Assembly: GCF_055900595.2 (NCBI RefSeq)
Contig: NZ_CM148325.1
Length of the DNA stretch: 64,000 nt
Strand: one strand, 5' to 3'
Part shown: piece after piece, positions 1 to 64,000 of the stretch
How positions within the stretch are numbered: the first letter of the stretch is position 1
Layout: each line of letters starts with the position of its first letter
The notes under the pieces: model-generated
The model's database searches: none
What the model saw: only the letters and a program-made list of their open reading frames with translations
What the model was told of the DNA's origin: nothing
Translations under genes and position numbers: made by a program

Positions 1-1076
<1,076 letters not shown>

Positions 1077-1269
1077 TCACAACCCGAAGATGTTTCTTTC
1101 GATTCATCATCGTGTTGCGAAAATTTGAGAGACTCACGAACAACTCTCGTTGTTCAGTGTTTCAATTTTCAGCTTGATCCAGATTTTTAAAGAGCAAATA
1201 TCTCAAACGTCACCCGAAGATGAGTTTTGAGATATTAAGGCAGGTGACTTTCACTCACAAACCAGCAAG

Positions 1270-1345
1270 TGGCGTCCCCTAGGGGATTCGAACCCCTGTT
1301 ACCGCCGTGAAAGGGCGGTGTCCTGGGCCTCTAGACGAAGGGGAC
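1270..1345 (-). tRNA. gltT: tRNA-Glu (UUC) in the 16S-23S spacer
   Basis: Reverse complement reads GTCCCCTTCGTCTAGAGGCCCAGGACACCGCCCTTTCACGGCGGTAACAGGGGTTCGAATCCCCTAGGGGACGCCA, a 76-nt E. coli tRNA-Glu including the encoded CCA. Confidence 0.95.
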
Positions 1346-1430
1346 GTATCAGTCTGCTTCGCAAGACGCCTTGCTTTTCACTTTCTATCAGACAATCTGT
1401 GTGAGCACTGCAAAGAACAGTTCTTTAAGG

Positions 1431-2972
<1,542 letters not shown>

Positions 2973-3102
2973 AAAAGTTTGATGCTCAAAGAATTAAACT
3001 TCGTAATGAATTACGTGTTCACTCTTGAGACTTGGTATTCATTTTTCGTCTTGCGACGTTAAGAATCCGTATCTTCGAGTGCCCACACAGATTGTCTGAT
3101 AA

Positions 3103-3116
3103 ATTGTTAAAGAGCA
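3103..3116 (-). promoter_or_regulatory. rrn leader boxA antitermination element
   Basis: Reverse complement contains TGCTCTTTAACAA, the boxA consensus of rrn leaders. Confidence 0.8.
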
Positions 3117-3153
3117 GTGCCGCTTCGCTTTTTCTCAGCGGCGCGGGGTGTGC

Positions 3154-3181
3154 ATAATACGCTTTCCCGCTTCAGAGTCAA
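3154..3181 (-). promoter_or_regulatory. rrnB P2 promoter (-35 TTGACT, -10 TATTAT)
   Basis: Reverse complement reads GCTTGACTCTGAAGCGGGAAAGCGTATTATGCACACC, which matches the rrnB P2 core as I recall it. Confidence 0.8.
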
Positions 3182-3271
3182 GCATTTTTTTGCTTTTCTC
3201 TGTCGAGATTCTCAGGAGAATCTCGCTGACCCGGCGGCGTGTTTGCCGTTGTTCCGTGTCAGTGGTGGCGC

Positions 3272-3325
3272 ATTATAGGGAGTTATTCCGGCCTGACAAG
3301 AGGAAATTTAAAATAATTTTCCGAC
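3272..3325 (-). promoter_or_regulatory. rrnB P1 promoter core (-35 TTGTCA, -10 TATAAT) with A/T-rich UP element
   Basis: Reverse complement reads AGAAAATTATTTTAAATTTCCTCTTGTCAGGCCGGAATAACTCCCTATAATGCGCCACCACTG, the textbook rrnB P1 with its UP element. Fis sites would lie further upstream, overlapping the murI 3' end. Confidence 0.9.
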
Positions 3326-3344
3326 CGCGCAACATTCAACCAAA

Positions 3345-4202
3345 TCAGTCTAAAACTGCCAGTTTTTCGAGCGTTTCGAAGCCGTAGCGCTGTAAAACGG
3401 GCAATAATTGTTCAGCTTCTGGCGTCATTGCCATACAAAAGGCAATATTCGCATCGGCGGATTTTGCATCCGGGGCTTCATGTTCTAACAACCAGGCCGT
3501 TCGGCGAGCAATCGCTGCGCCAGAATCCACCAGCCGTGTTCCCTCTGGCAGCACTTGTAACAGTTCTTCTTGTAGTAGAGGGAAGTGGGTACACCCCAGA
3601 ACAACGGTATCTGGTGGCTCTTTCATTCTTAACCACGGGCGCAAGATACGCTTTAGTGCATCCAGAGAAACATCTTCGCCATGCAGCTTCGCTTCAGCCA
3701 ACTCAACCATCTCTGCCGAGCCCAGCATTTCTATCTGGCATTCATTAGCGAAACGCGCGATCAGCTCATGAGTATAAGAACGTTTAACTGTTCCGCGGGT
3801 TGCCAGTAATCCGACAATGCCATTTGCCGTCAGACGTGCAGCAGGTTTAATCGCCGGCACGACACCAACAACCGGGAAGTCGAACTTTTCGCGTAATGCA
3901 GGAAGTGAAACGGTACTGGCGGTGTTGCAAGCGACCACTGCCAGCGCAAGGGGATAGCGTTCTTGCACTGCGGTGACAATTGCCACCACTCGCTCAACAA
4001 TAAACTCTTCGCTTTTTTCGCCATAAGGGAAAGCGACGTTATCGAAAGCATAAATGTAATGGAGATCCGGCAAGAGATGCCGGATCTCGTCATAGACCGA
4101 CAACCCACCGACGCCGGAGTCAAACACCAGCACGGTGGGACGTGGTTCAGAAGGTGTAGCTGCCAGACAAGGTGTATTCCCGTCCTGCAGTTTGGTAGCC
4201 AT
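3345..4202 (-). CDS. murI: glutamate racemase
   Basis: ORF 3345..4214; translation from the internal Met ([33 protein letters not shown]...) matches MurI. The start at 4202 gives the known 56-nt overlap with the btuB 3' end. Confidence 0.9.
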
Positions 4203-5991
4203 AGACTGTCTCATAATCTTTGTCGAACAGGTTGGCTATTTTACCACGAACTGTCAGGTGAGAGGTGACCGGATACGCAACCGCAAGATCCCACAAGCTC
4301 ACACCGCCCATTTTCACGGTTTGATACGGCCAGGAGGAGTAATCCTTATCATAGCGAGTGCCTAAATACTGATAAGTAATACCCCAGTCGAAGTCATACA
4401 ACTGCCAGTCGAGCTGGTATTTCACCTGCTGTTTAGCACGGCGTAACAACGGCGTGTCGGTAATTGCATTGCGCGCATCGACATAATCATAACTCACAGT
4501 ATGCGTCAGTGGTCCGGTATCAAAATTGGCGGTCGCCTCGACGCCCTTAATTCGCGCTTTCCCTTCGTTATAGTATTTCAGGGTGTGATCATCGTAATCG
4601 ATCAAGTCACTGACATCGTTACGATATCCAGAAATACGCCAGTTCACCCCAGCGGTTAAGCCTTCAAACGCGCCTTCCCACTGTTTGCTTTTCTCAGGTT
4701 CCAGATTTGGATTTCCGTAGAAGCCATACAGTTGTCCAAGATTTGGTGCCTTATAAGATGTCCCGTAGGAAGCAATGAAGCGATAGCCTTCGATGAATTC
4801 CCAACCAGCGCTGGTTTGCCAGGTTCCATGACGACCAAACTGTGAGTTATCGTCGCTGCGTGCTGCGCCTTCAAAGGTAAAATCGCCGACTTGTTGCAGC
4901 CCGGTCAGATAGATGCCGGTATTACGTTGATCATATCCATCCTCAACGTAACCTGTACCCGGCGTCGTAGTCTGTTTCTGCCAGTCGACACCCGCACCAA
5001 TACTACCGTGACCAACGATGACATTGTTTGCCCACTGGACGGTGTATTGCTTCATCTCATCAAGCGTCGCCGACGAATCATAACGACCATAATGCGGATC
5101 GTAGTTGTAATCTTTGCTATGGCTATAGCTGGTAATGAGTTGTGATTTAATCAGTTCGCCGTTATAGCGCAGCCCGGCGTCCCAACTTTGGCTATAGAGT
5201 TTACGGGTATCGAGCAACGGTGAGCCGGGAGAATAATATGCGTCATAATTGGTATGGTTATCATAGCCATAGCCGCGCACAAAACCGCTCCAGACATCAG
5301 TAAAGTTATGCTCCAGCGCGCCATAAAGCGTTTTACTTAAAAAACCATCGTTATCTGGCTGAGCTTGCGTTCCGGTATTACCATAGGCGACAACATCATA
5401 ACCATGAGTATGGGCATAATCGCCCAACAGCGTTACCCGTGTCTTATCTCCCAGTAGTTGCTGTGTAGAAACATCATAGTTCTGATAGCTATTGCTTCCC
5501 CACCCTGCTGAAATTTCCGTTCCGGGTTGATCGCGCGTCGTGATGATATTCACGACCCCACCTATTGCATCGGAACCATAAACAGCGGAGCGCGGCCCAC
5601 GGATATATTCAACACGCTGGACAAGCGCAATAGGGAACTGGCTAAGGTCGGCAGAACCACTCACCCCCGCCAGATTCAGGCGTACGCCATCAATTAACAC
5701 CAACACATGACTGGCATTTGTACCGCGAATAAAAATAGAAGAGAGTTGACCTGAACCGCCGTTTTGGGTGATATCGACACCCGGAAGACGGCGCAGCACA
5801 TCATTGACCGAGGTCGACTGCCAGCGGTCGATATCCTGACGCGTCACAACGGTGGTTGGTGCAAGCACAGTGCTGCGCGGCTGTTCAAAACGGTTAGCCG
5901 TAACGACGAGAGTATCCGGGCTGGTATCCTGTGCCCAAGCAGAAAATGCCGTGACGGAACACGCCGTCAGCAGCGAAGCTTTTTTAATCAT
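4147..5991 (-). CDS. btuB: TonB-dependent outer-membrane vitamin B12 transporter
   Basis: ORF 4147..6036; the mature start [20 protein letters not shown] gives 614 aa, the length I recall for BtuB. The TonB box (DTLVVTA) and C-terminal beta-barrel are present. The first 15 codons of the ORF belong to the leader. Confidence 0.93.
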
Positions 5992-6232
5992 TGTAAAGCA
6001 TCCACAATAGAAGAAGGATGCCGCAGGCTTCATCAATATTACGCGATGATGAGAACCAGATGCGACGTTAGCCGGCAGGTCTTCGGGCTTGGAGGGGTAT
6101 ATAAAATACTAAGAGATGATGACTTCCCACCGGATGGCAGTGTCCGCATAACGCAATCATCGCACCTTTCCTTACCGCTGCGCGTCAGCTCCAGATTTGC
6201 ACTGGATTCCCTATTAACTCACAGGACCGGCG
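5992..6232 (-). promoter_or_regulatory. cobalamin (B12) riboswitch in the btuB 5' leader
   Basis: Reverse complement matches the btuB leader as I recall it (GCCGGTCCTGTGAGTTAATAGGGAATCCAGTGCGAATCTGGAGCTGACGCGCAGCGGTAAGGAAAGGTGCGATGATTGCG...). Boundaries are approximate. Confidence 0.8.
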
Positions 6233-6359
6233 AGTGGATGCTACAGGTTGTAACAAGTTGCTGTCCAGACGTAGCTCACAAATAGAAATACATCAAGATC
6301 TGGACATCTGATGAGCAATCCCTACAATCGCCGCGTACATTTCATTTTCAGGATACATC

Positions 6360-7460
6360 ATGACCCCCGAACACCTTCCAACAGAACAGTATGAAGCGCA
6401 GTTAGCCGAAAAAGTGGTACGTTTGCAAAGTATGATGGCGCCGTTTTCTGACCTGGTTCCGGAAGTGTTTCGCTCGCCGGTCAGTCATTACCGGATGCGT
6501 GCGGAGTTCCGCATCTGGCACGATGGCGATGACCTGTACCACATCATTTTCGATCAACAAACCAAAAGCCGTATCCGCGTGGATAGCTTCCCCGCCGCCA
6601 GTGAACTTATCAACCAGTTGATGACGGCGATGATTGCGGGTGTGCGTAATAATCCCGTTCTGCGCCACAAGCTATTCCAGATTGATTACCTCACTACGCT
6701 GAGTAATCAGGCGGTGGTTTCCCTGCTGTACCATAAAAAGCTGGATGACGAATGGCGTCAACAGGCGGAAGCTCTGCGCGATGCGTTGCGCGCACAAAAT
6801 TTAAATGTGCATCTGATTGGTCGGGCAACGAAAACCAAAATCGCGCTGGATCAAGATTACATCGACGAACGTCTGCCGGTCGCAGGGAAAGAGATGATCT
6901 ACCGTCAGGTAGAAAACAGCTTTACCCAGCCGAACGCGGCGATGAATATTCAGATGCTGGAATGGGCGCTGGACGTCACCAAAGGCTCAAAAGGCGATTT
7001 ACTGGAGCTGTACTGCGGCAACGGTAACTTCTCATTAGCCCTGGCGCGCAATTTTGATCGGGTATTAGCCACCGAAATCGCCAAGCCGTCGGTCGCTGCC
7101 GCGCAATACAACATTGCCGCTAACCATATTGATAACGTCCAAATTATTCGTATGGCGGCAGAAGAATTTACTCAGGCGATGAATGGTGTGCGCGAGTTTA
7201 ATCGCCTGCAAGGGATCGACTTGAAGAGTTATCAGTGCGAAACCATTTTTGTCGACCCACCGCGCAGCGGTCTGGACAGTGAAACCGAGAAAATGGTGCA
7301 GGCGTATCCACGTATTCTGTATATCTCCTGCAACCCGGAAACATTATGTAAGAATCTGGAAACATTAAGCCAGACGCACAAGGTTGAACGTCTGGCTCTG
7401 TTTGATCAGTTCCCCTATACGCACCATATGGAGTGCGGCGTATTACTGACCGCTAAGTAA
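6360..7460 (+). CDS. trmA: tRNA (uracil54-C5)-methyltransferase
   Basis: 366-aa ORF with a SAM-methyltransferase fold ([15 protein letters not shown]) and the catalytic Cys region (ISCNPETL); divergent from btuB as in E. coli. Confidence 0.92.
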
Positions 7461-7464
7461 AGCC

Positions 7465-7492
7465 CATGCCGGATGCGCTAGCATCCGGCATG
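7465..7492. terminator. GC-rich hairpin between convergent trmA and yijD (bidirectional terminator / REP-like)
   Basis: Inverted repeat CATGCCGGATGC-GCTA-GCATCCGGCATG immediately after the trmA stop codon. Confidence 0.6.
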
Positions 7493-7498
7493 AACCGA

Positions 7499-7858
7499 TT
7501 ACTCAGCAACTTCCTGCTTACGGTTACGCATCTTCGCGCCAATCCAGAACACCATAATGACGGACAGTACGGCCGGGAAGAAGTTAGAACCTATATCCGG
7601 ATATTCCGCACGAACCACAGTGCTATACAGCAGAACGCCGAGAATAAAACAGGCAGCTGCCAGACCCGGCAAGCCTACCGGCATAGTGCGATTAAGATAA
7701 CGTTGATGCAGGCAGTAAACCGTCAGCACCAGGGAAATAATCGGGAATACAGAAAATGGCACAATGGAGCTAAACAGCGCTGCGAAAGTACCATTAATCG
7801 ATAAGCCAGCCACCAGCGCCAGCAGCAGCGTACCTCTATCTTGATTTGCTTGTTTCAT
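7499..7858 (-). CDS. yijD: inner membrane protein YijD (DUF1422)
   Basis: 119-aa hydrophobic ORF; its start codon overlaps the fabR stop by 1 nt (TAATG). Syntenic position next to fabR. Confidence 0.85.
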
Positions 7859-8505
7859 TACTCGTCCTTCACATTTCCCGGAATAATTGCGGTTTTCTCT
7901 TGTTCACGGCGATACCAGTAATAAGCCCCTTTCGAAATCATTCGCAGTTGCAGTACCAGTCGCTCTTCTAATTGCCGACGTTGTTCGACGCCGACGTCCA
8001 ACGCCTCGGCACCCGCACTGAAGACAATCGTCACCATGGCTTCGGCTTGCGCTTCAGTAAACGCACGCGGCATATGGTTTTCGAGTTCCAGATAGTCCGC
8101 AAGTTCCGCAATGAAGTGCTGAATTTCACGCGCAACGGCGGCACGAAACGCAGCGGAGGTGCCGGAGCGTTCCCGCAATAATAACCGGAAGGCGTTAGGA
8201 TTATTACCGATGAACTCCATAAATGTGGAGACCGAGGTGCGGATCACACTCCCGCCTTTGGCGATACGCTGACGCGCCTGGCGCATGAGTTGGCGCAGCA
8301 TTAAACCGCTCTCATCAACCATGGTCAGACCGAGTTCGTCTACGTCGCGAAAATGCCGGTAAAAAGAGGTGGGAGCAATGCCCGCTTCACGCGCCACTTC
8401 ACGCAAACTCAGGCTGGCGAAGCTGCGTTCAGCACTTAATTGGCTAAATGCGGCTTCCACCAACGAACGGCGGGTTTTTTCTTTTTGTTGCGCTCTTACG
8501 CCCAT
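7858..8505 (-). CDS. fabR: TetR-family repressor of unsaturated fatty acid biosynthesis
   Basis: ORF 7858..8601; TetR-type HTH ([20 protein letters not shown]). The start is uncertain: 8505 (MGVRAQQ...) is taken here, but in-frame ATGs at 8562 and 8601 are also possible. Confidence 0.85.
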
Positions 8506-8839
8506 CACGATGTCTGAATCCTTGCCAAAAGTACTGCTGGCACTATACCAGAGAATGAACATACTGGATTGCTCCAGTGTTGTGAATGAACCGTAACGCA
8601 ATAAAACATATTTACTGCAATTCTTTGGCTGGTTCTTTTACGAACAACGGAAACCTGCCACTTAAACGGTGAGTACTGGCGATAAAAATCCAATAAAACG
8701 TTCAAGGCAAAAGTAAGAAACAGACAAAGCAAAGGCCGCTCACGATATAGCCAGATAAATGACGGGGATCAATTGGCTTACCCGCGATAAAATGTTACCA
8801 TTCTGTTGCTTTTATGTATAAGAACAGGTAAGCCCTACC

Positions 8840-10240
8840 ATGCCACATTCCTACGATTACGATGCCATAGTAATAGGTTCCGGCCCCGGCGGCGAAGGCG
8901 CTGCAATGGGCCTGGTTAAGCAAGGTGCGCGCGTCGCAGTTATCGAGCGTTATCAAAATGTTGGCGGCGGTTGCACCCACTGGGGCACCATCCCGTCGAA
9001 AGCTCTCCGTCACGCCGTCAGCCGCATTATAGAATTCAATCAAAACCCACTTTACAGCGACCATTCCCGACTGCTCCGCTCTTCTTTTGCCGATATCCTT
9101 AACCATGCCGATAACGTGATTAATCAACAAACGCGCATGCGTCAGGGATTTTACGAACGTAATCACTGTGAAATATTGCAGGGGAACGCTCGCTTTGTTG
9201 ACGAGCATACGTTGGCGCTGGATTGCCCGGACGGCAGCGTCGAAACACTAACTGCTGAAAAATTTGTTATTGCCTGCGGTTCTCGTCCATATCATCCAAC
9301 AGATGTTGATTTCACCCATCCACGCATTTATGACAGCGACTCAATTCTTAGCATGCACCACGAACCGCGCCATGTACTTATTTACGGTGCTGGAGTGATC
9401 GGCTGTGAATATGCGTCGATCTTCCGCGGTATGGATGTAAAAGTGGATCTGATCAACACCCGCGATCGTCTGCTGGCGTTTCTCGATCAAGAGATGTCAG
9501 ATTCTCTCTCCTATCACTTCTGGAACAGTGGCGTAGTGATTCGTCACAACGAAGAGTACGAGAAGATCGAAGGCTGTGACGACGGTGTGATCATGCATCT
9601 GAAGTCGGGTAAAAAACTGAAAGCTGACTGTCTGCTCTATGCCAACGGTCGCACCGGTAATACCGATTCGCTGGCGTTACAGAACATTGGGCTGGAAACT
9701 GACAGTCGCGGACAGCTGAAGGTCAACAGCATGTATCAGACCGCGCAGCCGCACGTTTACGCGGTGGGCGACGTGATTGGTTATCCGAGCCTGGCGTCGG
9801 CAGCCTATGACCAGGGGCGTATTGCCGCACAGGCGCTGGTGAAAGGTGAAGCCACCGCACATCTGATTGAAGATATCCCTACCGGTATTTACACCATCCC
9901 GGAAATCAGCTCTGTGGGCAAAACCGAACAGCAGCTGACCGCGATGAAAGTGCCATATGAAGTGGGCCGCGCCCAGTTCAAACATCTGGCACGCGCACAA
10001 ATCGTCGGCATGAACGTGGGCACGCTGAAAATTTTGTTCCATCGGGAAACAAAAGAGATTCTGGGCATTCACTGCTTTGGCGAGCGCGCTGCCGAAATTA
10101 TTCATATCGGTCAGGCGATTATGGAACAGAAAGGTGGCGGCAACACTATTGAGTACTTCGTCAACACCACCTTTAACTACCCGACGATGGCGGAAGCCTA
10201 TCGGGTAGCCGCGTTAAACGGTTTAAACCGCCTGTTTTAA
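8840..10240 (+). CDS. sthA: soluble pyridine nucleotide transhydrogenase
   Basis: 466-aa ORF with an FAD-binding GSGPGG motif and a pyridine nucleotide-disulfide oxidoreductase fold; matches SthA/UdhA over its full length as I recall it. Its 3' end overlaps oxyR by 18 nt. Confidence 0.95.
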
Positions 10241-11140
10241 CACTTTATCGAAATGGCCATCCATTCTTGCGCGGATGGCCTCTGCCAGCTGCTCATAGCG
10301 GCTGCGCAGCGGTGAGCCCGGACGATAAACCAGGCCAATAGTGCGGCGTGGTTCCGGCTTAATACACGGCAAATAAACAACCCCATCGCGTTTACGCTCC
10401 GGCGGCACAGCCAGCGCAGGCAGTAAAGTGATCCCGCTACCTGCCGCCACCATGTTGCGCAGAGTTTCCAGGCTGGTCGCGCGGAAGTGTGTATCTTCAT
10501 CCGCCCCGGCTTCAAAGCAGAAACCCATTGCCTGATCGCGCAAACAGTGACCATCTTCCAGCATCAGCAGTTTTTCCCCTGCCAGATCGGCCATTGGTAC
10601 GCATTCGCGGTTCGCCCACGGGTGATCTTCATAGATAGCCAGCAACATTGGCTCATCAAACAACGGCACTTCAATGAATGCTTCGCTCTCTTTCACCAGC
10701 GCGAGGATCACGCAATCGAGTTTGCCGCTGTCCAGTTGCGCCAGTAACTGGTGGGTCTGTGCTTCATGCAGATACATTTCCAGCTTTGGAAAGGTCTGGT
10801 GCAGCATCGGGATAATATGCGGTAACAGGTAAGGCCCAACCGTGGGAATCAAACCAATATGCAGCGGCCCGGACATTGTCTCGCCCTGCTGGCTTGCCAT
10901 CTCTTTAAGGACTTTCACCTCACGCAGCACGGTACGCGCCTGATCCACCAGCAGCATTCCCGCCTGGGTGAATAACACTTTACGGCTGGTCCGCTCCAGC
11001 AACATCACGCCCAGCTCATCTTCCAGCTTACGAATTTGCCCGCTAAGCGTCGGCTGGCTAACGTGGCAGGAATCTGCCGCACGCCGAAAATGACGGTGTT
11101 CAGCCAATGCCACCAGGTACTCAAGATCACGAATATTCAT
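10223..11140 (-). CDS. oxyR: LysR-family hydrogen peroxide-inducible regulator
   Basis: ORF 10223..11170; the internal start [40 protein letters not shown] gives 305 aa, the length I recall for OxyR, and includes redox Cys199 and Cys208. Confidence 0.95.
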
Positions 11141-11235
11141 TATCCATCCTCCATCGCCACGATAGTTCATGGCGATAGGTAGAATAGCAATGAACGATTA
11201 TCCCTATCAAGCATTCTGACTGATAATTGCTCACA
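11141..11235. promoter_or_regulatory. oxyR-oxyS divergent promoter region with OxyR operator
   Basis: Intergenic segment with repeated ATAG/CTAT half-sites (GATAGTTCATGGCGATAGGTAGAATAGCAATGAACGATTATCCCTATC), typical of the OxyR binding site upstream of oxyS. Confidence 0.65.
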
Positions 11236-11352
11236 GAAACGGAGCGGCACCTCTTTTAACCCTTGAAGTCACTGCCCGTTTCGAGAGTTTCTCAACTCGA
11301 ATAACTAAAGCCAACGTGAACTTTTGCGGATCTCCAGGATCCGCTTTTTTTT
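11236..11352 (+). ncRNA. oxyS: OxyS small regulatory RNA with intrinsic terminator
   Basis: Sequence GAAACGGAGCGGCACCTCTTTTAACCCTTGAAGTCACTGCCCGTTTCGAGAGTTTCTCAACTCGAATAACTAAAGCCAACGTGAACTTTTGCGGATCTCCAGGATCCGCTTTTTTTT matches oxyS; the 3' hairpin GCGGATC...GATCCGC is followed by a U-run. Confidence 0.92.
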
Positions 11353-11391
11353 ATTCTACAGGCCCACAGCAAGAGAGCCTGATAGTAACAG

Positions 11392-12675
11392 TTACTCAAT
11401 CCGATCTTTGACAATAAAGAAGTAACACAGCGCCCCGGTGAACGTCACACAGGCCGCGATAACCAGCGCCAGATTAAACGAGTGCGTGGTATCCACTACC
11501 CAACCGGTTACGATCGGAGCAAAGGAAGCAAAAACAAAACTGCCAAAGTTTTGAATCCCGGCGATGGAAGCCACTTTTGTTTCTGACACCATCACCTGCA
11601 CCAGTCCCCATGCAGATGTTCCCGCGAAATGCACGCAGAACAGCGCCATTGAGATAAACGCTACAGCCTGGGCTGGCGAGGAGGATTGCACGACCAGCAA
11701 CGTGCCTAATGCCGACATCATCAAACCGCAGACAATAGCCGTTTTACGCGTCTTCGCCAGGTCGTAGCCTTTTTTCGCCAGCCGATCGACAACAATACCG
11801 TTAACCCACATCCCGACCGCCGCCGCGAGGAAAGGAATCGCCGCCACCCAACCGGTTTTCGCCAGACTGAAGCCTTGCTCGGCTTGTAAATAACCGGGTA
11901 ACCACGCGATGTAGAGCCAACCGGTATAATTGACGCCAGAGAAACCTAAAATCATCCCCCAGGTTGTCCGATGCTTAAACAGCGCCAGCCACTCGCTAAA
12001 TTGTAATTGTGGACGCGGTTTAACCGGCGCGGAGAGATAGGTCCGTTCTTCGTCGGTCAGGACAAACTGCGCCCGGTTGCGATACCACGCGTACCAACAG
12101 ATCCCAACCAGAATCCCCGCCACGCCGATGATGACGAACATTGCCCGCCAGCCCCATGCCAGCTGCATCAATACAAGAGCAGGAGGCGCAATAGCCTGAC
12201 CGATAACGGTAGATGAGTTAAAAATCCCCAGCGCCGTGCCGCGTTCTTTTTGCGCATACCAGTCGGTGATCGACTTTACTCCCGCAGGCATAAATGGCGC
12301 TTCGCCAATACCCAGACCGATACGCATTAAAATAAAGTGGCTAAAAGAATTAACCATTCCTGTTAATGCCTGCATTAATGACCAGAATATTAAGCCTGCA
12401 CCTAAAACTATTCGTGGGCCAAAGCGGTCTAGCAAAATACCGGAAGGGAGTTGTGAAAAACCATAAGACAGAGAAAATGCAGAAAGCAAAACGCCAAATT
12501 CTGTCGCCGATAATCCTAACTCGCCACGAATCGCTTCGCCTGCCACGCTCAATGACGAACGGTCGAGGAAATTAACGATCCCCGCCATAAATAATAAAAC
12601 CAGCGTTACTGTCTGAATACGACGAATCCGTTGCGGTTTATTACCCGCAACACTGGTTGACACATCAACGTCCAT
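11392..12675 (-). CDS. MFS transporter, anion:cation symporter family (sugar-acid permease, DgoT/GudP-like)
   Basis: 427-aa ORF with about 12 predicted TM segments and an N-terminal FLDRSSLSVAG motif, reminiscent of hexuronate/aldonate ACS-family permeases. Confidence 0.75.
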   Translation of the reverse strand: MDVDVSTSVAGNKPQRIRRIQTVTLVLLFMAGIVNFLDRSSLSVAGEAIRGELGLSATEFGVLLSAFSLSYGFSQLPSGILLDRFGPRIVLGAGLIFWSLMQALTGMVNSFSHFILMRIGLGIGEAPFMPAGVKSITDWYAQKERGTALGIFNSSTVIGQAIAPPALVLMQLAWGWRAMFVIIGVAGILVGICWYAWYRNRAQFVLTDEERTYLSAPVKPRPQLQFSEWLALFKHRTTWGMILGFSGVNYTGWLYIAWLPGYLQAEQGFSLAKTGWVAAIPFLAAAVGMWVNGIVVDRLAKKGYDLAKTRKTAIVCGLMMSALGTLLVVQSSSPAQAVAFISMALFCVHFAGTSAWGLVQVMVSETKVASIAGIQNFGSFVFASFAPIVTGWVVDTTHSFNLALVIAACVTFTGALCYFFIVKDRIE

Positions 12676-12741
12676 TTTTAGCTCCTTGAGCGGAATTAAT
12701 CGATTTGCTGACTATTCAGAAAATAATTAAGCGAACCGTTA

Positions 12742-13956
12742 TTACCAGTTCCACAATGTGCCATCTTCCAGTCGTGCGACGGGGAGATACGCCGGGTCAT
12801 ACGGATATTTCGCCGCCAGTTTCTCATCGAAAGAAATACCCAGCCCCGGTTCATCGCCTGGGTGCATATAACCTTCATCGAAGCGCCAGCTGTGCGGGAA
12901 GACTTCAAGCATTTGTTCGGAATAGCCCATGTACTCCTGAACACCAAAGTTTGGCACCCAGAGGTCAAAATGCAGCGCCGCCGCATGACAAACAGGCGAT
13001 AAATCTGAAGGGCCATGCGAACCGGTACGTACCTGATAAAGCGATGCAAAATCGGCAATCCGTCGCATCCCGGTAATGCCGCCTGCATGGGTAATCGTCG
13101 TGCGAATATAGTCAATCAGCTGCTCTTCGATTAACTGCTTGCAGTCCCAGATACTGTTAAACACTTCACCGACCGCAATCGGCGTCACAGTATGCTGGCG
13201 AATCAGACGAAAACATTCCTGGTTCTCGGCAGGCGTCGGATCTTCCATCCAGAACAGGCGGTAATCCTCTATGCTCTTCCCAAAGCGTGCCGCTTCGATA
13301 GGAGTCAGGCGATGGTGCATGTCATGCAACAGATGTTCGTTAAAACCGAACTTATTACGCACCGCTTCAAATAACTTCGGTGTAAAATCGAGATACTTTT
13401 CTGAAGACCACAACTGCTCTTCCGGCCACAGGCCTTTGGTTGCCGGTTCATACGCCAGTCCTTTGCCCTTCGCCAGGCCATAAGTGGTTTGCATACCCGG
13501 TACACCGCACTGCACACGAATCGCCTTAAAGCCCATCTGCTGGTGCTTTGCATAGTCTTCAAGGACTTCATCAATCGTGCGCCCGGTGGTGTGGCAATAA
13601 ACCATCACGCCTTCACGAGAAGCCCCACCAAGCAGTTGATACAATGGCATATTTGCCGCTTTGGCTTTGATATCCCACAACGCCATATCAATGGCAGAAA
13701 TGGCCGACATCGTGACGGGGCCACGTCGCCAGTAAGCACCTTTATAAAAGAATTGCCAGATATCTTCGATACGACTGGCATCGCGGCCAATTAATTGTGG
13801 ACAAAGATGATCTTTCAGATAAGAAGCGACCGACAATTCGCGACCATTTAATGTGGCATCTCCCAATCCACAAAGTCCGCTTGCAGTGGTTATTTTAAGC
13901 GTAACGAAATTACGTCCTGGGCAAGTAACAAAAACATCTGCAGCAATAATTTTCAT
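12742..13956 (-). CDS. enolase-superfamily dehydratase, RspA/ManD-like (putative D-mannonate/aldonate dehydratase)
   Basis: ORF 12742..14016; from the internal Met ([24 protein letters not shown]...) it is 404 aa and aligns along its whole length with the E. coli starvation-sensing protein RspA as I recall it. Confidence 0.8.
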
Positions 13957-14343
13957 TATTGCAATCTCCTGTGTTGTAAATAGACGCTTCAAACTTAATT
14001 TTACGCCTACTACCATACAAGAGAGAAAGAGCGATTATTCAACCGTGATCACATTAAAAATAAAAATTTCCACCGAGGAACAAAAATATCCTCAAATCTC
14101 ACCTACACTATTAACTACCATCGTTAAAACAACGTGTTAAATAATCACATAACAAATTCCTTTAAGGAAGGGAGTTATAACAACAACAAAAGATAATCAT
14201 ATTTTACTTAATTCAATACGTATCGATAGGTTTATTTAAAAAGGATTTTTCGGAATGAGAGATGAAAAGAAGATACACAAGCAGGAAGAAATACGATTAA
14301 TATTAGTTGCGGTAAGGGTAGCCGTTCCTCCCTTCCGCAACCC

Positions 14344-14444
14344 ATTAACCGTTGAAGTCACAGACTATTTCAGGCATTTCTCAACTCAAAATAACGACAG
14401 CCAACGTGAACTTTATGGCTCTCCAGGATCTGCTTTGTTTTCCA
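14344..14444 (+). other. degenerate duplicate of the oxyS 3' half (relic, not a functional gene call)
   Basis: Roughly 75-80% identity by eye to oxyS 11262..11352 on the same strand (shared blocks TTAACC, TTGAAGTCAC, TTTCTCAACTC, AGCCAACGTGAACTTT, CTCCAGGATC). The terminator stem is eroded. Ends exactly at the kinase stop codon. Confidence 0.6.
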
Positions 14445-15923
14445 TCAAACAACGGAGCTCAGCGCACTGGCTACCTGTTTAAAGCGAGCAAACCGTCGCC
14501 TGAGCATGTGTGCTTTTTCTACATTCGGTTCAAGACGAATCACGTTGAGCTGCGTAGCCTTCATGGCCTGTTTGAATCCAGAATAAGCCCCTCCTCCTAC
14601 TGCCGCACACATTGCAGCCGCTCTACAACCTGACTGTTCAATATCGACAATTTCAAGAGGCATTTTGCTGGCATCACAAAACATCTGCATCCAGATTCTG
14701 GAATGCGTTGGCCCGCCAGAGAAACGAATCGTTTGCAATGACTTATCAATCTCAATAAGACGGTCCTGATGCAACAAATGAGAAAAGACAATGCCCTGAT
14801 AAATAGCGTACACCAAATCTTCTCTTTTATGATGCCCACACAGCCCCAAAAATCCCCCGCTTAATGCCTCATGGTAATTCGAGCCAAACAACCACGGGAA
14901 AAAGAGAATATCATTCTGCTTCTCATACCCTCGTTCCACCCACTCATTAATCACCCGATAACTGTCAGGAAGATCCGGTAAAAATTGCTGCAAGAACCAT
15001 GTCAAATTACTGGCTGATGTAGGGCTTCCCTCATGGGCGAAAAATGTACCTGGAATGCTAAATTTCCCCCATACATAGGGATAATCAGAAGGAATAATGC
15101 GATCAAAGATTCGCGTTGCAATTGACCAGGTGCCAGCAACCGCACTTAACGTTGTACTGTCATAGATGCCAGAAGTGAGCGCCGCACCAACGACATCAAA
15201 AACACCACCAAAAACAGGCGTTCCGGCGAGAAGCCCACATTGGCTGGCTGCTTCAGATGTCACAAACCCAGCTAAATCAGCGGAGCCAATAATATCGGGA
15301 ACCTTACCCGCAACTTCCTTAATCTCAAATAGGCGAAAAAGTTCAGCATCATAAGCACTGGTATATTGATTATAAAAATTACTGCCTGAAATATTGGTTT
15401 CTTCACAAGCCAGTTTGCCAGTAAGCCGTGAACGTATGTAATCATGAACCATCAAAATGGTTCCGATGCGGCCATAATTGTCAGTCTCATGTTTTTTCAA
15501 CCAATGCAATAGTGCTACAGGGTGCGATGGCCAGAGCTGTTGCAGACTACGGTGATAACTTTCGCGGTCAATTCCTTGTTCTTTCCAGCTTGCAACCAGT
15601 TGTTGTGCGCGAGAATCAGAGGAAACAATGCCGTGTCGTAAGGGCTTACCTTGCCGGTCGAGCAGGTACAAACCTTTACCATGAGCAGAAAAACTGATGC
15701 CATCAATCTGACTCGCAGTAATATTGTTATCTGACATCGACAGTGAAATGACCTGGCACGTTACCTTCCATAACGCCTCCATGTCGCGTTCGCAAAAACC
15801 AGGACATGGGCTTAACAGAGGTAACGCCTGCGAAGAGACACCTATTTCACGTCCTTCTGCCGTATAAATTCCCGCTTTGGTTTCTGTACCACCTAAATCG
15901 ACACCAATAAAATACCGCTCCAT
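14445..15923 (-). CDS. FGGY-family carbohydrate kinase, L-xylulokinase (LyxK)-like
   Basis: 492-aa ORF with an N-terminal GVDLGGT phosphate-binding motif; global resemblance to E. coli LyxK/SgbK. Confidence 0.8.
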   Translation of the reverse strand: MERYFIGVDLGGTETKAGIYTAEGREIGVSSQALPLLSPCPGFCERDMEALWKVTCQVISLSMSDNNITASQIDGISFSAHGKGLYLLDRQGKPLRHGIVSSDSRAQQLVASWKEQGIDRESYHRSLQQLWPSHPVALLHWLKKHETDNYGRIGTILMVHDYIRSRLTGKLACEETNISGSNFYNQYTSAYDAELFRLFEIKEVAGKVPDIIGSADLAGFVTSEAASQCGLLAGTPVFGGVFDVVGAALTSGIYDSTTLSAVAGTWSIATRIFDRIIPSDYPYVWGKFSIPGTFFAHEGSPTSASNLTWFLQQFLPDLPDSYRVINEWVERGYEKQNDILFFPWLFGSNYHEALSGGFLGLCGHHKREDLVYAIYQGIVFSHLLHQDRLIEIDKSLQTIRFSGGPTHSRIWMQMFCDASKMPLEIVDIEQSGCRAAAMCAAVGGGAYSGFKQAMKATQLNVIRLEPNVEKAHMLRRRFARFKQVASALSSVV

Positions 15924-15939
15924 GATCCCTCCTTAGTTT

Positions 15940-16803
15940 CTAAATATTATCCCAGCCGGCAAAGCGCATTTTCTCTTCAATCCATTGACGTGCATGAATA
16001 ATTTCTAATAGAGGTTCCGTCGCTTTTTCTGTCCACATTTCTATCAGAAACGTTCCGCGATAATTAAGATTACGCAGGATCTTAAATAATTTAATAAAAT
16101 CTACACACCCTTCACCAAAAGGAACGTCACGAAATTGCCCTGGAGAATCAGGCGTTACTGGGTACGTATCTTTAAGATGGATTGCGGCAATTCGATCAAT
16201 CCCCTTTACCAGCTCACTTTCCAGTTCATTACCCCATGCGGTCAGATTGCCAACATCCGGATAAACGGTAAACCAAGGGGAATTAATTTTTGTATCCAGG
16301 ACTTTCCATTTACTAATAGAATTAATAAATGGCGTATCCATGATCTCTACAGCACACATAACTTGTGCCGCTGCGGCCTGTTCAGCTGTCCAGGCCATCG
16401 CATCTTCAAACCAGGCGATAGTTTCTTCATTCTGCGGCTCATAATAAACGTCATAGCCTGCCAGTTGGATTGTTCGAATCCCCAAATCCTGCGCCAGGCG
16501 TAACGCCTTCAACATAATCGTACGTGCCTGCTGACGAGTATCTCTATCATGGCTACCAAATGGAAAACGCCGGTGAGCAGACAGGCACATTGTCGGAATA
16601 CGGATCCCCGTTTGCTGAATGGCGCTAATAAGCTCCATACGCTCGGTGAGCGACCAGTCCAGGCGGGCGAGTCGTTCATCATTCTCATCTACCGACATCT
16701 CAACAAAATCAAAACCGCAAGATTTAGCCAGGGCTAGTTTCTCTACCCAACTGGTATTCCTGGGTAGCGCTTTTTCATAAATACCTAACGGGTGGCGTCG
16801 CAT
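15940..16803 (-). CDS. L-ribulose-5-phosphate 3-epimerase (UlaE/SgbU family, TIM barrel)
   Basis: 287-aa ORF; the N-terminal LGIYEKALP...FDFVEMSVDE...RLDWS...CLSAHRRFP pattern matches UlaE/SgbU closely. Confidence 0.82.
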   Translation of the reverse strand: MRRHPLGIYEKALPRNTSWVEKLALAKSCGFDFVEMSVDENDERLARLDWSLTERMELISAIQQTGIRIPTMCLSAHRRFPFGSHDRDTRQQARTIMLKALRLAQDLGIRTIQLAGYDVYYEPQNEETIAWFEDAMAWTAEQAAAAQVMCAVEIMDTPFINSISKWKVLDTKINSPWFTVYPDVGNLTAWGNELESELVKGIDRIAAIHLKDTYPVTPDSPGQFRDVPFGEGCVDFIKLFKILRNLNYRGTFLIEMWTEKATEPLLEIIHARQWIEEKMRFAGWDNI

Positions 16804-17879
16804 TATTTTCCCTCACGAGTGATCAATTGTTGTTGAAAGATTTTCCGGCTCTTATTCATGTCACGCTGCAACTGCCATTTTTGTTTGATGAATTTAAATG
16901 CCAGTGCGGCGATCAATGTGATCCCCCATACCGCCAGATTGAAATGCAAACTAAGTCCCAACAGACTAAGGCCGGTAGCAATAACCTGAAGCACAAGTAA
17001 GGCACAAAAAACATGACTGACTTTACCCGCCCCACCGAATGGATCTGTGCCTCCCAATACAATTGCAAGAACCGTCAAGAGCAGATAGGAATCGCCATAG
17101 CCCATACGCGCCGAATTAAATCGCGCGAGCATAATAAGACCTGCTAATACACACAACATGCTGGATATAGCATATATAGCAATTAATACGCGGTCGGTGC
17201 GAATACCGCTAAACCATGTGGCGTTAATATTACTGCCACACATATAAATCGTTTTTCCCGTACGGGTTTTGCCGAGGAACAGAGCTAAAGCAACGGTGGT
17301 GACGATAAAAATTATCATCGGTACTGGGATCCCCATGATAACTTCAGACCCAATACTGCGGACTACTGGTGGCATACCACTTAAAGCTGCCCCCTTAGTC
17401 AGGTAAATACCGATACCACTAATAATGGTCATGCTACCCAATGTGACCAAAATAGGGTGAGCGCCTATATGAGAAATAATTGACCCAGTAATAGCTCCAA
17501 TGATGATGGCAATAAGCATCGCCCCGACAATAGCCAGGAAGAGCCAAAACAACTGACTACCTGTAGATGCATCTGCGGGTACATATTGAATCAACAGCCA
17601 GGCCATAAACAGGCTGGTCAGATTCGCAGTACCGATGATTGCCAGATTGAGCCCCCCGCTCAACATGGGTATAAACATCGCAAACGTGAGCAACCCAAGC
17701 TCTGGCAATTGAAATGCAATGCTCAGAAAAGTATTGCCGGTGAAAAAACGCCCCGGCATTACCAGACTAAATAACACCACCGCAATAAAACATATTGATA
17801 ATAAGCCTGAACTGGTACCATCTAGTGGAAAAAATATCCGCTTGTTCATTTCGATCCTCCCGTTAGACGAAACCAACAT
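16803..17879 (-). CDS. monosaccharide ABC transporter permease (CUT2 family)
   Basis: 358-aa polytopic membrane protein immediately downstream of a paralogous permease. True start may be the internal Met (MNKRIFF) at 17849. Confidence 0.75.
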   Translation of the reverse strand: MLVSSNGRIEMNKRIFFPLDGTSSGLLSICFIAVVLFSLVMPGRFFTGNTFLSIAFQLPELGLLTFAMFIPMLSGGLNLAIIGTANLTSLFMAWLLIQYVPADASTGSQLFWLFLAIVGAMLIAIIIGAITGSIISHIGAHPILVTLGSMTIISGIGIYLTKGAALSGMPPVVRSIGSEVIMGIPVPMIIFIVTTVALALFLGKTRTGKTIYMCGSNINATWFSGIRTDRVLIAIYAISSMLCVLAGLIMLARFNSARMGYGDSYLLLTVLAIVLGGTDPFGGAGKVSHVFCALLVLQVIATGLSLLGLSLHFNLAVWGITLIAALAFKFIKQKWQLQRDMNKSRKIFQQQLITREGK

Positions 17880-18855
17880 CAGTTTCTTTACGTTTTTTGT
17901 AATGGGTCACACAAATCGCCGAGACAATAACCACTCCAATAACGATATTGACGAAATAACTCGAGATGCCAATCAAATTAAGGCCGTTTTTAAGAATACC
18001 GATAAGAAATACGCCCATAAGCGTACCAATGACCGTACCACGTCCGCCTGATAAACTGGCACCGCCCAATACCGCTGCAGCCAGCACATCCAACTCTCCG
18101 CCAACCAATGCATTCGGCACAACTTCACTCATACGGTAAGCTTGCAGCATTCCACCAATTGCTGCAGCGGCACCAAGATAACCATAAGCAAACAGATAAA
18201 TTAGCGACACCCGAATCCCAATACGTCTTGCTGATTCGGTATTCCCTCCCACGGCATAAAGCTGACGCCCAATATGGGTTTTGTTCATTATCATCCACGT
18301 CAGAAATGCCATTCCCAGCATAACCACTAACGGTAATCCGATCTGGTAATCTTCTCCGCCAAATTCAAAACTCAGGAAAGAACGCTGCGTAATCCACCAA
18401 TCCGGTAAATCGTAAATACTGTGGCCATTAGTCAACCACATCAACATACCGAACAGTAGCGACTGCATACTAATCGTAATGATGATGGAAACGACATTAA
18501 GGTAATAAATAAGAATAGCGTTTATCAAACCAAAAATGATGCCAAGAAAAACAGCAAACACCAGACAGAAAAATGGATTTGATAGCGTTTCATTAAGCAG
18601 TAACGACGCCACAACATATTGCACAACCGAAGCTACTGCTGCAAAAGAGATATCAATTCCGCCAGTAACCAATACGACAAATAATCCGAGGGCGAAAATA
18701 CCCGTTACGGCATAACTTTCCGAGAGATCGAGCAAGTTCTGTATTGATAAAAACTCATCGCTCATGATGGAAAAAAATACCAGCATGAGAACAATGACCC
18801 ATCCTAACCAAGCTTCGACTGAACGAGGAAACCGCAGCCGCATAAAGCTAACCAT
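17863..18855 (-). CDS. monosaccharide ABC transporter permease (CUT2 family)
   Basis: 330-aa polytopic membrane protein; start overlaps the ATPase stop by 8 nt (translational coupling). Confidence 0.75.
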   Translation of the reverse strand: MVSFMRLRFPRSVEAWLGWVIVLMLVFFSIMSDEFLSIQNLLDLSESYAVTGIFALGLFVVLVTGGIDISFAAVASVVQYVVASLLLNETLSNPFFCLVFAVFLGIIFGLINAILIYYLNVVSIIITISMQSLLFGMLMWLTNGHSIYDLPDWWITQRSFLSFEFGGEDYQIGLPLVVMLGMAFLTWMIMNKTHIGRQLYAVGGNTESARRIGIRVSLIYLFAYGYLGAAAAIGGMLQAYRMSEVVPNALVGGELDVLAAAVLGGASLSGGRGTVIGTLMGVFLIGILKNGLNLIGISSYFVNIVIGVVIVSAICVTHYKKRKETDVGFV

Positions 18856-20365
18856 TAATCACCTCCGCCAACTGCTGCTCGGTATAATTCGAAGGCAACA
18901 GCTCATTAATAATCTTTCCGCGCTTCATATGAAAAATACGATCGCAGTTATAATAAGCTTCTGGTGCTTCATCAGTAATTAATATCACTGAAATACCCAC
19001 ACCTGAAAGCCGATGAATAAGCTGGTAAATACTATCTTTTGCGCCAATATCTACACCTACCGTTGGCGCATCCAGAATTAAAACCTTAGGTCGTGTTAAA
19101 ATCCATTTAGCCAGGACAACCTTTTGTTGATTGCCGCCAGATAGCGTTGAAAGTGGATTATTTGGATCGGTGACTTTAATATCCAAATCCTGGATCCACT
19201 CCTTGACTAAGGTTTCTTTTCGATTTTCATCAATAAACCCCGATGCCGTCTTTAAACGATCCAGAATCGAGAGCACCATATTATCGCTGATAGATTGGGG
19301 TAATACGGCCCCCAGTGTCAGGCGATCTTCTGAAACATATGCTATTCCCAGTTTTACCGCATGCGTGTTGTCTTTAATTGTAACGGGCTTACCTTCCAGA
19401 TAAATATCACCACTATCTGGTCGAGTAATACCGAAAAGACTCAATGCTAATTCAGTTCTCCCCGCACCAAGTAAACCACACAATCCCAGAACCTCGCCCT
19501 GGTGTAGTTTTAGAGAAACATCTTCAAATTGCCCTTTTCTGCATAATTTGTTTAGTTCAAGGACTACTTTGCCTTCAACGCTATTTGGTAGCTTCTTCTG
19601 GTGGACTATAGTTTTTCCGGTCATTAACTCAGTAATATCGCCCGGAGAAAGTTGATTGGCAGCCCACGTTCCAATTATCTCTCCATCACGGATGACCGTA
19701 ATCCGATCTGAAATTTCCTTAACTTCATCAAGGCGGTGGCTAACAAAAACTACGGTAATATTTTTATCGCGTAAGTAATTCACTGTGCGTAGTAATTGAT
19801 TAACTTCTGTACGCGTCAATGATGCCGTTGGCTCGTCCATGATGACTAAGCGGGCATCGGCAATCAGAGCCCGGCAAATCGCGACCTGTTGGCGTTGTGC
19901 AATCGGCAAATGTTGTACTAACGCATCAGGATCGAGATTGAATTGCAGCTCCTGAATTATTTTCTGCGATACATCTCGAAGTTGTTTTTTTCTGTGCAGC
20001 CCTAAATATCCCTTCAGGTTGTATTCAAAAGCGATATTTTCAGCAACAGAAAGATTTGGGAATAAAGAAAGATCCTGATATATCACCTGAATACCCAGTT
20101 CCCGAGCTTTATCAGGAGAAAGACGAGTCCAGGACTTACCATCTATAATAATTTCACTTCCCGAATCAGGGACATAAACACCACACAGCGTTTTGATCAG
20201 AGTACTTTTACCACACCCATTCGCACCAGCAAGACAATGAACCTCACCTTTATTTAAGGTAAGATTGATATTCTTTAGAGCCCTATGGCCACCGAAACTT
20301 TTCGTTAGTGACCTTAGCGTCACTAATGGTTGCTCCGCATTCTTCTCTATAATATGAGGCATCAT
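18848..20365 (-). CDS. sugar ABC transporter ATP-binding protein with duplicated nucleotide-binding domains
   Basis: 505-aa ORF with Walker A GANGCGKST, a second P-loop GLLGAGRTE and the ABC signature LSGGNQQKV; architecture of RbsA/AraG/LsrA-type importers. Confidence 0.85.
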   Translation of the reverse strand: MMPHIIEKNAEQPLVTLRSLTKSFGGHRALKNINLTLNKGEVHCLAGANGCGKSTLIKTLCGVYVPDSGSEIIIDGKSWTRLSPDKARELGIQVIYQDLSLFPNLSVAENIAFEYNLKGYLGLHRKKQLRDVSQKIIQELQFNLDPDALVQHLPIAQRQQVAICRALIADARLVIMDEPTASLTRTEVNQLLRTVNYLRDKNITVVFVSHRLDEVKEISDRITVIRDGEIIGTWAANQLSPGDITELMTGKTIVHQKKLPNSVEGKVVLELNKLCRKGQFEDVSLKLHQGEVLGLCGLLGAGRTELALSLFGITRPDSGDIYLEGKPVTIKDNTHAVKLGIAYVSEDRLTLGAVLPQSISDNMVLSILDRLKTASGFIDENRKETLVKEWIQDLDIKVTDPNNPLSTLSGGNQQKVVLAKWILTRPKVLILDAPTVGVDIGAKDSIYQLIHRLSGVGISVILITDEAPEAYYNCDRIFHMKRGKIINELLPSNYTEQQLAEVING

Positions 20366-20428
20366 AATATTCCTGAATACGACTAAAGGAATTCCGGGTC
20401 AAATTTGACCCGGTGATTTACAGTAAAA

Positions 20429-21433
20429 TTACAAGCCTAGCTTCACTAAACGTCGTGTATTTTCAAGATCGAGCTTTTCTGGATTATCACTATAAATAGT
20501 GTTGTTATTAACCTTGATCTCGCCCATATCACCGATTTTTACACCGTCTTTAATAGGTTCACCGTTCATCATTGCCGTCGCAACCTGGACAAAAACCTTA
20601 CCCGCAATCATAGGGTTTGAAATATATCCCCCATCAATGGCACCTTTTTCGAGTAGCTTAATTCCCTGACCTGGAGTGAAGGTTCCAAAAACGCAAATTG
20701 CATCATTTTTCTTCCGCTTATCAATAGCACGCCCCGCACCAATTGGTCCTTGTGAACCAAATGACATAATGCCTTTAAGATCTTTATATTTAGACATTAA
20801 ATCGTTCGTCGTGCGCATTGAATCATCCACCGACTCAGCAACACCAAAACGATCTTCAACCAACGTCATATTTGGATAATGTTCTTTTTGATAGGCAATC
20901 GCGGCATTGGCCCAGTCATTTACCAAAGGCACAGTCAGACTGCCGACAAACATGGCGTATTTACCTTCTTCGCCCATACACTTCGCCATATCTTTCATAT
21001 GATTGGCACCCATTGTCTGGGTATTTAACAACTCAAAATCCCAATCTGCATTTTTTTGATCTGGTGATTCGTGGGTAATAACTTTAATACCGGCTTCTTG
21101 TGCACGCTTAAGTACAGGTTCAAGAACCTTTGCATCGTTAGGAACAACACCAATAACATCCACTTTTCGTGCAATTAAATCTTCAATCGCCCGAACCTGT
21201 TCAGCTGGATCTGCCGTTGTAGGGCCGACCTGCCATGCATCAACCCCCAATAGTTTTCCTTCATTTTTAATGCCTTGTTCCATCACATTAAACCAGGGAA
21301 TTCCACCGACTTTTACTACTACCCCCATCGTAAAAGGTTTATTCGCTTTTTGTGATGTTACAGTCTGATCAGCCCATGCAGCAGTGGAAGATAATACGGT
21401 AGCAATAAGGCAGGGTAAGATTAATTTTTTCAT
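20429..21433 (-). CDS. periplasmic sugar-binding protein (type I PBP, ABC substrate-binding component)
   Basis: 334-aa ORF with an N-terminal signal peptide (MKKLILPCLIATVLSSTAAWA) and LsrB/RbsB-like fold features; first gene of the transporter operon. Confidence 0.75.
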   Translation of the reverse strand: MKKLILPCLIATVLSSTAAWADQTVTSQKANKPFTMGVVVKVGGIPWFNVMEQGIKNEGKLLGVDAWQVGPTTADPAEQVRAIEDLIARKVDVIGVVPNDAKVLEPVLKRAQEAGIKVITHESPDQKNADWDFELLNTQTMGANHMKDMAKCMGEEGKYAMFVGSLTVPLVNDWANAAIAYQKEHYPNMTLVEDRFGVAESVDDSMRTTNDLMSKYKDLKGIMSFGSQGPIGAGRAIDKRKKNDAICVFGTFTPGQGIKLLEKGAIDGGYISNPMIAGKVFVQVATAMMNGEPIKDGVKIGDMGEIKVNNNTIYSDNPEKLDLENTRRLVKLGL

Positions 21434-21555
21434 CGTAATTTCCTTAAGAAATAGTTCAGGTGTCAGGAAAACTCGATATAATATCGACCTGACTATTTAT
21501 ATAATTTATAATCCCTTAGGCATTGATTAATAATTTAGACAATAAATAACGCCTA

Positions 21556-22365
21556 TTATTTATCAACCTCCACAATGTTTAATTGTGGAAATTGTGTTCG
21601 ATACCGAGTATCTGTACAAACATTAGTCACCAGAATATCGATTTCATCCAGCGTGCATATTTTACTAAATGCATACTGTTCAAACTTAGTGGAGTCGACC
21701 AGCAATATTTTTTGTCCTGACACCTGAAGCATCACCTGTTTAAGTCTGGCATTAATTTCACTGCCATCGCGGACACCATTCCCCAGATTCAACCCCTGGC
21801 ATGAAAAGAAAAAACTGTTGATTTGAAAATTTCGGATCGCACTCTCTGCAACCGGGCCATGAAAATCATCATGTCGCTCAGAATACTCACCACCGATACC
21901 AATAATTCGAACTCGATCACGGCAAGCTAACGCCTGAATTATCCGTAATGAATTTGTAACTACGGTAACATCTATATCGGGAATTTGACGAGCTAAAAAC
22001 CAACAAGTACTACTGTTATCCATTAAAATACAATCACCAGGGTGAATAAATTGCAATGCGGCCTTCGCAATTCTGGCTTTTATATCAGGATTTTCTTCAG
22101 TCCGTTTACGGAATGATTCCGCACGATCGATACTATTATCTTGCCACGCATTATCGGCGAGCATAACCGGAGCGCTATCAGATGAATCCAGAGCGACCGC
22201 GCCACCAAAGCTACGGATTAACTTTTTGTTGCGCTCCAGTACCGTTAAATCCCGACGAATTGTCTCAGGAGACGCTTTAAATAATCGTGATAATTCAGTT
22301 ACCCGCACAGCACCTTGTTTTTGTACATGTGCGCATATCATTTTATGGCGCTCTGCCTGCAACAT
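21556..22365 (-). CDS. DeoR-family transcriptional regulator
   Basis: 269-aa ORF with an N-terminal HTH (VRVTELSRLFKASPETIRRDLTVLE) and a C-terminal DeoR sugar-phosphate-binding domain. Confidence 0.8.
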   Translation of the reverse strand: MLQAERHKMICAHVQKQGAVRVTELSRLFKASPETIRRDLTVLERNKKLIRSFGGAVALDSSDSAPVMLADNAWQDNSIDRAESFRKRTEENPDIKARIAKAALQFIHPGDCILMDNSSTCWFLARQIPDIDVTVVTNSLRIIQALACRDRVRIIGIGGEYSERHDDFHGPVAESAIRNFQINSFFFSCQGLNLGNGVRDGSEINARLKQVMLQVSGQKILLVDSTKFEQYAFSKICTLDEIDILVTNVCTDTRYRTQFPQLNIVEVDK

Positions 22366-22806
22366 AGTATCGGTCCGTTATTATCAAATTAGCATGCTTA
22401 TATAATTAACTGTTCCCTCATAAAATAAAGTGATAGGAATCAAGATTCATTTTATAATTATAATCGCAAACAGGAATGGTGATCTTTATCACAAATTAAA
22501 TTGAGAACACTCTACTATTTGACATTACTTTGAGATATCGGTCACTAAATAAGTCTTATTCTGCCATCTAACGAAAAATTTAAATACAAAAACAAAAATA
22601 ATCGGGCATAGCAATCGCTTCCATTCATGACCGAATACGCCCGAATAAAACCGTTTATACCCACTTATCCTCTTTCGTTGCCTTCTTACATGCCTTGAAT
22701 ATTTTACATTTCTTATATTCAGCGTAATTTAGGAAACATAATTTATGAGCAAAAAAAGCCCAAACTCAAAAGTTAAAGTTTATTTATATAATACATACAG
22801 ATTATC

Positions 22807-23511
22807 GTGGAGTTAAAAATGGATATGCTAAAGGAAAAAGTTCTTGCTGCGAATTTATCATTACCCCTTCATCAGTTAGTGACGTTTACCTGGGGAAATG
22901 TTAGTGGTGTTGATCGCGAAAAAGGTGTCATGGTTATTAAACCTTCTGGGGTCGAATACAGCCAAATGGGCATTGCAGATATGGTGGTAGTGGATTTACA
23001 AAGTGGTGAAGTTATTGATGGACACAGGAAACCCTCTTCAGACACCGATACTCATCTGGCGCTATACCGTGCTTTCCCGGATATTGGTGGTATCGTTCAT
23101 ACCCATTCCCGACACGCCACAATATGGGCTCAGGCCGGAAAAGATCTCACGGCCTTTGGGACAACCCACGCTGATTATTTCTACGGCACTATCCCCTGTA
23201 CACGCCCCATGAAGGATGACGAAATTAATGGACAATATGAATATGAAACGGGGCGAGTGATTATTGAAACGTTCAGACAACGAGAAATATCTCCCGCTGA
23301 CATTCCGGCTGTTTTAGTAAACAGTCATGGCCCCTTTGCCTGGGGAACTGATCCCGCGAACGCCGTGCATAACGCCGTTGTACTTGAAGAAATTGCCTAT
23401 ATGAATCTCTTTACACAACAACTACAGCCCCATCTTACGGCTATTCAACAGCCTCTACTGGATAAGCATTTTTTACGCAAGCATGGTGCCAATGCTTATT
23501 ACGGGCAGTAA
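22807..23511 (+). CDS. L-ribulose-5-phosphate 4-epimerase (class II aldolase fold, AraD/SgbE/UlaF family)
   Basis: 234-aa ORF closely resembling AraD ([74 protein letters not shown]), including the conserved metal-binding His residues. Confidence 0.85.
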
Positions 23512-23560
23512 CCCTCTTAGCATGGCCTGGCGTTTTGCCAAGCCATAAATCGCCTAAGAC

Positions 23561-24934
23561 TTACTCCAACCGCGCCTGCGCAAAAGCAATCGCCTGCGCC
23601 ACCTGCTGCGGTGAGACGCCGCCTTTTGCCGCACGCTTGTCGAGGCACGATTGCAGCGACAGAATCGGATAGACATCTTCGCCAATCACCTGACTGAATT
23701 TCTGCAACTCACTGAGCGGCAGATCTTCCAGCGGTTTGCCCTGACGAATGGCTTCCACCACCGCTTCACCAACAATATGGTGCGCCTCGCGGAACGGCAC
23801 ACCTTTCGCCACCAGGTAATCCGCCAGTTCAGTGGCGTTCGCATACCCCTGCTGCGCCGCTTCCTGGCAACGTGGGCGTTTCACCTGAATGCCGTCCAGC
23901 ACCAGCGCCGCCATATGCAGGCAGTCCAGCCAGGTATCGAGCGCGTCGAACAGACCTTCTTTGTCTTCCTGCATATCTTTGTTATAAGCCAGCGGCAAAC
24001 CTTTCAGCGTCATCATCATGCCAGTCAACGCGCCCTGAACACGACCGCATTTACCGCGAATCAGCTCCAGCGCATCCGGGTTTTTCTTCTGCGGCATTAA
24101 TGATGAACCGGAAGTCACGCGATCAGAAAGCTCCACAAAACCCGCTTCGCCGGTGTTAAAGAAAATCAGATCTTCGGCAAAACGCGACAAATGCACCATA
24201 CCGATAGCGGCGGCAGAAAGCAGTTCCAGCACGTGGTCGCGGTCAGAAACGCTGTCGAGACTGTTACGGGTCGCCGAAGCAAAGCCCAGCCAGCCTGCTA
24301 ACTGTTCACGGTCGATTTCATAGGCCGTTCCCGCTAGTGCGCCACAGCCTAACGGGCTGACATCCAGACGCTTAAGCGCATCCTGCAAACGGCTTTCATC
24401 ACGCGCCAGCATCTCAACATAGGCCAGGCACCAGTGCGCGAACGTCACCGGTTGGGCGCGTTGCAGGTGAGTGTAACCTGGCATTACCGCGTCCTGATTG
24501 TTTTGTGCGGTTTCCACCAGCGCCGATTGCAGCTGTCGGTTAGCCGTCAGCAACTCGCTAACGGTATCCTTGCACCACAGTTTCAGATCGGTCGCCACCT
24601 GATCATTACGGCTACGCCCGGTGTGCAGTTTTTTGCCTAACTGGCCCACTTTGTCGATCAGTTTGCCTTCCACCCAGCTATGGATATCTTCGGCGTCGCT
24701 TTCAAGAATTTGTTGTGGCCTGGCGCGAACATCTTCCAGCAGCACATTGAGCGCCTCTTCCAGTTGCACCTGTTCTTCTGCGGTTAACACGCCTACCGTT
24801 ACCAGCGCTTTGGACCAGGCCACAGAGCCAACAATATCCTGCTCCGCCAGACGGTAATCAAAGCGCAGTGAGTCGTTGAATTGTTTAAACCGTTGATCTG
24901 CTGCCTGGGTAAAACGCCCGCCCCAAAGTGCCAT
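23561..24934 (-). CDS. argH: argininosuccinate lyase
   Basis: 457-aa ORF ([44 protein letters not shown]...) with the fumarate-lyase signature [12 protein letters not shown]. Confidence 0.95.
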
Positions 24935-24994
24935 AACTCTGTTTCCTTATTTTGAAATTCAATGCCGGAAAGCTACATCTCCGGCCAACAAAAC

Positions 24995-25771
24995 TTAAGC
25001 TAAAATCCGTGTACCCATCGGCATACCGTTAAACAGTGCCGGAAGCTGTTCCGCATGACGCCAGGAGGCAATATCTACCGGGCGACCCAGTGTGCGCGCA
25101 GCGTCCAGCGCCGCGTTCACTTTCACTATCATGCCGTCAGTAATAATGCCCTGCTCAATCAGTTGTTCTGCTTTCGCTGCGGTCATTTCGGCAATACGTT
25201 GCCCTTTGCCGTCGAGAATACCGCTGACATCAGAGAGCAAAATCAGATCCGCGCCCAGCGTTGCCGCCAGCGCCGTCGCCGCCTGGTCAGCATTGACGTT
25301 CATCAGTTGCCCTTCGTCCGTTACGCCAATGGAGCTGACCACTGGTAGATAACCGTTTTCCAGCAACGTGTTGATAAGCTTAGGCGAACCTGGCTGCGCC
25401 AGTCCAACATGGCCTAACTCTTCATCGAGCTGGGTCACTTTTACGCTGTCGCCGTCGCCAAGAAACAAACCTACGGCTGCAATCTGATGTTTCTTCGCCC
25501 ATGCCAGCAGGGTTTTATTTGCCGTTCCCGCCAGCGCTCCGGTGATAATGTCTATCTGATCCGCAGGCGTCACCCGCAGGCCGTTTTTCTTTTTCACCGG
25601 CAGATTCAGTCCTTTCATCAGCTCATCCACCACGCAGCCGCCGCCGTGGACAATCACCAGCGGACGCTGATGTGACTCGCGATAATTCACCAGGGCGCTA
25701 AACAGACGTTCCAGCGCCTCTTCACTATCCAGCAGTACGCCGCCCAGTTTGATAATTAATGGATTCATCAT
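24995..25771 (-). CDS. argB: acetylglutamate kinase
   Basis: ORF 24995..25804; the internal start [20 protein letters not shown] gives 258 aa, the length I recall for ArgB. Confidence 0.93.
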
Positions 25772-25778
25772 TGCACCC

Positions 25779-26783
25779 CTAAATAAGAGACTGCGTTTCC
25801 GCATAGCCGAAACGAATATTGGCGCACTGTACCGCTTGTGCTGCCGCGCCTTTCAATAAGTTGTCTTCGGTCGCCACAATAATCAGATGTTCCCCCTGAA
25901 CGGCAAAACCGATATCGCAGAACGGCAGCCCGACGACATTTTTCAGCGCCGGAACGCCTTTGTCATACAACCGTACCAGCGGTTTATGGGCATACGCCTG
26001 CTGTAACGCTTGCGCGACTTGCGCCTGGTTCACGCCTGGCTTCAGGCGGCAGGTAATGGTTTCGAGAATGCCGCGCGGGAAATTGCCCAGATGCGGGGTA
26101 AAAATAACGTCAGCACCGAGATGCGTGGCGATCTCCGGCTGGTGGCGATGGGTAAAGACACCATACGGTTGCAGGCTAACTTCACAAAAACTATTTGAAA
26201 TCGCTGCCTTACGTCCTGCTCCGCTCACACCACTGGTGGCGTTGATAACCGGCCACTGATTGAGGTCAAGAAGATCGGCATCAATCAACGGTTTCAGCGC
26301 CAATTGCGCCGCCGTCGGATAACAGCCAGGCACCGCAATTAAGTTCGCTTCTTTTAATTTATGACCGCACCACTCCGCCAGACCGTAAGCTGCCTGTTCC
26401 AACAGTTCCGGGTATTGATGGCTAAAGCCGTAATATTTTTCATAGAAGGTGGCGTCGTTAACACGAAACGCGCCGGAAAGGTCGAACACCACACAGCCCG
26501 CTTCAAGAAATTGTGGCGCTAAATCGTGACTAACTTCATGGGCAGTAGCAAGAAACACCACGTCCACCCCTGGGCTAAACTCACTGATATCCGACATCGG
26601 CTGCAACGGCAGATCAACGATGCCTTTTAGCTGCGGATGCAAATCGGAGATTAACTTTCCCGCATCATTGCTTTGCGCTGAAACAGTCAAAGCGGTTATG
26701 TTCATATGCGGATGGCGATTTACATAGGTCACTAGCTCTGCGCCAGCGTAACCGCTGGCACCCACAATCAGCGTATTCAACAT
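25779..26783 (-). CDS. argC: N-acetyl-gamma-glutamyl-phosphate reductase
   Basis: 334-aa ORF ([27 protein letters not shown]...) with the catalytic Cys region (PGCYPTAA). Confidence 0.95.
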
Positions 26784-26870
26784 CGGGGCTATTCACCTTC
26801 TTATGTCTGGTTGCCTGGTTAAACGTAAAACATTCACCTTACGGCTGGTGGGTTTTATTACGCTCAACGT

Positions 26871-26916
26871 TAGTGTATTTTTATTCACAAATACTGCATG
26901 AATATTGATACTATCA
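26871..26916. promoter_or_regulatory. ARG boxes (ArgR operator) in the divergent argE/argCBH control region
   Basis: Tandem ARG-box-like sequences (TGTATTTTTATTCACA and TGCATGAATATTGATACT) between the argC and argE starts. Confidence 0.75.
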
Positions 26917-26936
26917 TGACCAGAGGTGTGTCAACA

Positions 26937-28088
26937 ATGAAAAACAAATTACCGCCATTTATCGAGATTTACCGTGCTCTGATTGCCACACCTTCAATAA
27001 GCGCCACGGAAGAGGCACTCGATCAAAGCAATGCAGATTTAATCACTCTGCTGGCGGACTGGTTTAAAGATTTGGGCTTCAATGTGGAAGTGCAGCCCGT
27101 GCCGGGAACTCGCAACAAATTTAATATGCTAGCCAGTTGCGGACAGGGAGCTGGCGGTTTGCTGCTGGCGGGGCATACCGATACGGTGCCATTTGATGAC
27201 GGCCGCTGGACGCGCGATCCGTTTACGCTGACGGAGCATGACGGCAAGCTTTACGGCTTAGGCACCGCCGACATGAAAGGCTTTTTTGCGTTTATCCTCG
27301 ATGCACTACGCGATGTCGACGTCACGAAACTGAAAAAACCGCTCTACATTCTGGCGACTGCCGATGAAGAGACCAGTATGGCAGGAGCGCGTTATTTTGC
27401 CGAAACTACCGCCCTGCGCCCGGATTGCGCCATCATTGGCGAACCGACGTCGCTGCAACCGGTACGCGCGCATAAAGGCCATATCTCGAACGCCATCCGT
27501 ATTCAGGGCCAGTCGGGGCACTCCAGCGATCCAGCACGCGGAGTTAACGCGATCGAATTGATGCACGACGCCATCGGGCATATTTTGCAATTGCGCGATA
27601 ACCTGAAAGAACGTTATCACTACGAAGCATTTACCGTGCCATACCCTACGCTCAACCTCGGGCATATTCACGGTGGCGATGCATCTAACCGTATTTGCGC
27701 TTGCTGTGAGTTGCATATGGATATTCGTCCGCTGCCAGGCATGACACTCAATGAACTTAATGGTTTGCTCAACGATGCATTGGCTCCGGTGAGCGAACGC
27801 TGGCCGGGTCGTCTGACGGTCGACGAGCTGCATCCACCGATCCCTGGCTATGAATGCCCACCGAATCATCAACTGGTTGAAGTGGTTGAGAAATTGCTCG
27901 GAGCAAAGACCGAAGTAGTGAACTACTGTACCGAAGCGCCGTTTATTCAGACGTTATGCCCGACGCTGGTGCTGGGACCTGGCTCAATTAATCAGGCTCA
28001 TCAGCCTGATGAATACCTGGAGACACGGTTTATCAAGCCCACCCGCGAACTGATCACCCAGGTGATTCACCATTTCTGCTGGCATTAA
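26937..28088 (+). CDS. argE: acetylornithine deacetylase
   Basis: ORF 26898..28088; the internal start [22 protein letters not shown] gives 383 aa, the length I recall for ArgE (M20 peptidase family). Confidence 0.93.
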
Positions 28089-28091
28089 AAC

Positions 28092-28142
28092 GTAGGCCAA
28101 ACAATGTCGGATGCGATGCTTGCGCATCTTATCCGACCTACA
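28092..28142. repeat. REP (repetitive extragenic palindromic) element
   Basis: GTAGGCCAAACAATGTCGGATGCGATGCTTGCGCATCTTATCCGACCTAC, an imperfect palindrome of the REP type just downstream of argE. Confidence 0.7.
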
Positions 28143-28389
28143 CCTTTGGTGTTACTCAAGGCGATTTTTTAACATTTCCATAAGTTACGCTTATTTAAAG
28201 CGTCGTGAATTTAATGGCGTAAATTCCTGCTATTTATTCGTTTGCTGAAGCGATTTCGCAGCATTTGACGTCATCGCTTTTACGTGGCTTTATAAAAGAC
28301 GACGAAAAGCAAAGCCCGAGCATATTCGCGCCAATGCGACGTGAAGGATACAGGGCTATCAAACGATAAGATGGGGTGTCTGGGGTAAT

Positions 28390-31041
28390 ATGAACGAACA
28401 ATATTCCGCATTGCGTAGTAATGTCAGTATGCTCGGCAAAGTGCTGGGGGAAACCATCAAGGATGCGTTGGGAGAACACATTCTTGAACGCGTAGAAACT
28501 ATCCGTAAGTTGTCCAAATCTTCACGCGCTGGCAATGATGCTAACCGCCAGGAGTTGCTCACCACTTTACAAAATTTGTCGAACGACGAGCTGCTGCCCG
28601 TTGCGCGTGCGTTTAGTCAGTTCCTGAACCTGGCTAACACCGCCGAGCAATACCATAGCATTTCGCCGAAAGGCGAAGCAGCCAGCAATCCGGAAGTGAT
28701 CGCCCGCACCCTGCGTAAACTGAAAAACCAGCCGGAACTGAGCGAAGACACCATCAAAAAAGCAGTTGAATCGCTGTCGCTGGAACTGGTCCTCACGGCT
28801 CACCCAACCGAAATTACCCGTCGTACGCTGATCCACAAAATGGTGGAAGTGAACGCCTGCTTAAAACAGCTCGACAACAAAGATATCGCCGACTACGAAC
28901 ATAACCAACTGATGCGCCGCCTGCGCCAGTTGATCGCCCAGTCATGGCATACCGATGAAATCCGTAAGCTGCGCCCAAGCCCGGTAGATGAGGCCAAATG
29001 GGGCTTTGCCGTAGTAGAAAACAGCCTGTGGCAAGGCGTACCGAATTACCTGCGCGAACTGAACGAACAACTGGAAGAGAACCTCGGCTACAAACTACCC
29101 GTCGAATTTGCTCCGGTGCGTTTTACCTCGTGGATGGGCGGCGACCGCGACGGAAACCCGAACGTCACTGCCGATATCACCCGCCACGTCCTGCTGCTCA
29201 GCCGCTGGAAAGCCACCGATCTGTTCCTGAAAGATATTCAAGTTCTGGTTTCTGAACTGTCGATGGTTGAAGCAACTCCGGAACTGCTGGCGCTGGTCGG
29301 CGAAGAAGGTGCCGCAGAACCGTATCGCTATCTGATGAAAAACCTGCGTTCCCGCTTGATGGCGACACAGGCATGGCTGGAAGCGCGCCTGAAAGGTGAA
29401 GAAGTACCAAAACCAGAGGGTCTGCTGACGCAGAACGAAGAACTGTGGGAGCCGCTCTACGCTTGCTACCAGTCCCTTCAGGCGTGTGGCATGGGTATTA
29501 TTGCCAACGGCGATCTGCTCGACACCCTGCGCCGCGTGAAATGTTTCGGTGTACCGCTGGTCCGTATTGATATCCGTCAGGAGAGCACCCGTCATACCGA
29601 AGCGCTGGGCGAACTGACCCGCTACCTCGGCATCGGCGACTACGAAAGCTGGTCAGAGGCCGACAAACAGGCGTTCCTGATCCGCGAACTGAACTCCAAA
29701 CGCCCTCTTCTGCCGCGTAACTGGCAACCGAGCGCCGAAACGCGCGAAGTACTTGATACCTGTCAGGTAATTGCTGAAGCACCGCAAGGTTCCATTGCCG
29801 CCTACGTGATCTCGATGGCAAAAACGCCGTCCGACGTACTGGCTGTACACCTGCTGCTGAAAGAAGCGGGTATTGGATTTGCGATGCCGGTTGCACCGCT
29901 GTTTGAAACCCTTGATGACCTGAACAACGCCAACGATGTCATGACCCAGTTGCTCAATATCGACTGGTATCGCGGCCTGATTCAGGGCAAACAGATGGTG
30001 ATGATTGGCTATTCCGACTCAGCAAAAGATGCGGGGGTGATGGCGGCTTCCTGGGCGCAATATCAGGCACAGGATGCATTAATCAAAACCTGCGAAAAAG
30101 CGGGTATTGAACTGACGCTGTTCCACGGCCGCGGCGGTTCCATTGGTCGCGGCGGCGCACCTGCCCATGCGGCGCTGCTGTCACAACCGCCAGGAAGCCT
30201 GAAAGGCGGCCTTCGCGTGACCGAACAGGGCGAGATGATCCGCTTTAAATATGGTCTGCCAGAAATCACCGTTAGCAGCCTGTCGCTGTACACCGGGGCA
30301 ATTCTGGAAGCCAACCTGCTGCCACCGCCGGAGCCGAAAGAGAGCTGGCGTCGCATTATGGATGAACTGTCAGTCATCTCCTGCGATCTCTACCGTGGCT
30401 ACGTACGTGAAAACAAAGATTTTGTGCCGTACTTCCGCTCCGCTACGCCGGAACAAGAGCTGGGCAAACTGCCGTTGGGTTCACGTCCGGCGAAACGTCG
30501 CCCGACCGGCGGCGTCGAGTCACTGCGCGCCATTCCGTGGATTTTTGCCTGGACACAAAACCGCCTGATGCTCCCCGCCTGGCTGGGTGCAGGTACGGCG
30601 CTGCAAAAAGTGGTCGAAGATGGCAAGCAGAGCGAACTGGAAGCCATGTGCCGCGACTGGCCATTCTTCTCGACGCGTCTCGGCATGCTGGAGATGGTCT
30701 TCGCCAAAGCAGACCTGTGGCTGGCGGAATACTATGATCAACGTCTGGTAGACAAAGCATTGTGGCCGTTAGGTAAAGAGTTACGTAATCTGCAAGAAGA
30801 AGACATCAAAGTGGTGCTGGCGATTGCCAACGATTCTCACCTGATGGCCGATCTGCCGTGGATTGCGGAGTCTATTCAGCTGCGAAATATTTACACCGAC
30901 CCACTGAACGTATTGCAGGCCGAGTTGCTGCACCGCTCCCGCCAGGCAGAAAAAGAAGGCCAGGAACCGGATCCTCGCGTCGAGCAAGCGTTAATGGTTA
31001 CTATTGCCGGGATTGCGGCAGGTATGCGTAATACCGGCTAA
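28390..31041 (+). CDS. ppc: phosphoenolpyruvate carboxylase
   Basis: 883-aa ORF ([30 protein letters not shown]...) with the PEPC active-site motifs VLTAHPTE and [10 protein letters not shown], and C-terminal ...MRNTG. Confidence 0.97.
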
Positions 31042-31057
31042 TCTTCCCCCCTCCTGC

Positions 31058-31087
31058 AAACCCTCGTGCTTTTGCGCGAGGGTTTTC
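31058..31087 (+). terminator. ppc intrinsic terminator
   Basis: Hairpin CCCTCGTGC-TTTT-GCGCGAGGG followed by a T-run, just after the ppc stop codon. Confidence 0.7.
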
Positions 31088-31224
31088 TGAAATACTTCTG
31101 TTCTAACACCCTCGTTTTCAATATATTTCTGTCTGCATTTTATTCAAATTCTGGATATCCCTTCAGATATCCTTAAGGAATTGTCGTTACATTCGGCGAT
31201 ATTTTTTCAAGACAGGTTCTTACT

Positions 31225-32958
31225 ATGCATTCCACAGAAGTCCAGGCTAAACCTCTTTTTAGCTGGAAAGCCCTGGGTTGGGCACTGCTCTACTTTTGGT
31301 TTTTCTCTACCTTGCTACAGGCCATTATTTACATCAGTGGTTATAGTGGCACTAACGGCATTCGCGACTCGCTGTTATTCAGTTCGCTGTGGTTGATCCC
31401 GGTATTCCTCTTTCCGAAGCGGATTAAAATTATTGCCGCAGTAATCGGCGTAGTGCTATGGGCGGCCTCTCTGGCAGCGCTGTGCTACTACGTCATCTAC
31501 GGTCAGGAGTTCTCGCAGAGCGTTCTGTTTGTGATGTTCGAAACCAACACCAACGAAGCCAGCGAGTATTTAAGCCAGTATTTCAGCCTGAAAATTGTGC
31601 TTATCGCGCTGGCCTATACGGCGGTGGCAGTTCTGCTGTGGACACGCCTGCGCCCGGTCTATATTCCAAAGCCGTGGCGTTATGTTGTCTCTTTTGCCCT
31701 GCTTTATGGCTTGATTCTGCATCCGATCGCCATGAATACGTTTATCAAAAACAAGCCGTTTGAGAAAACGTTGGATAACCTGGCATCGCGTATGGAGCCT
31801 GCCGCACCGTGGCAATTCCTGACCGGCTATTATCAGTATCGTCAGCAACTAAACTCGCTAACAAAGCTACTGAATGAAAATAATGCCTTGCCGCCGCTGG
31901 CTAATTTCAAAGATGAATCGGGTAACGAACCGCGCACCTTAGTGCTGGTGATTGGCGAGTCGACCCAGCGTGGACGCATGAGTCTGTACGGTTATCCGCG
32001 TGAAACCACGCCGGAGCTGGATGCGCTGCATAAAACCGATCCGAATCTGACCGTGTTTAATAACGTGGTGACGTCTCGTCCGTACACCATTGAAATCCTG
32101 CAACAGGCGCTGACTTTTGCCAATGAAAAGAACCCGGATCTGTATCTGACGCAGCCGTCGCTGATGAACATGATGAAACAGGCGGGTTATAAAACCTTCT
32201 GGATCACCAACCAGCAGACGATGACCGCCCGCAATACCATGCTGACGGTATTTTCGCGCCAGACCGACAAGCAGTACTACATGAACCAGCAACGTACGCA
32301 GAGTGCGCGTGAATACGACACCAACGTGCTGAAGCCGTTCCAGGAAGTACTGAATGACCCTGCGCCGAAGAAACTGATCATCGTTCATCTGCTGGGTACG
32401 CATATCAAATACAAATACCGCTACCCGGAAAATCAGGGCAAGTTTGATGGCAATACCGATCATGTTCCGCCGGGACTAAGCGCAGAAGAGCTGGAGTCAT
32501 ATAACGATTATGATAACGCTAACCTGTATAACGATCATGTGGTTGCCAGCCTGATTAAAGACTTTAAAGCAGCAGACCCGAACGGTTTCCTGGTTTACTT
32601 CTCTGACCACGGTGAAGAGGTTTACGACACGCCACCGCACAAAACTCAGGGGCGTAATGAAGACAATCCGACGCGCCACATGTACACCATTCCGTTCCTG
32701 CTGTGGACGTCAGAAAAATGGCAAGCGACTCATCCGCGTGATTTCTCGCAGGATGTTGATCGTAAATACAGCCTGGCGGAACTGATCCACACCTGGTCAG
32801 ATTTGGCGGGCTTATCTTACGACGGTTACGATCCAACCCGTTCAGTGGTGAATCCGCAGTTCAAAGAAACTACCCGCTGGATTGGTAACCCGTATAAGAA
32901 AAACGCACTGATCGATTACGACACTCTGCCGTATGGCGATCAGGTGGGTAATCAGTAA
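31225..32958 (+). CDS. eptC: phosphoethanolamine transferase (LPS core heptose modification)
   Basis: 577-aa ORF with an N-terminal five-TM domain and a C-terminal sulfatase-like domain (LVLVIGESTQRGRMSLYGY); syntenic position of yijP/eptC. Confidence 0.9.
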   Translation: MHSTEVQAKPLFSWKALGWALLYFWFFSTLLQAIIYISGYSGTNGIRDSLLFSSLWLIPVFLFPKRIKIIAAVIGVVLWAASLAALCYYVIYGQEFSQSVLFVMFETNTNEASEYLSQYFSLKIVLIALAYTAVAVLLWTRLRPVYIPKPWRYVVSFALLYGLILHPIAMNTFIKNKPFEKTLDNLASRMEPAAPWQFLTGYYQYRQQLNSLTKLLNENNALPPLANFKDESGNEPRTLVLVIGESTQRGRMSLYGYPRETTPELDALHKTDPNLTVFNNVVTSRPYTIEILQQALTFANEKNPDLYLTQPSLMNMMKQAGYKTFWITNQQTMTARNTMLTVFSRQTDKQYYMNQQRTQSAREYDTNVLKPFQEVLNDPAPKKLIIVHLLGTHIKYKYRYPENQGKFDGNTDHVPPGLSAEELESYNDYDNANLYNDHVVASLIKDFKAADPNGFLVYFSDHGEEVYDTPPHKTQGRNEDNPTRHMYTIPFLLWTSEKWQATHPRDFSQDVDRKYSLAELIHTWSDLAGLSYDGYDPTRSVVNPQFKETTRWIGNPYKKNALIDYDTLPYGDQVGNQ

Positions 32959-32977
32959 TTATCAGCCAAGTGCTATT

Positions 32978-33030
32978 TGCCGGATGCGACGCTTGACGCG
33001 TCTTATCCGGCCTACAGATCGCGGCGGTAG
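32978..33030. repeat. REP element
   Basis: TGCCGGATGCGACGCTTGACGCGTCTTATCCGGCCTACA, canonical REP consensus, followed by a partial second unit. Confidence 0.75.
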
Positions 33031-33155
33031 GCCAGATAAAGCGACTGAAACTGCCGCAATGTTTACATCGCACTCCCATCAGGCCACACTTTTCAGGTGG
33101 CCTTTTTTCATAATGCCAGTTACTGTTTTCCCGTCTATGTACCTAAGGGAATAAC

Positions 33156-34007
33156 ATGTATCACGACGTCAGCTATCTGCTCTCCCGCCTGATCAACGGC
33201 CCGCTGTCCCTGCGCCAGATTTACTTTGCCAGCAGCAACGGCCCGGTGCCCGATCTTGCGTATCAGGTCGATTTTCCACGGCTGGAAATTGTGCTGGAAG
33301 GTGAGTTTGTTGATACCGGCGCTGGAGCAACGTTAGTTCCCGGCGATGTGCTGTACGTTCCCGCTGGTGGCTGGAATTTTCCACAATGGCAAGCCCCCGC
33401 CACTACCTTTAGCGTGCTGTTTGGCAAACAGCAACTCGGCTTCAGCGTCGTGCAATGGGATGGCAAACAATATCAAAATCTGGCGAAGCAACACGTCGCC
33501 CGACGCGGCCCGCGCATTGGTTCTTTTCTGCTACAAACGCTCAATGAAATGCAAATGCAGTCGCAGGAGCAGCAAACGGCCAGACTTATCGTCGCTAGCC
33601 TGCTTAGCCACTGCCGCGATTTGCTCGGCAGCCAAATCCAGACCGCCTCACGTAGCCAGGCACTATTTGAAGCTATTCGCGATTATATCGACGAACACTA
33701 TGCCACCGCGCTTACCCGCGAATCTGTCGCACAGGCGTTCTATATTTCGCCAAATTACCTCTCGCACCTGTTTCAAAAAACGGGGGCCATTGGTTTTAAC
33801 GAATACCTGAATCACACGCGACTGGAACACGCTAAGACGTTATTGAAAGGCTATGACCTGAAGGTAAAAGAAGTGGCGCACGCCTGCGGCTTTGTTGACA
33901 GCAACTACTTCTGCCGTCTGTTTCGTAAAAACACCGAACGCTCGCCGTCGGAATATCGTCGGCAGTACCACAGCCAACTGACAGAAAAACCGACTACTCC
34001 AGAATAA
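33156..34007 (+). CDS. yijO: AraC/XylS-family transcriptional regulator
   Basis: 283-aa ORF with an N-terminal cupin-like domain and a C-terminal AraC HTH; its 3' end overlaps frwD by 14 nt (convergent). Confidence 0.88.
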   Translation: MYHDVSYLLSRLINGPLSLRQIYFASSNGPVPDLAYQVDFPRLEIVLEGEFVDTGAGATLVPGDVLYVPAGGWNFPQWQAPATTFSVLFGKQQLGFSVVQWDGKQYQNLAKQHVARRGPRIGSFLLQTLNEMQMQSQEQQTARLIVASLLSHCRDLLGSQIQTASRSQALFEAIRDYIDEHYATALTRESVAQAFYISPNYLSHLFQKTGAIGFNEYLNHTRLEHAKTLLKGYDLKVKEVAHACGFVDSNYFCRLFRKNTERSPSEYRRQYHSQLTEKPTTPE

Positions 34008-34335
34008 GGTGGGTTTGCTGCGGCGCAGAAAGCACTTTGCGCACCGCGCTCATTACCCGCTGCGGCTCACGCAGGAATGCGTAGATGCTGCATTGCACAT
34101 AGCGGCAATGTTCAAATCGCTCGGCACCGGCAAGCTCGATATCCGTAATTAACAGCGCAACATCCGCCCGACGGATATCCTCGTCCGCTAAACGATTCTC
34201 CGTCCCCAGCGCGCCCTGAGTTTCAATGCTGACGCCCCACTTCTCTATCTGGCACAACTTTTCCAGCCGTTCCGCCGCCATATAAGTATGCGCCACGCCA
34301 CTGACACAGGCGGTTACTGCCACCAGGTATGCCAT
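33994..34335 (-). CDS. frwD: PTS fructose-like EIIB component
   Basis: ORF 33994..34398; the internal start MAYLVAVTACVSGVAHTYMAAE gives 113 aa, the length I recall for FrwD, with the phosphorylatable Cys in the CVSGVAHTYMAAE motif. Confidence 0.9.
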   Translation of the reverse strand: MAYLVAVTACVSGVAHTYMAAERLEKLCQIEKWGVSIETQGALGTENRLADEDIRRADVALLITDIELAGAERFEHCRYVQCSIYAFLREPQRVMSAVRKVLSAPQQTHLILE

Positions 34336-34336
34336 T

Positions 34337-35215
34337 TTAACCTCCCACGGTAACCTGAAATCCGGCCCGTTCTGCCATTTCGCGCATCGTTGCCACATCG
34401 GCTGACGACGGCGCTGGCACCTCTTTCATCGACCATGTTTTCCCCAGCAGACGGTATTTTGGTTCGCCGTACTGGTGAAACGGTAACAGATGGATCTGCC
34501 TGATATTCAGCGGGATCAGCACGTCCAGCGCCTGCTGCATATTCTCCCGGCTGAGTGTGAAACCAGGGATCAGCGGTAAACGCGGGGTCACGTTGACACC
34601 CTCACTCACCAGCAAACGCAAGTTCTCCAGCACGCGTGGCAGGTTCATCTTCACCACATCCCGCGCCTGAGTCACGTCCATAATTTTTAAATCGAACAAC
34701 ACTTCATCGCACAATTTCGCCAGCGGTAACAACTTGCTGGCTGGCGCGTCTCCGGCAGTTTCGATGGCGCATGACACACCCCATAGCCGCAGTCGCTGTA
34801 AAAAACGGGTCGCAAACTCCGCCTGCATTAACACTTCGCCGCCAGAAAGCGTGACGCCACCGCCGGACGCGCGAAAGAAAATGTCATCTTTCATCACTTC
34901 CCGCTCCAGCGCGTCAAGGCTGATATCGCGACCAATCCGTTCAAACGCGCCGGAGGGGCATTCATCCGCATCACGCAAACATTTTGCGCAGTGCAGGCAT
35001 TTCGCCTCTCTGCGCACCGTCTGGATTTTGCCGGAGATCGACTCCGGATTAGCACACCACGGGCAAAGATGCGGGCAGCCTTTAAAAAAGACCACCGTGC
35101 GGATGCCCTCACCGTCATTCAGTGAATAACGCTGAATGTTGAAAATGCGCGCCACGTCATCGCGGCGCGTTTCTACAACGTTACAGCTGATGTGCTGTCC
35201 GGCGGATGATGTCAT
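34337..35215 (-). CDS. pflC: glycyl-radical enzyme activating protein (radical SAM)
   Basis: ORF 34337..35242; the internal start MTSSAGQHISCNV gives 292 aa, the length I recall for PflC. Radical-SAM CPHLCPWC motif plus additional Cys clusters. Confidence 0.9.
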   Translation of the reverse strand: MTSSAGQHISCNVVETRRDDVARIFNIQRYSLNDGEGIRTVVFFKGCPHLCPWCANPESISGKIQTVRREAKCLHCAKCLRDADECPSGAFERIGRDISLDALEREVMKDDIFFRASGGGVTLSGGEVLMQAEFATRFLQRLRLWGVSCAIETAGDAPASKLLPLAKLCDEVLFDLKIMDVTQARDVVKMNLPRVLENLRLLVSEGVNVTPRLPLIPGFTLSRENMQQALDVLIPLNIRQIHLLPFHQYGEPKYRLLGKTWSMKEVPAPSSADVATMREMAERAGFQVTVGG

Positions 35216-37478
35216 CCTGGATCTCCTTCGACAGTTCGACAAAGAAGGCGCTGTATCCGGCTACGCGCACCACCAGCCCGGCATAATCTTGTGGGCGCTG
35301 TTGCGCTTCCCGCAACGTGTCGGCGTTCACCACGTTAAACTGAATGTGTTGTAATTTAAGCTGGGTAAATGCCCGTAAGAAGTCGGCTAGTTTGCGTAAT
35401 CCCGCTTCACCTTCCAGGGTCGCCGGAGTGAATTTCACGTTCAGCAATGTACCGTTAGAAAGCAGCGTGTTATCGAGCTTGCTGACTGATTTCAGTACCG
35501 CCGTTGGTCCTTGTGCATCCTGGCCCAGCATGGGAGACAAACCACCGTCTGCCAGTTGTTCCCCGGCAAAACGGCCGTCTGGCGTCGCACCAACCACCGC
35601 TCCCAACGGGACATGAGCAGAAACGGTATACGATCCTGGCGTGAAGTAGCCACCGCGCGGGTTCTGGTATTTTTCCACTTCTTTGCAGTAATGACGCAGG
35701 AGTTCAGCGCTAATGTTATCCACCTCGTCGATATCGTTACCGTATTTCTCAAAGCGGTTAATTAAGCGAGCGCGGACTTTTTCGCCTTCTGGCGTTGCGA
35801 AGTTGGCTTTTAATACCGACAGCAATTCGTCAAAACTTAAACGCTGTTGCTCAAAAACCATCCCTTTCAACGCATGGAGAGAATCGCTCAGGTTGGCGAT
35901 ACCGATCCCCTGTACGCCGGAGAAGTTATAACGCGCGCCGCCATCGGTAATATCGCGGCCTTTTTCCAGACAATCGCTGATAAACGATGAGAGCAGCGGT
36001 ACAGGAGCCCAGTCACGATGGCCGATATCACAAATATTGCTGCCTTCAACCATCAGGGTGATGTAGTGGCTGATCTTGACGCGGATCTGTTCCAGCAAAC
36101 CTTCATAACTCAGCGCAGCATTACCTTCATTTTCATGCAGGCAGATTTCCATCACTTTCAGCAGGTTAAACATCGCGATGTCATGCAGACCGTAGGTTCT
36201 GCCGGGAATAGATAATTCCACGCACCCCACTACGGAATAGTCGCGCGCATCTTCCAGCGAAACGCCACGGTTGAGGAACGCTGGCACCACCACTTCATCG
36301 TTGAAGATTTGCGGAATACCCGTGCCGAGGCGGATGGTTTCTGCGGTTTTCATCAGGAACGGCGTGTCGATCAAGGCGTTAGTGCGCACGCCGAGGTTCG
36401 GTTGCGGCAATTGCACGCTTTGATAAGCGTCAAGGCAAAGGAACGAAAGCACGTTCACCGCGCTACGTCCGTTCTCGGTTAAACCGCCGAGCAGTGCGGT
36501 ATAGCCGGTCGGGAAACCTGCGAAATAACGCGCACTGCGGGTGGAGCGTAAAAGCACGATGTCATTGCATTTCACCCATAAAGATTCGAGCAGTTCTTTC
36601 AGGAACGCCGGATCTTCGCCCTGGGTTAATGATGCCTGATAGAATGGCAACATATACTGGTCGAAGCGCCCTAAAGACAGCGAGCTGGCGTTGGATTCGT
36701 ATTGCAGAATGATGTTCATGTACCAGAACAACTGGCACGCCTGCCAGAATGTCTGTGGCTTATGTTCGGCGTTATGGCGGGAGATCTCCGCCATAGTCAG
36801 CAGTTCTTCGCGACGCTGGGCATCAGTGCAGTTTGCCGCCATCGTTTCCGCCAGTTCGGCGTAACGCAAAATGTGTTTCTGCGAGGCTTCGAGCAATAAC
36901 AGCGCAGCCTGATAAAAGTGATTCTCCGGCTGTTGCTGGCAATGTTGCTGCATCTGCGCCACCAGCTCACCCAGCCCGTGATTCAGCAGGCGCGGGTAAT
37001 CAATAATGATGTGCCCCTGGCCTTTATCTGTCTGGTTGATACTGAAAATCTGCGTGCTGGTCGCGGCTTTTACTTCATCCGTCATCTGCCCGTTAATAAA
37101 ATCTTTCATCGAGCGTTTTTCCCAGTATGGGAACAGCTCTTCGCGGTAGATACGTTTATCTTCTTCACTAATGGCGAAGCGGTCCTGCGGTCGCGTCGGA
37201 AATTGATCCAGCTCTTTCAGCAGCCAGTAAGGGTCCATTTCCGGCGACATAATCCCGGCGCGCGGTTTTACGGTACGGTTACCAGCAATCAGTTCTTCAT
37301 CACGAATCGAAATTTCAACATGTTCAAGGATATACGCTGTTGCTTTCGCCCGGCGCAATATCACTGGTTCGCCTTCGGTTTGCCGATGGCTGGCGGTATA
37401 AAGCAGCGCCCGCTCCAGCGAGATTTCACGGGTATTAGCAAACAGTGCAGTTTTAAGGCGAGAGATACGATTCGTCAT
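35181..37478 (-). CDS. pflD: pyruvate formate-lyase-like glycyl radical enzyme
   Basis: 765-aa ORF with the C-terminal glycyl radical motif (VRVAGYSAFF); its 3' end overlaps the pflC start by 35 nt. Confidence 0.92.
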   Translation of the reverse strand: MTNRISRLKTALFANTREISLERALLYTASHRQTEGEPVILRRAKATAYILEHVEISIRDEELIAGNRTVKPRAGIMSPEMDPYWLLKELDQFPTRPQDRFAISEEDKRIYREELFPYWEKRSMKDFINGQMTDEVKAATSTQIFSINQTDKGQGHIIIDYPRLLNHGLGELVAQMQQHCQQQPENHFYQAALLLLEASQKHILRYAELAETMAANCTDAQRREELLTMAEISRHNAEHKPQTFWQACQLFWYMNIILQYESNASSLSLGRFDQYMLPFYQASLTQGEDPAFLKELLESLWVKCNDIVLLRSTRSARYFAGFPTGYTALLGGLTENGRSAVNVLSFLCLDAYQSVQLPQPNLGVRTNALIDTPFLMKTAETIRLGTGIPQIFNDEVVVPAFLNRGVSLEDARDYSVVGCVELSIPGRTYGLHDIAMFNLLKVMEICLHENEGNAALSYEGLLEQIRVKISHYITLMVEGSNICDIGHRDWAPVPLLSSFISDCLEKGRDITDGGARYNFSGVQGIGIANLSDSLHALKGMVFEQQRLSFDELLSVLKANFATPEGEKVRARLINRFEKYGNDIDEVDNISAELLRHYCKEVEKYQNPRGGYFTPGSYTVSAHVPLGAVVGATPDGRFAGEQLADGGLSPMLGQDAQGPTAVLKSVSKLDNTLLSNGTLLNVKFTPATLEGEAGLRKLADFLRAFTQLKLQHIQFNVVNADTLREAQQRPQDYAGLVVRVAGYSAFFVELSKEIQDDIIRRTAHQL

Positions 37479-37528
37479 GAGGAACTCCTGTGGGAAAGCG
37501 AACCCGCCCTTACGGGCGGGATAAGAAC

Positions 37529-37849
37529 TTAAGCGGTTTGCGCCAGGTGAGCTTCAATTTTGCTCATAATGGCATCAGCACGTTTTACCGCGTCGCTGAT
37601 GTTGACGCGCACAATGGTCTTGCCAGCAAAACGCTCTTCAAACTTGATGCCGATATCTTTGGTCAGAATCACCATATCGGCGCTCGCCACGTCTTCCGCA
37701 GTCAGTTCATTTTCCAGACCAATCGAGCCCTGGGTTTCTACTTTCACTTCCCAGCCTTTCGCTTTCGCGGCACTTTCCAGCGCCTCTGCCGCCATATAAG
37801 TATGGGCAACACCAGATGGACACGCGGTTACTGCAATAATTTTCGTCAT
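37529..37849 (-). CDS. frwB: PTS fructose-like EIIB component
   Basis: 106-aa ORF (MTKIIAVTACPSGVAHTYMAAEALE...), an EIIB-Fru domain paralogous to frwD. Confidence 0.92.
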   Translation of the reverse strand: MTKIIAVTACPSGVAHTYMAAEALESAAKAKGWEVKVETQGSIGLENELTAEDVASADMVILTKDIGIKFEERFAGKTIVRVNISDAVKRADAIMSKIEAHLAQTA

Positions 37850-37863
37850 GGCTCGTTCCTCAA

Positions 37864-38943
37864 TTAATTAATTTCAAAATCCAAATCCAGGTCGTCTTCT
37901 TTTTCATCAGTCGAAGACCCATTTTTACGCGCCAGACTTTTCAGCACGTTCACGCAGACTGCCGTCACCACTGCTCCGACAGCCACTGCGGCGATATAAC
38001 CCAGCTTGCCTTCAACCACCGGCAGCACAATCAGACCACCCCAGCCTGCATAGCACTGCGCACCGACCAGCGCCGCAGTTACTGCACCACAAACTGAACC
38101 GACCATGATGGAAGGAATGACACGCAGCGGATCGGCAGCGGCGAAAGGAATCGCCCCTTCAGTAACACCAACGCACCCCATCACCAGCGCCGCTTTGCCG
38201 GTTTCGCGCTCTTCTGCAGAGAAATTTTTACGACCAATCAGCGTCGCCAGCCCCATGCCCAACGGTGGAACACAAATCCCAACAGCGGCAATAGCCACCA
38301 CGGTATAAACACCCTGAGCAACGCAAATCAGCATGAAGGCATAGGCCACTTTGTTAACCGGACCACCCATATCGAACGCCAGCATCAGCCCCATGATCAC
38401 CGCCAGCATAACAATGCTGCCCTGCTGCATCCCCTGTAGCCACTGAGTCAGGCTGTTGGTCAACGCACCCACCGGCTCGCCCAGTCCCCACATCATGACA
38501 CCAGCGGTAATCAGTGTGCCGACGATCGGAATGATGAAGATTGGCATCACCGAGCGCAGAACTTTATGCACCGGAATTTTCTTCAGATAATGCACCACGA
38601 TGCCGCCGATAATCCCTGCGATCAGCGCACCAAAGAAGCCCGCGCCAAAGCTGTTACCAACCCAGGCACCGATGGCGCACGGAGCCAGCGCAGAACGTTC
38701 TGCAATGGAATAACCGATGTACGCTGCGAGGAAAGGCACCATCAGCGTCAACCCCGCAACGCCGATATCAAACAGTTTTTTTAGATTCGGATCGGCTACG
38801 GCATCCGGCACTGCGCCTTTGCCATACAAAATGACGGAAACCTCCAGCAAAATACCGCCCGATACCACGAAGGGAATCATATGTGAAACGCCCGTCATTA
38901 AATGCTGACGGGTATTTTTCAGGATCTGCACCAACTCATTCAT
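37864..38943 (-). CDS. frwC: PTS fructose-like EIIC permease component
   Basis: ORF 37864..38964; the internal start MNELVQILKNTRQHLMTGVSHMIPFVV gives 359 aa, the length I recall for FrwC; polytopic membrane protein. Confidence 0.9.
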   Translation of the reverse strand: MNELVQILKNTRQHLMTGVSHMIPFVVSGGILLEVSVILYGKGAVPDAVADPNLKKLFDIGVAGLTLMVPFLAAYIGYSIAERSALAPCAIGAWVGNSFGAGFFGALIAGIIGGIVVHYLKKIPVHKVLRSVMPIFIIPIVGTLITAGVMMWGLGEPVGALTNSLTQWLQGMQQGSIVMLAVIMGLMLAFDMGGPVNKVAYAFMLICVAQGVYTVVAIAAVGICVPPLGMGLATLIGRKNFSAEERETGKAALVMGCVGVTEGAIPFAAADPLRVIPSIMVGSVCGAVTAALVGAQCYAGWGGLIVLPVVEGKLGYIAAVAVGAVVTAVCVNVLKSLARKNGSSTDEKEDDLDLDFEIN

Positions 38944-39251
38944 AAGCTGCTCCCGGGCTTGCAAAAGCCCATGTCCATATTTTTGATGGAGGAAACAATA
39001 GGCAATCGCAGGCGGAGCAAACAGTGGATAAAAAGGCCATTTACTGGACTTTTGTAATATCAGTACAAAAATGCGATCCGCCTCATAACTTGCGATACCC
39101 CGGAAGCATGCCGCAGAACGGCGTCTTGTGAGACGCGTCGCAAATTGACGGTTACATTACATTTGTCCAGCTTTTGGCAGATTTGTCACATGGCAGGCCG
39201 TTGCCGTGCGCTCTTATCCTGTAAACAGAGAACCGTACCGGGAGAAAGGCA

Positions 39252-41753
39252 ATGGCCCTGATTGTGGAATTTATTTGTGAGCTACCTAACGGCGTACATG
39301 CCCGTCCGGCAAGCCACGTTGAAACGCTGTGTAATACTTTTTCATCACAAATTGAGTGGCATAACCTGCGCACTGACCGCAAGGGCAACGCCAAAAGCGC
39401 CCTTGCGCTGATTGGCACCGATACGCTGGTGGGCGATAGCTGCCAGTTACTGATTTCCGGGGCCGATGAACAGGAAGCGCATCAGCGTTTAAGCCAATGG
39501 CTGCGCGATGAATTTCCCCACTGCGACGCGCCGCTGGCGGAAATAAAATCTGACGAACTGGAGCCGCTGCCGGTATCATTAACCAACCTGAATCCGCGTA
39601 TTATCCGCGCCCGCACCGTATGCAGTGGTAGCGCAGGCGGCATTCTGACGCCAATCTCTTCTTTAGATCTCAACGCGCTGGGTAACCTCCCCGCAACCAA
39701 CGGCGTTGACGCCGAGCAATCCGCGCTGGAAAACGGCCTGACACTGGTACTGAAAAATATTGAGTTTCGTCTGCTGGATAGCGACGGTGCTACCAGCGCG
39801 ATTCTGGAAGCGCACCGATCCCTGGCTGGCGATACTTCCCTGCGCGAACATTTACTGGCAGGCGTCAGCGCCGGATTAAGCTGCGCCGAAGCAATTGTCG
39901 CCAGTGCGAATCACTTTTGCGAAGAGTTCGCCCGTTCCAGCAGCAGCTACCTGCAAGAACGCGCGCTGGATGTGCGCGATGTCTGCTTCCAGTTACTCCA
40001 GCAAATCTACGGCGAGAAACGCTTTCCGGCACCGGGCAAGCTAACGCAGCCCGCCATTTGTATGGCGGATGAACTGACCCCTAGCCAGTTCCTCGAACTG
40101 GATAAAAATCACCTCAAAGGATTGTTGCTCAAAAGCGGCGGCACCACCTCACACACGGTGATCCTTGCCCGTTCGTTCAACATTCCGACGCTGGTTGGTG
40201 TGGATATTGATGCCCTTACTCCGTGGCAGCATCAAACGATTTATATCGACGGCAACGCTGGGGCGATTGTGGTTGAGCCAGGAGAAGCCGTAGCCCGTTA
40301 TTATCAGCAAGAAGCCCGCGTACAGAACGCCCTTCGTGAGCAACAGCGTGTCTGGCTGACCCAACAAGCCCGTACCGCTGACGGTATCCGCATTGAAATT
40401 GCCGCTAACATCGCTCACTCCGTCGAAGCGCAGGCCGCATTCGGCAATGGTGCGGAAGGCGTTGGTTTGTTCCGCACTGAAATGCTCTATATGGATCGCA
40501 CCAGTGCACCGGGCGAAAGCGAGCTGTACAACATTTTTTGTCAGGCGCTGGAGTCCGCCAACGGACGCAGCATTATTGTGCGCACTATGGATATTGGCGG
40601 TGACAAACCCGTTGATTATCTGAATATTCCCGCAGAGGCAAACCCGTTCCTCGGTTATCGCGCCGTACGTATTTATGAAGAGTACGCCTCGTTGTTTACC
40701 ACGCAGCTACGATCGATCCTGCGCGCCTCCGCTCATGGCAGCCTGAAAATCATGATCCCGATGATCTCTTCAATGGAAGAGATCTTATGGGTGAAAGAAA
40801 AACTGGCAGAAGCTAAACAGCAGCTGCGTAACGAACACATTCCGTTTGATGAGAAAATCCAGCTCGGTATCATGCTTGAAGTGCCGTCAGTAATGTTCAT
40901 CATCGATCAATGCTGTGAAGAGATTGATTTCTTTAGTATTGGTAGTAATGACCTGACGCAATATCTGCTGGCAGTGGATCGCGATAACGCTAAGGTAACT
41001 CGTCACTACAACAGCCTGAATCCGGCATTCTTACGAGCGCTTGATTACGCCGTGCAGGCAGTGCATCGCCAGGGCAAATGGATTGGTCTGTGCGGTGAAC
41101 TGGGGGCGAAAGGTTCCGTGCTGCCGTTGCTGGTCGGTTTAGGGCTGGATGAGTTGAGCATGAGTGCACCGTCAATTCCGGCGGCGAAAGCGCGAATGGC
41201 GCAACTTGATAGCCGCGAATGCCGCCAGTTGCTCAACCAAGCAATGGCCTGCCGTACTTCGCTGGAAGTGGAACACCTGCTGGCGCAATTCCGCATGACG
41301 CAACAGGATGCACCGCTGGTCACCGCCGAGTGCATCACGCTGGAAAGCGACTGGCGCAGCAAAGAAGAAGTGCTCAAAGGCATGACCGATAACCTGCTGC
41401 TGGCGGGCCGCTGCCGCTATCCGCGTAAACTGGAAGCCGACTTGTGGGCACGCGAGGCCGTTTTCTCTACCGGTCTGGGCTTTAGTTTTGCCATTCCCCA
41501 CAGCAAATCAGAACACATTGAGCAATCCACCATCAGTGTAGCGCGTCTGCAAGCGCCGGTGCGCTGGGGCGATGATGAAGCACAATTCATCATTATGTTA
41601 ACCCTGAACAAACACGCTGCGGGCGATCAGCATATGCGCATTTTCTCGCGCCTCGCTCGCCGCATCATGCACGAAGAATTCCGTAACGCGCTGGTTAACG
41701 CCGCCTCTGCCGACGCTATCGCCAGCCTGCTGCAACATGAACTGGAACTGTAA
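39252..41753 (+). CDS. ptsA: multiphosphoryl transfer protein (HPr - Enzyme I - EIIA-Fru fusion)
   Basis: 833-aa ORF with an N-terminal HPr-like domain ([10 protein letters not shown]), a central PEP-utilising Enzyme I domain ([21 protein letters not shown]) and a C-terminal EIIA-like domain. Confidence 0.9.
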
Positions 41754-41764
41754 AAGGAAACATC

Positions 41765-42427
41765 ATGGAACTGTATCTGGACACCGCTAACGTCGCAGAA
41801 GTCGAACGTCTGGCACGCATATTCCCGATTGCCGGGGTGACAACTAACCCGAGCATTATCGCGGCCAGCAAGGAGTCCATCTGGGAAGTGCTGCCGCGTT
41901 TGCAAAAAGCGATTGGTGATGAGGGTATTTTGTTTGCTCAGACCATGAGTCGTGACGCACAGGGTATGGTGGAAGAAGCGAAGCGCCTGCGCGACGCCAT
42001 TCCGGGCATTGTGGTGAAAATCCCGGTAACTTCCGAAGGTCTTGCCGCCATTAAAATGCTGAAAAAAGAGGGTATTACTACACTTGGCACCGCTGTATAT
42101 AGCGCCGCACAAGGGTTATTAGCCGCGCTGGCAGGGGCAAAATATGTTGCTCCGTATGTTAACCGCGTCGACGCCCAGGGCGGTGACGGCATTCGTACGG
42201 TTCAGGAGCTGCAAGCGCTGTTGGAAATGCACGCGCCAGAAAGCATGGTGCTGGCTGCCAGCTTTAAAACACCGCGTCAGGCGCTGGATTGTTTGCTGGC
42301 AGGATGTGAGTCCATCACCCTACCCTTAGATGTAGCGCAACAAATGCTCAACACTCCTGCGGTAGAGTCGGCTATAGAGAAGTTTGAGCACGACTGGAAT
42401 GCCGCATTTGGCACTACTCATCTCTAA
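41765..42427 (+). CDS. fsaB: fructose-6-phosphate aldolase 2 (transaldolase-like)
   Basis: 220-aa ORF ([31 protein letters not shown]...) with the Schiff-base Lys region ([11 protein letters not shown]). Confidence 0.92.
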
Positions 42428-42437
42428 AGGAGCAATT

Positions 42438-43541
42438 ATGGACCGCATTATTCAATCACCGGGTAAATACATCCAGGGCGCAGATGTCATTAATCGTCTG
42501 GGCGAGTACCTGAAGCCGCTGGCAGAACGCTGGTTAGTGGTGGGTGACAAATTTGTTTTAGGTTTTGCTCAATCCACTGTCGAGAAAAGCTTTAAAGATG
42601 CTGGACTGGTAGTAGAAATTGCGCCGTTTGGCGGTGAATGTTCGCAAAATGAGATCGACCGTCTGCGTGGCATCGCGGAGACTGCGCAGTGTGGCGCAAT
42701 TCTCGGTATCGGTGGCGGAAAAACCCTCGATACTGCCAAAGCGCTGGCACATTTCATGGGTGTTCCGGTAGCGATCGCACCGACTATTGCCTCTACCGAC
42801 GCGCCGTGCAGCGCGCTGTCTGTTATCTACACCGATGATGGTGAGTTTGACCGCTATTTGCTGTTGCCAAATAACCCGAATATGGTCATTGTCGACACCA
42901 AAATCGTCGCGGGCGCACCTGCACGTCTGTTAGCGGCGGGTATCGGCGATGCGCTGGCGACCTGGTTTGAAGCGCGTGCTTGCTCTCGTAGCGGTGCGAC
43001 CACAATGGCGGGCGGTAAGTGTACTCAGGCAGCGCTGGCGCTGGCTGAACTGTGCTACAACACGCTGCTGGAAGAAGGCGAAAAAGCGATGCTTGCCGCC
43101 GAACAGCATGTAGTAACTCCAGCACTGGAACGCGTGATTGAAGCGAACACCTATTTGAGCGGCGTTGGCTTTGAAAGCGGTGGGCTGGCTGCGGCGCACG
43201 CGGTGCATAACGGCCTGACTGCAATCCCTGATGCCCATCACTATTATCATGGTGAAAAAGTGGCATTCGGTACGCTGACGCAGCTGGTTCTGGAAAATGC
43301 GCCGGTGGAAGAAATCGAAACCGTAGCTGCACTTAGCCATGCGGTAGGTTTGCCAATAACCCTCGCTCAACTGGATATTAAAGAAGATGTCCCGGCGAAA
43401 ATGCGGATTGTGGCAGAAGCGGCATGTGCAGAAGGTGAAACCATCCACAACATGCCTGGCGGCGCGACGCCAGATCAGGTTTACGCCGCACTGCTGGTAG
43501 CCGACCAGTACGGTCAGCGTTTCCTGCAAGAGTGGGAATAA
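42438..43541 (+). CDS. gldA: glycerol dehydrogenase (iron-containing alcohol dehydrogenase family)
   Basis: ORF 42384..43541; the internal start [24 protein letters not shown] gives 367 aa, the length I recall for GldA; [13 protein letters not shown]-binding motif. Confidence 0.92.
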
Positions 43542-43549
43542 TCTATGCC

Positions 43550-43725
43550 AAACTCCCGGCTTGTCCGGGAGTTTGAACGCAAAATTGCCTGATGCGCTAC
43601 ACTTATCAGGCCTACGAAATATATGCAATGCATTGAATTTACGTGTTTTTTATGTCTGACAAGGCGTTCACGCCGCATCCGGCACTCTGTGCCATTAATC
43701 TGATACTCCCACGTTGTTCGGGAGT
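43550..43725. repeat. terminator hairpin plus a cluster of REP units (BIME-like) between gldA and yijF
   Basis: Hairpin AAACTCCCGG-CTTGT-CCGGGAGTTT after the gldA stop; REP units TGCCTGATGCGCTACACTTATCAGGCCTAC and TGACAAGGCGTTCACGCCGCATCCGGCA; further hairpin ACTCCCACGTTGTTCGGGAGT. Confidence 0.75.
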
Positions 43726-43812
43726 TTTTATCCGCTTCTGGACATTTTCTCCACAGAACAATCGTTAGCCCGGAAGGTCGAATCTGTGAATATTTTTTCA
43801 CGGACGAAACAG

Positions 43813-44430
43813 ATGAAAGCTTCACTGGCGTTGTTCAGTCTTCTGACGGTATTTACCAGTTACTCCTTAAAATCTCCCGCTGTTCCACCAACCGTGGTAC
43901 AAATCCAGGCCAACACCAATCTTGCCATCGCAGACGGTGCCAGACAGCAAATTGGCAGCACGCTATTTTACGATCCGGCGTATGTGCAGCTTACTTATCC
44001 TGGCGGTGATGTCCCGCAAGAGCGCGGCGTATGTTCCGATGTGGTGATCCGTGCCCTGCGCAGCCAGAAGGTCGATTTGCAGAAACTGGTTCACGAAGAT
44101 ATGGCGAAGAATTTTGCCGATTATCCGCAAAAGTGGAAGTTAAAACGCCCGGACAGCAACATCGATCACCGTCGGGTGCCTAATCTGGAAACCTGGTTTA
44201 CCCGCCACGATAAAACGCGCCCCACCAGCAAAAACGCCAGTGACTACCAAGCGGGCGATATTGTCTCCTGGCGATTAGATAATGGGCTGGCACATATTGG
44301 GGTGGTTTCAGATGGCTTCGCCCGCGACGGTACGCCGCTGGTGATACATAACATTGGCGCAGGCGCGCAGGAAGAAGACGTGCTGTTTAGTTGGCAGATG
44401 GTGGGGCACTATCGGTATTTTGCTAAATAA
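43813..44430 (+). CDS. yijF: DUF1287 family periplasmic protein
   Basis: ORF 43714..44430; the internal start MKASLALFSLLTVFTSYS (signal peptide) gives 205 aa, the length I recall for YijF. Confidence 0.85.
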   Translation: MKASLALFSLLTVFTSYSLKSPAVPPTVVQIQANTNLAIADGARQQIGSTLFYDPAYVQLTYPGGDVPQERGVCSDVVIRALRSQKVDLQKLVHEDMAKNFADYPQKWKLKRPDSNIDHRRVPNLETWFTRHDKTRPTSKNASDYQAGDIVSWRLDNGLAHIGVVSDGFARDGTPLVIHNIGAGAQEEDVLFSWQMVGHYRYFAK

Positions 44431-44456
44431 GCGCTCGCCCCACATGAAGAAAAAAT

Positions 44457-45362
44457 TCAGATCCTTTTTACACTGACGGCTTCTTTTTTCTTACGGCTCA
44501 CCAGCGCCAGTGCCAGCACAATCAGCACAATACCGCTACCTTCAACGGCCCCCGGATTTTCACCGAGCAGCCACCAGGAAAAGAGTACGCCACAAACGGG
44601 AACAGCCAGTGTACTTAAGCTGGCAATACTGGCGGGCAAGTTTTTCAGCACAAACAACCATAAACTCCAGGCCAGCGCCGTCGCCAGAATCGCACTGTAG
44701 GCCAGCGCCCAGAATACGGTGGGCTGCCAGTCAATTTCACGTTGCGGCACCAGTAAAGCGACCGCACTCATCACCAGCGCCGCATACAACATCTGCCAGG
44801 ATGTTAACGACAATAAATCCACGCGCGGATGACGGGCGTAAAGGCGTTTAGCGACAATGGCACTCGCCCCCCAACTGACACCAGAGAGGATCGCCAGCAT
44901 GGCGCTTTTCATCGAAGAGAAATTGAGTTGCCACGGCTGCAACACCAAAAATAAGCCGAAAGCGGCAATGAGAATCGCGAAATATTGCCCGCGTCGCAGG
45001 CGTTCACCGAGAAACAACGCGGCGAAAATCACCACCCAGAATGGCATGGTATAGCTCAGGATTGCCACCTTCCCTGCTCCGCCGCTCACCAGCGCCCACT
45101 GCGCCAGGCCAACCATCCCGCAGGTTTGTAACAGGGCAATGGCTAAGGTGTATTTAAAGGGCGTCGGGCGCATGCCGCGACCGCGTAATAAAAGGACGAT
45201 GAATAAAACGAGAGCGCCGAAAATGCAGCGTAAAGCGGTAAAGTCGAAGGCACCGATGTAGCTGGTGACTTGCTTCATGAAAATCCAGCTATAACTCCAG
45301 ATAAGTGTGAGCACAACCAGGCCACTGATTGCCAGTGGGTTGCTCTTTCCTGCGGCAGACAT
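44457..45362 (-). CDS. yijE: EamA/DMT-family transporter (reported cystine exporter)
   Basis: ORF 44457..45395; the internal start [26 protein letters not shown] gives 301 aa, the length I recall for YijE; ten predicted TM segments. Confidence 0.88.
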
Positions 45363-45455
45363 GAGAGATCCAGTGTGTAGTTTTCCTGTGGACACTATAC
45401 GCCGGTAAAGAAACTTCAGCGACTGCCTGAAAGACAGTCGCTGAAAAAGGTCAGA

Positions 45456-47690
<2,235 letters not shown>

Positions 47691-47964
47691 TTATAATTGA
47701 ATTAATCCACGGATGCGATAGTTGAGATCTTACATATTGTTGGTTAAAGAGATGTAGATCAAATTGATCGTAATTAAGCTTTTTTGATTATGTCCGAATT
47801 CGGACAAATGCTTTATAAAAAAGGGTTTTAGCTTCCTATTCTTCAAGGAAGGAGGGCGAAAACAAAGCTGACAACCTTATTTTTCCGCCCTCATTTCGAG
47901 GCAGCATTTTGTGCTCTGTTTAAAATTTGTGATCACAGTGTGATTTTCACAAAAGCCACACTAT

Positions 47965-48858
<894 letters not shown>

Positions 48859-48902
48859 TTACCTCATCAATCGCTTGTAGTTATATGTTGTGTTGTGCAC
48901 AT

Positions 48903-48942
48903 CTATCCGTTTAGACGTCCAGATGTAAAGATGAAGGAAAAG
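48903..48942 (-). promoter_or_regulatory. MetJ operator (tandem met boxes) upstream of metF
   Basis: Reverse complement contains TTTACATCTGGACGTCTAAACGGATAGATG with repeated AGACGTCT-like 8-mers. Confidence 0.7.
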
Positions 48943-49237
48943 CTGAAGGGCGTCAACCGAAAAATGACCAATGATGGTGAGGAAAAATCAGGGAAGATGA
49001 AAAAAACTCATCTTAATTAGAGGTAATAAAGAGATTTCTTTATAGCGCAATCAACCTCACTCGTTTTGACTGATATACAGGCAACACAACGGCACCTGTT
49101 CTCATTCGAAAAACAACGCCCTGCCACCAGATGGTGATGCTAAAGCATCTGATTCGGCCTGCGCTCTCGTGTAGGCCGAATACAGAATCTGCGAAATCAA
49201 CTGGTAACAAACAGTAGAGTCAACTCAGTGCGTACTT

Positions 49238-50797
49238 TTATTTAATATCTTTCACGCGCATACCGTTGATCTGTTCATCCGTGATGGTGTTACCCGCTTT
49301 AAAGTAATCAACCACCGCGTGATAAACGTAATAACCGCCCGTCGTATTGCGCGCTTTACCCTCGGTAAACGCGGTAAAACCATCTCCACCATCAGCAAGG
49401 AAACTCTGAGTAGCAATGTGGTAAACCGTCGCATCTTCAATCGGTTTGCCATTCAGCGTCAGCGAGATAACCCGCTGACCAACCGGCTTGCTGCTGTCGT
49501 ACTTCATTTCCAGGCCTTTCGATACCTGTAAAACGCCATTACTTAAACTTGCGCCGTGTTCCATCAAACCGCGTAATTGTTTACCCGTGAGTTCCATCGT
49601 CACCAGTTCGTTGGGGAACGGGAAGGTACTGATGACGCCACCCATCGTAATTGCACCCGCCGGGATCTCATTGCGAATCCCACCAGAGTTGGTTAACGCC
49701 AACTGGGTATTTTTACCCGCCGCTACCAGTAAAGCGTCCGCCGCCAGGTTCCCCAGGGATGCCGATTCACCATAGGCACGTTTTAATTCAACTGGCGATT
49801 GCGCCACCGTTTGCTGCACGACTTCATCCAGCTTTTTATTCCAACTATCAATCACCTGTTTTGTTTGCGCATCGGGCTTCCACTCGTCGGCGTAAAGGGT
49901 TTTAAGCTCGAAGTTTTTCACCGTAAAAGTGTGCGGTTTCTCTTTGTAGTCGAGAACCAGTTTACCCACATCAATCCCACCGCTGTCAGTGGAGAGGATG
50001 AGCGTATTGCCGACTTTAATCGGTTCCGGCGTACCCACATGTGCATGCCCGGTGATCAAAATATCCAGCCCTTTCACCTGACTTGCCGTCTGAATATCTT
50101 TATCCAGTGCGCGGCGCACATCTGTGCCCCCCATACTGGACTGGCGGGCCGGAACACCTTCGTGAATCAGCGCAACGGTCAAATCAACCTTGCCTTTGAG
50201 TTCATCGATATAACGTTGTAGCCATTTAATTTCATCACGCGCCTCAATACCCACTCGCGTTGCCGCAGATACCGTATCATTAAAGGCAAATACACCGTGC
50301 AAACCTATAACACCAATTTTCACGCCGTCTTTTTCAATAATGGTATATGGCTTATCCCAGAATGATTTACTGCTGTTCTGATAAAAAACATTACCCTGCA
50401 CAATCGGGAATTGTGCCTGACTCAACTGTAATAACGTATTGTCCCAGCCGTGATCAAATTCATGATTACCTATAGTGGCCGCATCGAACGGCATGGTATT
50501 CATAATATCGATAATCGCCTTGCCTTTAGTCAGGCTGCTGATATACGGCCCGGTAAAATAGTCACCCGCATCAAAAAACCAGGTCGCTTTGTTTTTAGCT
50601 TTTTCTTGTTTAACAAGCGTAGTGATATTTGCCCAGCCGCCAATATCCCGTTTACCCTCAGCAATCCACGGCACTTTATAGGGCTCTACATGTGCGTGGA
50701 GGTCATTGGTATAAATAATGGTGACATCTTTGGCGCAGGCCCAAAACGGCAGTGTTAATGCGATACCCGCAGCAAGCATTTTAATTTTCATAAACAA
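49238..50797 (-). CDS. secreted 5'-nucleotidase / UDP-sugar hydrolase family metallophosphoesterase (UshA-like), paralog 1
   Basis: 519-aa ORF with a signal peptide ([18 protein letters not shown]), calcineurin-like motifs ([30 protein letters not shown]) and a C-terminal 5'-nucleotidase domain with the FPF nucleobase clamp. Start may be M3 or M7. Confidence 0.8.
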
Positions 50798-50923
50798 TCC
50801 CTTCCAGTGAGATAAAGGATTGCTACATTACGTTCTGAAAGGCTTTTTTATGTGAGAATACTCACATCCAGAGGCAATAACTGTAGGACAAAATCGACGA
50901 CCTTATGAAATCGTTGGTGATAT

Positions 50924-52051
50924 ATGTCAAATCTGTTTGCGATTAATGTCTGTAAAACGTTCGGTTGTCGAAATTTGGGATTGGCCTCATCGGAAGATTA
51001 CAGTTGGCCAGACTATAAACTGGGTTTTCCGGCACTGCACTGCCAGGCATGCGGAAGTTACCCCCCTTTGTTTGATGAACAACAATTTCGTGACTGGTTG
51101 TCAGTTCACATGACTGCGTGTGCCATAGAAACAGGGCATTTTTGTCCATCATGCTATTGTAAAGAAAAGATTTTTTATGGCCACAACCCGCATGGAACAC
51201 AACGCGTTCAATGCCGTTCATGCAAAAAAGTCTGGACTCCGAAACAGCAGCCAGCAAGAGAAATTACGTATCCCCAGTCCATTGAAACCGTTCAACTGTT
51301 CATGCCCTTTCAAGGAGCCAGCGCACTACAAAAGCTCTATGTTTTAGTCAGTCTTGACGCCACTCGTGGCAACATCCTTCATCTCTCCACGAATTATACG
51401 CAACATCAGACAGGAGACAGTCTGCGGTACAGTTACAGAGGCAATACAGAACCAACTGAGCACCATAGCGATATTGTGCAGAGGGTAGATATGCGTGAAG
51501 CGCAATTCTTGCGCCGGAGCCAGTTCGATGAAATTCAGTATGGCAGTGCTGTGCTCAAGCGCAATGGCAAGGGAGCCATACTACGCCCGGTTATCACGGC
51601 TCACGGGCATTTCAGAATACTGAAAATCCGCTTTCCACATGTCAAAACGCATATCATTTCACACGAATGTTTTCTGAGAGGCGCAATTATTACAGCCTGG
51701 GCAGATCAGTTCCGCCAACAACAAGGCGAACTTTGGTTCGTAGAAGAAGAAATCAGCGACCGTAACGCTGATATTCCCTGGCATTTTCAGGGAACGACAT
51801 ACCATGGTTGGTGGCAAAATCAGTGGCAACGCTGGGGGCAGGGGAATAACAGCAAGATGGTCTGCCTGCTCACAGGAGTCTCCTTAGAAAGGGGCGCAAA
51901 TGTTTCTCTGGCAACCAGTCGTTGCTTTATCACATGGCTGACAGACCAACACGACTTTACCCAAAGCGCGTTATTATCCGCAGGTCGCGTAACGAAAATG
52001 CTGACCTCACTGGCGTTAAAATACAATGAATCGCTCACTCCATCTTGTTAG
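50924..52051 (+). CDS. hypothetical Cys-rich protein with a transposase-type zinc-ribbon motif
   Basis: 375-aa ORF. N-terminal Cys pairs (CKTFGC, HCQACG, FCPSCYC, QCRSCKKVW); the segment CPSC...GTQRVQCRSCKKVW resembles the IS1/IS1595 transposase zinc ribbon. No recognisable DDE triad or HTH seen by eye. Confidence 0.5.
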   Translation: MSNLFAINVCKTFGCRNLGLASSEDYSWPDYKLGFPALHCQACGSYPPLFDEQQFRDWLSVHMTACAIETGHFCPSCYCKEKIFYGHNPHGTQRVQCRSCKKVWTPKQQPAREITYPQSIETVQLFMPFQGASALQKLYVLVSLDATRGNILHLSTNYTQHQTGDSLRYSYRGNTEPTEHHSDIVQRVDMREAQFLRRSQFDEIQYGSAVLKRNGKGAILRPVITAHGHFRILKIRFPHVKTHIISHECFLRGAIITAWADQFRQQQGELWFVEEEISDRNADIPWHFQGTTYHGWWQNQWQRWGQGNNSKMVCLLTGVSLERGANVSLATSRCFITWLTDQHDFTQSALLSAGRVTKMLTSLALKYNESLTPSC

Positions 52052-52280
52052 TCAATACACTCGACAAACGACCATAAATTAATGGGATCACTATTTCTCA
52101 TTTAATTAAATATATGAATGTATGACTGAAAAATATAATCACAGTCAATGTTTAATTAATAACATTATTTGTTACTAAGATCACATAATACTTTCCTGAC
52201 CTATGCTTACATAAAAATAAGACACGGAGTTCCTTTTATTTAAATAATTCAACCAATGTAACAACCCCTATCAAGGAGGG

Positions 52281-53834
52281 ATGATGAGAACTGTATTTAC
52301 GACTTTATCAGTCATATTCAGCGTGATGTTTTCTCACAGTATACTAGCTCAGGACGTTACTATTTATTATACGAATGATATTCACGCACATGTCAATCCG
52401 GCAAAAATTCCCGCTGTTGATAAGAACAGACTTGTAGGTGGTATGGCTAATATTGCAGGCATCGTTAATGAAGCGAAGAAAAAAAACAAAGATGTCTTTT
52501 TCTTTGATGCAGGCGACTATTTTACCGGTCCGTATATCAGTACCCTGACCAAAGGTGAAGCTATTATTGATATCATGAACACCATGCCCTTTGATGCGGT
52601 GTCCGTTGGTAATCACGAGTTCGATCACGGCGTGCCCAATATGGTATCTCAGTTATCAAAAGCAAAATTCCCCATTCTGCTGGGAAATATTTACTACACC
52701 GATACAAATAAACCAGTTTGGGATCATCCGTGGACTATTATCGAAAAAGATGGTTTAAAGATTGGTGTGATTGGATTGCATGGTGCATTCGCTTTCTATG
52801 ATACAGTCGCGGCAAAAGCACGTGAAGGCGTAGAAGCCAGAGACGAAATTAAATATTTAAATAAAGCACTTGCAGAATTAAAAGGTAAAGTCGACATTAC
52901 CGTTTTGCTAATTCACGAAGGTGTTCCGGCGCGTCAATCAAGCTTTGGTAGTAAAGATGTGGAGCGGCTACTACAGGCAGATATTGAGACAGCTAAAAAA
53001 GTGAATGGTGTTGATGTCTTAATTACCGGTCACGCACATGTCGGAACACCGCAACCAATAAAAGTTAATAACACATTAATTGTATCTACCGATGCATACG
53101 GCACCGACATCGGAAAACTTGTGCTTGATTACAATCCGAAAACGAAGAAAATTGATAGTTATAATGGTGAGTTAATCACCATCTTCGCAGATCAATTTAA
53201 ACCTGACACCATCGTTCAAAATACTATCGATAAATGGAGTGCAAAGCTTAACAAAATAACACAGGAAGTTGTCGGCCATTCTCCCGTAGTTTTAACACGT
53301 GAGTATGGCAGTTCTTCTTCTACCGGTAACCTTATTCTTGATGCAATGATGGAAAAAACACCAGATGCCATTGCCGGATTTCAAAATAGCGGTGGGATGC
53401 GAGCTGATTTTCCTAAAGGTGATATCACGCTGGGAGATGTTATTAGCACATTCCCCTTTAATAATGACCTCATCGAGATGGATTTGACGGGCCGCGATCT
53501 CAAATCGTTGATGACGCATGCAACCAATCTAACTAACGGTGTGTTACAGGTTTCAAAAAGCGTTGCGGTTGTCTATGACAGCAAAAAACCACTGAACCAA
53601 CGGTTAATCTCTTTCACCATTAACGGCAAACCCGTGGAAGATAATCAAACATATCGTATTGTCACGCACTCCTTTTGTGCCAGTGGTGGTGACGGTTTTG
53701 AAGCATTTTTGAATGGAAAAAATGTGAAGACGATACCGGGAACAACCTCGGCGGAATCTATCATCGATTATTTCAAAAATCATAAACCTGTCACCCCAGA
53801 CTTAACTAAACGAGTAATGGACGTCGCCAAATAA
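52281..53834 (+). CDS. secreted 5'-nucleotidase family metallophosphoesterase (UshA-like), paralog 2
   Basis: 517-aa ORF with a signal peptide (MMRTVFTTLSVIFSVMFSHSILA-QD) and the same catalytic motifs (YTNDIHAH, GDYFTGP, GNHEFD, GHAHVG, TFPF); the most divergent of the three copies. Confidence 0.8.
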   Translation: MMRTVFTTLSVIFSVMFSHSILAQDVTIYYTNDIHAHVNPAKIPAVDKNRLVGGMANIAGIVNEAKKKNKDVFFFDAGDYFTGPYISTLTKGEAIIDIMNTMPFDAVSVGNHEFDHGVPNMVSQLSKAKFPILLGNIYYTDTNKPVWDHPWTIIEKDGLKIGVIGLHGAFAFYDTVAAKAREGVEARDEIKYLNKALAELKGKVDITVLLIHEGVPARQSSFGSKDVERLLQADIETAKKVNGVDVLITGHAHVGTPQPIKVNNTLIVSTDAYGTDIGKLVLDYNPKTKKIDSYNGELITIFADQFKPDTIVQNTIDKWSAKLNKITQEVVGHSPVVLTREYGSSSSTGNLILDAMMEKTPDAIAGFQNSGGMRADFPKGDITLGDVISTFPFNNDLIEMDLTGRDLKSLMTHATNLTNGVLQVSKSVAVVYDSKKPLNQRLISFTINGKPVEDNQTYRIVTHSFCASGGDGFEAFLNGKNVKTIPGTTSAESIIDYFKNHKPVTPDLTKRVMDVAK

Positions 53835-53868
53835 AATATCATTTATCAGTCTATTTATTTAACAAGGA

Positions 53869-55494
53869 ATGCGAATGAAAACAGTGCAGCGTACTTTACT
53901 TGCCGCAACATTGCTGACTATTTTTTCGGTCTCAGCCATGGCGCAGGATGTCACGATTATTTATACCAATGATCTTCACGCTCATGTGGATTCTTATAAA
54001 GTGCCGTATATCGCAGACGGAAAACGCGACATTGGCGGCTTTGCCAATATATCTACTTTAGTAAAACAAGAGAAAGCGAAAAATAAAGCCACCTTTTATT
54101 TTGATGCTGGAGACTATTTCACCGGCCCTTATATCAGCAGTCTGACAAAGGGCGAAGCAATAATTGACATTATGAATACCATGCCTTTTGACGCAGTATC
54201 AATCGGTAATCATGAGTTTGACCATGGCTGGGATAATGCCCTGCGACAATTAAGCAAAGCGAATTTTCCTGTTTTATTGGGCAATGTTTATCATAAAGAG
54301 AGTGAGAAACCCTTCTGGAACAAGCCCTACACCATCCTGGAAAAAGATGGCATCAAGATTGGTATTATTGGGCTACACGGCGTATTTGCATTTAATGATA
54401 CGGTCTCGGAGCTCTCTCTCCAGGGACTCGATAATGACAATAATAACCGCTTTGATAAATCTTCCGAGACCCTTAAGAATCAGGGGATTGAAGCACGTGA
54501 TGAAGTGAAGTATTTGCAGCATTATATCGACGAGTTACGTGATAAGGTTGACCTCACTGTGGCGCTGGTTCATGAAGGCGTTCCGGCGCGTCAGTCCAGC
54601 ATTGGCAATACAGATGTTAGACGCGCTCTTGATAAAGATATTCAAACCGCTAGCAAGGTGAAAGGATTGGATATTCTGATTACCGGGCATGCCCACGTCG
54701 GAACGCCAGAGCCAATCAAAGTCGGCAACACCTTAATCCTTTCAACTGATAGTGGCGGTATCGATATTGGTAAATTAGTCCTTGATGTCAACCCTACAGC
54801 TCGTACCCATAAAATGAAGAGCTTTGAGCTGAAAACAGTTTATGCCGATGAATGGATACCCGATCCAACGACACAAAAAGTTATCAATGGCTGGAATAAA
54901 AAACTGGCGGATATTGTACGCCAACCAGTGGGTGAATCATCGATTGCATTAACTCGCGCCTATGGTGAGTCATCGCAACTAGGCAACCTGTTTACCGATG
55001 CAATGCTTGTCGCTGCTCCGACTGCACAGATTGCATTGATAAACTCCGGCAGCTTACGTGCGGATATAAATGCAGGCACGATTACCTTTGGCGACATTAC
55101 CAGTACATTCCCCTTCAAGAATGAACTTACTGAAATGGATCTCAGCGGTAAGGATCTGCGTAACCTACTGGAACACGGGGCATCGCTTACCAATGGCATC
55201 CTGCAAATGTCAAAAGGCGCAGAAATGCGCTATACCCCGCAGAAACCAGTAGGTCAGCGCATAGTATCTTTTAAAATTAATGGTGAAGAGATCGTTGATA
55301 CGAATATTTACCATGTTGCAACAACGACTTTCCTTGCACTGGGGGGCGATGGTTTTCTGGCATTCAAAGAAGGGAAAAATGTTCAGGTCCGCGCCGGAAA
55401 TAACATGTCCGATGTCGTGATCGATTATTTGAAGAAAGGCCACAAGATTACGCCTGCACAGGTAAATGAAATGCGGGTGGACGTTAGCAAATAA
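53869..55494 (+). CDS. secreted 5'-nucleotidase family metallophosphoesterase (UshA-like), paralog 3
   Basis: 541-aa ORF with a signal peptide (...FSVSAMA-QD) and the same motifs; very similar to paralog 1 (roughly three-quarters identical by eye) but with an extra roughly 24-aa Asn/Asp-rich insertion (ELSLQGLDNDNNNRFDKSSETLKNQG). Confidence 0.8.
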   Translation: MRMKTVQRTLLAATLLTIFSVSAMAQDVTIIYTNDLHAHVDSYKVPYIADGKRDIGGFANISTLVKQEKAKNKATFYFDAGDYFTGPYISSLTKGEAIIDIMNTMPFDAVSIGNHEFDHGWDNALRQLSKANFPVLLGNVYHKESEKPFWNKPYTILEKDGIKIGIIGLHGVFAFNDTVSELSLQGLDNDNNNRFDKSSETLKNQGIEARDEVKYLQHYIDELRDKVDLTVALVHEGVPARQSSIGNTDVRRALDKDIQTASKVKGLDILITGHAHVGTPEPIKVGNTLILSTDSGGIDIGKLVLDVNPTARTHKMKSFELKTVYADEWIPDPTTQKVINGWNKKLADIVRQPVGESSIALTRAYGESSQLGNLFTDAMLVAAPTAQIALINSGSLRADINAGTITFGDITSTFPFKNELTEMDLSGKDLRNLLEHGASLTNGILQMSKGAEMRYTPQKPVGQRIVSFKINGEEIVDTNIYHVATTTFLALGGDGFLAFKEGKNVQVRAGNNMSDVVIDYLKKGHKITPAQVNEMRVDVSK

Positions 55495-55504
55495 TAAAAA
55501 AATT

Positions 55505-55540
55505 ATAATGCCATTCATTCACTGAATGGCATTATTTTTC
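55505..55540 (+). terminator. intrinsic terminator after nucleotidase paralog 3
   Basis: Hairpin AATGCCATTCA-TTCAC-TGAATGGCATT followed by ATTTTTC. Confidence 0.7.
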
Positions 55541-55572
55541 TCTAAATCAACAATAAATAATGAGATATATTT

Positions 55573-56433
55573 ATGTGTATAAAAAAGCACGGGATAGCTT
55601 TATCGATTCTATTAATACCTTGCATTGGAAACGCTCAGGAAATTAAAAGTGAGGAAGGCTGGTTACATCAAAGCTTGAATGTCATTGGTCGCACAGACTC
55701 TCGCTTTGGCCCAAGGCTGACTAACGACCTCTACCCTGAATATACTGTAGCAGGAAGAAAAGACTGGTTTGATTTTTATGGTTATGTTGATCTACCAAAA
55801 TTCTTTGGCGTCGGCAGTCACTATGATGTTGGGATCTGGGATGAGGGCTCACCACTATTTACGGAAATAGAACCTCGGTTTTCCATTGACAAATTGACCG
55901 GATTAAATCTTGCGTTCGGCCCTTTTAAAGAATGGTTCATTGCAAACAACTATGTCTATGATATGGGTGACAACCAGTCATCCCGGCAAAGTACATGGTA
56001 TATGGGGCTTGGTACAGATATCGACACGGGTCTACCAATTAAGCTTTCTGCCAATATATACGCCAAGTATCAGTGGCAAAACTATGGTGCCGCTAATGAA
56101 AATGAATGGGACGGATATCGATTCAAAATAAAATATAGCATTCCTCTTACCCATTTATTCGGAGGGCGATTGGTATACAATAGTTTTACTAACTTTGATT
56201 TTGGCTCCGATCTTGCGGACAAATCACACAATAATAAACGAACCAGTAATGCTATTGCTTCAAGCCATATCCTTTCCCTGCTATATGAACACTGGAAATT
56301 TGCATTTACACTACGTTATTTTCACAACGGTGGACAATGGAATGCTGGGGAGAAAGTTAACTTCGGAGATGGTCCATTTGAATTAAAAAACACAGGATGG
56401 GGAACCTATACTACTATTGGTTATCAATTTTAA
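55573..56433 (+). CDS. Tsx-family outer-membrane nucleoside-specific channel (paralog of tsx)
   Basis: 286-aa ORF with a signal peptide ([23 protein letters not shown]). Long blocks match E. coli Tsx as I recall it ([83 protein letters not shown]), and the C-terminal aromatic residue is typical of beta-barrels. Confidence 0.85.
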
Positions 56434-56614
56434 ATCAGGTGATGTTTTAGATATTTTTACTTAATGCCATTTTGTAATTGTCATAAATAACTTCACCATT
56501 CACACTGTGAATTCATCGCTCAACACAAAAGCCCCCTTATTACCGGGGCACTGACCAAAGGCAAAATGACAATCAATCACCACCTCCGCAGGAGGTGGTT
56601 TAGAGGTGACAACA

Positions 56615-56641
56615 AAAGCTGGCAACTGCCAGCTTTTGTTC
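56615..56641. terminator. bidirectional intrinsic terminator downstream of metL
   Basis: Perfect palindrome AACAAAAGCTGGCA-ACT-GCCAGCTTTTGTT immediately 3' of the metL stop; a second hairpin ACCACCTCC-GCA-GGAGGTGGT lies at 56578..56598. Confidence 0.75.
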
Positions 56642-56649
56642 AATAATCA

Positions 56650-59082
56650 CTACAACAACTGCGCCAGACGGTTAATATCCGACTGAATCGCCCCAGCGGT
56701 GACGTCGCGCCCTGCACCTGGCCCGCGGATCACCAGCGGGTTGTCGCGATACCAGCGGCTTTCGATGGCAAAGACGTTATCGCACGGTAGTAGTGATGCC
56801 AGCGGATGGTCTTCACGCACCGCTTCCACGCCCACTCGCGCTTTGCCGTTGGCATCGAAACGCGCCACGTAGCGCAACACCAGCCCCATTTCACGGGCCG
56901 CTTCCAACCGTTGTACCATCTGCTCATTAAGTTCATCGCCATTTTCAAAGAAATGGTCGATGCTTCCACCTTCGCAATGGGTTGGCACCAGTGATTCAAC
57001 ACGCACCTGGTCCGGTTCAATGTTGTAACCCGCTTCACGCGCCAGAATCACCAGCTTGCGCATCACATCTTTGCCGGAGAGGTCATCACGCGGGTCAGGT
57101 TCAGTTAAGCCCTGCTGCCACGCCTGATCCACCAGCTCAGTAAACGGCACGCTACCGTCGAATTGCAGGAACAGCCAGGAGAGCGTGCCGGAGAAGATCC
57201 CGCTGATCGACAAAATAGTGTCGCCGCTGTCGATCAGATCGCGCACGGTATGGTTGATCGGCAAACCTGCGCCGACGGTGGCGTTGTATAGCCAGTGACG
57301 CCCGGTTTTTTCGAACGCGTCGTGGATCTGGCGATATTTATTGCTGTCGCTCGCTCCCGCCAGTTTGTTGGCACTGATGACGTGGAAACCGTGGCTGGCG
57401 AAATCGAGATACTGATCAGCAAGCTGCTGGCTGGCAGTAACGTCCAGCACAACTAAATCATCATACGGATGGGCACGCATCCACAGGAATAGCGACTCTT
57501 CATCCTGTTCGACGGCTTCATCATTAAAGAAGGCTAGCGCACGGCTGGCGTCCAGCCCGTCATAGCTCAACAGGCTGCGACGGCTGTCCACCACGCCTGC
57601 CAGCACAAATTCAAAGCCGGTGCGCGCCGAGAGCGTGCTCTGCTCACGGGCGAACAGTTCCAGCCAGCGGGAACCGATATTGCCCTTACCGAACAATACC
57701 AGGCCGATGCGTTTTTCTGCGCGGAAGACGGACTGATGCAGCCCCTGAATCAGGCTTTCGGTCGGGCCGGTGCGCAGTACTGCCACCAGGCTGATGCCGT
57801 CATCGGACTGCCAGGTAAACTCGACCGGCTGGCCTTTCAGTTGCTGCCAGAAGCGGTGGCAATGCAGCGGGTTACGGGTGACGCCCGCCCCAACCATCGC
57901 CACCAGCGCCAGCCCCTGACGCAGACGCAGTTCGCCGGGTAATCCTGCTTCGTCGAGGATTTTCAGCGCACTGTCGGCCACTTCCGAGGTGTAGCAAAAT
58001 TGCAGCAACTGGCGATCGTTATGCACGCCAACTGCCAGTGGGCGCACCTGAGCACGTTTCAGGATTTGGTCGATCTCTTTATGCGCCAGTTTAAAATCCT
58101 GACTGGCGGGCACCTGAAACTCAATCAAACAGACATCATCGTGGCTGGTGACAATACGCGCGCCAGTACCTGAGGCCAGCACGCGTTCAATGCGCGTGGA
58201 ACCTTGATCCGGCGTGTAGCTACAGCGCAGCTGCAGGTCGATTTCGCTGCCAGAAACTGGCTGTAAAGTACGGGCGTGAAGAACGGGGGCCGCCAGACGC
58301 GCCAGTTCGCTGGCTTCATCCAGACGCAGCAACGGCAGCAGGCAGGCGTCTTTCACTTTACGCGGGTCGGCGCTATATACCCCGGCGACATCGCTCCAGA
58401 TGGTTACGCGGGAAACTCCCGCCAGCGCACCGATTTGTGTCGCGGAATAGTCGGAACCGTTACGCCCCAGCAGCACCGTTTCACCGGCGTTGTTGCGGCT
58501 GATAAATCCGGTCACCACCAGGCGTTTGCCCGGATGTTGCACCAGTAGTTGTTGCAGCAATGGGTACGAAAGGCCTTCATCAACCTGTGGTTGCGCGGCA
58601 CGTTCAGCGCGTAAAAACTCGCGGGCATCAAGCCAGGCCGCAGGCAATCCTTGTTGATTAAGCACCGCAGACATTAAGCGTGCCGACCACACTTCCCCGT
58701 GGCCCACCACTTCTGCATACACCGCATCATTAATACCGCTGTCGAGCAGCGCCGCGAGGCGTTCCAGATCGCTGACAAAGGCGCTAATGAGGCTATCGGC
58801 TTCTTCGGCGGGTAGCAGGCCGCTAATCAGATCGCACTGATAGCGACGCAGCGTTTGTTGAACCTGATGCGCAGAGAGACGATCGGCCTGGCTTAGTTTC
58901 AACCAGTTAATCAACTGGTTAGTGGTGCTACCGGCGGCGGAAACCACCATCATATCGTCAGGCTGAGAGTACTCCGCCATAATGCCCGCGACACGCAAAT
59001 AACACTTCACATCAGCCAGACTACTGCCACCAAATTTATGCAGTTGACGACCTTTCGCCCCTGCCTGCGCAATCACACTCAT
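56650..59082 (-). CDS. metL: bifunctional aspartokinase II / homoserine dehydrogenase II
   Basis: 810-aa ORF (MSVIAQAGAKGRQLHKFGGSSLADVKCYLRVAGIMAEY...) with an N-terminal aspartokinase domain and a C-terminal homoserine dehydrogenase domain. Confidence 0.95.
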   Translation of the reverse strand: MSVIAQAGAKGRQLHKFGGSSLADVKCYLRVAGIMAEYSQPDDMMVVSAAGSTTNQLINWLKLSQADRLSAHQVQQTLRRYQCDLISGLLPAEEADSLISAFVSDLERLAALLDSGINDAVYAEVVGHGEVWSARLMSAVLNQQGLPAAWLDAREFLRAERAAQPQVDEGLSYPLLQQLLVQHPGKRLVVTGFISRNNAGETVLLGRNGSDYSATQIGALAGVSRVTIWSDVAGVYSADPRKVKDACLLPLLRLDEASELARLAAPVLHARTLQPVSGSEIDLQLRCSYTPDQGSTRIERVLASGTGARIVTSHDDVCLIEFQVPASQDFKLAHKEIDQILKRAQVRPLAVGVHNDRQLLQFCYTSEVADSALKILDEAGLPGELRLRQGLALVAMVGAGVTRNPLHCHRFWQQLKGQPVEFTWQSDDGISLVAVLRTGPTESLIQGLHQSVFRAEKRIGLVLFGKGNIGSRWLELFAREQSTLSARTGFEFVLAGVVDSRRSLLSYDGLDASRALAFFNDEAVEQDEESLFLWMRAHPYDDLVVLDVTASQQLADQYLDFASHGFHVISANKLAGASDSNKYRQIHDAFEKTGRHWLYNATVGAGLPINHTVRDLIDSGDTILSISGIFSGTLSWLFLQFDGSVPFTELVDQAWQQGLTEPDPRDDLSGKDVMRKLVILAREAGYNIEPDQVRVESLVPTHCEGGSIDHFFENGDELNEQMVQRLEAAREMGLVLRYVARFDANGKARVGVEAVREDHPLASLLPCDNVFAIESRWYRDNPLVIRGPGAGRDVTAGAIQSDINRLAQLL

Positions 59083-59084
59083 TT

Positions 59085-60245
59085 TTACCCCTTGTTTGCA
59101 GCCCGGAAGCCATTTTCCAGGTCGGCAATTAAATCTTCGCCATCTTCAATACCGGTGGAGATACGCAGCAGCGTCTCGGAGATCCCGGCGGCAGCACGCG
59201 CTTCTGGCGCCATGCCTGCATGTGTCATGGTTGCGGCGTGAGAGATTAAACTTTCCACTCCCCCTAATGATTCCGCCAGCGTAAACAACGACAACCCGCC
59301 CAGGAAACGACGCAGCGTCTGCTCATCGCCATCCAGTTCAAAACTCAACATTGCGCCAAAGCCTTTTTGCTGGCGCGCAGCAATTTCATGCCCCTGATTT
59401 TCCGGCAGCGACGGGTGATACAGTTTTTTCACTAACGGCTGGGTTTGCAGATATTTCACTATCGCCTGCGCGTTGCGCTGCGCCAGCTCCATACGCGGCA
59501 CCAGCGTTCGCAAACCGCGCAGCAACAAATAACTGTCAAACGCGCCGCCCGTCACGCCAATATTGTTTGCCCACCAGGCCAGTTCGGTGACAACGTCCGG
59601 GTCTTTAGCAATCACCACGCCAGCCACTACATCTGAGTGACCGTTCAGATATTTCGTGCATGAATGCAACACCAGATCGGCACCTAATGCCAGTGGATTT
59701 TGTAATGCCGGGCTTAAGAAGGTGTTATCCACCACGCTCACCGCCCCGACTTCCCTTGCCAGATGGCAGATTTTCGCAATATCCACGACGCGTAACAATG
59801 GATTACTTGGGCTTTCTACCAGTACTAGTTTGGGTTTTTCTGCCAGTGCAGCCTGCAATGCCTGCTCATCTCCTTGATCAACAAACAGCACGCGATAACA
59901 GCCGCGTTTCGCCAGGCTGTCGAACAGGCGATAGCTGCCGCCGTAGCAGTCGTGCGGCGCAACCAGCAAATCGCCAGGTTTCAAAAAGACGGTCGTTACC
60001 AGGTGGATGGCAGACATGCCGGTATTAGTCAGCACTGCACCAGCACCGCCTTCCAGTTCAGCCAGCGCACGCTGAACCACATCGCGCGTTGGGTTTCCGC
60101 GACGCGAGTAATCATGCGCGCGCGGTTCATTAAATCCGGTAAAGTTATAGGTGCTGGAAAGATGGATGGGAGGGACAACGCAACCATACTGTTCGTCGTC
60201 ATTTAACCCGCTACGCACTGCAATGGTGGCCTGTTTACGCGTCAT
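59085..60245 (-). CDS. metB: cystathionine gamma-synthase
   Basis: ORF 59085..60422; the internal start MTRKQATIAVRSGLNDDEQYG gives 386 aa, the length I recall for MetB; PLP-binding Lys region (HSCTKYLNGHSD). Confidence 0.95.
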   Translation of the reverse strand: MTRKQATIAVRSGLNDDEQYGCVVPPIHLSSTYNFTGFNEPRAHDYSRRGNPTRDVVQRALAELEGGAGAVLTNTGMSAIHLVTTVFLKPGDLLVAPHDCYGGSYRLFDSLAKRGCYRVLFVDQGDEQALQAALAEKPKLVLVESPSNPLLRVVDIAKICHLAREVGAVSVVDNTFLSPALQNPLALGADLVLHSCTKYLNGHSDVVAGVVIAKDPDVVTELAWWANNIGVTGGAFDSYLLLRGLRTLVPRMELAQRNAQAIVKYLQTQPLVKKLYHPSLPENQGHEIAARQQKGFGAMLSFELDGDEQTLRRFLGGLSLFTLAESLGGVESLISHAATMTHAGMAPEARAAAGISETLLRISTGIEDGEDLIADLENGFRAANKG

Positions 60246-60304
60246 GTGATGAAGTTCCCTGGGCTTGGTCGGTGAAATGTCAGGCACCAGAGTAAACATT
60301 GTGT

Positions 60305-60340
60305 TAATGGACGTCAATACATCTGGACATCTAAACTTCT
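60305..60340. promoter_or_regulatory. MetJ operator (tandem met boxes) in the metB/metJ divergent region
   Basis: TGGACGTCAATACATCTGGACATCTAAACTTCT, four tandem 8-bp AGACGTCT-like repeats. Confidence 0.75.
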
Positions 60341-60521
60341 TTGCGTATAGATTGAGCAAATCCCAAATAGCCGTTAAAATTATATGCATTATCACGCCGA
60401 CAGGTGCATTACACGATGTCACGGTAACGCCTGTACGGTAAACTATGCGGGTTTACGGTCAGTACCCACATAAATTGTGTGGTCTGGTCTCAATTTATTG
60501 ACGAAGAGGATTAAGTATCTC

Positions 60522-60839
60522 ATGGCTGAATGGAGCGGCGAATATATCAGCCCATACGCTGAGCACGGCAAGAAGAGTGAACAAGTCAAAAAGATTACGG
60601 TTTCCATTCCTCTTAAGGTGTTAAAAATCCTCACCGATGAACGCACGCGTCGTCAGGTGAACAACCTGCGTCACGCTACCAACAGCGAGCTGCTGTGCGA
60701 AGCGTTTCTGCATGCCTTTACCGGGCAACCTCTGCCGGATGATGCCGATCTGCGTAAAGAGCGCAGCGACGAAATCCCGGAAGCGGCAAAAGAGATCATG
60801 CGTGAGATGGGGATTAACCCGGAAACGTGGGAATACTAA
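60522..60839 (+). CDS. metJ: methionine repressor (ribbon-helix-helix)
   Basis: ORF 60477..60839; the internal start [30 protein letters not shown] gives 105 aa, the length I recall for MetJ. Confidence 0.95.
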
Positions 60840-60898
60840 AGCGGAAAAGAGCGGCGCGGAGTTAACCAGCCGCTTTTTTCATACATGGACGTTTAACT

Positions 60899-61507
60899 AT
60901 GAAATACAGGCTACTGATCCTCAGCCTGCTGGTTTCTGTGCCTGCCTTTGCCTGGCAGCCGCAAACTGGCGACATCATCTTTCAAATCTCTCGCTCATCG
61001 CAAAGTAAAGCGATCCAACTGGCGACCCATTCCGATTACAGCCACACCGGTATGCTGGTGATGCGTAACAAAAAGCCCTACGTTTTTGAAGCGGTCGGCC
61101 CGGTGAAATACACCCCGCTCAAGCAGTGGATCGCCCATGGTGAAAAGGGCAAATACGTTGTTCGCCGCGTTGAAGGCGGACTGAGTGTTGAACAACAGCA
61201 AAAACTGGCGCAAACGGCAAAACGTTATCTCGGCAAACCGTACGATTTCAGCTTCTCGTGGAGTGATGATCGCCAGTACTGTTCGGAAGTAGTGTGGAAG
61301 GTTTACCAGAACGCACTGGGAATGCACGTGGGTGAACAGCAAAAACTGAAAGAGTTCGATCTCAGCAACCCGCTGGTTCAGGCGAAGCTCAAAGAACGTT
61401 ACGGGAAAAATATTCCGCTTGAGGAAACGGTGGTCTCGCCACAAGCCGTTTTCGATGCGCCACAACTCACCACAGTCGCCAAAGAATGGCCGCTGTTTTC
61501 GTGGTAA
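60899..61507 (+). CDS. yiiX: DUF830-family putative lipid-binding hydrolase / peptidoglycan peptidase-like protein
   Basis: 202-aa ORF with a signal peptide (MKYRLLILSLLVSVPAFA) and conserved Cys/His residues; syntenic position. Confidence 0.85.
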   Translation: MKYRLLILSLLVSVPAFAWQPQTGDIIFQISRSSQSKAIQLATHSDYSHTGMLVMRNKKPYVFEAVGPVKYTPLKQWIAHGEKGKYVVRRVEGGLSVEQQQKLAQTAKRYLGKPYDFSFSWSDDRQYCSEVVWKVYQNALGMHVGEQQKLKEFDLSNPLVQAKLKERYGKNIPLEETVVSPQAVFDAPQLTTVAKEWPLFSW

Positions 61508-61527
61508 TACGACCAAAATTCAGACAC

Positions 61528-61555
61528 AAAAAAAGCGCCGTGCGGCGCTTTTTTC
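61528..61555. terminator. bidirectional intrinsic terminator between yiiX and rpmE
   Basis: AAAAAAGCGCCG-TGC-GGCGCTTTTTT, a hairpin flanked by A- and T-runs. Confidence 0.8.
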
Positions 61556-61567
61556 GGAAATCCGGTC

Positions 61568-61819
<252 letters not shown>

Positions 61820-61823
61820 CTAA

Positions 61824-64000
<2,177 letters not shown>

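Follow-up and report, generated by a model that had tools for sequence, protein, structure and literature searches.

Among enzymes of solved structure with another assigned substrate, the nearest to PflD are the B12-independent glycerol dehydratase (PDB 1r8w) and the propanediol dehydratase (5i2a), which it matches at 647 and 601 bits, respectively, in a PDB search. These enzymes have a glycine loop and a Cys-x-Glu loop in common with PflD, and probably share with it the logic of a 1,2-elimination through a ketyl radical. They differ from it in their leaving group and in their genomic company. The dehydratases release water, whereas PflD would expel the ether oxygen from the ring of a sugar phosphate and so open that ring. 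The dehydratase genes have aldehyde-processing or microcompartment genes as partners, and pflD has a PTS and an aldolase. PflB and TdcE belong to the same superfamily, carry the C-terminal glycyl-radical domain and undergo radical-SAM activation, but the similarity is confined to the C-terminal glycyl-radical region (118 bits for PflB). They possess a Cys-Cys dyad and perform formate chemistry, and, unlike PflD, they bind the formate channel FocA (PMC5600444).

Section 5.1 of a recent review (PMC12441222), drawing on Ma et al. 2024 (J Am Chem Soc 146:26187), reports that a PTS phosphorylates 1,5-anhydromannitol, and that PflD converts the resulting 1,5-anhydromannitol-6-phosphate to 1-deoxyfructose-6-phosphate. 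The same review, citing the same work, has YbiW convert 1,5-anhydroglucitol-6-phosphate, the C2 epimer, to the same product. The ybiW-ybiY and fsaA genes resemble the pflD locus in combining a glycyl radical enzyme of the same fold family (38% identity between PflD and YbiW), an activase and a fructose-6-phosphate aldolase (FSA). In K-12, PTS, gldA and AraC genes are all absent from the ybiW locus, which instead has a sugar phosphatase gene, ybiV; the sister pathway can thus do without a dedicated PTS.

The locus described here lies in a window of 64,000 nucleotides (GCF_055900595.2, NZ_CM148325.1) and is the ordinary, intact frw-pflDC / ptsA-fsaB-gldA locus of E. coli. K-12 carries the same nine genes in the same order and orientation (b3945-b3953), with only allelic differences (dS 0.19 here). 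Its function is already known: the biochemistry was solved in 2024, and the pathway is a core one in E. coli. With a probability of about 0.8, we assign the locus to E. coli ‘radical-mediated glycolysis’, as the genes of its 1,5-anhydro-D-mannitol branch. The value of saying so is corrective. The label ‘formate C-acetyltransferase’ persists for PflD in RefSeq and NCBIfam, as does ‘fructose-like’ for the PTS, and readers who rely on annotation, or on older knowledge, therefore keep flagging the locus as unassigned. The review further describes 1,5-anhydroglucitol and its relatives as clinical markers of glycaemia, and as a cause of neutropenia in GSD Ib and G6PC3 deficiency (PMC12441222); consumption of these polyols by gut bacteria is, for these reasons, of some medical interest.

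Organization and conservation of the locus

Coordinates (Table 1) come from an ORF listing, the RefSeq annotation of a genome with 99.9% identity and the K-12 annotation. All eight genes from frwD to gldA begin with ATG, contain no internal stop codon and equal their K-12 counterparts in length. Gaps between the minus-strand genes, from frwC to frwD, are 14, 50, -35 and 1 nt.

Table 1. Genes and other features of the locus, in window coordinates
Feature	Position	Strand	Description
frwD	33994-34335	-	113 aa, second PTS EIIB
pflC	34337-35215	-	292 aa, radical-SAM activase of PflD
pflD	35181-37478	-	765 aa, glycyl radical enzyme
frwB	37529-37849	-	106 aa, PTS EIIB
frwC	37864-38943	-	359 aa, fructose-family PTS EIIC
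ptsA	39252-41753	+	833 aa, HPr-EI-EIIA(Fru-type) fusion
fsaB	41765-42427	+	220 aa, fructose-6-phosphate aldolase 2
gldA	42438-43541	+	367 aa, glycerol / L-1,2-propanediol dehydrogenase
yijO	33156..34007	+	AraC-family regulator
GC hairpin, GNRA loop	37503..37520	-	between frwB stop and pflD start
frwC/ptsA divergent control region	38944..39251	.	CRP-like site 39127-39142

A sequence-only reading of this DNA had described the cluster, and as a real gene cluster it is confirmed. The gene identities, their order and their divergent arrangement are correct according to the ORF listing, the RefSeq and K-12 annotations, and domain searches. The domain content is also as claimed: an HPr/EI/EIIA fusion, two EIIBs and one EIIC, a glycyl radical enzyme and an activase. 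Frameshifts and stop codons were looked for in these genes, and none is present; order, orientation and gene lengths agree with K-12, in a gapless alignment. The span given for the cluster, 33994-41753, is exact from the stop codon of frwD to that of ptsA, but fsaB and gldA, which were named as part of it, lie just beyond 41753.

The K-12 sequence used for comparison was assembled from four chunked alignments. Over a region of 9548 nt there are 410 differences and 0 gaps (95.7% nucleotide identity). Among 3055 residues, 35 amino acids have changed, none of them in the motifs checked, and the proteins are 98–100% identical to their K-12 counterparts. PflD differs at 10 of 765 positions (~99% identity), PtsA at 11 (none in the motifs checked), FrwD at two and GldA at one; FrwB is identical. 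For the locus genes, dN/dS is 0.028 at a dS of 0.187. Among 5426 complete E. coli genomes, all but one (5425) carry the locus. The window comes from a minority E. coli lineage: only eight of the 5426 match the 33994-41753 span at at least 99% identity; two other stretches of the window that were searched have matches in 11 and 8 genomes.

PflD and its activase

PflD has the PFL-like and Gly_radical domains of Pfam (PF02901, 703.7 bits; PF01228, 108.2 bits). It belongs to the PFL2/glycerol-dehydratase subfamily (TIGR01774, 1344.7 against a cut-off of 678.2) and to the PflD orthologue group (NF007437, 1719 against 1109), and it falls far below the cut-off of the PFL equivalog (TIGR01255, 120.9 bits against 994.2). 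The glycine loop is R738-V-A-G741-Y (RVAGY), and the Cys-x-Glu loop is G-C419-V-E421 (GCVE), with a single Cys and a Glu rather than the adjacent Cys-Cys pair of PFL. Its best PDB match, full-length at 1721 bits, is 8yjo, ‘Probable dehydratase PflD’; YbiW entries (8id7 and 8yjn) exist too, and are likewise titled ‘probable dehydratase’. Judged by these models and motifs, PflD is a glycyl radical enzyme of the glycerol-dehydratase type and not a formate-lyase. The earlier description of it as a pyruvate formate-lyase homolog survives at the superfamily level only. We regard the PflD of this strain as an orthologue of the 1,5-anhydromannitol-6-phosphate ring-opening lyase, its activity being predicted from the function published for E. 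coli PflD. The sequence-only reading also took the substrates of PflD and of the Frw PTS to be unclear; for PflD that has been superseded by the substrate assignment published in 2024, as the review relates it (PMC12441222; PDB 8yjo), which is the kind of evidence that the reading itself had named as refuting it.

PflC has the hallmarks of a dedicated radical-SAM activase, and its gene adjoins that of the enzyme, the two overlapping by 35 nt. It carries a CX3CX2C motif at C47/C51/C54 and one further four-Cys group (C73, C76, C79 and C86), and scores 622 bits with NF007483 (cut-off 326) and 260.7 with TIGR02494 (cut-off 174.35).

The Frw PTS, FsaB and GldA

PtsA (TIGR01417, 480.6 against 341.7) comprises HPr (residues 7–84), EI (123–653) and EIIA_2 (690–829) domains according to Pfam, with motif sites at His-16 (GVHAR), His-301 (GGTTSH) and His-750 (IPH). 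FrwB has Cys-10 in the motif CPSGVAHT (NF007783, 210 bits against 135), and FrwD has a phosphorylatable Cys-10 in CVSGVAHT (NF007747, 224.6 bits against 153). By motif assignment, then, phosphorylatable residues are present at every step of the relay: His in EI, HPr and EIIA, and Cys in EIIB. FrwC is an EIIC of the fructose subfamily (NF007787, 715 bits against 426; TIGR01427, 298.1 against 157.55). Another match, of 227 bits, is to the IIC portion of MngA, the mannosyl-glycerate PTS; FrwC is nearly as much like this IIC as it is like FruA, and the resemblance would fit a manno-configured pyranoid substrate.

FsaB (TIGR00875, 351.5 against 245.95) matches the FSA structures in the PDB and has its Schiff-base lysine at Lys-85, in the context VVKIP. 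FSA takes hydroxyacetone as a donor; as late as 2020, its role in physiology was being called ‘enigmatic’ (PMC7767278). GldA scores 752.8 with NF047954, against a cut-off of 700. The ptsA-fsaB-gldA genes form an operon and have been described as anaerobic (PMC6643234).

Linkage in other genomes

In Salmonella, the gene order is the same as here. In Edwardsiella tarda, fsa-ptsA, frwC-frwB-pflD-pflC-frwD and an AraC gene form a block in an unrelated neighborhood. In Vibrio harveyi, all nine genes have orthologues, clustered around a PflD orthologue with 71% identity to PflD and 34% identity to YbiW. A metagenomic contig (L011) has EIIA-EIIB-EIIC adjoining the enzyme, its activase and FSA. FrwC orthologues adjoin the PflD orthologues in Vibrio (65%) and on the metagenomic contig (54%); genes for FSA and a GldA-like Fe-ADH accompany PflD orthologues in Vibrio, and an FSA gene does so in Edwardsiella and on L011. 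The cluster in a Clostridium MAG has no Frw-type PTS within 9 kb.

A first homologue search returned Enterobacterales proteins only, at at least 89% identity. In a 50%-clustered library, the PflD orthologues fall into one cluster, and the nearest other cluster representatives, a 3.8-kb contig and a truncated gene, have uninformative contexts. The Vibrio, Clostridium and metagenome contexts were obtained with a 57%-identical fragment as the query. Their enzyme genes are each called as two pieces, probably through frameshifts or assembly errors, and are therefore evidence of linkage, not of activity.

Proposed pathway

From the conserved linkage in Salmonella, Edwardsiella and Vibrio, we infer that FrwC is the permease, and the Frw PTS the importer, for 1,5-anhydromannitol. 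The review (PMC12441222), in the section cited, speaks of ‘a PTS’ without naming Frw, and the compound might enter by another PTS. Formation of the 6-phosphate by some PTS is thus published, and the linkage suggests that Frw is that PTS. The phosphoryl group would pass from PEP to EI of PtsA (His-301), to HPr (His-16) and EIIA (His-750), and on to Cys-10 of FrwB and/or FrwD. From there it would be transferred to 1,5-anhydromannitol crossing FrwC, to yield 1,5-anhydromannitol-6-phosphate.

PflC, as in the family generally, would use S-adenosylmethionine to set a radical on Gly-741 of PflD. The ring-opening reaction itself is published; its chemistry may run as follows. The glycyl radical would generate a thiyl radical at Cys-419, which would abstract the hydrogen from C2 of the substrate with the assistance of Glu-421, and the ketyl radical would then drive loss of the ring oxygen from C1. 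Glycyl-radical diol dehydratases use this chemistry; the group that leaves here would be an alkoxide. Return of the hydrogen would give 1-deoxyfructose-6-phosphate in open-chain form. Conversion of C2 to a ketone is the reason why anhydroglucitol-6-phosphate (YbiW) and anhydromannitol-6-phosphate (PflD), which are C2 epimers, give one product.

In the work of Ma and colleagues, FsaB and GldA are said to complete the pathway. FsaB reportedly cleaves 1-deoxyfructose-6-phosphate to hydroxyacetone and glyceraldehyde-3-phosphate, presumably through a Schiff base at Lys-85, and this is consistent with the preference of FSA for hydroxyacetone as donor. GldA is said to reduce the hydroxyacetone to 1,2-propanediol; its use of NADH would balance the NADH formed as glyceraldehyde-3-phosphate enters glycolysis. 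Expression is probably anaerobic, catabolite-controlled via a CRP-like site, and dependent on the adjacent YijO.

Alternative readings

The database names—‘formate C-acetyltransferase’ for PflD, its activating enzyme for PflC, and ‘fructose(-like)’ for Frw—together with a report, cited in PMC6643234, that links PtsA to anaerobic fructose catabolism, would make the locus a fructose-specific PTS with a second pyruvate (2-keto-acid) formate-lyase producing formate and acyl-CoA. We hold this to be highly improbable, and already largely refuted: PflD fails the PFL model by a wide score difference (120.9 against 994.2 bits), matches PflB at the C terminus only, has an eliminase-type Cys-x-Glu in place of the Cys-Cys dyad, and does not bind FocA (PMC5600444). 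A different activity has been published, by the review's account (PMC12441222), and a structure deposited (8yjo). Low expression of fsaB under laboratory conditions (PMC7767278) might instead mark the locus as cryptic and decaying, a leftover that no longer functions. We give this next to no credence: frameshifts and stops are absent, the catalytic and phosphorylation motifs are all kept, and the locus occurs in all but one of the 5426 genomes. If ‘cryptic’, the word used in the sequence-only reading, is taken to mean decaying, it is contradicted by the dN/dS of 0.028.

Two further readings accept the genes as functional and divide them differently. PflD, PflC, FsaB and GldA could act as published, and the Frw PTS with PtsA could handle some other substrate (fructose or another sugar analogue) or work in a regulatory phosphorelay, with anhydromannitol entering via a general PTS such as that for mannose or glucose. 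The silence of the review's text on any specific PTS (PMC12441222), the YbiW branch of K-12 with no dedicated PTS, and the Clostridium cluster with no nearby Frw-type EIIC all speak for this. We nevertheless consider it unlikely. The genes for EIIC and EIIB border pflD and pflC or are interspersed with them, all on the same strand and at the close spacings given above, and the interleaving is kept in Edwardsiella and Vibrio though other genes are rearranged. A fructose-type PTS adjoins the enzyme on contig L011, too, and the resemblance of FrwC to the mannosyl-glycerate IIC suits a manno-configured substrate. Alternatively, ptsA-fsaB-gldA could be primarily a dihydroxyacetone (DHA)/glycerol module unrelated to frw-pflDC, in which FsaB condenses DHA with glyceraldehyde-3-phosphate and GldA interconverts glycerol and DHA. 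GldA is an established glycerol dehydrogenase (its NCBIfam name), and cells overexpressing fsaB and gldA grow on DHA (PMC6643234). The genes are not induced by DHA, however, removal of ptsA has no effect on growth on DHA, and the Km of FSA for DHA is ~30 mM (PMC6643234). These points, and the linkage of FSA and the GldA-like Fe-ADH to PflD orthologues in Vibrio, and of FSA in Edwardsiella and L011, make a separate DHA module very unlikely.

Regulatory features

The yijO gene is convergent with frwD, and their 3' ends overlap by 14 nt. YijO has a C-terminal double helix-turn-helix (HTH_18/HTH_AraC; PF12833, 77.1 bits; PF00165, 67.4 bits). An AraC gene adjoins frwD also in Salmonella, Edwardsiella and Vibrio harveyi (51% identity), and because this position beside the module is conserved, YijO is the probable regulator of it. 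FrwD is the second, faster-evolving EIIB, and stands always tail-to-tail with the AraC-type YijO. Conceivably, FrwD is a phosphorylation-state sensor that controls YijO, such that there is no induction until substrate drains the private relay of PtsA, the Frw PTS being a dedicated 1,5-anhydromannitol importer. We think this scheme a long shot; if true, it would explain why the system has its own EI-HPr-EIIA fusion, separate from PtsI/HPr.

The frwC/ptsA intergenic region contains a CRP-like site, TGTGA-N6-TCGCA; the window holds 2 loci with this pattern, where 0.31 matches would be expected. The region diverges from K-12 by 0.023, compared with a synonymous divergence of 0.187 in the flanking genes, and a three-genus alignment displays conserved blocks in which the CRP half-sites are kept and the spacer varies. 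This conservation suggests a possible role for CRP in control of the locus. A scan for consensus sigma-70 promoters found none in the frwC-ptsA region, and overall fewer sites than in shuffles. Sigma-54 and FNR readings of the conserved blocks were dropped as poor consensus matches on inspection.

An Rfam search gave no match inside the locus; its only match is a sub-threshold, REP-like naRNA4 upstream of yijO. The hairpin between frwB and pflD is a terminator-like match (fold -18.2 kcal/mol, z -2.7); it may terminate transcription in part or affect mRNA stability. Its stem is kept in K-12 through a G-U wobble.

Gene layout and comparison with K-12

The genes frwC-frwB-pflD-pflC-frwD and the divergent ptsA-fsaB-gldA make up an already known, characterised system, present here as the alleles of a minority Escherichia coli lineage. 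Genes were placed by comparing the ORF list with K-12 MG1655 and with a 99.9%-identical genome annotated in RefSeq, and domains were assigned with Pfam and NCBIfam. From frwD to gldA (9548 nt) the alignment with K-12 is gapless: 410 positions differ (95.7% identity), and 35 of the 3055 residues encoded are changed; every gene has an ATG start, its K-12 length and no internal stop. The sequence-only reading was thus right about the anatomy, the synteny with K-12 and the intactness of the genes. Its domain description is likewise confirmed by Pfam and NCBIfam, and all expected active-site motifs were found. The span it gave, 33994-41753, runs exactly from the frwD stop to the ptsA stop; fsaB and gldA, though named in it, fall just past the end.

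Features of the window at and around the frw-pflDC locus
Feature	Position	Strand	Domain assignment	Active-site motifs
yijO	33156-34007	+		
frwD	33994-34335	-	fructose-type EIIB	Cys-10
pflC	34337-35215	-	glycyl-radical activase	radical-SAM CX3CX2C at 47-54
pflD	35181-37478	-	PFL-like + Gly_radical	Gly-741; Cys-419/Glu-421
frwB	37529-37849	-	fructose-type EIIB	Cys-10
frwC	37864-38943	-	EIIC, fructose family	
ptsA	39252-41753	+	fusion of HPr (7-84), EI (123-653), EIIA_2 (690-829)	phosphorylation: HPr His-16, EI His-301, EIIA His-750
fsaB	41765-42427	+	fructose-6-phosphate aldolase	Lys-85
gldA	42438-43541	+	glycerol/1,2-propanediol dehydrogenase	
frwB-pflD hairpin	37503-37520	-		
frwC-ptsA intergenic region	38944-39251			
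CRP-like site, frwC-ptsA	39127-39142			
CRP-like site, palindromic	50851-50866			
eptC	31225-32958			
naRNA4 match	32942-33012	+		
oxyR-argH island	11393-23512			
metF-metL island	49238-56433			

Genes are spaced by 14, 50, -35 and 1 nt on the minus strand and by 11 and 10 nt on the plus strand, and a Shine-Dalgarno-like sequence precedes each; this fits two divergent operons. The ptsA-fsaB-gldA operon is documented (PMC6643234).

PflC has a single four-Cys group (C73, C76, C79, C86) after its radical-SAM motif; two ferredoxin-like motifs are usual in activases of its subfamily. Between genera its conservation is far lower than that of PflD (73-78% versus 91-92% identity).

Function of the pathway and enzyme class of PflD

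PMC12441222 describes the anaerobic degradation of 1,5-anhydroglucitol and 1,5-anhydromannitol by intestinal bacteria. According to it, a PTS makes the 6-phosphates of both anhydro-polyols; YbiW converts anhydroglucitol-6-phosphate, and PflD anhydromannitol-6-phosphate, to 1-deoxyfructose-6-phosphate, cleavage that requires a glycyl radical. The sequence-only reading, which called the substrates of PflD and the Frw PTS unclear and named a published assignment as what would speak against this, is therefore outdated about function, since PMC12441222 assigns the PflD substrate. PDB entries were found for both PflD and YbiW. The primary study, by Ma et al. in 2024, reportedly has FsaA/FsaB split 1-deoxyfructose-6-phosphate into glyceraldehyde-3-phosphate and hydroxyacetone, and GldA reduce the hydroxyacetone to 1,2-propanediol. 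These steps fit the GldA annotation, which includes propanediol dehydrogenase (NCBIfam), and the use of hydroxyacetone as a donor by FSA, an enzyme whose role in the cell was called 'enigmatic' as late as 2020 (PMC7767278).

Among solved structures, the best match is PflD itself (PDB 8yjo), followed by 8id0 (1053 bits), which was deposited under the name 'formate C-acetyltransferase', and then by B12-independent glycerol dehydratase (647 bits); diol dehydratase (601 bits) likewise ranks near the top. The match to PflB is confined to the C-terminal radical domain (118 bits). PflD scores above the cut-off of the PFL2/glycerol-dehydratase subfamily model and below that of the PFL equivalog model (120.9 versus 994.2); it has one Cys followed by Glu where PFL has a Cys-Cys pair. 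The FocA formate channel is bound by PflB and TdcE, but not by purified PflD (PMC5600444). These results speak strongly against a formate C-acetyltransferase and make that name a legacy label. To call PflD a pyruvate formate-lyase homolog, as had been done, is too loose: it holds only at the level of the superfamily.

In RefSeq (PGAP) and NCBIfam (NF007437 for PflD), PflD is still entered as 'formate C-acetyltransferase' and PflC as '[formate-C-acetyltransferase]-activating enzyme'; neither the PDB name, 'Probable dehydratase PflD', nor the 2024 reassignment has been taken up in RefSeq and NCBIfam names.

The module in other genomes

In Salmonella enterica the arrangement is complete, and its proteins share 78-96% identity with those of the window. 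In Edwardsiella tarda (contig GG739633.1, L005, 5033-14389), fsa-ptsA, frwC-frwB-pflD-pflC-frwD and an AraC-family gene form one block in an unrelated neighbourhood, between uvrC/pgsA and ato-like genes; no gldA lies within 10 kb. The block is nearly as close to the window as that of Salmonella (PflD 91%, DNA about 77-78% identical). Together with the unrelated neighbourhood, this suggests that the block moves as a unit and that the module was transferred horizontally. Small hypothetical ORFs and an McrBC fragment flank the E. tarda block.

In Vibrio harveyi (L009), orthologues of all nine genes cluster around that of PflD, which is 71% (residues 2-599) and 84% (600-765) identical to PflD and 34% identical to YbiW. 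The others are PtsA (64%), FrwC (65%), FrwB (72%), FrwD (58%), PflC (52%), FSA (41%), GldA-like (53%) and YijO-like (51%). On a metagenomic contig (L011), EIIA-EIIB-EIIC and a DeoR regulator adjoin the enzyme, its activase and FSA; a Clostridium metagenome-assembled genome (L010) has enzyme, activase and an HPr gene, with no Frw-type EIIC within 9 kb. In all three, the enzyme gene is called as two pieces. The sister locus of K-12, ybiV-ybiW-ybiY with fsaA, lacks a PTS, and YbiW is only 38% identical to PflD. The recurrent linkage across taxa supports the view that the Frw PTS would feed PflD, and that YijO, the AraC-family regulator encoded beside frwD, would belong to the module.

Both the Vibrio and the Clostridium cluster also contain a GFO/IDH/MocA oxidoreductase, an NAD-dependent epimerase-family gene, an HbpS-like protein and an HAD phosphatase; that of Vibrio adds mannose-6-phosphate isomerase. 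The Sinorhizobium 1,5-anhydrofructose reductase, which makes 1,5-anhydromannitol, is a member of the GFO/IDH/MocA family. Its reaction, from 1,5-anhydrofructose to 1,5-anhydromannitol, is mentioned in PMC12441222. In Vibrio and Clostridium the natural substrate further upstream may be 1,5-anhydrofructose, a lead and not a result.

Control region and RNA elements

The frwC-ptsA intergenic region (308 nt) differs from K-12 at 2.3% of sites, some 8-fold below the synonymous divergence, and a three-genus alignment reveals long conserved blocks. Those identical in Salmonella and Edwardsiella include TTTTGTAATATCAGTA and TACATTACATTTGTCCAG...GCAGATTTGTCACATGGC. The same alignment contains a CRP-like site, TGTGA-N6-TCGCA, with conserved half-sites and a variable spacer; across the 64-kb window this pattern is limited to two loci, where 0.31 matches would be expected. 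No consensus sigma-70 promoter was found in the intergenic region, as expected if the promoters are activator-dependent. The spacer from the frwB stop to the start of pflD holds a GC hairpin, CCCGCCC-GUAA-GGGCGGG, with a GNRA loop (-18.2 kcal/mol, z -2.7), which K-12 keeps through a G-U wobble and with a GCAA loop. A weak U-tract follows the hairpin. Functional roles of the blocks, the CRP-like site and the hairpin are putative.

Selection and distribution in E. coli

The locus was found in 5425 of 5426 complete E. coli genomes, 5393 of which carry at least 80% of it. Compared with K-12, dS is 0.187 and dN 0.0053 (ratio 0.028), and dN/dS is below 0.06 for every gene: selection maintains the locus, which is not in decay. 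A dS of 0.19 seems high to us for a within-species comparison.

The window represents a minority E. coli lineage. At an identity of at least 99% it is matched by only 8-11 of the 5426 genomes (human-stool strains from Mali and Gambia, a dog isolate and AST85); most match at 95-99%.

Other features of the window

A sub-threshold Rfam match to naRNA4, a REP-derived nucleoid-associated RNA (37.3 bits; gathering threshold 59.5), overlaps the final 17 nt of eptC and reaches into the eptC-yijO spacer. oxyR and argH, which are adjacent in K-12, are separated here by an accessory sugar-utilisation island (~12 kb). It encodes an MFS transporter, manD, an FGGY kinase, L-ribulose-5-phosphate 3-epimerase, a four-gene ABC sugar transporter, a DeoR regulator and an araD-like 4-epimerase; positions 1-25000 are at least 80% covered in only 146 of the 5426 genomes. 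For positions 43542-64000 the corresponding number is 658. A further island there, between metF and metL, holds three paralogous 'bifunctional metallophosphatase/5'-nucleotidase' genes, a hypothetical gene, a Tsx-like nucleoside channel and a perfect palindromic CRP-like site, TGTGAGAATACTCACA.

What the first reader, a model, noticed from the sequence alone, without database searches (positions are those of the whole stretch)
43550..43725. Dense cluster of palindromic units (BIME-like) between gldA and yijF
Within about 175 bp there are a terminator-like hairpin, two REP units and a further hairpin. Such clusters bind gyrase and IHF and are hotspots for rearrangement; similar single REPs occur after argE and eptC.
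Basis: seen in the sequence. Interest (0 to 1): 0.2.

Follow-up and report, generated by a model that had tools for sequence, protein, structure and literature searches.

The report
Ordinary BIME-1 repeat after gldA
The stretch between gldA and yijF is a textbook E. coli repeat element of the BIME-1 type, two inverted REP palindromes around an IHF-type linker with a hairpin on each side; it sits at the same site in K-12 and other Escherichia species, so it is real but ordinary.

Summary
Window 43549-43744 holds:
- a strong hairpin (H1) 7 nt after the gldA stop codon;
- a z1-type REP with 1/29 mismatches to consensus;
- a 34-nt L linker;
- an inverted y-type REP with 5/34 mismatches;
- terminator-like hairpins ahead of yijF.

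Shuffled sequence gives no such REP matches. The z1-L-y layout is that of BIME-1, the IHF-binding class, not the gyrase-rich BIME-2 class.

The same element lies at this site in K-12, E. albertii, E. whittamii and cryptic Escherichia clades. Salmonella has decayed REP remnants there. Among 5,426 complete E. coli genomes, 4,588 carry the BIME-1, 641 carry a BoxC (triplex-motif) pair instead, and none has an empty site.

In this window's rare, divergent lineage the y unit has lost its GTAG foot through 5 substitutions in 11 nt.

The "rearrangement hotspot" idea holds at this locus, but through an insertion sequence. IS621 sits exactly in the z1 tail (ATCAGGCCTAC) in 168 genomes. Together with a second IS621 copy in a REP near dppA/proK, it bounds a 455-500 kb inversion spanning the K-12 oriC position; both orientations occur.

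The function (mRNA 3' protection, transcription attenuation, IHF binding) is inferred from the literature, not shown here. Verdict: already known, low interest.

The parts
43539..43541 (+). gldA stop codon (TAA)
   Evidence: Annotation of the 100% identical strain Z0117EC0005; sequence.
43549..43575 (+). H1: 11-bp hairpin 7 nt after the stop codon, with no U-tract after it
   Evidence: -19.2 kcal/mol, z -4.4. A strong hairpin at the same position is kept in Salmonella (-22.4, z -6.0) and in E. whittamii and SCPM-O-B-8794 through changes on both sides of stem pairs.
43576..43585 (+). Outer flank motif of the BIME-1 on the z1 side (AACGCAAAAT)
   Evidence: GGCAATTTTGCGTT is shared with independent BIME-1 copies at other loci (alignment A4). 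It is 11 nt longer at this locus in E. whittamii and SCPM.
43586..43615 (.). z1-type REP (T+GCCTGATGCGCTACACTTATCAGGCCTAC); CTAC lies at its 3' end on the + strand, i.e. GTAG on the - strand
   Evidence: 1/29 mismatches to the z1 consensus, none expected in shuffles. Fold -10.6 kcal/mol, z -3.3.
43605..43615 (+). Exact natural IS621 target ATCAGGCCTAC inside the z1 tail
   Evidence: It is the only exact copy in the window. Target sequence from PMC11208160. IS621 is inserted at the orthologous CT in 168 genomes.
43616..43649 (.). L linker of BIME-1 (34 nt), with an IHF-like core ATTCAATGCATTG at 43626-43638 on the - strand
   Evidence: It aligns with the L linkers of independent BIME-1 copies; the core AAATTCAATATATTGC is conserved. 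The IHF consensus matches with 1 mismatch, but such matches occur at chance level in the window (66 found, 59.8 expected).
43650..43684 (.). y-type REP, inverted relative to z1, with a decayed foot: K-12 GTAGGCCGGAT reads TTATGTCTGAC here
   Evidence: 5/34 mismatches, all in the tail. Alignment with K-12 and other Escherichia. Weakened fold.
43682..43694 (+). Small hairpin GGCAC-TCT-GTGCC overlapping the y head
   Evidence: Seen in folds; conserved in K-12.
43705..43729 (+). H2: ACTCCC-N9-GGGAGT followed by a T run; a diverged direct copy of H1
   Evidence: 19 of 23 positions identical to H1. The local alignment score of 26 exceeds all 2000 shuffles (maximum 20) but only just exceeds the best unrelated match in the window (24). 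Consensus structure with the A-tract and U-tract; fold -8.4 kcal/mol.
43715..43752 (+). Alternative terminator-like stem TGTTCGGGAGT/GCTTCTGGACA followed by TTTTCTCC; mutually exclusive with H2
   Evidence: Terminator scan, region MFE, comparison across species.
43813..43815 (+). yijF start codon; the 83 nt before it are almost invariant across Escherichia
28105..28141 (+). Single divergent REP 16 nt after the argE stop
32978..33043 (.). REP after eptC (32978-33015) plus the tail remnant of an inverted partner (33027-33043)

Best explanation
This is an old, fixed BIME-1 element (also called RIP or RIB). Its order is z1 REP, 34-nt L linker, inverted y REP. It lies in the 3' untranslated region of gldA, between a conserved hairpin next to the stop codon (H1) and terminator-like hairpins (H2 and an overlapping alternative stem) ahead of yijF.

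What is shown here:
- its composition and its match to the BIME-1 family;
- its presence at the same site across the genus Escherichia;
- its variation among E. coli genomes.

What is inferred from published work on REP and BIME elements:
- On the gldA transcript, H1 and the REP stem-loops block 3'-to-5' exonucleases. They would set the stable 3' end of the message, while transcription stops further downstream at the U-tract hairpins or by Rho. This insulates yijF.
- On the DNA, the L linker is a site for IHF.
- The REP feet are substrates for the REP-associated transposase TnpA-REP and for IS621.

In this window's lineage the y unit has lost GTAG and part of its stem. That unit is probably no longer a TnpA-REP substrate and is a weaker RNA hairpin. 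The z1 unit is intact.
For: - Consensus scan: z1 1/29 and y 5/34 mismatches, none in shuffles.
- Alignment with independent BIME-1 copies from other loci shows the same y - L - z1 - flank order and a conserved L core.
- The definition of BIME-1, and the requirement of GTAG plus a stem mismatch for TnpA-REP binding and cleavage, come from PMC3333891.
- IHF is assigned to the BIME-1 linker and gyrase to BIME-2 in PMC2817692 and PMC6379681.
- Stable stem-loops without U-tracts protect Rho-terminated mRNAs from PNPase and RNase II; REPs are among them (PMC6061677).
- The element is orthologous in K-12, E. albertii, E. whittamii, Escherichia sp. E1V33 and SCPM-O-B-8794.
- A hairpin at the H1 position is maintained in Salmonella through changes on both sides of stem pairs.
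- The site is always occupied in E. coli.
Against: - No experimental data on this locus were found. gldA and yijF are absent from the one Term-seq supplement that could be searched.
- The IHF motif match has no statistical weight on its own.
- The y unit folds no better than shuffles in this strain (z -1.2).
- H2 is weak here (-8.4 kcal/mol) and nearly absent in K-12 (-3.4), so which stem terminates transcription is unresolved.
- 641 genomes do without the BIME altogether, which argues against an essential role.
Confidence: 0.88

Rival explanations
1. It is a gyrase-type BIME-2 or an atypical BIME, that is, a strong chromosomal gyrase site.
For: A y REP is present, and y units are the preferred gyrase cleavage sites within BIME-2 (PMC6379681).
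Against: There is no z2 unit, no short S linker and no tandem repetition. The linker is the long L type and the partner is z1 (definition).
Confidence: 0.03
2. It is a recently inserted or currently mobile REP doublet (a REPIN-like unit moved by the REP-associated transposase).
For: Two inverted REPs form a long hairpin: arms 43586-43596 and 43674-43684 are 91% complementary. Diverged direct repeats (H1, H2) flank it like a target duplication. In Escherichia sp. MOD1-EC7003 the unit upstream of yijF is inverted and present twice in tandem.
Against: It is at the same site, in the same orientation, in E. coli, E. albertii, E. whittamii and cryptic clades, and REP remnants are there in Salmonella. 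No empty site was found among 5,426 genomes. GTAG is lost from the y unit here.
Confidence: 0.04
3. The region encodes a discrete small RNA, either naRNA-like or derived from the gldA 3' UTR, and is not merely cis-acting structure.
For: Weak Rfam matches to the REP-derived naRNA4 (20.3 bits) and to ES036 (21.9 bits). [quoted passage not shown]
Against: The scores are far below the gathering thresholds (59.5 and 37.6), with E-values of 0.19 to 6. These matches are what any REP would give. No promoter-like site lies inside the region.
Confidence: 0.04
4. The palindromes are unrelated chance hairpins or plain terminators.
For: H2 and the y unit fold no better than many shuffles (z -1.8 and -1.2).
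Against: Near-perfect matches to REP consensus with none in shuffles; family alignment; conservation across species.
Confidence: 0.01

Closest known systems
BIME-1 (RIP / RIB elements) of E. coli
   Same: One z1 and one y REP in inverse orientation; a long conserved L linker with the IHF-type core; single copy; located at the 3' end of a transcription unit; the same outer flank on the z1 side as other copies.
   Different: In this strain the y unit has lost GTAG and half of its outer stem. The L linker is 34 nt with TGCA instead of TATA in the unspecified centre of the IHF core. The usual outer motif on the y side (AAAGTGCGCTTTGTTCAT) is absent at this locus in all Escherichia examined.
BIME-2 (z2/y tandem arrays, gyrase sites)
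   Same: Built from REPs in alternating orientation; contains a y unit.
   Different: No z2, no S, s, l or r linkers, and no tandem repetition.
REP mRNA stabilisers (the malE-malF type)
   Same: REP stem-loops lie in the transcribed 3' region directly after a coding sequence, where they can block 3' exonucleases.
   Different: No stability or 3'-end data exist for gldA. Here the strongest hairpin (H1) is not a REP.
REPINs of Pseudomonas (REP doublets mobilised by RAYT transposases)
   Same: Two inverted REPs plus a spacer form one long hairpin unit.
   Different: This copy has stayed at one site across a whole genus and shows decay, not recent spread.
BoxC / TMECO triplex-motif pairs
   Same: An inverted pair of these occupies the same slot between H1 and H2 in 641 E. 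coli genomes.
   Different: Unrelated sequence family (CCCTCTCCC...GGGAGAGGG...GGGTGAGGG); absent from this window.

Membership tests
E. coli REP (palindromic unit) | 30-40-nt imperfect palindrome matching the y, z1 or z2 consensus | tested here: met
   z1 1/29 and y 5/34 mismatches; no full-length match in 50 shuffles.
E. coli REP (palindromic unit) | Conserved GTAG (CTAC on the other strand) at the foot of the palindrome | tested here: inconclusive
   Present in z1 (CCTAC, 43611-43615). Absent from y in this window (TTAT), although GTAG is present in K-12, E. albertii, E. whittamii, E1V33 and SCPM.
E. coli REP (palindromic unit) | Extragenic, and present in many copies per genome | tested here: met
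   It lies between gldA and yijF. Five REP or REP-remnant sites occur in the window. REP-containing queries hit the 40-piece limit per genome.
E. coli REP (palindromic unit) | Binding and cleavage by TnpA-REP | not testable with these tools
   Published work requires GTAG and a stem mismatch (PMC3333891). By that rule the y unit here should fail and z1 should pass.
BIME-1 (RIP/RIB) | One y and one z1 REP in inverse orientation | tested here: met
BIME-1 (RIP/RIB) | Long conserved L linker between them | tested here: met
   The linker is 34 nt (35-36 nt in K-12 and other loci). It aligns with the L linkers of independent copies at mtlA-mtlD, ysaA-avtA and others.
BIME-1 (RIP/RIB) | Single copy, not a tandem array | tested here: met
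BIME-1 (RIP/RIB) | IHF binds the L linker | not testable with these tools
   The core ATTCAATGCATTG fits WATCAANNNNTTR with 1 mismatch, but such matches are as frequent as chance. Support comes only from homology of the linker.
BIME-2 | z2 and y units with short linkers, in tandem copies | tested here: not met
Intrinsic (Rho-independent) terminator | G+C-rich stem directly followed by a U-tract | tested here: inconclusive
   H1 has a strong stem but no U-tract. H2 has a weak stem with U5. The stem 43715-43744 has 11 pairs, 4 of them G-U, followed by UUUUCUCC. The last two stems exclude each other.
naRNA4 (Rfam RF02564) | Score at or above the family's gathering threshold | tested here: not met
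   20.3 bits against 59.5.
IS621 natural target | The 11-nt sequence ATCAGGCCTAC | tested here: met
   Exact at 43605-43615. IS621 occupies the orthologous site in 168 genomes. No IS621 is present at this site in the window.

The most novel reading that the evidence does not exclude
H1 and H2 may be two copies of one ancestral gldA terminator hairpin. On this reading the hairpin was duplicated when the BIME-1 entered its U-tract, and the two copies have since been kept alike by gene conversion.

The evidence in favour:
- Citrobacter freundii has a single canonical terminator at this position.
- In SCPM-O-B-8794 the two copies are 21/22 identical, and they differ from the E. coli pair.
- In MOD1-EC7003, H2 carries the loop of E. 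coli H1.

If such flanking hairpin duplications were general, they would be a footprint of how BIMEs insert, which is still unknown.
Probability: 0.15. Interest if true: 0.35.

Novelty: already known. Interest (0 to 1): 0.1.

Why it matters
It matters little for the window itself. REP and BIME elements have been described since the 1980s and 1990s, and this copy is shared with K-12.

Its use is as annotation. It marks the 3' end of the gldA message and a probable IHF site. It also marks an intact IS621 target, which in other E. coli lineages has received the IS and become one end of a large invertible segment that spans the K-12 oriC position.

The decayed y unit is a small example of how fixed REPs erode once they are no longer renewed.

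Tried and rejected
- A fuzzy-regex REP scan timed out. It was replaced by an ungapped mismatch scan.
- Rfam gave only sub-threshold matches that any REP or hairpin would give, both for the window region and for the BoxC allele.
- The IHF consensus scan was uninformative: 66 matches against 59.8 expected.
- Boccard and Prentki 1993 (RIB elements) is not held in the library.
- Term-seq supplements: none is held for PMC6061677, and PMC7815308 has no gldA or yijF entry.
- After I thought yijF was confined to Escherichia among enteric bacteria. This was wrong. A Salmonella contig has gldA followed by a DUF1287 gene; the earlier scan was limited by its peptide patterns.
- RNAalifold on H1 across genera mis-aligned the stems because the loop lengths differ. 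The compensatory changes were therefore read directly from the sequences and from single folds.
- A search for an empty site (a predicted H1/H2 recombinant) found none. The best hit is split into two pieces 154 bp apart.
- My first models of the inversion were superseded. They proposed either REP-REP recombination or recombinase action on a 10-nt CAGTATCTAC identity. Genomes were then found with IS621 at both junctions and in both orientations.

Full report
**Where the window comes from.** The 501 bases around the finding are 100% identical to E. coli strain Z0117EC0005, isolated from a dog in South Korea. They are only about 92-94% identical to most other E. coli. That record's annotation puts the gldA stop at window 43539-43541 and the yijF start at 43813, leaving a 271-bp spacer. 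K-12 has 274 bp there. The lineage is rare and divergent:
- gldA, yijF and yijE are 94-96% identical to K-12;
- a ppc segment is at least 99% identical in only 18 of 5,426 complete genomes.

**Checking the observation.** Reading the sequence and running the repeat finder gave the following parts.
- H1, 43549-43575: an 11-bp perfect stem with a 5-nt loop. It folds at -19.2 kcal/mol, z -4.4.
- REP1, 43587-43615: 1/29 mismatches to the z1 consensus (ungapped scan).
- REP2, 43650-43683 on the minus strand: 5/34 mismatches to the y consensus.
- H2, 43705-43725: ACTCCC/GGGAGT followed by five T; -8.4 kcal/mol.

Fifty shuffles of the window produced no full-length REP match. The whole 211-nt region folds with z -3.9. 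The described objects are therefore real and not due to chance.

The side remark about argE and eptC is essentially right. One divergent REP follows argE (28105-28141). One full REP plus the tail of an inverted partner follows eptC (32978-33043).

**What it is.** Ton-Hoang et al. (PMC3333891) define BIME-1 as a z1 and a y REP in inverse orientation, in single copy, separated by a long, well conserved linker L that often carries an IHF site. BIME-2 is z2 plus y with short linkers, in tandem copies.

I aligned them with the window element. They share the same order, the same L core (AAATTCAATATATTGC; the window reads AAATTCAATGCATTGC), and the same outer flank on the z1 side (GGCAATTTTGCGTT). 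This is a BIME-1.

The IHF consensus WATCAANNNNTTR matches at 43626-43638 on the minus strand with one mismatch. Such matches are as common as chance in this window (66 found, 59.8 expected). The case for IHF therefore rests on homology of the linker, not on the motif.

The literature assigns IHF to the BIME-1 linker and strong gyrase binding to BIME-2 (PMC2817692, PMC6379681).

**Comparison with K-12 and other species.** K-12 has the same two units at the same place. So do E. albertii, E. whittamii, Escherichia sp. E1V33 and the genome labelled E. coli SCPM-O-B-8794. The element therefore predates the divergence of these Escherichia species.

A Salmonella Typhimurium contig also has gldA followed by a DUF1287 gene, the yijF homologue. 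Its spacer holds:
- a strong hairpin right after the stop codon (-22.4 kcal/mol, z -6.0);
- two decayed REP-like units that no longer fold;
- a weak hairpin followed by TTTTTTATC.

Citrobacter freundii lacks yijF and yijE. There gldA is followed by a single canonical terminator, AAAAATCCCCGC-GATT-GCGGGGATTTTTT.

**What is special to this window.** The foot of the y unit reads TTATGTCTGAC where K-12 has GTAGGCCGGAT. That is five substitutions in 11 nt, while the remaining 23 nt of the unit are unchanged. The RNA fold drops to -11.0 kcal/mol, against -15.1 in K-12 and -20.9 for the consensus. Mutating GTAG abolishes TnpA-REP binding and cleavage in vitro, so this unit is probably dead as a transposase substrate. 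This is an inference. The z1 unit is intact.

**The flanking hairpins.**

*H1.* It has no U-tract, so it is not a canonical terminator. It fits the class of stable stem-loops without U-tracts that mark the processed 3' ends of Rho-terminated mRNAs and protect them from PNPase and RNase II (PMC6061677). Its stem is kept by paired changes:
- E. coli: ACTCCCGG...CCGGGAGT;
- E. whittamii and SCPM: ACTCCCGC...GCGGGAGT;
- Salmonella: ATACTCCTGAC...GTCAGGAGTAT.

*H2.* It is a diverged direct copy of H1, identical at 19 of 23 positions. The local alignment score is 26, and the best of 2000 shuffles scores 20. The best unrelated match in the 64-kb window scores 24, so the similarity alone is only modestly significant. 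Two other observations support a real relationship:
- in SCPM the two hairpins are 21/22 identical to each other and differ from the E. coli pair;
- in MOD1-EC7003, H2 carries the loop of E. coli H1.

That pattern suggests a duplicated hairpin evolving in concert. I could not establish how the duplication arose.

*The alternative stem.* Downstream, H2 competes with a second stem at 43715-43744, which is followed by UUUUCUCC. That second stem is the more stable of the two in this window, K-12, E. albertii and O26. H2 wins in E. whittamii, E1V33 and SCPM. Which one terminates transcription is open.

**Variation among 5,426 complete E. coli genomes.**
- 4,588 have the BIME-1 allele.
- 641 have, between the same H1 and H2, a segment of about 180 bp with two inverted BoxC/TMECO triplex motifs instead (motif identified from PMC4666352).
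- None has an empty site.

Most of the remaining genomes carry IS621. The natural IS621 target is ATCAGGCCTAC (PMC11208160), which is exactly window 43605-43615 and the only exact copy in the window. IS621 is inserted at that CT in the orthologous z1 REP in 168 genomes.

Many of these genomes also carry a second IS621 in the z2 REP between dppA and proK, in inverted orientation. Both arrangements occur.
- Native: gldA-IS621-yijF (O103 RM8385; also 2013C-4225 and 97-3250, judged from coordinates).
- Inverted: gldA-IS621-RtT-proK together with dppA-IS621-yijF (E2865; O26:H11 11368; 07_3986; several others from coordinates 455-500 kb apart on opposite strands).

In K-12 coordinates the inverted segment runs from about 3.71 to 4.14 Mb. 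From my own knowledge, oriC lies at about 3.93 Mb, so the segment contains it roughly symmetrically.

A few genomes have IS-less junctions that read CTTATCAGTATCTAC instead of CTTATCAGGCCTAC. This looks like imprecise loss of the IS that leaves three bases of its right end. No paper in the library combines IS621, inversion and O26.

So "hotspot for rearrangement" is true of this locus. The agent is an IS that targets the REP, followed by IS-IS recombination.

**Mechanism and verdict.** The identity as a BIME-1 is shown. The functions are taken from published work on the family and were not tested for this copy: protection of the gldA 3' end, attenuation of transcription before yijF, IHF binding, and serving as a substrate for TnpA-REP and IS621. 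I found no 3'-end data for gldA. The fact that 12% of E. coli genomes replace the BIME with an unrelated repeat argues against an indispensable role.

The finding is correct, well placed and ordinary. It is an already known kind of element, already present at this site in K-12.

Noticed in passing
Orthologue of window 43605-43615 in other genomes: L079 13000-14310, L083, L084, L085: IS621 is inserted exactly in the z1 REP tail of this BIME in 168 of 5,426 complete E. coli genomes (O26, O103 and related strains). With a second, inverted IS621 in the dppA-proK REP it bounds a 455-500 kb segment, corresponding to about 3.71-4.14 Mb in K-12 and so spanning the oriC position. The segment is found in both orientations. 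No paper on this turned up in the library.
   Followed up: partly
L004 1500-1515; L077 3316-3331: REP tails reading CTTATCAGTATCTAC instead of CTTATCAGGCCTAC occur at IS-less inversion junctions, and at the native dppA locus of relatives. They look like recurrent imprecise loss of IS621 that leaves TAT from its right end (...ACAGTAT-CT-AC).
   Followed up: partly
L003 676-856 (the slot corresponding to window 43576-43700): In 641 genomes the BIME-1 is replaced, between the same two hairpins, by an inverted pair of BoxC/TMECO triplex motifs. No genome has the slot empty.
   Followed up: yes
Window 43549-43575 versus 43705-43727; L010 1225-1250 and 1393-1415; L011 about 300-330: The two hairpins flanking the BIME appear to evolve in concert. 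They are 21/22 identical to each other in SCPM-O-B-8794 but differ from the E. coli pair. In MOD1-EC7003, H2 has the loop of E. coli H1. The origin of the duplication is unexplained.
   Followed up: partly
L011 1-300: In Escherichia sp. MOD1-EC7003 the BIME-1 upstream of yijF is in the opposite orientation and present twice in tandem. The contig ends inside the repeats, so the gldA side is not visible.
   Followed up: no
Window 43730-43812: The 83 nt upstream of the yijF start are almost invariant across E. coli, E. albertii, E. whittamii and the cryptic clades, more so than neighbouring coding sequence. No Rfam match and no consensus promoter was found.
   Followed up: no
Window about 11390-23510: A block of about 12 kb lies between oxyR and argH, which as far as I recall are adjacent in K-12. 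It carries manD, an MFS transporter, a sugar ABC transporter, epimerases, an FGGY kinase, a DeoR regulator and an araD-like gene (annotation of the identical strain).
   Followed up: no
Window about 49240-56430: A block of about 7 kb lies between metF and metL, which as far as I recall are adjacent in K-12. It carries three metallophosphatase/5'-nucleotidase genes, a hypothetical protein and a Tsx-like channel.
   Followed up: no
Window 7467-7490: The hairpin just after trmA (TGCCGGATGCG-CT-AGCATCCGGCA) uses the REP head sequence but is not a full REP.
   Followed up: no
Whole window: The strain belongs to a rare divergent E. coli lineage. Sequences at least 99% identical occur in only 15-18 of 5,426 complete genomes at the two loci tested, with about 5% divergence from K-12.
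   Followed up: partly

Follow-up and report, generated by a model that had tools for sequence, protein, structure and literature searches.

In E. coli, the periplasmic UDP-sugar hydrolase/5'-nucleotidase UshA is a familiar relative of the enzymes considered here, and several genes of nucleoside use and uptake (tsx, deo, udp, cdd, nupC, and nupG) lie under CytR/DeoR-CRP control. The closest described counterpart of the whole locus is GR 31 of E. coli BEN2908, a region running from metL to metF that contains a Tsx-like ORF and three ORFs with UshA domains, for which the paper proposes, in silico, a coordinated system of nucleoside/nucleotide processing and transport (PMC12928451, PLoS One 2026). 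The five-gene form is reported there in ExPEC/APEC and AIEC strains, all of the B2 group. In the passages searched, predictions are given for four ORFs only, with none for a Cys-rich gene, regulation and ancestry outside E. coli are not addressed, and no experiments on the region are reported (PMC12928451).

The sequence studied here is a stretch of 64,000 nt of an E. coli chromosome (GCF_055900595.2 NZ_CM148325.1), hereafter called the window. The window block occupies the same interval as GR 31 and has the same gene set (PMC12928451); the common B2 allele of the block is 94-97% identical to the window at the DNA level. An earlier note on this DNA could not map the gene combination onto a named operon. 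The region is listed as GR 31, however, and an ortholog of its first nucleotidase already has a crystal structure. An ORF listing and the RefSeq annotation of an E. coli chromosome that is 100% identical to the window both confirm the block, which had thus been annotated before now: between the metF promoter and the stop codon of metL there are five genes, all intact. Its features are as follows (nucA, nucB, and nucC are the names used here for the three nucleotidase genes):

47965-48855, minus strand: metF (ORF listing and RefSeq annotation)
48856..49005: metF promoter/operator side of the metF-metL spacer, outside the variable block
49006..49237: left end of the variable segment, 3' of nucA, with a REP-like palindrome (read from the sequence)
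49238-50791, minus strand: nucA, type A periplasmic 5'-nucleotidase-family phosphoesterase, 517 aa
50792..50923: divergent control region between nucA and the Cys-rich gene, with a perfect CRP consensus and three ultra-conserved blocks
50924-52051, plus strand: Cys-rich gene, 375 aa, two 4-Cys zinc ribbons and then an RNase H/integrase-like fold
52052..52283: nucB control region, with a conserved island of ~50 bp that contains a palindrome and a CRP-like site
52284-53834, plus strand: nucB, type B periplasmic 5'-nucleotidase-family phosphoesterase
53875-55494, plus strand: nucC, type C periplasmic 5'-nucleotidase-family phosphoesterase
55505..55535, plus strand: hairpin between nucC and the tsx-like gene, with a 13-bp stem and a T-run after it; a possible attenuator or partial terminator
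55573-56433, plus strand: tsx-like gene, Tsx-family outer-membrane nucleoside channel paralog, 286 aa
56579-56599: hairpin after the tsx-like gene
56611-56640: perfect palindrome with 14-bp arms that adjoins the metL stop codon; a putative shared or bidirectional terminator
56650-59082, minus strand: metL (ORF listing and RefSeq annotation)

On a K-12-type chromosome, the metF-metL spacer is only 348 bp long. Its first 150 bp are common to the window, in which the corresponding segment, 48856..49005, is 99.3% identical and is found in 5425 of 5426 complete E. coli genomes. The variable segment, whose boundary was set by this comparison, extends from 49006 to 56649 and is low in G+C; its left end, 49006..49237, has no similarity to the 198 bp at the corresponding place in K-12-type genomes. 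Alignment to the K-12 interval thus agrees with the earlier note that the five genes are absent from the K-12-type arrangement, and the A/T richness that it had noticed is also seen (G+C of 0.40-0.48 in the five block genes versus 0.52-0.58 in metF, metL, and katG). The block is present as a single copy, and no flanking repeats, direct or terminal inverted, were found.

The products of nucA, nucB, and nucC match 5'-nucleotidase/UshA/YfkN-type NCBIfam models with E values of 1e-44 to 1e-58, and a Pfam scan, made for nucC only, gives Metallophos at 9e-11 and 5_nucleotid_C at 1e-36. All three align end to end, both with one another and with 5'-NT structures, and have the two-domain 5'-NT architecture, in which a calcineurin-like metallophosphoesterase at the N terminus is followed by a substrate-binding domain at the C terminus. 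The metal and catalytic motifs (DxH, GD, GNHE/D, H, and GHxH, the first beginning NDx) are invariant in the three paralogs, as are the aromatic base clamp and the GGDGF motif, and each protein reads as having an N-terminal signal peptide that ends in an AxA-type site. The three ORFs are therefore intact, secreted members of the 5'-nucleotidase family, as had been claimed. None of them reaches an NCBIfam equivalog cut-off: the scores are 150-165 bits for UshA (NF007109; cut-off 600), 122-132 for NadN (cut-off 436), 81-102 for CpdB (cut-off 486), and 148-154 for SoxB (cut-off 550). Consequently, they are family members rather than orthologs of any named enzyme. In particular, they share with UshA its architecture, its metal and catalytic motifs, and its compartment, but they are distant paralogs of it, three in number, and are linked to a porin and to a regulator-like gene.

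A solved structure exists for one of them. The nucA product is the ortholog of the structural-genomics target deposited as 'Nucleotidase' in PDB 3IVD/3IVE (1105 bits over residues 21-519; nucB scores 635 bits), which we take to be c4898 of E. coli CFT073 with uridine or cytidine bound; no paper on the activity of this enzyme was found. (Use of a TTG start would lengthen the nucA ORF to 50797.) The three ortholog types are conserved across genera. Identity is 86-98% between nucA and its orthologs in other genera; for nucB it is 70-72% to the type B genes of the Enterobacter and Klebsiella modules and 92% to that of Citrobacter enshiensis; for nucC it is 86-87% to the type C genes of Klebsiella sp. 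and C. enshiensis, both of which keep a type-specific insert of ~24 aa. The three types probably differ in the range of their presumed substrates.

The last gene of the block encodes a Tsx paralog, as the earlier reading had it. The protein passes the Tsx cut-off (491.8 bits against NF011686, cut-off 311) and aligns end to end with the Tsx structure 1TLW (phmmer 1.4e-114, residues 29-286). Mutation of Tsx residues F27, G28, S217, G239, or G240 abolishes nucleoside transport (PMC6499177), and in the alignment to 1TLW all of these are identical in the tsx-like protein. With 59% identity to K-12 Tsx and 85% to a protein of C. enshiensis, its only close relative outside E. coli, it forms a separate lineage. 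It also carries a 5-aa deletion and substitutions within loop residues 198-207, a loop that in Tsx (PDB 1TLW/1TLY/1TLZ) is linked to Tsx-specific phage reception, so its receptor function for phage T6 and colicin K may differ from that of Tsx. Classical Tsx passes nucleosides, not nucleotides, and the logical link between such a channel and the periplasmic nucleotidases is therefore indirect.

Insight into how the locus might be controlled comes from its two intergenic regions. The divergent region contains, at 50851-50866, the perfect CRP consensus TGTGA-N6-TCACA, the only perfect match to this pattern in the 64-kb window; this site and its footprint are conserved across more than 10 genera, in 24 loci. 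The ultra-conserved blocks of the region lie at 50828-50841, 50889-50902, and 50908-50918. A conserved TAAnGT -10 element predicts a transcription start for nucA, and the CRP-type site reads as centered ~41 bp upstream of this start, as in a class II promoter. The nucB control region has a palindrome, AATGTT-N8-AACATT (52147-52166), a CRP-like site with one mismatch, TGTTA-N6-TCACA (52170-52185), and a promoter-like match (52219-52248). An island of ~50 bp in this region is nearly identical in C. enshiensis and the rest of the spacer is not; the non-CRP conserved blocks of 50792-50923 do not recur upstream of nucB. These predicted sites suggest that the nucA and nucB promoters would depend on CRP. 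The arrangement, with CRP-type sites ahead of nucleoside-use genes and a putative dedicated second regulator encoded nearby, has a functional resemblance to CytR/DeoR-CRP control of the nucleoside regulon. The resemblance goes no further than function, however: the Cys-rich candidate regulator is related neither to the LacI nor to the DeoR family, and no CytR-type operator was recognized by eye in the conserved control region.

The Cys-rich protein, with 14 Cys in 375 aa, had been described as an orphan. This is not the case, since databases contain 252 close relatives and 137 cluster representatives, which make up a gammaproteobacterial family. The second of its zinc ribbons is of the InsA type, and its C-terminal body has the RNase H-like fold common to DDE enzymes. 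A profile of the family matches the InsA zinc ribbon plus HTH with an hhalign probability of 97% (annotated IS1 copies served as a check on the InsA query); at E<=0.001, Pfam Zn_ribbon_InsA is found in 7 of 49 family members, with only a weak match (0.14) in the window protein, and a weak single-sequence test gave no match to InsB. InsA is a DNA-binding repressor, and InsAB' has 232 aa. In contrast, the Cys-rich family adds an N-terminal zinc ribbon, spans 375-570 aa, and has not conserved the acidic triad (DDE) of the RNase H-like core, there being no invariant acidic residue among the 49 members. The adjoining InsA-type HTH is matched in distant members only and is deleted in the subgroup of the window protein, in whose AF2 model no helical domain separates residues 98 and 118. 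Without this HTH, any DNA binding by the window protein would have to rest on the zinc ribbons, or the protein may act through a partner. The protein is a zinc-binding one that looks like a disabled transposase.

What such a protein now does is suggested by its neighbors. Every close relative of the gene is divergent from a nucleotidase gene, across a spacer of ~133 bp. Among the distant relatives (<45% identity), seven of eight adjoin nucleotidase, nupC, nupG, or deo genes: one is next to nupC and a nucleoside phosphorylase, one to deoB, a phosphorylase, and nupG, one to add-deoC-deoA-deoB and a Bmp nucleoside ABC system, and further ones to nucleotidases. (For the eighth, which is on a short contig, no nucleoside gene is in view.) CRP sites with at least 9 of 10 core bases are present in five of seven control regions beside distant relatives, when ~0.2 would be expected. 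The Cys-rich protein is thus probably a regulator of the nucleotidase/tsx locus. It might instead be a remnant or still-mobile transposase with nucleotidase cargo, or it might take part in nucleoside metabolism as an enzyme or a nucleic-acid-binding factor and have no more than promoters in common with the nucleotidase genes. In line with this are the RNase H/integrase-like fold and the InsA ribbon, the 'IS1 family transposase' labels that databases give to distant relatives, the absence of the HTH from the window subgroup, a rate of evolution faster than that of the neighboring genes, and the finding of the module at different sites in Enterobacter, Klebsiella sp., Pluralibacter, and Rahnella. 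However, the missing invariant acidic residue, an NCBIfam IS1 score of 19.6 bits against a cut-off of 100, a single copy in the window and a single place per genome without terminal inverted or direct repeats, and a metF-metL position that is fixed in about ten genera all speak against a transposase. The gene is also under purifying selection (dN/dS 0.12-0.24, below 0.25 throughout), and a cargo model does not predict distant relatives beside non-homologous nucleoside genes. We regard a non-regulatory protein as unlikely.

The ecto-5'-nucleotidase models Nt5e_LPXTG and NadN match the three nucleotidases at E 1e-35 to 1e-45, under the cut-offs, and by analogy with the surface 5'-nucleotidases of Gram-positive pathogens the periplasmic enzymes might mainly destroy signaling nucleotides of hosts or competitors (extracellular ATP/ADP, NAD, and cyclic dinucleotides) and yield adenosine, with nutrition secondary. 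Many carrier genomes are from blood, urine, or poultry isolates, and the reported presence of the five-gene form in B2 ExPEC/APEC and AIEC strains (PMC12928451) would fit. The nucleotidases have no cell-surface anchors, however, and so are periplasmic; the nucA/Cys-rich pair is conserved in environmental and plant-associated Kosakonia, Phytobacter, and Superficieibacter; relatives of the Cys-rich gene accompany plain catabolic genes (deo, nupC, nupG); and the CRP sites point to carbon-source control. A role chiefly in host interaction seems quite improbable.

The history of the block is a composite one. Among complete E. coli genomes, nucA is present in 1843 of 5426, the block is absent from 66%, and nucB-nucC-tsx is found in 12%; this last group is also present in C. 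enshiensis, which has the five-gene layout of the window. The order metF-nucA-Cys-rich-metL is seen in about ten enterobacterial genera, with the pair between metF and metL in Citrobacter, Klebsiella, Kosakonia, Phytobacter, Kluyvera, Superficieibacter, and Pseudocitrobacter, and likewise in Salmonella arizonae and in other Escherichia species. This synteny argues that the pair is ancestral and that K-12 has lost or replaced it. In contrast, nucB, nucC, and the tsx-like gene (G+C of 0.41, 0.44, and 0.40, respectively), with their patchy distribution, look like an acquired add-on. The foreign origin suggested earlier for the entire block is thus plausible for nucB-nucC-tsx and not supported for the nucA/Cys-rich pair. 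That the whole 7.6-kb block is a recent foreign island in an ancestrally tight metL-metF junction might be argued from its G+C below that of the flanks (chiefly in nucB, nucC, and the tsx-like gene, giving the atypical composition of a genomic island), from its absence in two thirds of the complete genomes, and from the deep divergence of its alleles within E. coli. Yet the pair occupies the same interval across many genera, no integrase, tRNA, direct repeat, or target duplication is found at the block, and the left junction is a replacement and not an insertion point, so that the K-12 spacer is no empty target site. A recent foreign origin of the whole block is very unlikely.

Taken together, these comparisons favor, at a probability of roughly 55%, a catabolite-controlled locus for scavenging external nucleotides, and the module of nucleotide dephosphorylation and nucleoside uptake envisaged in the earlier note is a plausible one, which fits the CRP sites, the Tsx residues, and the neighbors of the Cys-rich relatives. 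The nucA, nucB, and nucC products would act in the periplasm, where they would strip phosphate from nucleotides or from derivatives of these; the dedicated Tsx-type channel in the outer membrane would improve nucleoside passage at low concentration; and core inner-membrane transporters together with the deo/udp/cdd enzymes would complete nucleoside use. Transcription would proceed from the two control regions, each with its CRP-type site, and the divergently transcribed Cys-rich protein would serve as a locus-specific regulator or sensor. The latter would derive from an IS1-type transposase, having kept the InsA zinc ribbon and the RNase H-like core and having lost the acidic catalytic residues and, in the window subgroup, the HTH as well. 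In this history nucA and the Cys-rich gene would be old residents of the metF-metL interval in Enterobacteriaceae, lost from two thirds of complete E. coli genomes, the K-12 type included, and nucB-nucC-tsx would have joined later.

For the family as a whole, we put forward, tentatively and at somewhat less than even odds, that the Cys-rich proteins are an unrecognized class of bacterial transcription factor or sensor, with an IS1-type transposase as its ancestor, that works with CRP on nucleoside and nucleotide genes across Enterobacterales and Vibrionales. Such a regulator would combine an InsA zinc ribbon (and, in most members, the HTH) with an RNase H-like core that is catalytically dead and may now serve to bind nucleosides or nucleotides, and it would be a functional analogue of CytR or DeoR built on an unrelated fold.

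The interval between metF and metL in the window holds five genes, as the earlier note had counted them; each is a long open reading frame in the ORF listing, and each is called in the RefSeq annotation of the E. coli strain E200086 chromosome, which is 100% identical over the block. The features of the interval and its flanks are:

47965-48855, minus strand, metF, left flank
49238-50791, minus strand, nucA, type A 5'-nucleotidase-family gene
50924-52051, plus strand, gene for the 375-aa Cys-rich protein (RefSeq 'hypothetical protein')
52284-53834, plus strand, nucB, type B 5'-nucleotidase-family gene
53875-55494, plus strand, nucC, type C 5'-nucleotidase-family gene
55505-55535, plus strand, hairpin between nucC and tsx (13-bp stem, T-runs on both strands)
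55573-56433, plus strand, Tsx protein gene (tsx)
56579-56599, no strand assigned, second hairpin, 3' of tsx
56611-56640, no strand assigned, perfect palindrome with 14-bp arms abutting the metL stop codon, a terminator-like element
56650-59082, minus strand, metL, right flank

The hairpin at 55505-55535 may partly uncouple tsx from nucB-nucC transcription. Two further statements of that note also hold. The G+C content of the block (nucA 0.48, Cys-rich gene 0.47, nucB 0.41, nucC 0.44, tsx 0.40) is lower than that of metF (0.52) and metL (0.58), with 0.50 for the whole window, and alignment to a K-12-type chromosome (NZ_CP137709.1) finds metF and metL separated there by a spacer of only 348 bp, without the block. 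The two spacers share just their first 150 bp, on the metF promoter side, up to position 49005, so the variable segment is 49006-56649. The remaining 198 bp of the K-12-type spacer have no similarity to the window or to the ST131 (two-gene), Citrobacter freundii-group, or Citrobacter enshiensis loci. This rules out the K-12 spacer as a deletion scar of any occupied form compared, and it means that the occupied and empty states differ by replacement rather than by a clean insertion. (These 198 bp are 4151-4348 of the fetched K-12-type sequence L003, where a 44-aa hypothetical protein annotated by RefSeq spans the boundary between shared and unique DNA.)

A mobile-element signature was sought and rejected: no terminal inverted or direct repeats were found around the block, and the repeats that were detected reflect paralogy among the nucleotidase genes. 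Specifically, nucA 49950-50728 is an inverted paralogous repeat of nucB 52445-52854 and nucC 53947-54785 (300-460 nt, 70-76% identity), on which inversion or gene conversion could act and which may be linked to the differing gene orders in other genera. A defence or phage origin was likewise set aside, with no PADLOC match and a transposase zinc ribbon as the sole PHROG match, and no Rfam family reached its gathering score within 48700-56800. A 167-aa ORF of odd composition (48517-49020, plus strand), antisense to the metF start and promoter region, has nothing to support it and is unlikely to be a gene.

Among 5,426 complete E. coli genomes, nucA is present in 1,843 (34%) and nucB-nucC-tsx in 660 (12%), chromosomal every time and in one copy per genome. 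Three states can be distinguished: the empty one (~66% of these genomes, K-12-type and O145 among them); a two-gene state of nucA and the Cys-rich gene, exemplified by ST131, whose Cys-rich gene and metL end overlap; and the five-gene form. The nucB-nucC-tsx allele of the window recurs at 99% identity or more in 97 genomes, and the common B2-type allele is ~96.6% identical to it. Outside E. coli, one genome per species was scanned and the neighbours were then classed by tblastn. The order metF - nucA - Cys-rich gene - metL is found in several Citrobacter species, Pseudocitrobacter, Escherichia whittamii and other Escherichia, Kosakonia, Phytobacter, Superficieibacter, Kluyvera, Salmonella enterica subsp. 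arizonae, Klebsiella pneumoniae, K. oxytoca, and K. spallanzanii. The Cys-rich gene lies elsewhere on the chromosome in Enterobacter, one Klebsiella sp., Pluralibacter, Silvania, Rahnella, and, as a second copy, Citrobacter sp. wls619; at these sites its divergent neighbours are operons such as nucA-nucB-tsx, nucB-tsx-nucC, and nucA-nucB-tsx-nucC. C. enshiensis has the exact five-gene layout of the window between metF and metL plus one additional membrane-protein gene. That gene, which follows tsx (L048 11292-12275) and is missing from the window, encodes a 327-aa protein of multi-pass hydrophobic appearance with no Pfam match; it could be an inner-membrane transporter of the same system.

The earlier note had read the whole block as a foreign insertion. 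For nucB-nucC-tsx nothing in the synteny contradicts this; for nucA and the Cys-rich gene the cross-genus synteny does contradict it, since the pair appears across these taxa as an old occupant of the interval, and the K-12 arrangement would thus be derived. On this synteny we infer that the pair is ancestral in the interval, which corrects the direction of the event: K-12 would have lost an old enterobacterial pair of nucleotidase and regulator, rather than pathogenic strains having gained one. In Salmonella the Cys-rich gene may be decaying; the subsp. arizonae match (L038 6001-6726) is limited to residues 127-368 of the protein, and many truncated Salmonella versions are present in AFDB.

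The products of nucA, nucB, and nucC match 5'-nucleotidase/UshA/YfkN-type models (E 1e-44 to 1e-58), with Pfam Metallophos and 5_nucleotid_C in nucC, and all three share the metal-binding motifs, the catalytic motifs, and the aromatic clamp without variation; together, the model matches and the motif alignment bear out their assignment as 5'-nucleotidase family members with intact motifs. All three stay below every equivalog cut-off (for UshA, 150-165 bits versus 600). Each begins with a basic-hydrophobic leader with an AxA-like end, as read from the sequence. Because the Cys at -2 of nucA lies outside any lipobox and is absent in Citrobacter, the enzymes are taken as soluble periplasmic proteins. 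The nucA product is the ortholog of the protein in PDB 3IVD/3IVE (1105 bits), which we take to be CFT073 c4898, crystallised with uridine or cytidine; one enzyme of the block thus has a deposited structure. A literature search for c4897, c4898, and c4899 returned nothing relevant, and no paper on the 3IVD/3IVE target was found.

Type A proteins from the window, ST131, Citrobacter, and Enterobacter are 88-97% identical pairwise. The window's type B protein is 70-72% identical to those of Enterobacter and Klebsiella and 92% to that of C. enshiensis, and its type C protein, with a conserved insert of ~24 residues, is 86-87% identical to those of Klebsiella sp. and C. enshiensis. That the three types are kept across genera at dN/dS values of 0.02-0.09 argues for distinct jobs.

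The last gene encodes a Tsx paralog, as had been proposed: the porin scores above the NCBIfam cut-off for Tsx, and its alignment to the Tsx crystal structure is full-length. It is 59% identical to K-12 Tsx and 58-59% identical to the products of the tsx genes in the Enterobacter and Klebsiella modules; its one close relative outside E. coli is in C. enshiensis (85%). Residues F27, G28, S217, G239, and G240, at which mutation of Tsx blocks nucleoside transport (PMC6499177), are all conserved. The extracellular loop equivalent to Tsx 198-207, which has been linked to Tsx-specific phages (PMC6499177), has lost five residues and carries several substitutions. The window porin might therefore supply nucleoside uptake without serving as a receptor for these phages.

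The Cys-rich protein contains 14 Cys. Eight of these make up two CxxC...CxxC-type ribbons (C10/C15/C40/C43 and C74/C77/C97/C100), which do not vary among close relatives. For the window protein the only Pfam and NCBIfam match is a weak one, to an InsA or IS1 zinc ribbon, and Zn_ribbon_InsA is matched at E<=0.001 by 7 of 49 aligned family members. The family profile, compared with an IS1 InsA sequence whose identity was confirmed on annotated IS1 copies, gives 97% probability with both the ribbon and the helix-turn-helix (HTH) covered, and NCBIfam zinc-domain models of IS1 and IS1595 are matched by distant members as well; a segment of ~50 residues with the HTH is missing from the Enterobacteriaceae subgroup to which the window protein belongs. 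No match of the profile to IS1 InsB was found, a weak test with a single-sequence target. The segment 'SQFDEIQYGSA' was considered as the 'DE' motif of IS1595-type transposases; this reading was rejected because the model puts the segment into a loop that precedes strand 4 rather than on strand 1 and because the family alignment has no conserved acidic triad. Since the gene is single-copy, has no terminal repeats, and is under purifying selection (dN/dS 0.12 versus ST131 and 0.24 versus SF-166, a five-gene B2 allele), we call the protein transposase-derived and inactive as a nuclease.

At E<=0.001 the databases contain 252 relatives of the protein, which carry the name 'cytoplasmic protein' and come from Escherichia, Citrobacter, Enterobacter, Klebsiella, Kluyvera, Pluralibacter, and Pseudocitrobacter; when 1.84 billion cluster representatives were searched exhaustively with a profile, only 137 relatives emerged. 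By the names of structural neighbours, the family belongs to Enterobacterales and Vibrionales. AFDB also contains more distant 'cytoplasmic protein' paralogs of the fold in E. coli and Salmonella at ~21-23% identity, for example A0A8X6EQK0 (Salmonella Dublin) and A0A828N132 (E. coli).

The Cys-rich gene is the fastest-evolving of the locus in every comparison, and its E. coli forms hold deeply diverged alleles. Between the window and ST131 the amino acid identity is 99% for metF (dS 0.23), 99.5% for metL (dS 0.21), 97% for nucA (dS 0.38), and 72% for the Cys-rich gene (dS 1.67, saturated). Against SF-166 the Cys-rich protein reaches 88.8% identity and its neighbours 97-98%; between genera the values are 86-91% for nucA and 57-73% for the Cys-rich protein. 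Its dN/dS is 0.12-0.24, versus 0.01-0.11 for its neighbours. The dS of ~0.2 in the flanking metF and metL against the B2 strains (ST131, SF-166) seems, as an impression, high for a within-species comparison, and this divergence points to old lineages of alleles, or to recombination around the variable interval.

All close relatives have the Cys-rich gene divergent from a nucleotidase gene across a spacer of ~133 bp. Eight distant relatives (<45% identity) were also examined. The gene is divergent from a nupC-type transporter and a nucleoside phosphorylase gene (P0136); from genes for a deoB-type mutase, a phosphorylase, and a nupG-type symporter (P0142); and from adenosine deaminase, deoC, deoA, and deoB genes, with a Bmp-type nucleoside ABC system downstream (P0153). 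Three adjoin a nucleotidase gene (P0123, P0129, P0165), the Vibrio aquaticus locus (L042) has a nucleotidase-like gene with nupC 5 kb away, and P0146, on a short contig, has no nucleoside gene in view. Thus seven of the eight are associated with genes that are functionally related and non-homologous, which by our own estimate, rather than a formal test, is far beyond chance. These neighbourhoods are the main ground for giving the protein a role in the control of nucleoside and nucleotide utilisation. That it is a regulator is put forward tentatively, at somewhat less than even odds; the alternative is a protein that is non-regulatory or has a residual mobile role.

The spacer between nucA and the Cys-rich gene carries at 50851-50866 the only perfect CRP consensus core of the 64-kb window, TGTGAGAATACTCACA. 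Across 24 loci from over 10 genera the site keeps its position, and its TCACA half does not vary. Counted from a conserved TAAnGT on the nucA strand, the site would, in our reading, lie near -41.5 of nucA in a class II-like arrangement. The same spacer has three nearly invariant blocks:

50828-50841, TTACGTTCTGAAAG
50889-50902, CAAAATC..CGACC
50908-50918, AAATCGTTGGT, overlapping the likely ribosome-binding site

The blocks are candidate binding sites for a locus-specific factor. An RNA hairpin before the Cys-rich start codon (CAACGA...TCGTTG) was rejected because its left arm varies uncompensated while its right arm is invariant. Upstream of nucB, an island of ~50 bp with the palindrome AATGTT-N8-AACATT and a CRP-like site, TGTTACTAAGATCACA (52170-52185), is nearly identical in C. 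enshiensis, where the remainder of the spacer has diverged; the blocks of the nucA spacer do not recur there, and an operator common to both control regions was accordingly rejected. CRP-like sites with at least 9 of 10 core bases are also found in five of the seven control regions beside distant Cys-rich family members, versus ~0.2 expected from the background rate over all fetched loci.

The best-supported reading, to which we give a probability of roughly 55%, is a CRP-controlled scavenging system of three enzymes, a Tsx-type pore, and a Cys-rich regulator. Three periplasmic enzymes of differing specificity would dephosphorylate nucleotides, assisted by the nucleoside pore; the transposase-derived protein would act as a dedicated regulator or sensor, and CRP would control the locus. 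A regulatory role for the Cys-rich protein in the subgroup lacking the HTH is held less firmly than this reading as a whole. Alternatively, the enzymes would be directed mainly at the host, breaking down extracellular ATP, NAD, or cyclic dinucleotides.

As a gene block, the proposed scavenging locus is ordinary: its annotation is routine, in hundreds of E. coli genomes, an in silico description exists, and one enzyme has a crystal structure. Although the earlier note could map it to nothing named, the metL..metF region is already GR 31 of strain BEN2908 and related B2 strains, for which passages of PMC12928451 suggest a coordinated nucleoside degradation and transport system; the main idea of that note is therefore in print as an in silico inference. 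Neither the passages of PMC12928451 searched nor the literature searches contain the argument on ancestry, the division of the enzymes into three conserved types, the conserved CRP architecture, or the placing of the 'hypothetical' gene in a transposase-derived family tied to nucleoside genes, and a search for InsA-type regulators of nucleoside genes returned nothing relevant.

About one-third of complete E. coli genomes, major extraintestinal lineages included, carry one to three extra periplasmic nucleotidases, and in some there is also a second Tsx pore whose phage-receptor loop is altered. Possible consequences concern the use of nucleotides from the host or from lysed cells, the levels of extracellular ATP and adenosine, and sensitivity to Tsx-dependent phages, colicins, and antibiotics. 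The Cys-rich protein, in turn, offers a testable case of a transposase turned host regulator of a classical catabolic pathway.

Follow-up and report, generated by a model that had tools for sequence, protein, structure and literature searches.

Do two oppositely oriented nucleotidase genes make the segment between them invertible, and what does a cluster of three such paralogs do for its host? The question arises in a 64,000-nt stretch of DNA (the window) whose source is E. coli. By BLAST, the window matches K-12 only up to position 49005 and again from 56651, which delimits a 7.6 kb accessory cluster (49006..56650) in the metF–metL interval; K-12 lacks the cluster and has instead about 200 bp of unrelated sequence at this metL-metF intergenic site. 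The cluster consists of a nucleotidase gene on the minus strand (P1), and then, all on the plus strand, a Cys-rich gene, two further nucleotidase genes, P2 and P3, and finally a gene for a second Tsx channel. The three intact paralogous nucleotidase ORFs of the initial annotation are indeed present. P1 (49238..50791, ORF 49238-50797, with a RefSeq-style ATG at 50791), P2 (52284..53834, ORF opening at 52281) and P3 (53875..55494, ORF opening at 53869) encode 5’-nucleotidase-family enzymes that we name type A, type B and type C, respectively.

The cluster is variable amongst strains. Of 5426 complete E. coli genomes, 658 (about 12%) carry the long form, a collinear region of 7.9 kb, and a further 1183 (about 22%) carry at the same site a short form with P1 and the Cys-rich gene alone. 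Long-cluster strains include E2348/69, LF82, ATCC 25922, SMS-3-5 and APEC BEN2908. The GC content of the cluster is 40-48% versus 52-58% in the flanks, which suggests a foreign origin, although the dS against Citrobacter resembles that of metF (cluster genes 1.0-1.6, metF 1.24, for E. coli versus Citrobacter enshiensis). We also considered a recent horizontal insertion with att-like direct repeats, and no such repeats are seen at the cluster borders. Rfam reports no RNA family within 48700-56800. The same locus is published as GR31 (metL..metF), a genomic region found in APEC BEN2908 and further ExPEC, with three UshA-like ORFs of 1554, 1551 and 1620 bp and a Tsx-like ORF of 861 bp; it was read there as a system that degrades and transports nucleosides (PMC12928451). 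The accessible part of the GR31 account is silent on the Cys-rich gene, the ages of the paralogs, their orientation, the CRP sites and the short form of the island (PMC12928451).

Divergence of the three paralogs

P1 and P3 are nearer to each other than either is to P2, as the initial annotation had it. In pairwise alignments, P1 and P3 are 68.4% identical in amino acids and 66.5% in nucleotides, versus 55.8-56.3% and 58.4-58.5% for P2 against P1 or P3. P3 has in addition a clade-specific insert of about 22 aa. The description of P1 and P3 as near-identical does not survive these numbers, since their dS is saturated and their longest exact common run is 17 nts. The estimate of roughly 80% nucleotide identity holds for a few 150-nt windows (77-79%) and fails in the C-terminal half, where identity drops to 56-61%. 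Third-codon-position identity ranges between 35% and 41% amongst the paralog pairs. For P1/P3 it is 41%, so that dS is saturated, and dS between the paralogs is in general above 2 or undefined. Even where the P1 and P3 proteins are 88-98% identical, their third positions are just 44-46% identical, and the most similar windows have no excess of synonymous-site identity. This low third-position identity indicates that the resemblance comes from constraint at the protein level, and that neither a recent duplication nor gene conversion accounts for it. We reject conversion between P1 and P3 on the synonymous-site identity together with the equal distances to type-A genes of other genera: P3 is 66-71% identical to type-A genes throughout, and the P1 of its own genome is no closer than those of other genera, so there is no sign of concerted evolution. 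The similarity of P1 and P3 is ordinary paralogy.

A neighbor-joining tree separates types A, B and C into three clades, each common to several genera. In Citrobacter, Enterobacter, E. albertii and Pseudocitrobacter, the orthologs of each paralog share 85-97% amino acid identity with it (P1 is 88-97% identical to type-A genes in five genera), while paralog pairs are 53-71% identical. P1, P2 and P3 are thus separate, anciently diverged orthologous lineages across Enterobacteriaceae, and the difference between ortholog and paralog identities, together with the saturated dS, places the duplications before these genera. The adjacency of the three genes is what one would expect of a recent tandem or inverted duplication in place in E. 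coli followed by fast divergence, but the same identities and the saturation of dS between paralogs make such an origin extremely unlikely.

Because dS between paralogs is saturated, we estimate dN/dS from comparisons of orthologs. The values for types A, B and C and for Tsx are between 0.03 and 0.15, indicating strong purifying selection. The proposal that three copies are retained through diversification rather than redundancy is consistent with the sequence evidence. The retention of three copies is not universal: in MS 200-1, if in no other strain, P3 is a pseudogene interrupted by a stop codon.

Orientation of the segment between P1 and P3

P1 and P3 do lie in opposite orientations around the Cys-rich gene and P2, and a repeat search detects inverted arms. 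The best of these pairs positions 50268..50728 with 53947-54407 (461 nts, 76% complementary) and lies where P1 and P3 encode their N-terminal catalytic domains; the second pairs 49950..50252 with 54483-54785 (303 nts, 75% complementary). This orientation, and arms of 300-460 nts at 75-76% identity, favor a model in which the two genes recombine as inverted repeats and flip the Cys-rich gene together with P2, which would act as a switch or generate hybrid genes. In E. coli, the minimal efficient processing segment for RecA/RecBCD recombination is roughly 23-27 bp, and once sequences diverge by more than 10-20%, RecA-dependent exchange becomes orders of magnitude rarer. With an overall identity of 66.5% and a maximal exact run of 17 nts, below that minimum, the supposed 1.5 kb inverted repeats are merely two old, diverged homologous genes on opposite strands, too unlike each other to bring about a recombinational inversion.

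The genomes agree. The initial annotation would take a single fixed orientation in population data as a refutation, and only one orientation of the internal segment is found, in 658 of 658 complete E. coli genomes with the long cluster. The internal segment occurs in exactly the same 658 genomes as the collinear long cluster, P3 is one unbroken piece in every one of them, and genomes with an inverted segment or a split P3 number zero. Citrobacter enshiensis has the same gene order and orientation, also at metF-metL. Rearranged orders do exist in Enterobacter spp. and E. albertii, where the type-A, type-B, Tsx and type-C genes share one direction and the Cys-rich gene diverges from them, but these orders differ from the predicted inversion product. 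Within 46000-59000, there is no serine or tyrosine recombinase ORF and no invertase gene; the sole recombinase-like fold in that interval belongs to the Cys-rich protein, whose DDE triad appears not to be conserved. The absence of an invertase gene, and the fact that P3 is no closer to its own P1 than to foreign type-A genes, also stand against the model. Known invertible segments (the fim switch, Hin/Gin, shufflons, and inversions between rRNA operons or IS copies) likewise lie between inverted homologous sequences, but their repeats are about 100% identical, whereas here we find 66%, no invertase gene and one orientation in 658 genomes. We give the inversion model next to no credence, and at the resolution of complete genomes it is refuted. 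P1 points away from the other genes because type-A genes and the Cys-rich gene are invariably transcribed outward from a conserved control region that lies between them; the orientation of P1 is no sign of an invertible element.

The Cys-rich gene and the control regions

The control region between the divergent P1 and Cys-rich genes (50792..50923) is conserved across genera in a nine-genome alignment. In a search with the CRP motif TGTGA-N6-TCACA, it contains a perfect consensus, TGTGAGAATACTCACA, at 50851-50866, the sole match with zero mismatches in the 64 kb of the window. The site is conserved in nine loci and lies about 65-70 bp from the start codons of both genes. A CRP-like site with one mismatch, TGTTACTAAGATCACA, is found at 52170..52185, at a distance of 96 bp on the upstream side of P2; the block that contains it is the single part of this spacer conserved with Citrobacter enshiensis. 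Judging from these predicted sites, cAMP-CRP probably controls expression of the cluster. A hairpin with a 13-bp stem and T runs on both strands (55505..55535) lies between P3 and the Tsx paralog and resembles a terminator or attenuator.

The Cys-rich gene (50924..52051, plus strand) encodes a 375-aa cytoplasmic protein with N-terminal Cys clusters, an InsA-type (IS1-like) Zn ribbon among them, followed by a DDE transposase/integrase-like RNase H fold. Database matches are faint: 19.6 bits against the IS1 model (cut-off 100), a weak transposase Zn ribbon as the only match in PHROGs, nothing past weak Zn ribbons in Pfam, and only compositional C2H2 zinc-finger matches in a sequence profile search of the PDB. 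Relatives of the protein are annotated as “IS1 family transposase” or “inactivated derivatives”. Both domains are shared with the IS1 InsA/InsAB’ transposases and their domesticated derivatives, but unlike IS1, the Cys-rich gene is single-copy, syntenic and without terminal inverted repeats (none flank it besides the paralog arms), and it has one invariant acidic position. Amongst 51 family members, E248 is acidic in 51, D202 in 44 and D145 in 38; in a reading of the motifs alone, the canonical D1 and D2 would correspond to the non-acidic T122 and A226.

The Zn ribbon, the DDE-type fold and the apparently unconserved acidic triad could all belong to a dead insertion-sequence remnant functionally unrelated to the nucleotidases. 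We consider this unlikely, as the ORF is intact with a dN/dS of 0.08-0.27, and each of 1841 E. coli genomes has a single, syntenic copy of the gene, whose site was identical wherever it was inspected. It is also divergent from the type-A gene in every one of nine loci from six genera. Moreover, relatives at 25-37% identity adjoin nucleoside or nucleotide genes in 6 of 6 loci examined. The gene sets next to members of the family, in Enterobacterales, Gilliamella and Photobacterium, are non-homologous: 5’-nucleotidases with or without Tsx; a porin with a class-B acid phosphatase and a class-II phosphodiesterase; a NupC-type transporter with a nucleoside phosphorylase; and deoB and deoD with a NupG-type permease. 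The Cys-rich protein is thereby a candidate regulator. At somewhat under even odds, we tentatively propose that its uncharacterised gammaproteobacterial family derives from an IS1-like transposase and has been domesticated as the dedicated regulator, or as another DNA- or RNA-binding part, of nucleoside/nucleotide scavenging loci.

Enzymes, channel and proposed role

The domains PF00149 (Metallophos) and PF02872 (5_nucleotid_C) are precomputed for the cluster representatives 99% identical to P3 and for orthologs of all three types, and there are full-length alignments to the structures 2Z1A, CD73 and UshA. The UshA metal ligands D41, H43, D84, N116, H217 and H252 and the catalytic dyad H117/D120 are kept in P1, P2 and P3, as are R410, F429, F498 and D504, while Q254 is replaced by His in all three. 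Like UshA and CD73, the paralogs have a two-domain architecture, a dimetal site, a His-Asp dyad and a base-stacking Phe pair. They would also share a periplasmic or extracellular location with them: signal peptides can be read from the sequences of P1 (with KDV after the cleavage point), P2 and P3, and would place the three proteins in the periplasm. There is no anchoring or secretion signal beyond the Sec signal peptide. Their identity to UshA is only 25-27%, and they score far below the NCBIfam cut-offs of the UshA (150-165 bits, cut-off 600), NadN (122-132 bits, cut-off 436) and CpdB (81-102 bits, cut-off 486) models. By these scores, P1, P2 and P3 are a subfamily separate from UshA, NadN and CpdB, and as none of them reaches a cut-off, their substrates could differ from the classical 5’-nucleotides. 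P1 is near-identical to the PDB entries 3IVD/3IVE, “Nucleotidase”, of which it is an ortholog (1105 bits over residues 18-516 against 3ivd_A, compared to 635 bits for P2 against 3IVD). We take 3IVD/3IVE to be the putative 5’-nucleotidase c4898 of E. coli CFT073, from a structural-genomics centre, with uridine or cytidine bound. The entry is a structure only, and a literature search for it or c4898 gave no biochemical paper.

The last gene (55573..56433, plus strand) encodes a second Tsx-family outer-membrane nucleoside channel. It scores 491.8 bits against NCBIfam PRK15106 (cut-off 311), is 65% identical by BLASTP to K-12 Tsx over residues 30-286, and has a full-length barrel that ends in ...GYQF, with Phe at the C-terminus. 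The CRP-controlled nucleoside regulon includes tsx, deo, udp, cdd, nupC and nupG. As in that regulon, we find here a Tsx-family barrel and predicted CRP consensus sites in promoters, but this Tsx is a second, strain-variable copy linked to nucleotidases, and CytR/DeoR operators are not identified.

Taken together, we estimate at about 0.8 the probability that this is an evolutionarily old cluster of the chromosome, variable between strains but fixed in orientation, whose three anciently diverged nucleotidases and Tsx serve to scavenge external nucleotides. The type A, B and C proteins would be Sec-exported enzymes of the 5’-nucleotidase family, related to UshA and CD73 and orthologs of neither, that presumably dephosphorylate nucleotides in the periplasm. 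The second Tsx-type channel would presumably pass nucleosides or related compounds across the outer membrane, and expression may depend on cAMP-CRP, like that of other nucleoside-catabolic genes. It is not evident that periplasmic nucleotidases need a nucleoside channel in the outer membrane, so the logic of the pairing with Tsx is incomplete. The enzymes might instead act mainly on host signalling nucleotides, such as extracellular ATP/AMP (from which they would make adenosine), NAD or cyclic nucleotides, and the cluster would then contribute to the fitness or virulence of ExPEC-type strains of B2/F. The superfamily also holds CD73, S. aureus AdsA and NadN, and the long cluster is present in E2348/69, LF82, ATCC 25922 and APEC BEN2908, as this role would have it. 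However, environmental Enterobacter and Citrobacter have the cluster as well, both the CRP site and the presence of a Tsx partner suggest catabolism, and no signal for anchoring or for secretion past the Sec signal peptide is seen, all of which leaves a signalling role rather improbable next to nucleotide scavenging. In PADLOC, neither P1 nor the Cys-rich protein nor the Tsx paralog matches a defence system.

The case provides a clean negative example, in that gene-sized inverted “repeats” at about 66% identity are no recombination substrates. With the locus published as GR31 (PMC12928451) and an ortholog of P1 in the PDB as 3IVD, the nucleotidase triplet is ordinary and already known. The cluster still offers three or four old paralogous nucleotidases and a second Tsx as a well-defined natural set, which invites work on substrate specificity and on how nucleotides are used in the gut or in extraintestinal niches. 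More interesting than the triplet itself is the Cys-rich family, which is consistently found with nucleoside/nucleotide genes and so provides a candidate, open to testing, for a bacterial regulator of a new type.

Divergence of the paralogs and orientation of the segment between them

Three intact paralogous ORFs of the 5'-nucleotidase family lie where the initial annotation placed them, P1 (type A, 49238-50791, minus strand), P2 (type B, 52284-53834, plus strand) and P3 (type C, 53875-55494, plus strand). P1 and P3 are the closest pair, with 68.4% amino acid and 66.5% nucleotide identity, compared to 55.8% and 58.4% for P1 and P2, and 56.3% and 58.5% for P2 and P3. At this level of identity, and with a longest common exact run of 17 nts, P1 and P3 are not the near-identical copies that they had been taken for. 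The figure of roughly 80% nucleotide identity holds in parts of the N-terminal domain only, where 150-nt windows reach 77-79%; elsewhere it is lower, falling to 56-61% in sliding 150-nt windows over the C-terminal third. In a repeat search, the inverted arms formed by P1 and P3 have ungapped stretches of 461 nts at 76% and 303 nts at 75%. Third-codon identity between P1 and P3 is 41% overall, and only 44-46% in windows with 88-98% protein identity. The dS values amongst the paralogs are saturated, with dN of 0.24 for P1 and P3 and 0.38-0.39 for the pairs that include P2. The low third-codon identity, the saturated dS and the shortness of the longest exact run indicate that the nucleotide resemblance between P1 and P3 is the residue of protein-level constraint in old paralogs.

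The proposal that P1 and P3 drive a recombinational inversion of the segment 50798-53868 is refuted, both by the 33% divergence of the two copies and by the single orientation found in 658 genomes. In E. coli, RecA/RecBCD exchange requires about 23-27 bp of perfect identity, and becomes orders of magnitude less frequent once the sequences diverge by 10-20%. As the population check suggested in the initial annotation, we surveyed orientation in 5426 complete E. coli genomes. In 658 of them, 80% or more of the full 7.9-kb query aligns collinearly, at one place and on one strand. The segment 50798-53868 is at least 80% present in exactly 658 genomes, and the other 1183 matches reach only its first 18-35% or so. 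A crossover between P1 and P3 would split P3, making 80% collinear coverage of the query impossible; in 658/658 genomes, P3 is found in one piece over 80% or more of the query. Thus, none of the 658 complete E. coli genomes with the whole cluster carries the inverted arrangement. Citrobacter enshiensis has the same gene order at the same locus. In Enterobacter asburiae, E. chuandaensis, E. hormaechei and Escherichia albertii, the order is A-B-(Tsx)-(C) on one strand, divergent from the gene for a Cys-rich protein. These orders are not the arrangement that the inversion predicts. P3 shares 66-71% identity with all type-A proteins, those of other genera as well as the one encoded in its own genome, and this equidistance argues against concerted evolution.

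The cluster between metF and metL

The window is part of an E. coli chromosome. The cluster is flanked by metF (47965-48855, minus strand; katG is further left) and metL (56650-59082, minus strand), and it is absent from the 348-bp metL-metF spacer of K-12. The alignment of the K-12 spacer with the window stops at 49005 and resumes at 56651, which places the cluster at 49006-56650, where K-12 has some 200 bp of unrelated sequence. The GC content is 0.40-0.48 in the cluster versus 0.52-0.58 in the flanks. The region 48800-56700 has 100% megablast matches in several complete E. coli genomes, where the annotation includes three "bifunctional metallophosphatase/5'-nucleotidase" genes, a hypothetical or "cytoplasmic" protein, and a "nucleoside-specific channel-forming protein Tsx". 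This whole cluster, which we name the long form, is already known at the descriptive level as GR31 (metL..metF) of APEC BEN2908, and other ExPEC strains have it as well (PMC12928451). The nucleotidase cluster is an ordinary accessory metabolic cluster that has been described before.

In E. coli, the metF-metL site is found in three states: with no cluster, as in K-12, with a short form of two genes, type A and Cys-rich (1183 complete genomes; L002-L004 amongst our comparison loci), or with the long form (658 complete genomes). The short form also occupies metF-metL outside E. coli, in a Citrobacter (L005) and a Pseudocitrobacter (L008). The long form includes two allele groups, one of 97 genomes at least 99% identical to the window, and another of 561 genomes that are 95-99% identical, such as E2348/69, LF82 and ATCC 25922. 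When the long and short forms are compared, nucleotide identity is about 92% for P1 but only about 75% for the Cys-rich gene (72% in amino acids), which suggests old haplotypes or allelic replacement. Other arrangements appear in related species. E. albertii (L009) has four nucleotidase paralogs plus Tsx, all co-directional, elsewhere on the chromosome. The Enterobacter clusters (L006, L011, L012) adjoin an arylsulfotransferase gene, and their order is A-B-Tsx-C versus B-C-Tsx in the window; in L011 and L012, the Cys motifs of a neighbour gene suggest a radical-SAM/SPASM maturase.

A neighbour-joining tree of 21 nucleotidases from the compared loci has three clades, A, B and C. Type A includes proteins 88-97% identical to P1 from the E. 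coli short form, Citrobacter freundii, C. enshiensis, Pseudocitrobacter, Enterobacter spp. and E. albertii. Type B is found in C. enshiensis (92% identical to P2), Enterobacter spp. and E. albertii, with a second subclade at 68-73%. Type C includes proteins 85-87% identical to P3 from C. enshiensis, E. albertii, E. asburiae and E. chuandaensis. The duplications giving the three types predate the genera compared. Ortholog dN/dS values for A, B, C and Tsx are 0.03-0.15. Between E. coli and C. enshiensis, the dS of the cluster genes (1.0-1.6) is similar to that of metF (1.24), so that the cluster may have been at this locus for as long as the Escherichia-Citrobacter split, its lower GC notwithstanding.

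As read from the sequence, each of P1, P2 and P3 begins with a typical Sec signal peptide that has an AXA-type cleavage site. All three retain the full set of UshA metal ligands, the His-Asp dyad and both base-stacking Phe. They are just 25-27% identical to UshA, and none of them comes close to the NCBIfam cut-off for UshA, NadN or CpdB. The PDB entries 3IVD/3IVE ("Nucleotidase") are essentially identical to P1; they are reported to be c4898 of CFT073, with uridine or cytidine bound in the crystals. An insert of about 22 residues (…LSLQGLDNDNNNRFDKSSETLKN…; 54390-54460, P3 residues about 176-198) is present in P3 and all type-C orthologs, and not in types A or B. In strain MS 200-1 (L015 6675-8294), P3 is annotated as a pseudogene with an internal stop, so the triplet is not intact in every strain. 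The diversification hypothesis of the initial annotation for the three paralogs is consistent with the evidence.

Tsx and candidate regulatory elements

The last gene of the cluster, tsx2 (55573-56433, plus strand), encodes a Tsx family protein (491.8 bits, for a cut-off of 311) that is 65% identical to the K-12 Tsx. In SMS-3-5 (L001 9772-10617), tsx2 is annotated as partial, although its DNA is the same, at 100% identity, as in the window, where the gene appears to be intact (286 aa); the label is probably an annotation artefact.

Nine loci from six genera were compared for the 132-bp intergenic region between P1 and the divergent Cys-rich gene (50924-52051, plus strand), which is strongly conserved among them. 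Conserved throughout these loci is a perfect CRP consensus, TGTGAGAATACTCACA (50851-50866); the 64-kb window has no other match to the consensus without a mismatch. A second invariant block, TTACGTTCTGAAAG, is on the P1 side of this control region. A short inverted repeat (ATCgACGAcc ... ATCGTTGG; about 50886-50915), also conserved across genera, sits directly upstream of the Cys-rich start codon and a likely Shine-Dalgarno, and may act as an operator or form a hairpin in the 5' UTR. A CRP-like site with one mismatch (52170-52185) is 96 bp upstream of P2, within a stretch conserved with C. enshiensis; the rest of that spacer is not. Between P3 and tsx2, a hairpin with a perfect 13-bp stem and T runs on both strands (55505-55535) may separate two transcription units as a bidirectional terminator or attenuator. 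No Rfam family and no PADLOC model matches the cluster region.

The Cys-rich protein and its relatives

In Pfam, the 375-aa Cys-rich protein matches no family beyond weak InsA-type Zn-ribbon hits, which are significant in 8/51 family members; against the IS1 transposase model, it scores 19.6 bits. E248 is the only invariant acidic position in the family, and we infer that T122 and A226 occupy the canonical first and second Asp positions. The gene is single-copy, syntenic, and under purifying selection (dN/dS 0.08-0.27), and in Enterobacteriaceae it is always divergent from a type-A nucleotidase gene. In this family of about 120 representatives, nucleoside or nucleotide genes adjoin six of the six distant members with readable neighbourhoods: a 515-aa 5'-nucleotidase for P0260; a porin, a class-B acid phosphatase and a class-II phosphodiesterase for P0262; a NupC-type transporter and a nucleoside phosphorylase for P0263; deoB, deoD and a NupG-type permease for the Gilliamella member; and a 5'-nucleotidase for those of Providencia rettgeri and Photobacterium rosenbergii. 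The regulatory regions of these relatives have five CRP-like sites (at most one mismatch) in about 2.3 kb, compared to about one per 13 kb in the window. By guilt by association, the most economical reading is that the Cys-rich protein would be a domesticated IS1-like regulator of nucleoside and nucleotide scavenging loci, and this family is the single lead from the locus worth pursuing.

Follow-up and report, generated by a model that had tools for sequence, protein, structure and literature searches.

A Cysteine-Rich Protein Beside Escherichia coli Nucleotidase Genes as a Putative Regulator Domesticated from an IS1-Like Transposase

Introduction

What does a cysteine-rich protein with a transposase-like zinc ribbon do in the middle of a block of nucleotidase genes? 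The question is raised by a 64-kb stretch of Escherichia coli DNA (referred to here, at its full length, as the window), in which an open reading frame (ORF) for 375 amino acids is part of an island flanked by metF and metL. An earlier note on this DNA had taken the product for an orphan, and had offered two explanations for it, namely a domesticated transposase-derived regulator or a remnant of the element by which the nucleotidase block arrived. Eukaryotes offer well-known cases of DDE transposases that have become host transcription factors. The literature searched yielded no bacterial counterpart, and to our knowledge the recent bacterial cases of transposon-derived regulators descend from RNA-guided nucleases of the TnpB/Cas12 kind.

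Results

The ORF and its locus

The ORF is uninterrupted and is the same as the one annotated in RefSeq as the hypothetical protein WP_000067197.1 (E. coli IAI39). Both the ORF and the RefSeq CDS positions agree with the earlier description of a gene that diverges from nucleotidase 1 and precedes nucleotidases 2 and 3 (Table 1). A two-gene form of the island also occurs, which lacks nucleotidase paralogs 2 and 3 as well as the Tsx-like channel and in which the 3' end of the ORF overlaps metL. The AF2 model of the 375-residue product (the window protein) has a pLDDT of 94.5 and a pTM of 0.93. The 64-kb window contained neither a copy of IS1 nor another member of the family. Rfam families gave no match in positions 47000-57500, which leaves no guide RNA evident there, and the PADLOC defence-system models gave 0 matches for the ORF, nucleotidase 1 and the relative P0171.

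Table 1. Positions in the window of the ORF, its predicted domains, the neighbouring genes and the candidate promoter elements.
Feature	Position	Strand	Basis or remark
Cys-rich ORF, 375 aa; domesticated IS1-type transposase homologue, putative regulator	50924..52051	+	ORF call, RefSeq CDS, homologue family, AF2 model
N-terminal zinc site 1 (C10, C15, C40, C43)	50951..51052	+	Cys columns >=90% conserved; family-specific, absent from IS1 InsA
Zinc ribbon 2, InsA/IS1 type (C74, C77, C97, C100)	51143..51223	+	Profile matches; C97 and C100 invariant
Short linker, residues 101-118, in place of the ~55-residue three-helix HTH of distant relatives	51224..51277	+	Alignment gap
RNase H-like (DDE-transposase-type) core, residues ~115-320	51266..51883	+	Without conserved D-D-E triad
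5'-nucleotidase paralog 1 (UshA-like metallophosphatase); conserved divergent partner, putative regulated target	49238..50797	-	
Candidate -10 hexamer TAATGT, nucleotidase-1 promoter	50825..50830	-	Block TTTCAGAACGTAAnGTAGC conserved
Perfect CRP consensus TGTGAgaatacTCACA (TGTGA-N6-TCACA), divergent intergenic region	50851..50866	.	Read from sequence; conserved in homologous promoters
Conserved upstream box ACCAACGATTTCATAAGGTCGTCGATTTTG, candidate operator	50889..50918	-	ACCAAC core 50918..50913
CRP-like site TGTTActaagaTCACA upstream of nucleotidase 2	52170..52185	.	
Lineage-specific additions downstream, on the strand of the ORF	52281..56433	+	Nucleotidase paralogs 2 and 3, Tsx-like nucleoside channel
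Nucleotidase paralog 2	52281-53834	+	
Nucleotidase paralog 3	53869-55494	+	
Tsx-like nucleoside channel	55573-56433	+	

Zinc sites and the missing helix-turn-helix

Four Cys pairs (C10/C15, C40/C43, C74/C77 and C97/C100) had been pointed out in the N-terminal part of the protein, and all of them proved to be conserved or invariant over a 49-member family alignment, giving two C4 zinc sites. Homology to IS1 starts only at about residue 70 according to hhalign, which places zinc site 1 outside it. Zinc site 2 is, as judged by profile comparison, homologous to the IS1 InsA zinc ribbon; the likeness of the third and fourth Cys pairs to this ribbon is sub-threshold for the window protein alone and significant at the level of the family. 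The window protein matches the NCBIfam IS1 transposase model NF033558 with E 7e-4 and 19.6 bits against a curated cut-off of 100 bits, under which the best relative (35.5 bits) also falls. Against Pfam Zn_ribbon_InsA (PF03811) it reaches an i-E of 0.14, and seven of the 49 relatives match at E<=1e-3. Alignment of the family profile to residues 4-106 of IS1 InsAB' by hhalign gave a probability of 96.4% and E 1e-9. Relatives also pass the cut-off of NF050000, a model that spans both IS1 and IS1595, with P0140 covering positions 1-130 of 199 of the IS1 transposase model (E 3.7e-7). A weak zinc-ribbon match labelled 'transposase' was the only one obtained in PHROGs. A search of PDB sequences with the family profile returned eukaryotic C2H2 zinc-finger arrays, which were rejected as artefacts of Cys/His spacing confined to residues ~30-115, and left the C-terminal domain unmatched.

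No helix-turn-helix (HTH) had been recognised in the window protein, and none is present in its model: an 18-residue linker stands where relatives carry about 55 more residues, and there are 0 helices between residues 97 and 119. The columns that are missing from the window protein map onto the InsA HTH in hhalign, and the model of P0171 has helices at residues 111-126, 131-138 and 142-168 in this position. The InsA-like HTH is kept by most clades of the family and is lost in the enteric clade to which the window protein belongs. This leaves the window protein with two C4 zinc modules as candidates for DNA binding, one of them homologous to the DNA-binding zinc finger of InsA, and with the HTH partner missing.

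An RNase H-like core without the catalytic triad

The C-terminal two-thirds of the protein, which the earlier note overlooked in this respect, is predicted to adopt a transposase-type RNase H-like fold. The solved structures nearest to the core of the AlphaFold model are DDE transposases and integrases, although the best matches found by Foldseek in the PDB are all weaker than E 1e-3. Conserved residues of the core are T122, R198, D202, Y206, P222, H229, H247, E248, R252, W297 and W301, and a helical bundle follows the core in proteins of the family. The family alignment bears out the absence of a recognisable DDE catalytic triad: no D-D-E triad is conserved, the would-be triad sites are occupied by T122 on beta1 and by R221-P222 after beta4, and E248 is the sole conserved acidic residue at the triad positions. 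When the C-terminal domain alone was aligned to the IS1 DDE region with hhalign, the result was not significant (probability 0.25%), so that the case for deriving the core from the IS1 DDE domain relies on the fold and on the N-terminal homology; a relationship between the two would be visible at the level of the predicted fold only. No enzyme family in Pfam, NCBIfam or the PDB matched the ORF product.

Family, copy number and selection

Far from being an orphan, the protein has 252 homologues at E<=1e-3 in one search and 122 cluster representatives in a second search of a library of 1.84 billion proteins. They are 375-520 amino acids long and were found in Enterobacterales and Vibrionales (Escherichia, Citrobacter, Enterobacter, Klebsiella, Salmonella, Vibrio, Photobacterium and others). 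Some relatives have been annotated automatically as 'IS1 family transposase', others as 'cytoplasmic protein' or 'hypothetical protein', and the literature searches brought up no paper on the family. Of the 5426 E. coli genomes, 1841 (34%) carry the gene, exactly once in each and in 1839 of them on the chromosome; its carriers include the ExPEC-associated strains CE10 and IAI39. It occupies the metF-metL site in the E. coli and Citrobacter loci examined, and in Enterobacter and Klebsiella the module is found at other chromosomal sites. A dN/dS of 0.10-0.24 indicates purifying selection on the gene, which evolves several-fold faster than its neighbours.

The failure to recognise flanking terminal inverted repeats (TIRs) was borne out by both a scan for IS1 repeats and a search for inverted repeats around the ORF. 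The IS1 repeat had 0 matches at <=3 mismatches. The only inverted-repeat pairs that flank the ORF were considered as TIRs and rejected, as they are CRP-like half-sites in the two promoters and the two-gene islands lack the right-hand copy.

Gene neighbourhood

Members of the family adjoin nucleotide- or nucleoside-scavenging genes in every locus examined with flanking sequence, the types of neighbour being 5'-nucleotidase, nupC, deoCABD, tsx, phosphorylase and acid phosphatase/phosphodiesterase. A divergent 5'-nucleotidase is the partner in E. coli, Citrobacter, Enterobacter, Klebsiella and others. At 22 loci in Vibrionaceae and related bacteria the gene lies directly 3' of the orthologous nucleotidase on the same strand. 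Other arrangements involve nupC with a purine or uridine nucleoside phosphorylase, nupC-deoCABD, tal-nupC-add with tsx, and a porin-acid phosphatase-phosphodiesterase cluster. The genome scan for family loci used a sub-alignment, and the 27 loci that it returned are biased towards Vibrionaceae. Judging by these gene orders the gene-nucleotidase pair is ancient, being kept between Vibrionales and Enterobacterales, also where paralogs 2 and 3 are missing.

A box at fixed distance from a CRP site

The candidate operator lies 6 bp from the ATG of the ORF and overlaps the ORF's own ribosome-binding site (RBS). It contains the arms CAACGA-N10-TCGTCG, the second of which reads TCGTTG in most enteric relatives. 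The box is conserved in all the enteric loci, and its ACCAAC core is also found in Vibrionaceae and other loci. On the other side of the intergenic region, the TAATGT hexamer lies 20 nt downstream of the CRP site, which would centre this site near -41 of the nucleotidase-1 promoter in a class II geometry.

The ACCAAC box is positioned exactly 52 bp upstream of the CRP site in the promoter of the neighbouring gene. A position matrix built from 13 Vibrio boxes did not rank the E. coli box highly over the window, and what the boxes of Vibrio and E. coli have in common is limited to the ACCAAC core and the spacing. For this reason a core-plus-spacing test was used, with a histogram of spacings as control. 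Allowing <=1 mismatch in each part, 25 ACCAAC/CRP composites were observed in 492 kb, covering the family-adjacent loci and the 64-kb window, against ~0.4 expected by our own estimate from per-position match probabilities. All of them adjoin family genes, including those with targets other than nucleotidases. The histogram has one peak, with 24 at +52 and <=5 at any other spacing. Only a single composite occurs in the window, with none upstream of nucleotidases 2 and 3 and tsx; like the gene, the composite promoter is single per E. coli genome.

The 3' part of the box reads AAATGGTAAAT in clades that contain the HTH, as opposed to GATTT-N7-GGTCGTTGATTTTG in the clade without it. In some Vibrio promoters, a palindrome of the LacI-family type (GCAAACGTTTGC) was observed between the box and the CRP site. 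The IS1 inverted repeat presumably contains GCCAAC, which resembles the ACCAAC box.

Discussion

We consider the chances slightly better than even that the ORF product is a domesticated IS1-like transposase which acts as a CRP-linked transcription factor for nucleotide and nucleoside scavenging. A transposase origin is well supported, both by the zinc ribbon (and the HTH of the relatives), which profile comparison relates to IS1 InsA, and by a predicted RNase H-like fold that is closest to DDE transposases. Domestication is likewise well supported for a gene that is single-copy and syntenic, without TIRs or triad, and evolves under the constraint described above. The case for a regulator is indirect but consistent, and draws on a neighbourhood conserved across orders and on the constant 52-bp distance between the ACCAAC box and a CRP site. 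The earlier proposal of a domesticated transposase-derived regulator therefore stands as to origin and domestication, while its regulatory part is one that we infer from neighbourhood and box. It is the neighbouring nucleotidase that the gene most likely regulates.

In the mechanism that we propose, a descendant of an IS1-type transposase that has lost its D-D-E triad, terminal repeats and mobility, and in the enteric clade the HTH as well, would have been recruited as a sequence-specific transcription factor for the scavenging of extracellular nucleotides and nucleosides. The ORF product would use its zinc domains to bind the box at 50889-50918, probably in an oligomeric form that the dead transposase core holds together, and together with cAMP-CRP at 50851-50866 (about -41) it would control the nucleotidase-1 promoter. 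It would also regulate its own expression, since the box overlaps the RBS and the start-codon region of the ORF. The remodelled former active site (R198, H229, H247, E248 and R252) may bind a nucleoside or nucleotide effector. IS1 InsA is a repressor that binds the ends of IS1 through a zinc finger and an HTH, both of which are required (PMC12428005), and because the window protein lacks the HTH, its binding to DNA is uncertain. Furthermore, the box is invariably accompanied by the family gene as well as the target, so another factor could bind it.

A wider proposal, to which we give rather less than an even chance, is that the family represents a class of bacterial transcription factors not described before, which goes back to an IS1-type DDE transposase and extends over Vibrionales, Enterobacterales and gammaproteobacteria near to them. 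Jointly with cAMP-CRP, its members would act at the strictly phased ACCAAC operator to govern the scavenging of extracellular nucleotides and nucleosides (5'-nucleotidases, nupC, deo, tsx and phosphatases) and would reuse the dead core for oligomerisation and effector sensing. Those of the enteric clade, among them the window protein, would read DNA by zinc ribbons alone now that the HTH is lost.

The same observations can be read differently. The domesticated descendant might not bind DNA at all and might instead be a cytoplasmic enzyme or small-molecule binder of nucleoside metabolism, with the His/His/Glu/Arg cluster as its site and the ACCAAC box bound by some other factor. We regard this as unlikely. 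It would account for the conservation of R198, H229, H247, E248 and R252 in place of the triad, for the loss of the HTH in the enteric clade and for the operon-like order behind the nucleotidase in Vibrionaceae, as expected for a pathway enzyme, and many nucleases are found among RNase H-like folds. However, the two conserved C4 zinc modules, one homologous to a known DNA-binding module, and the InsA-like HTH of most clades argue for contact with DNA, and the box accompanies the family gene irrespective of the kind of target (nucleotidase, nupC, deo or porin/phosphatase) and co-varies in sequence with the presence or absence of the HTH. The lack of an enzyme-family match in Pfam, NCBIfam and the PDB also speaks against an enzyme. 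It is similarly improbable, in our view, that the protein is a co-regulator which works through contact with another protein, for example CRP or RNA polymerase, and does not read the box, which would then serve as an UP-like or architectural element or be bound by a different regulator. The fixed phasing to a CRP site near -41 would fit such a role, as would the enteric clade without the HTH. The 52-bp geometry recalls CytR-regulated promoters such as E. coli deoP2, where tandem CRP sites lie ~52-53 bp apart with CytR between them, and the LacI-type palindrome of some Vibrio promoters points the same way. Yet the upstream element is unlike a CRP site, the palindrome is limited to some loci, the box was found only beside family genes within the DNA scanned, and the zinc ribbons are still strongly conserved.

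The explanation that the ORF is an active or recently decayed insertion sequence, left from the element that delivered the nucleotidase block and without a function for the host, is largely refuted and retains a very slight probability. The weak matches to IS1 transposase models, the automatic label on some relatives, the occurrence of the island in only 34% of E. coli genomes and the other chromosomal sites in Enterobacter and Klebsiella would be in keeping with it. Against these stand the one copy in all 1841 genomes, the absence of TIRs and of a D-D-E triad, a length of 375-520 amino acids compared with 232 for InsAB' together with an extra zinc domain, and a score of 19.6 bits where the curated IS1 cut-off is 100. 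A relic is also hard to reconcile with an intact, confidently folded protein under purifying selection, whose pairing with the nucleotidase is ancient and kept between orders.

If the preferred reading of a domesticated, CRP-linked regulator is true, the gene would specify a protein-only, IS1-derived bacterial regulator with a clear regulon theme, that is nucleotide and nucleoside scavenging, and with a testable cis-logic in which the ACCAAC box keeps a set distance of 52 bp to a CRP site. It would also be the specific regulator that has so far been missing for a set of periplasmic nucleotidases, and the labels 'cytoplasmic protein' and 'hypothetical protein' as well as the misleading 'IS1 family transposase' would be corrected for a gene carried by a third of complete E. 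coli genomes and by many Vibrio, Citrobacter, Enterobacter, Klebsiella and Salmonella.

Comparison with known systems

IS1 InsA is a sequence-specific repressor, and the promoter on which it acts overlaps its binding site (PMC12428005). The family shares with InsA and InsAB' a homologous N-terminal C4 zinc ribbon, followed in most members by an HTH, and an RNase H-like C-terminal core. It differs from them in lacking the D-D-E triad, the terminal repeats and the frameshifted two-ORF layout, in being single-copy at a fixed locus, and in its greater length (375-520 versus 232 amino acids), with an additional zinc domain at the N terminus and a helical bundle at the C terminus; in addition, the enteric clade has no HTH, and the proposed target is a host promoter and not the ends of a transposon. 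The IS1595 transposases (PF12760 with DDE_Tnp_IS1595) have the same type of N-terminal zinc ribbon, and weak PF12760 matches were found in four of the 49 members, but the family has neither a match to the IS1595 DDE domain nor mobility features, and its matches to InsA are stronger.

Among bacterial regulators derived from transposons are TldR proteins, which are nuclease-dead derivatives of TnpB, and exapted Cas12f homologues. The concept is alike, in that a DNA-targeting protein encoded by a transposon has lost catalysis and been fixed beside host genes as a regulator; theirs is a RuvC-type, RNA-guided apparatus, whereas the present family is of the DDE type (RNase H-like) and its recognition would be between protein and DNA. 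Domesticated DDE transposases serve as DNA-binding factors in eukaryotes, such as FHY3/FAR1 from Mutator-like elements and CENP-B from pogo. These too have kept a DNA-binding domain, have an inactivated core that remains as a structural or oligomerisation module, and are single-copy and syntenic, although they belong to another superfamily and another domain of life.

The nucleoside catabolism promoters of E. coli (deo, tsx, nupC, cdd and udp) are controlled by CytR/CRP and DeoR. They resemble the promoters described here in the kind of target gene, in their dependence on CRP and in having a strictly phased second element ~52 bp upstream of the promoter-proximal CRP site. The putative regulator in the present case is unrelated to the LacI and DeoR families, and the upstream element is the ACCAAC box in place of a CRP site or CytR octamer.

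Genomic context of the Cys-rich ORF

The window DNA is from Escherichia coli, with the query region showing 99.4-100% identity to the best strains listed, IAI39 and CE10 among them. An island located between metF and metL holds three nucleotidase paralogs (nuc1, nuc2 and nuc3), the Cys-rich ORF and a gene for a Tsx-type channel. The earlier note had placed the ORF correctly, the same ORF being annotated in RefSeq. The Tsx-like channel gene is whole in the window (286 aa; 491.8 bits against a cut-off of 311), and the IAI39 copy is annotated as a pseudogene without the C-terminus. Elsewhere in the window, a sugar-utilisation cluster at 14445-23511 has a low GC content (0.37-0.45 against about 0.5 in the flanks) and was probably acquired as an island of its own. 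Its genes encode an FGGY pentulose kinase, L-ribulose-5-P 3-epimerase and 4-epimerase, a DeoR-family regulator, two ABC permeases, an ABC ATPase and a substrate-binding protein.

Features of the metF-metL island and its promoters in the window
Feature	Position	Strand	Remark
metF	47965-48855	-	island border
nuc1	49238-50797	-	nucleotidase, island
Candidate -10 hexamer, TAATGT	50830-50825		nuc1 promoter
CRP site TGTGAgaatacTCACA	50851-50866		perfect consensus; nuc1/ORF intergenic region
E. coli box ACCAACGATTTCATAAGGTCGTCGATTTTG	50918 down to 50889		read towards nuc1
Cys-rich ORF	50924-52051	+	RefSeq: 375-aa hypothetical protein
CRP-like site TGTTActaagaTCACA	52170-52185		upstream of nuc2, without ACCAAC box
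nuc2	52281-53834	+	nucleotidase, island
nuc3	53869-55494	+	nucleotidase, island
Tsx-type nucleoside channel	55573-56433	+	island
metL	56650-59082	-	other island border

Homologues and zinc sites

A total of 252 homologues were found by a word-indexed search, and an exhaustive search of 1.84 billion cluster representatives gave 122, 89 of them with E<=1e-10; the protein had thus been wrongly regarded as an orphan. Its AlphaFold DB neighbours occur in Salmonella, Klebsiella, Enterobacter, Atlantibacter, Serratia, Proteus, Vibrio, Photobacterium and others, under the labels ‘cytoplasmic protein’, ‘InsA N-terminal zinc ribbon domain-containing protein’ and ‘IS1 family transposase’. No study of the family was found in the open-access literature searched, which is no proof of novelty.

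Across 49 aligned, diverse relatives, the four Cys pairs reported earlier (C10/C15, C40/C43, C74/C77 and C97/C100) show little or no variation, and therefore represent two C4 zinc sites and not chance cysteines. The likeness of the second site to IS1, also proposed earlier, is weak for the window protein alone, which matches the NCBIfam IS1 transposase at E 7e-4 (19.6 bits; cut-off 100), Pfam Zn_ribbon_InsA at i-E 0.14 and a PHROGs ‘transposase’ family at E 0.005. At the family level it is solid: seven of the 49 members match Zn_ribbon_InsA at E<=1e-3, three relatives reach the curated cut-off of the IS1/IS1595 zinc-domain model, and one aligns to positions 1-130 of the 199-position IS1 transposase model (E 3.7e-7). 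The family profile aligned by hhalign with residues 4-106 of the IS1 transposase InsAB' with a probability of 96.4% and E 1e-9.

Predicted fold

AlphaFold2, run on the family alignment, gave a very confident model (mean pLDDT 94.5, pTM 0.93). Residues 1-100 form two zinc modules and a connecting helix, residues ~119-258 follow the RNase H-like order beta1-beta2-beta3-alpha1-beta4-alpha2-beta5-alpha3, and after them come further strands and a C-terminal helical bundle. The structure prediction proposed earlier thus recovered an RNase H-like transposase core but not the D-D-E triad. The only universally acidic column in the family is E248, just past beta5; beta1 has a conserved Thr (T122), and R221-P222 come after beta4. 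R198 and H229 are invariant, and Y206, P222, H247, E248, R252, W297 and W301 are strongly conserved.

In distant relatives, of 400-570 aa, the zinc ribbon is separated from beta1 by a further ~55 residues, which hhalign places on the helix-turn-helix (HTH) of the IS1 repressor InsA, and which form three helices (111-168) in a second model, of the distant relative P0171 (pLDDT 86.9). In the window protein and close enteric relatives of it, a linker of just 18 residues stands in their place. The triad is not conserved in the family and a linker takes the place of the HTH, and therefore the earlier note was right in finding neither; the model nevertheless predicts a transposase core despite the missing DDE motif.

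Immobility and selection

No IS1 terminal repeat was found at up to three mismatches, and the inverted repeats flanking the ORF are only CRP-like half-sites in two neighbouring promoters, as the reported lack of flanking repeats had anticipated. In two-gene islands the 3' end of the ORF overlaps metL, leaving no space for a right end. Of 5426 complete E. coli genomes, 1841 carry the gene, each exactly once, and in the E. coli loci examined it lies between metF and metL; the 64 kb window contains no IS1 copy and no second family member. Compared with a 91%-identical allele the ORF has a dN/dS of 0.24, and with a ~76%-identical one 0.10; the values for nuc1 and metF are 0.03 and 0.01. The gene is under constraint yet evolves fast.

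E. coli alleles of the ORF fall into three classes, at >=99% identity (97 genomes), 90-95% (561) and ~76% (1175), and records typed as plasmids account for two of the 1841 copies. When the window is set against the ~76% allele, dS is 1.8 for the ORF but only 0.33 for the adjacent nuc1, so that a recombination breakpoint lies at or inside the ORF. The divergent allele accompanies the absence of nuc2-nuc3-tsx in the examples examined.

Conserved gene neighbourhood

What is conserved is nuc1 and the Cys-rich ORF as a divergent pair. At metF-metL it stands alone in other E. coli and, in Citrobacter and one further enteric locus, is joined only by a neighbouring LysR-type regulator and a small gene of the carboxymuconolactone-decarboxylase family. 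In Enterobacter and Klebsiella it lies at other chromosomal sites, together with operons of the order nuc-nuc-tsx or nuc-tsx-nuc. Likewise, a relative with 29% identity is divergent from a nucleotidase. In Enterobacter hormaechei (L045, 658-6176) and Klebsiella sp. (L047, 553-6167), where the regulator-nucleotidase module lies outside metF-metL, the extra nucleotidase and tsx share the nuc1 operon, whereas both are on the regulator's side in the window, whose arrangement therefore looks like a rearranged mobile cassette.

A scan of one genome per species gave 27 loci, mostly from Vibrionaceae. In 22 of these loci the family gene is preceded on its own strand by a nucleotidase, ~33% identical to the window's nucleotidases, whose end lies 6-100 bp away. 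Other members adjoin nupC and a purine/uridine nucleoside phosphorylase, this phosphorylase alone, nupC-deoC-deoA-deoB-deoD (Gynuella), transaldolase-nupC-adenosine deaminase and tsx (Aliagarivorans), or a porin, class B acid phosphatase and class II cyclic-nucleotide phosphodiesterase. What the neighbours share is a part in turning external nucleotides into nucleosides or in taking up and breaking down nucleosides. Judged by eye, the translated nucleotidases seem to begin with N-terminal signal peptides. The Cys-rich protein lacks one, which makes a direct partnership after export unlikely.

A box phased with a CRP site

The block ACCAACnCAAAtGGAAACT is conserved in 13 aligned Vibrionaceae nucleotidase promoters, where a CRP-like site and then a TATAnT hexamer follow it gap-free. 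The distance from ACCAAC, the core of this candidate operator (the box), to TGTGA is 52 bp in both E. coli and Vibrionaceae. Scanning both strands for the composite (ACCAAC and CRP half-sites with <=1 mismatch each, spacings 51-53) gave 25 occurrences in 492 kb of non-redundant loci plus the window, each adjoining a family gene, against a chance expectation of about 0.4 by our own estimate from per-position match probabilities. Exactly one lies in the window. In a spacing histogram from -120 to +120, 24 pairs fell at +52 and no more than five at every other value. Composites also precede nupC, nupC-deo, the porin-phosphatase operon, a tsgA-like transporter and, with looser matches, a nucleoside phosphorylase; the composite therefore tracks the family gene and not the nucleotidase. 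The 80-bp composite occurs once in each of exactly the 1841 E. coli genomes with the gene.

The box of the HTH-less enteric clade reads ACCAACGATTT-N7-GGTCGTTGATTTTG and contains the palindrome CAACGA-N10-TCGTTG (TCGTCG in the window allele), while clades with the HTH carry AAATGGTAAAT after the ACCAAC core. This variation would fit a core read by the zinc ribbon and a flank read by the HTH. In the nuc1 promoter, the candidate -10 hexamer would put the CRP site at about -41 and the box at about -80 to -115. The box also overlaps the ORF's own RBS, ending 6 bp before the ATG. No composite was found upstream of nuc2, nuc3 or tsx, and nuc2 is preceded by a CRP-like site without the box; it may thus be that CRP controls these genes without direct action of the Cys-rich protein on them, or that they are transcribed by read-through from the ORF.

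Some loci show variations on this arrangement. Several Vibrio nucleotidase promoters (L017-L020 and L032; columns ~176-190 of the promoter alignment A4) have a palindrome GCAAACG(A/T)TTGC between the box and the CRP site, which resembles a PurR/LacI-family operator and suggests a further layer of purine- or CytR-type control. One relative (L006, 7169-9420) is flanked by three composites, two facing a porin-acid phosphatase-phosphodiesterase operon and the third, downstream of the gene, facing a tsgA-like MFS transporter, which hints at multi-promoter regulons in some species. In Vibrio hepatarius DSM 19134 (L039, ~5900-6820) a deletion relative to L022 seems to have removed the nucleotidase together with the family gene's 5' part, and the composite remains directly upstream of the truncated gene as a natural deletion variant.

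Origin and proposed function

In IS1, the repressor InsA binds the IS1 ends via a zinc finger and HTH, and the transposase InsAB' adds the DDE core (PMC12428005). The Cys-rich protein is very probably a domesticated, inactive descendant of such a transposase. An IS1-like transposase would have given up catalysis, shed its ends, acquired a further zinc module and become fixed as a DNA-binding regulator of nucleotide-scavenging genes, acting at a site rigidly phased with CRP and regulating itself. The dead core probably serves oligomerisation, and may also bind an effector in view of its new conserved Arg/His/Glu cluster. We infer binding of the box by the protein, together with the sign of regulation, the effector and DNA reading by the HTH-less clade, and we hold this full regulator model to be somewhat better than an even bet.

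The zinc-ribbon kinship and the ‘IS1 family transposase’ labels might suggest a live or decaying IS, which is most improbable beside the single fixed copy and missing ends; the earlier idea of a relic of the element that delivered the block likewise found no support. An enzyme or ligand-binding protein that does not bind DNA might suit the linker and the conserved core residues, and is improbable beside a composite that follows the family gene. It is just as improbable that the protein is a co-regulator of CRP or RNA polymerase with another factor binding the box: the phased CRP site would suit such a role, but in the DNA scanned the box lies only beside family genes. The domesticated, transposase-derived regulator proposed earlier is supported and has been taken considerably further; what has been shown is homology, fold, the missing hallmarks of a transposase, immobility, selection, neighbourhood and the phased box.

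Comparison with known systems

Unlike IS1 transposase, the Cys-rich protein is without HTH, triad, terminal repeats and mobility and scores below the curated cut-off. Lacking most of the defining features, it should not be annotated as an IS1 transposase, though it is clearly of that lineage. In its proposed function it resembles InsA, itself a repressor whose site overlaps a promoter, and the CytR/CRP control of nucleoside regulons, where a spacing of about 52 bp may be a further parallel. It is related neither to the LacI family nor to the DeoR family. Conceptually it stands closest to eukaryotic domesticated DDE transposases and bacterial nuclease-dead regulators derived from TnpB, such as TldR, or from Cas12f, the latter reportedly the subject of a study. 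Beside these, the Cys-rich protein would be a transposase-derived regulator with an unusually clear, testable cis-regulatory signature.
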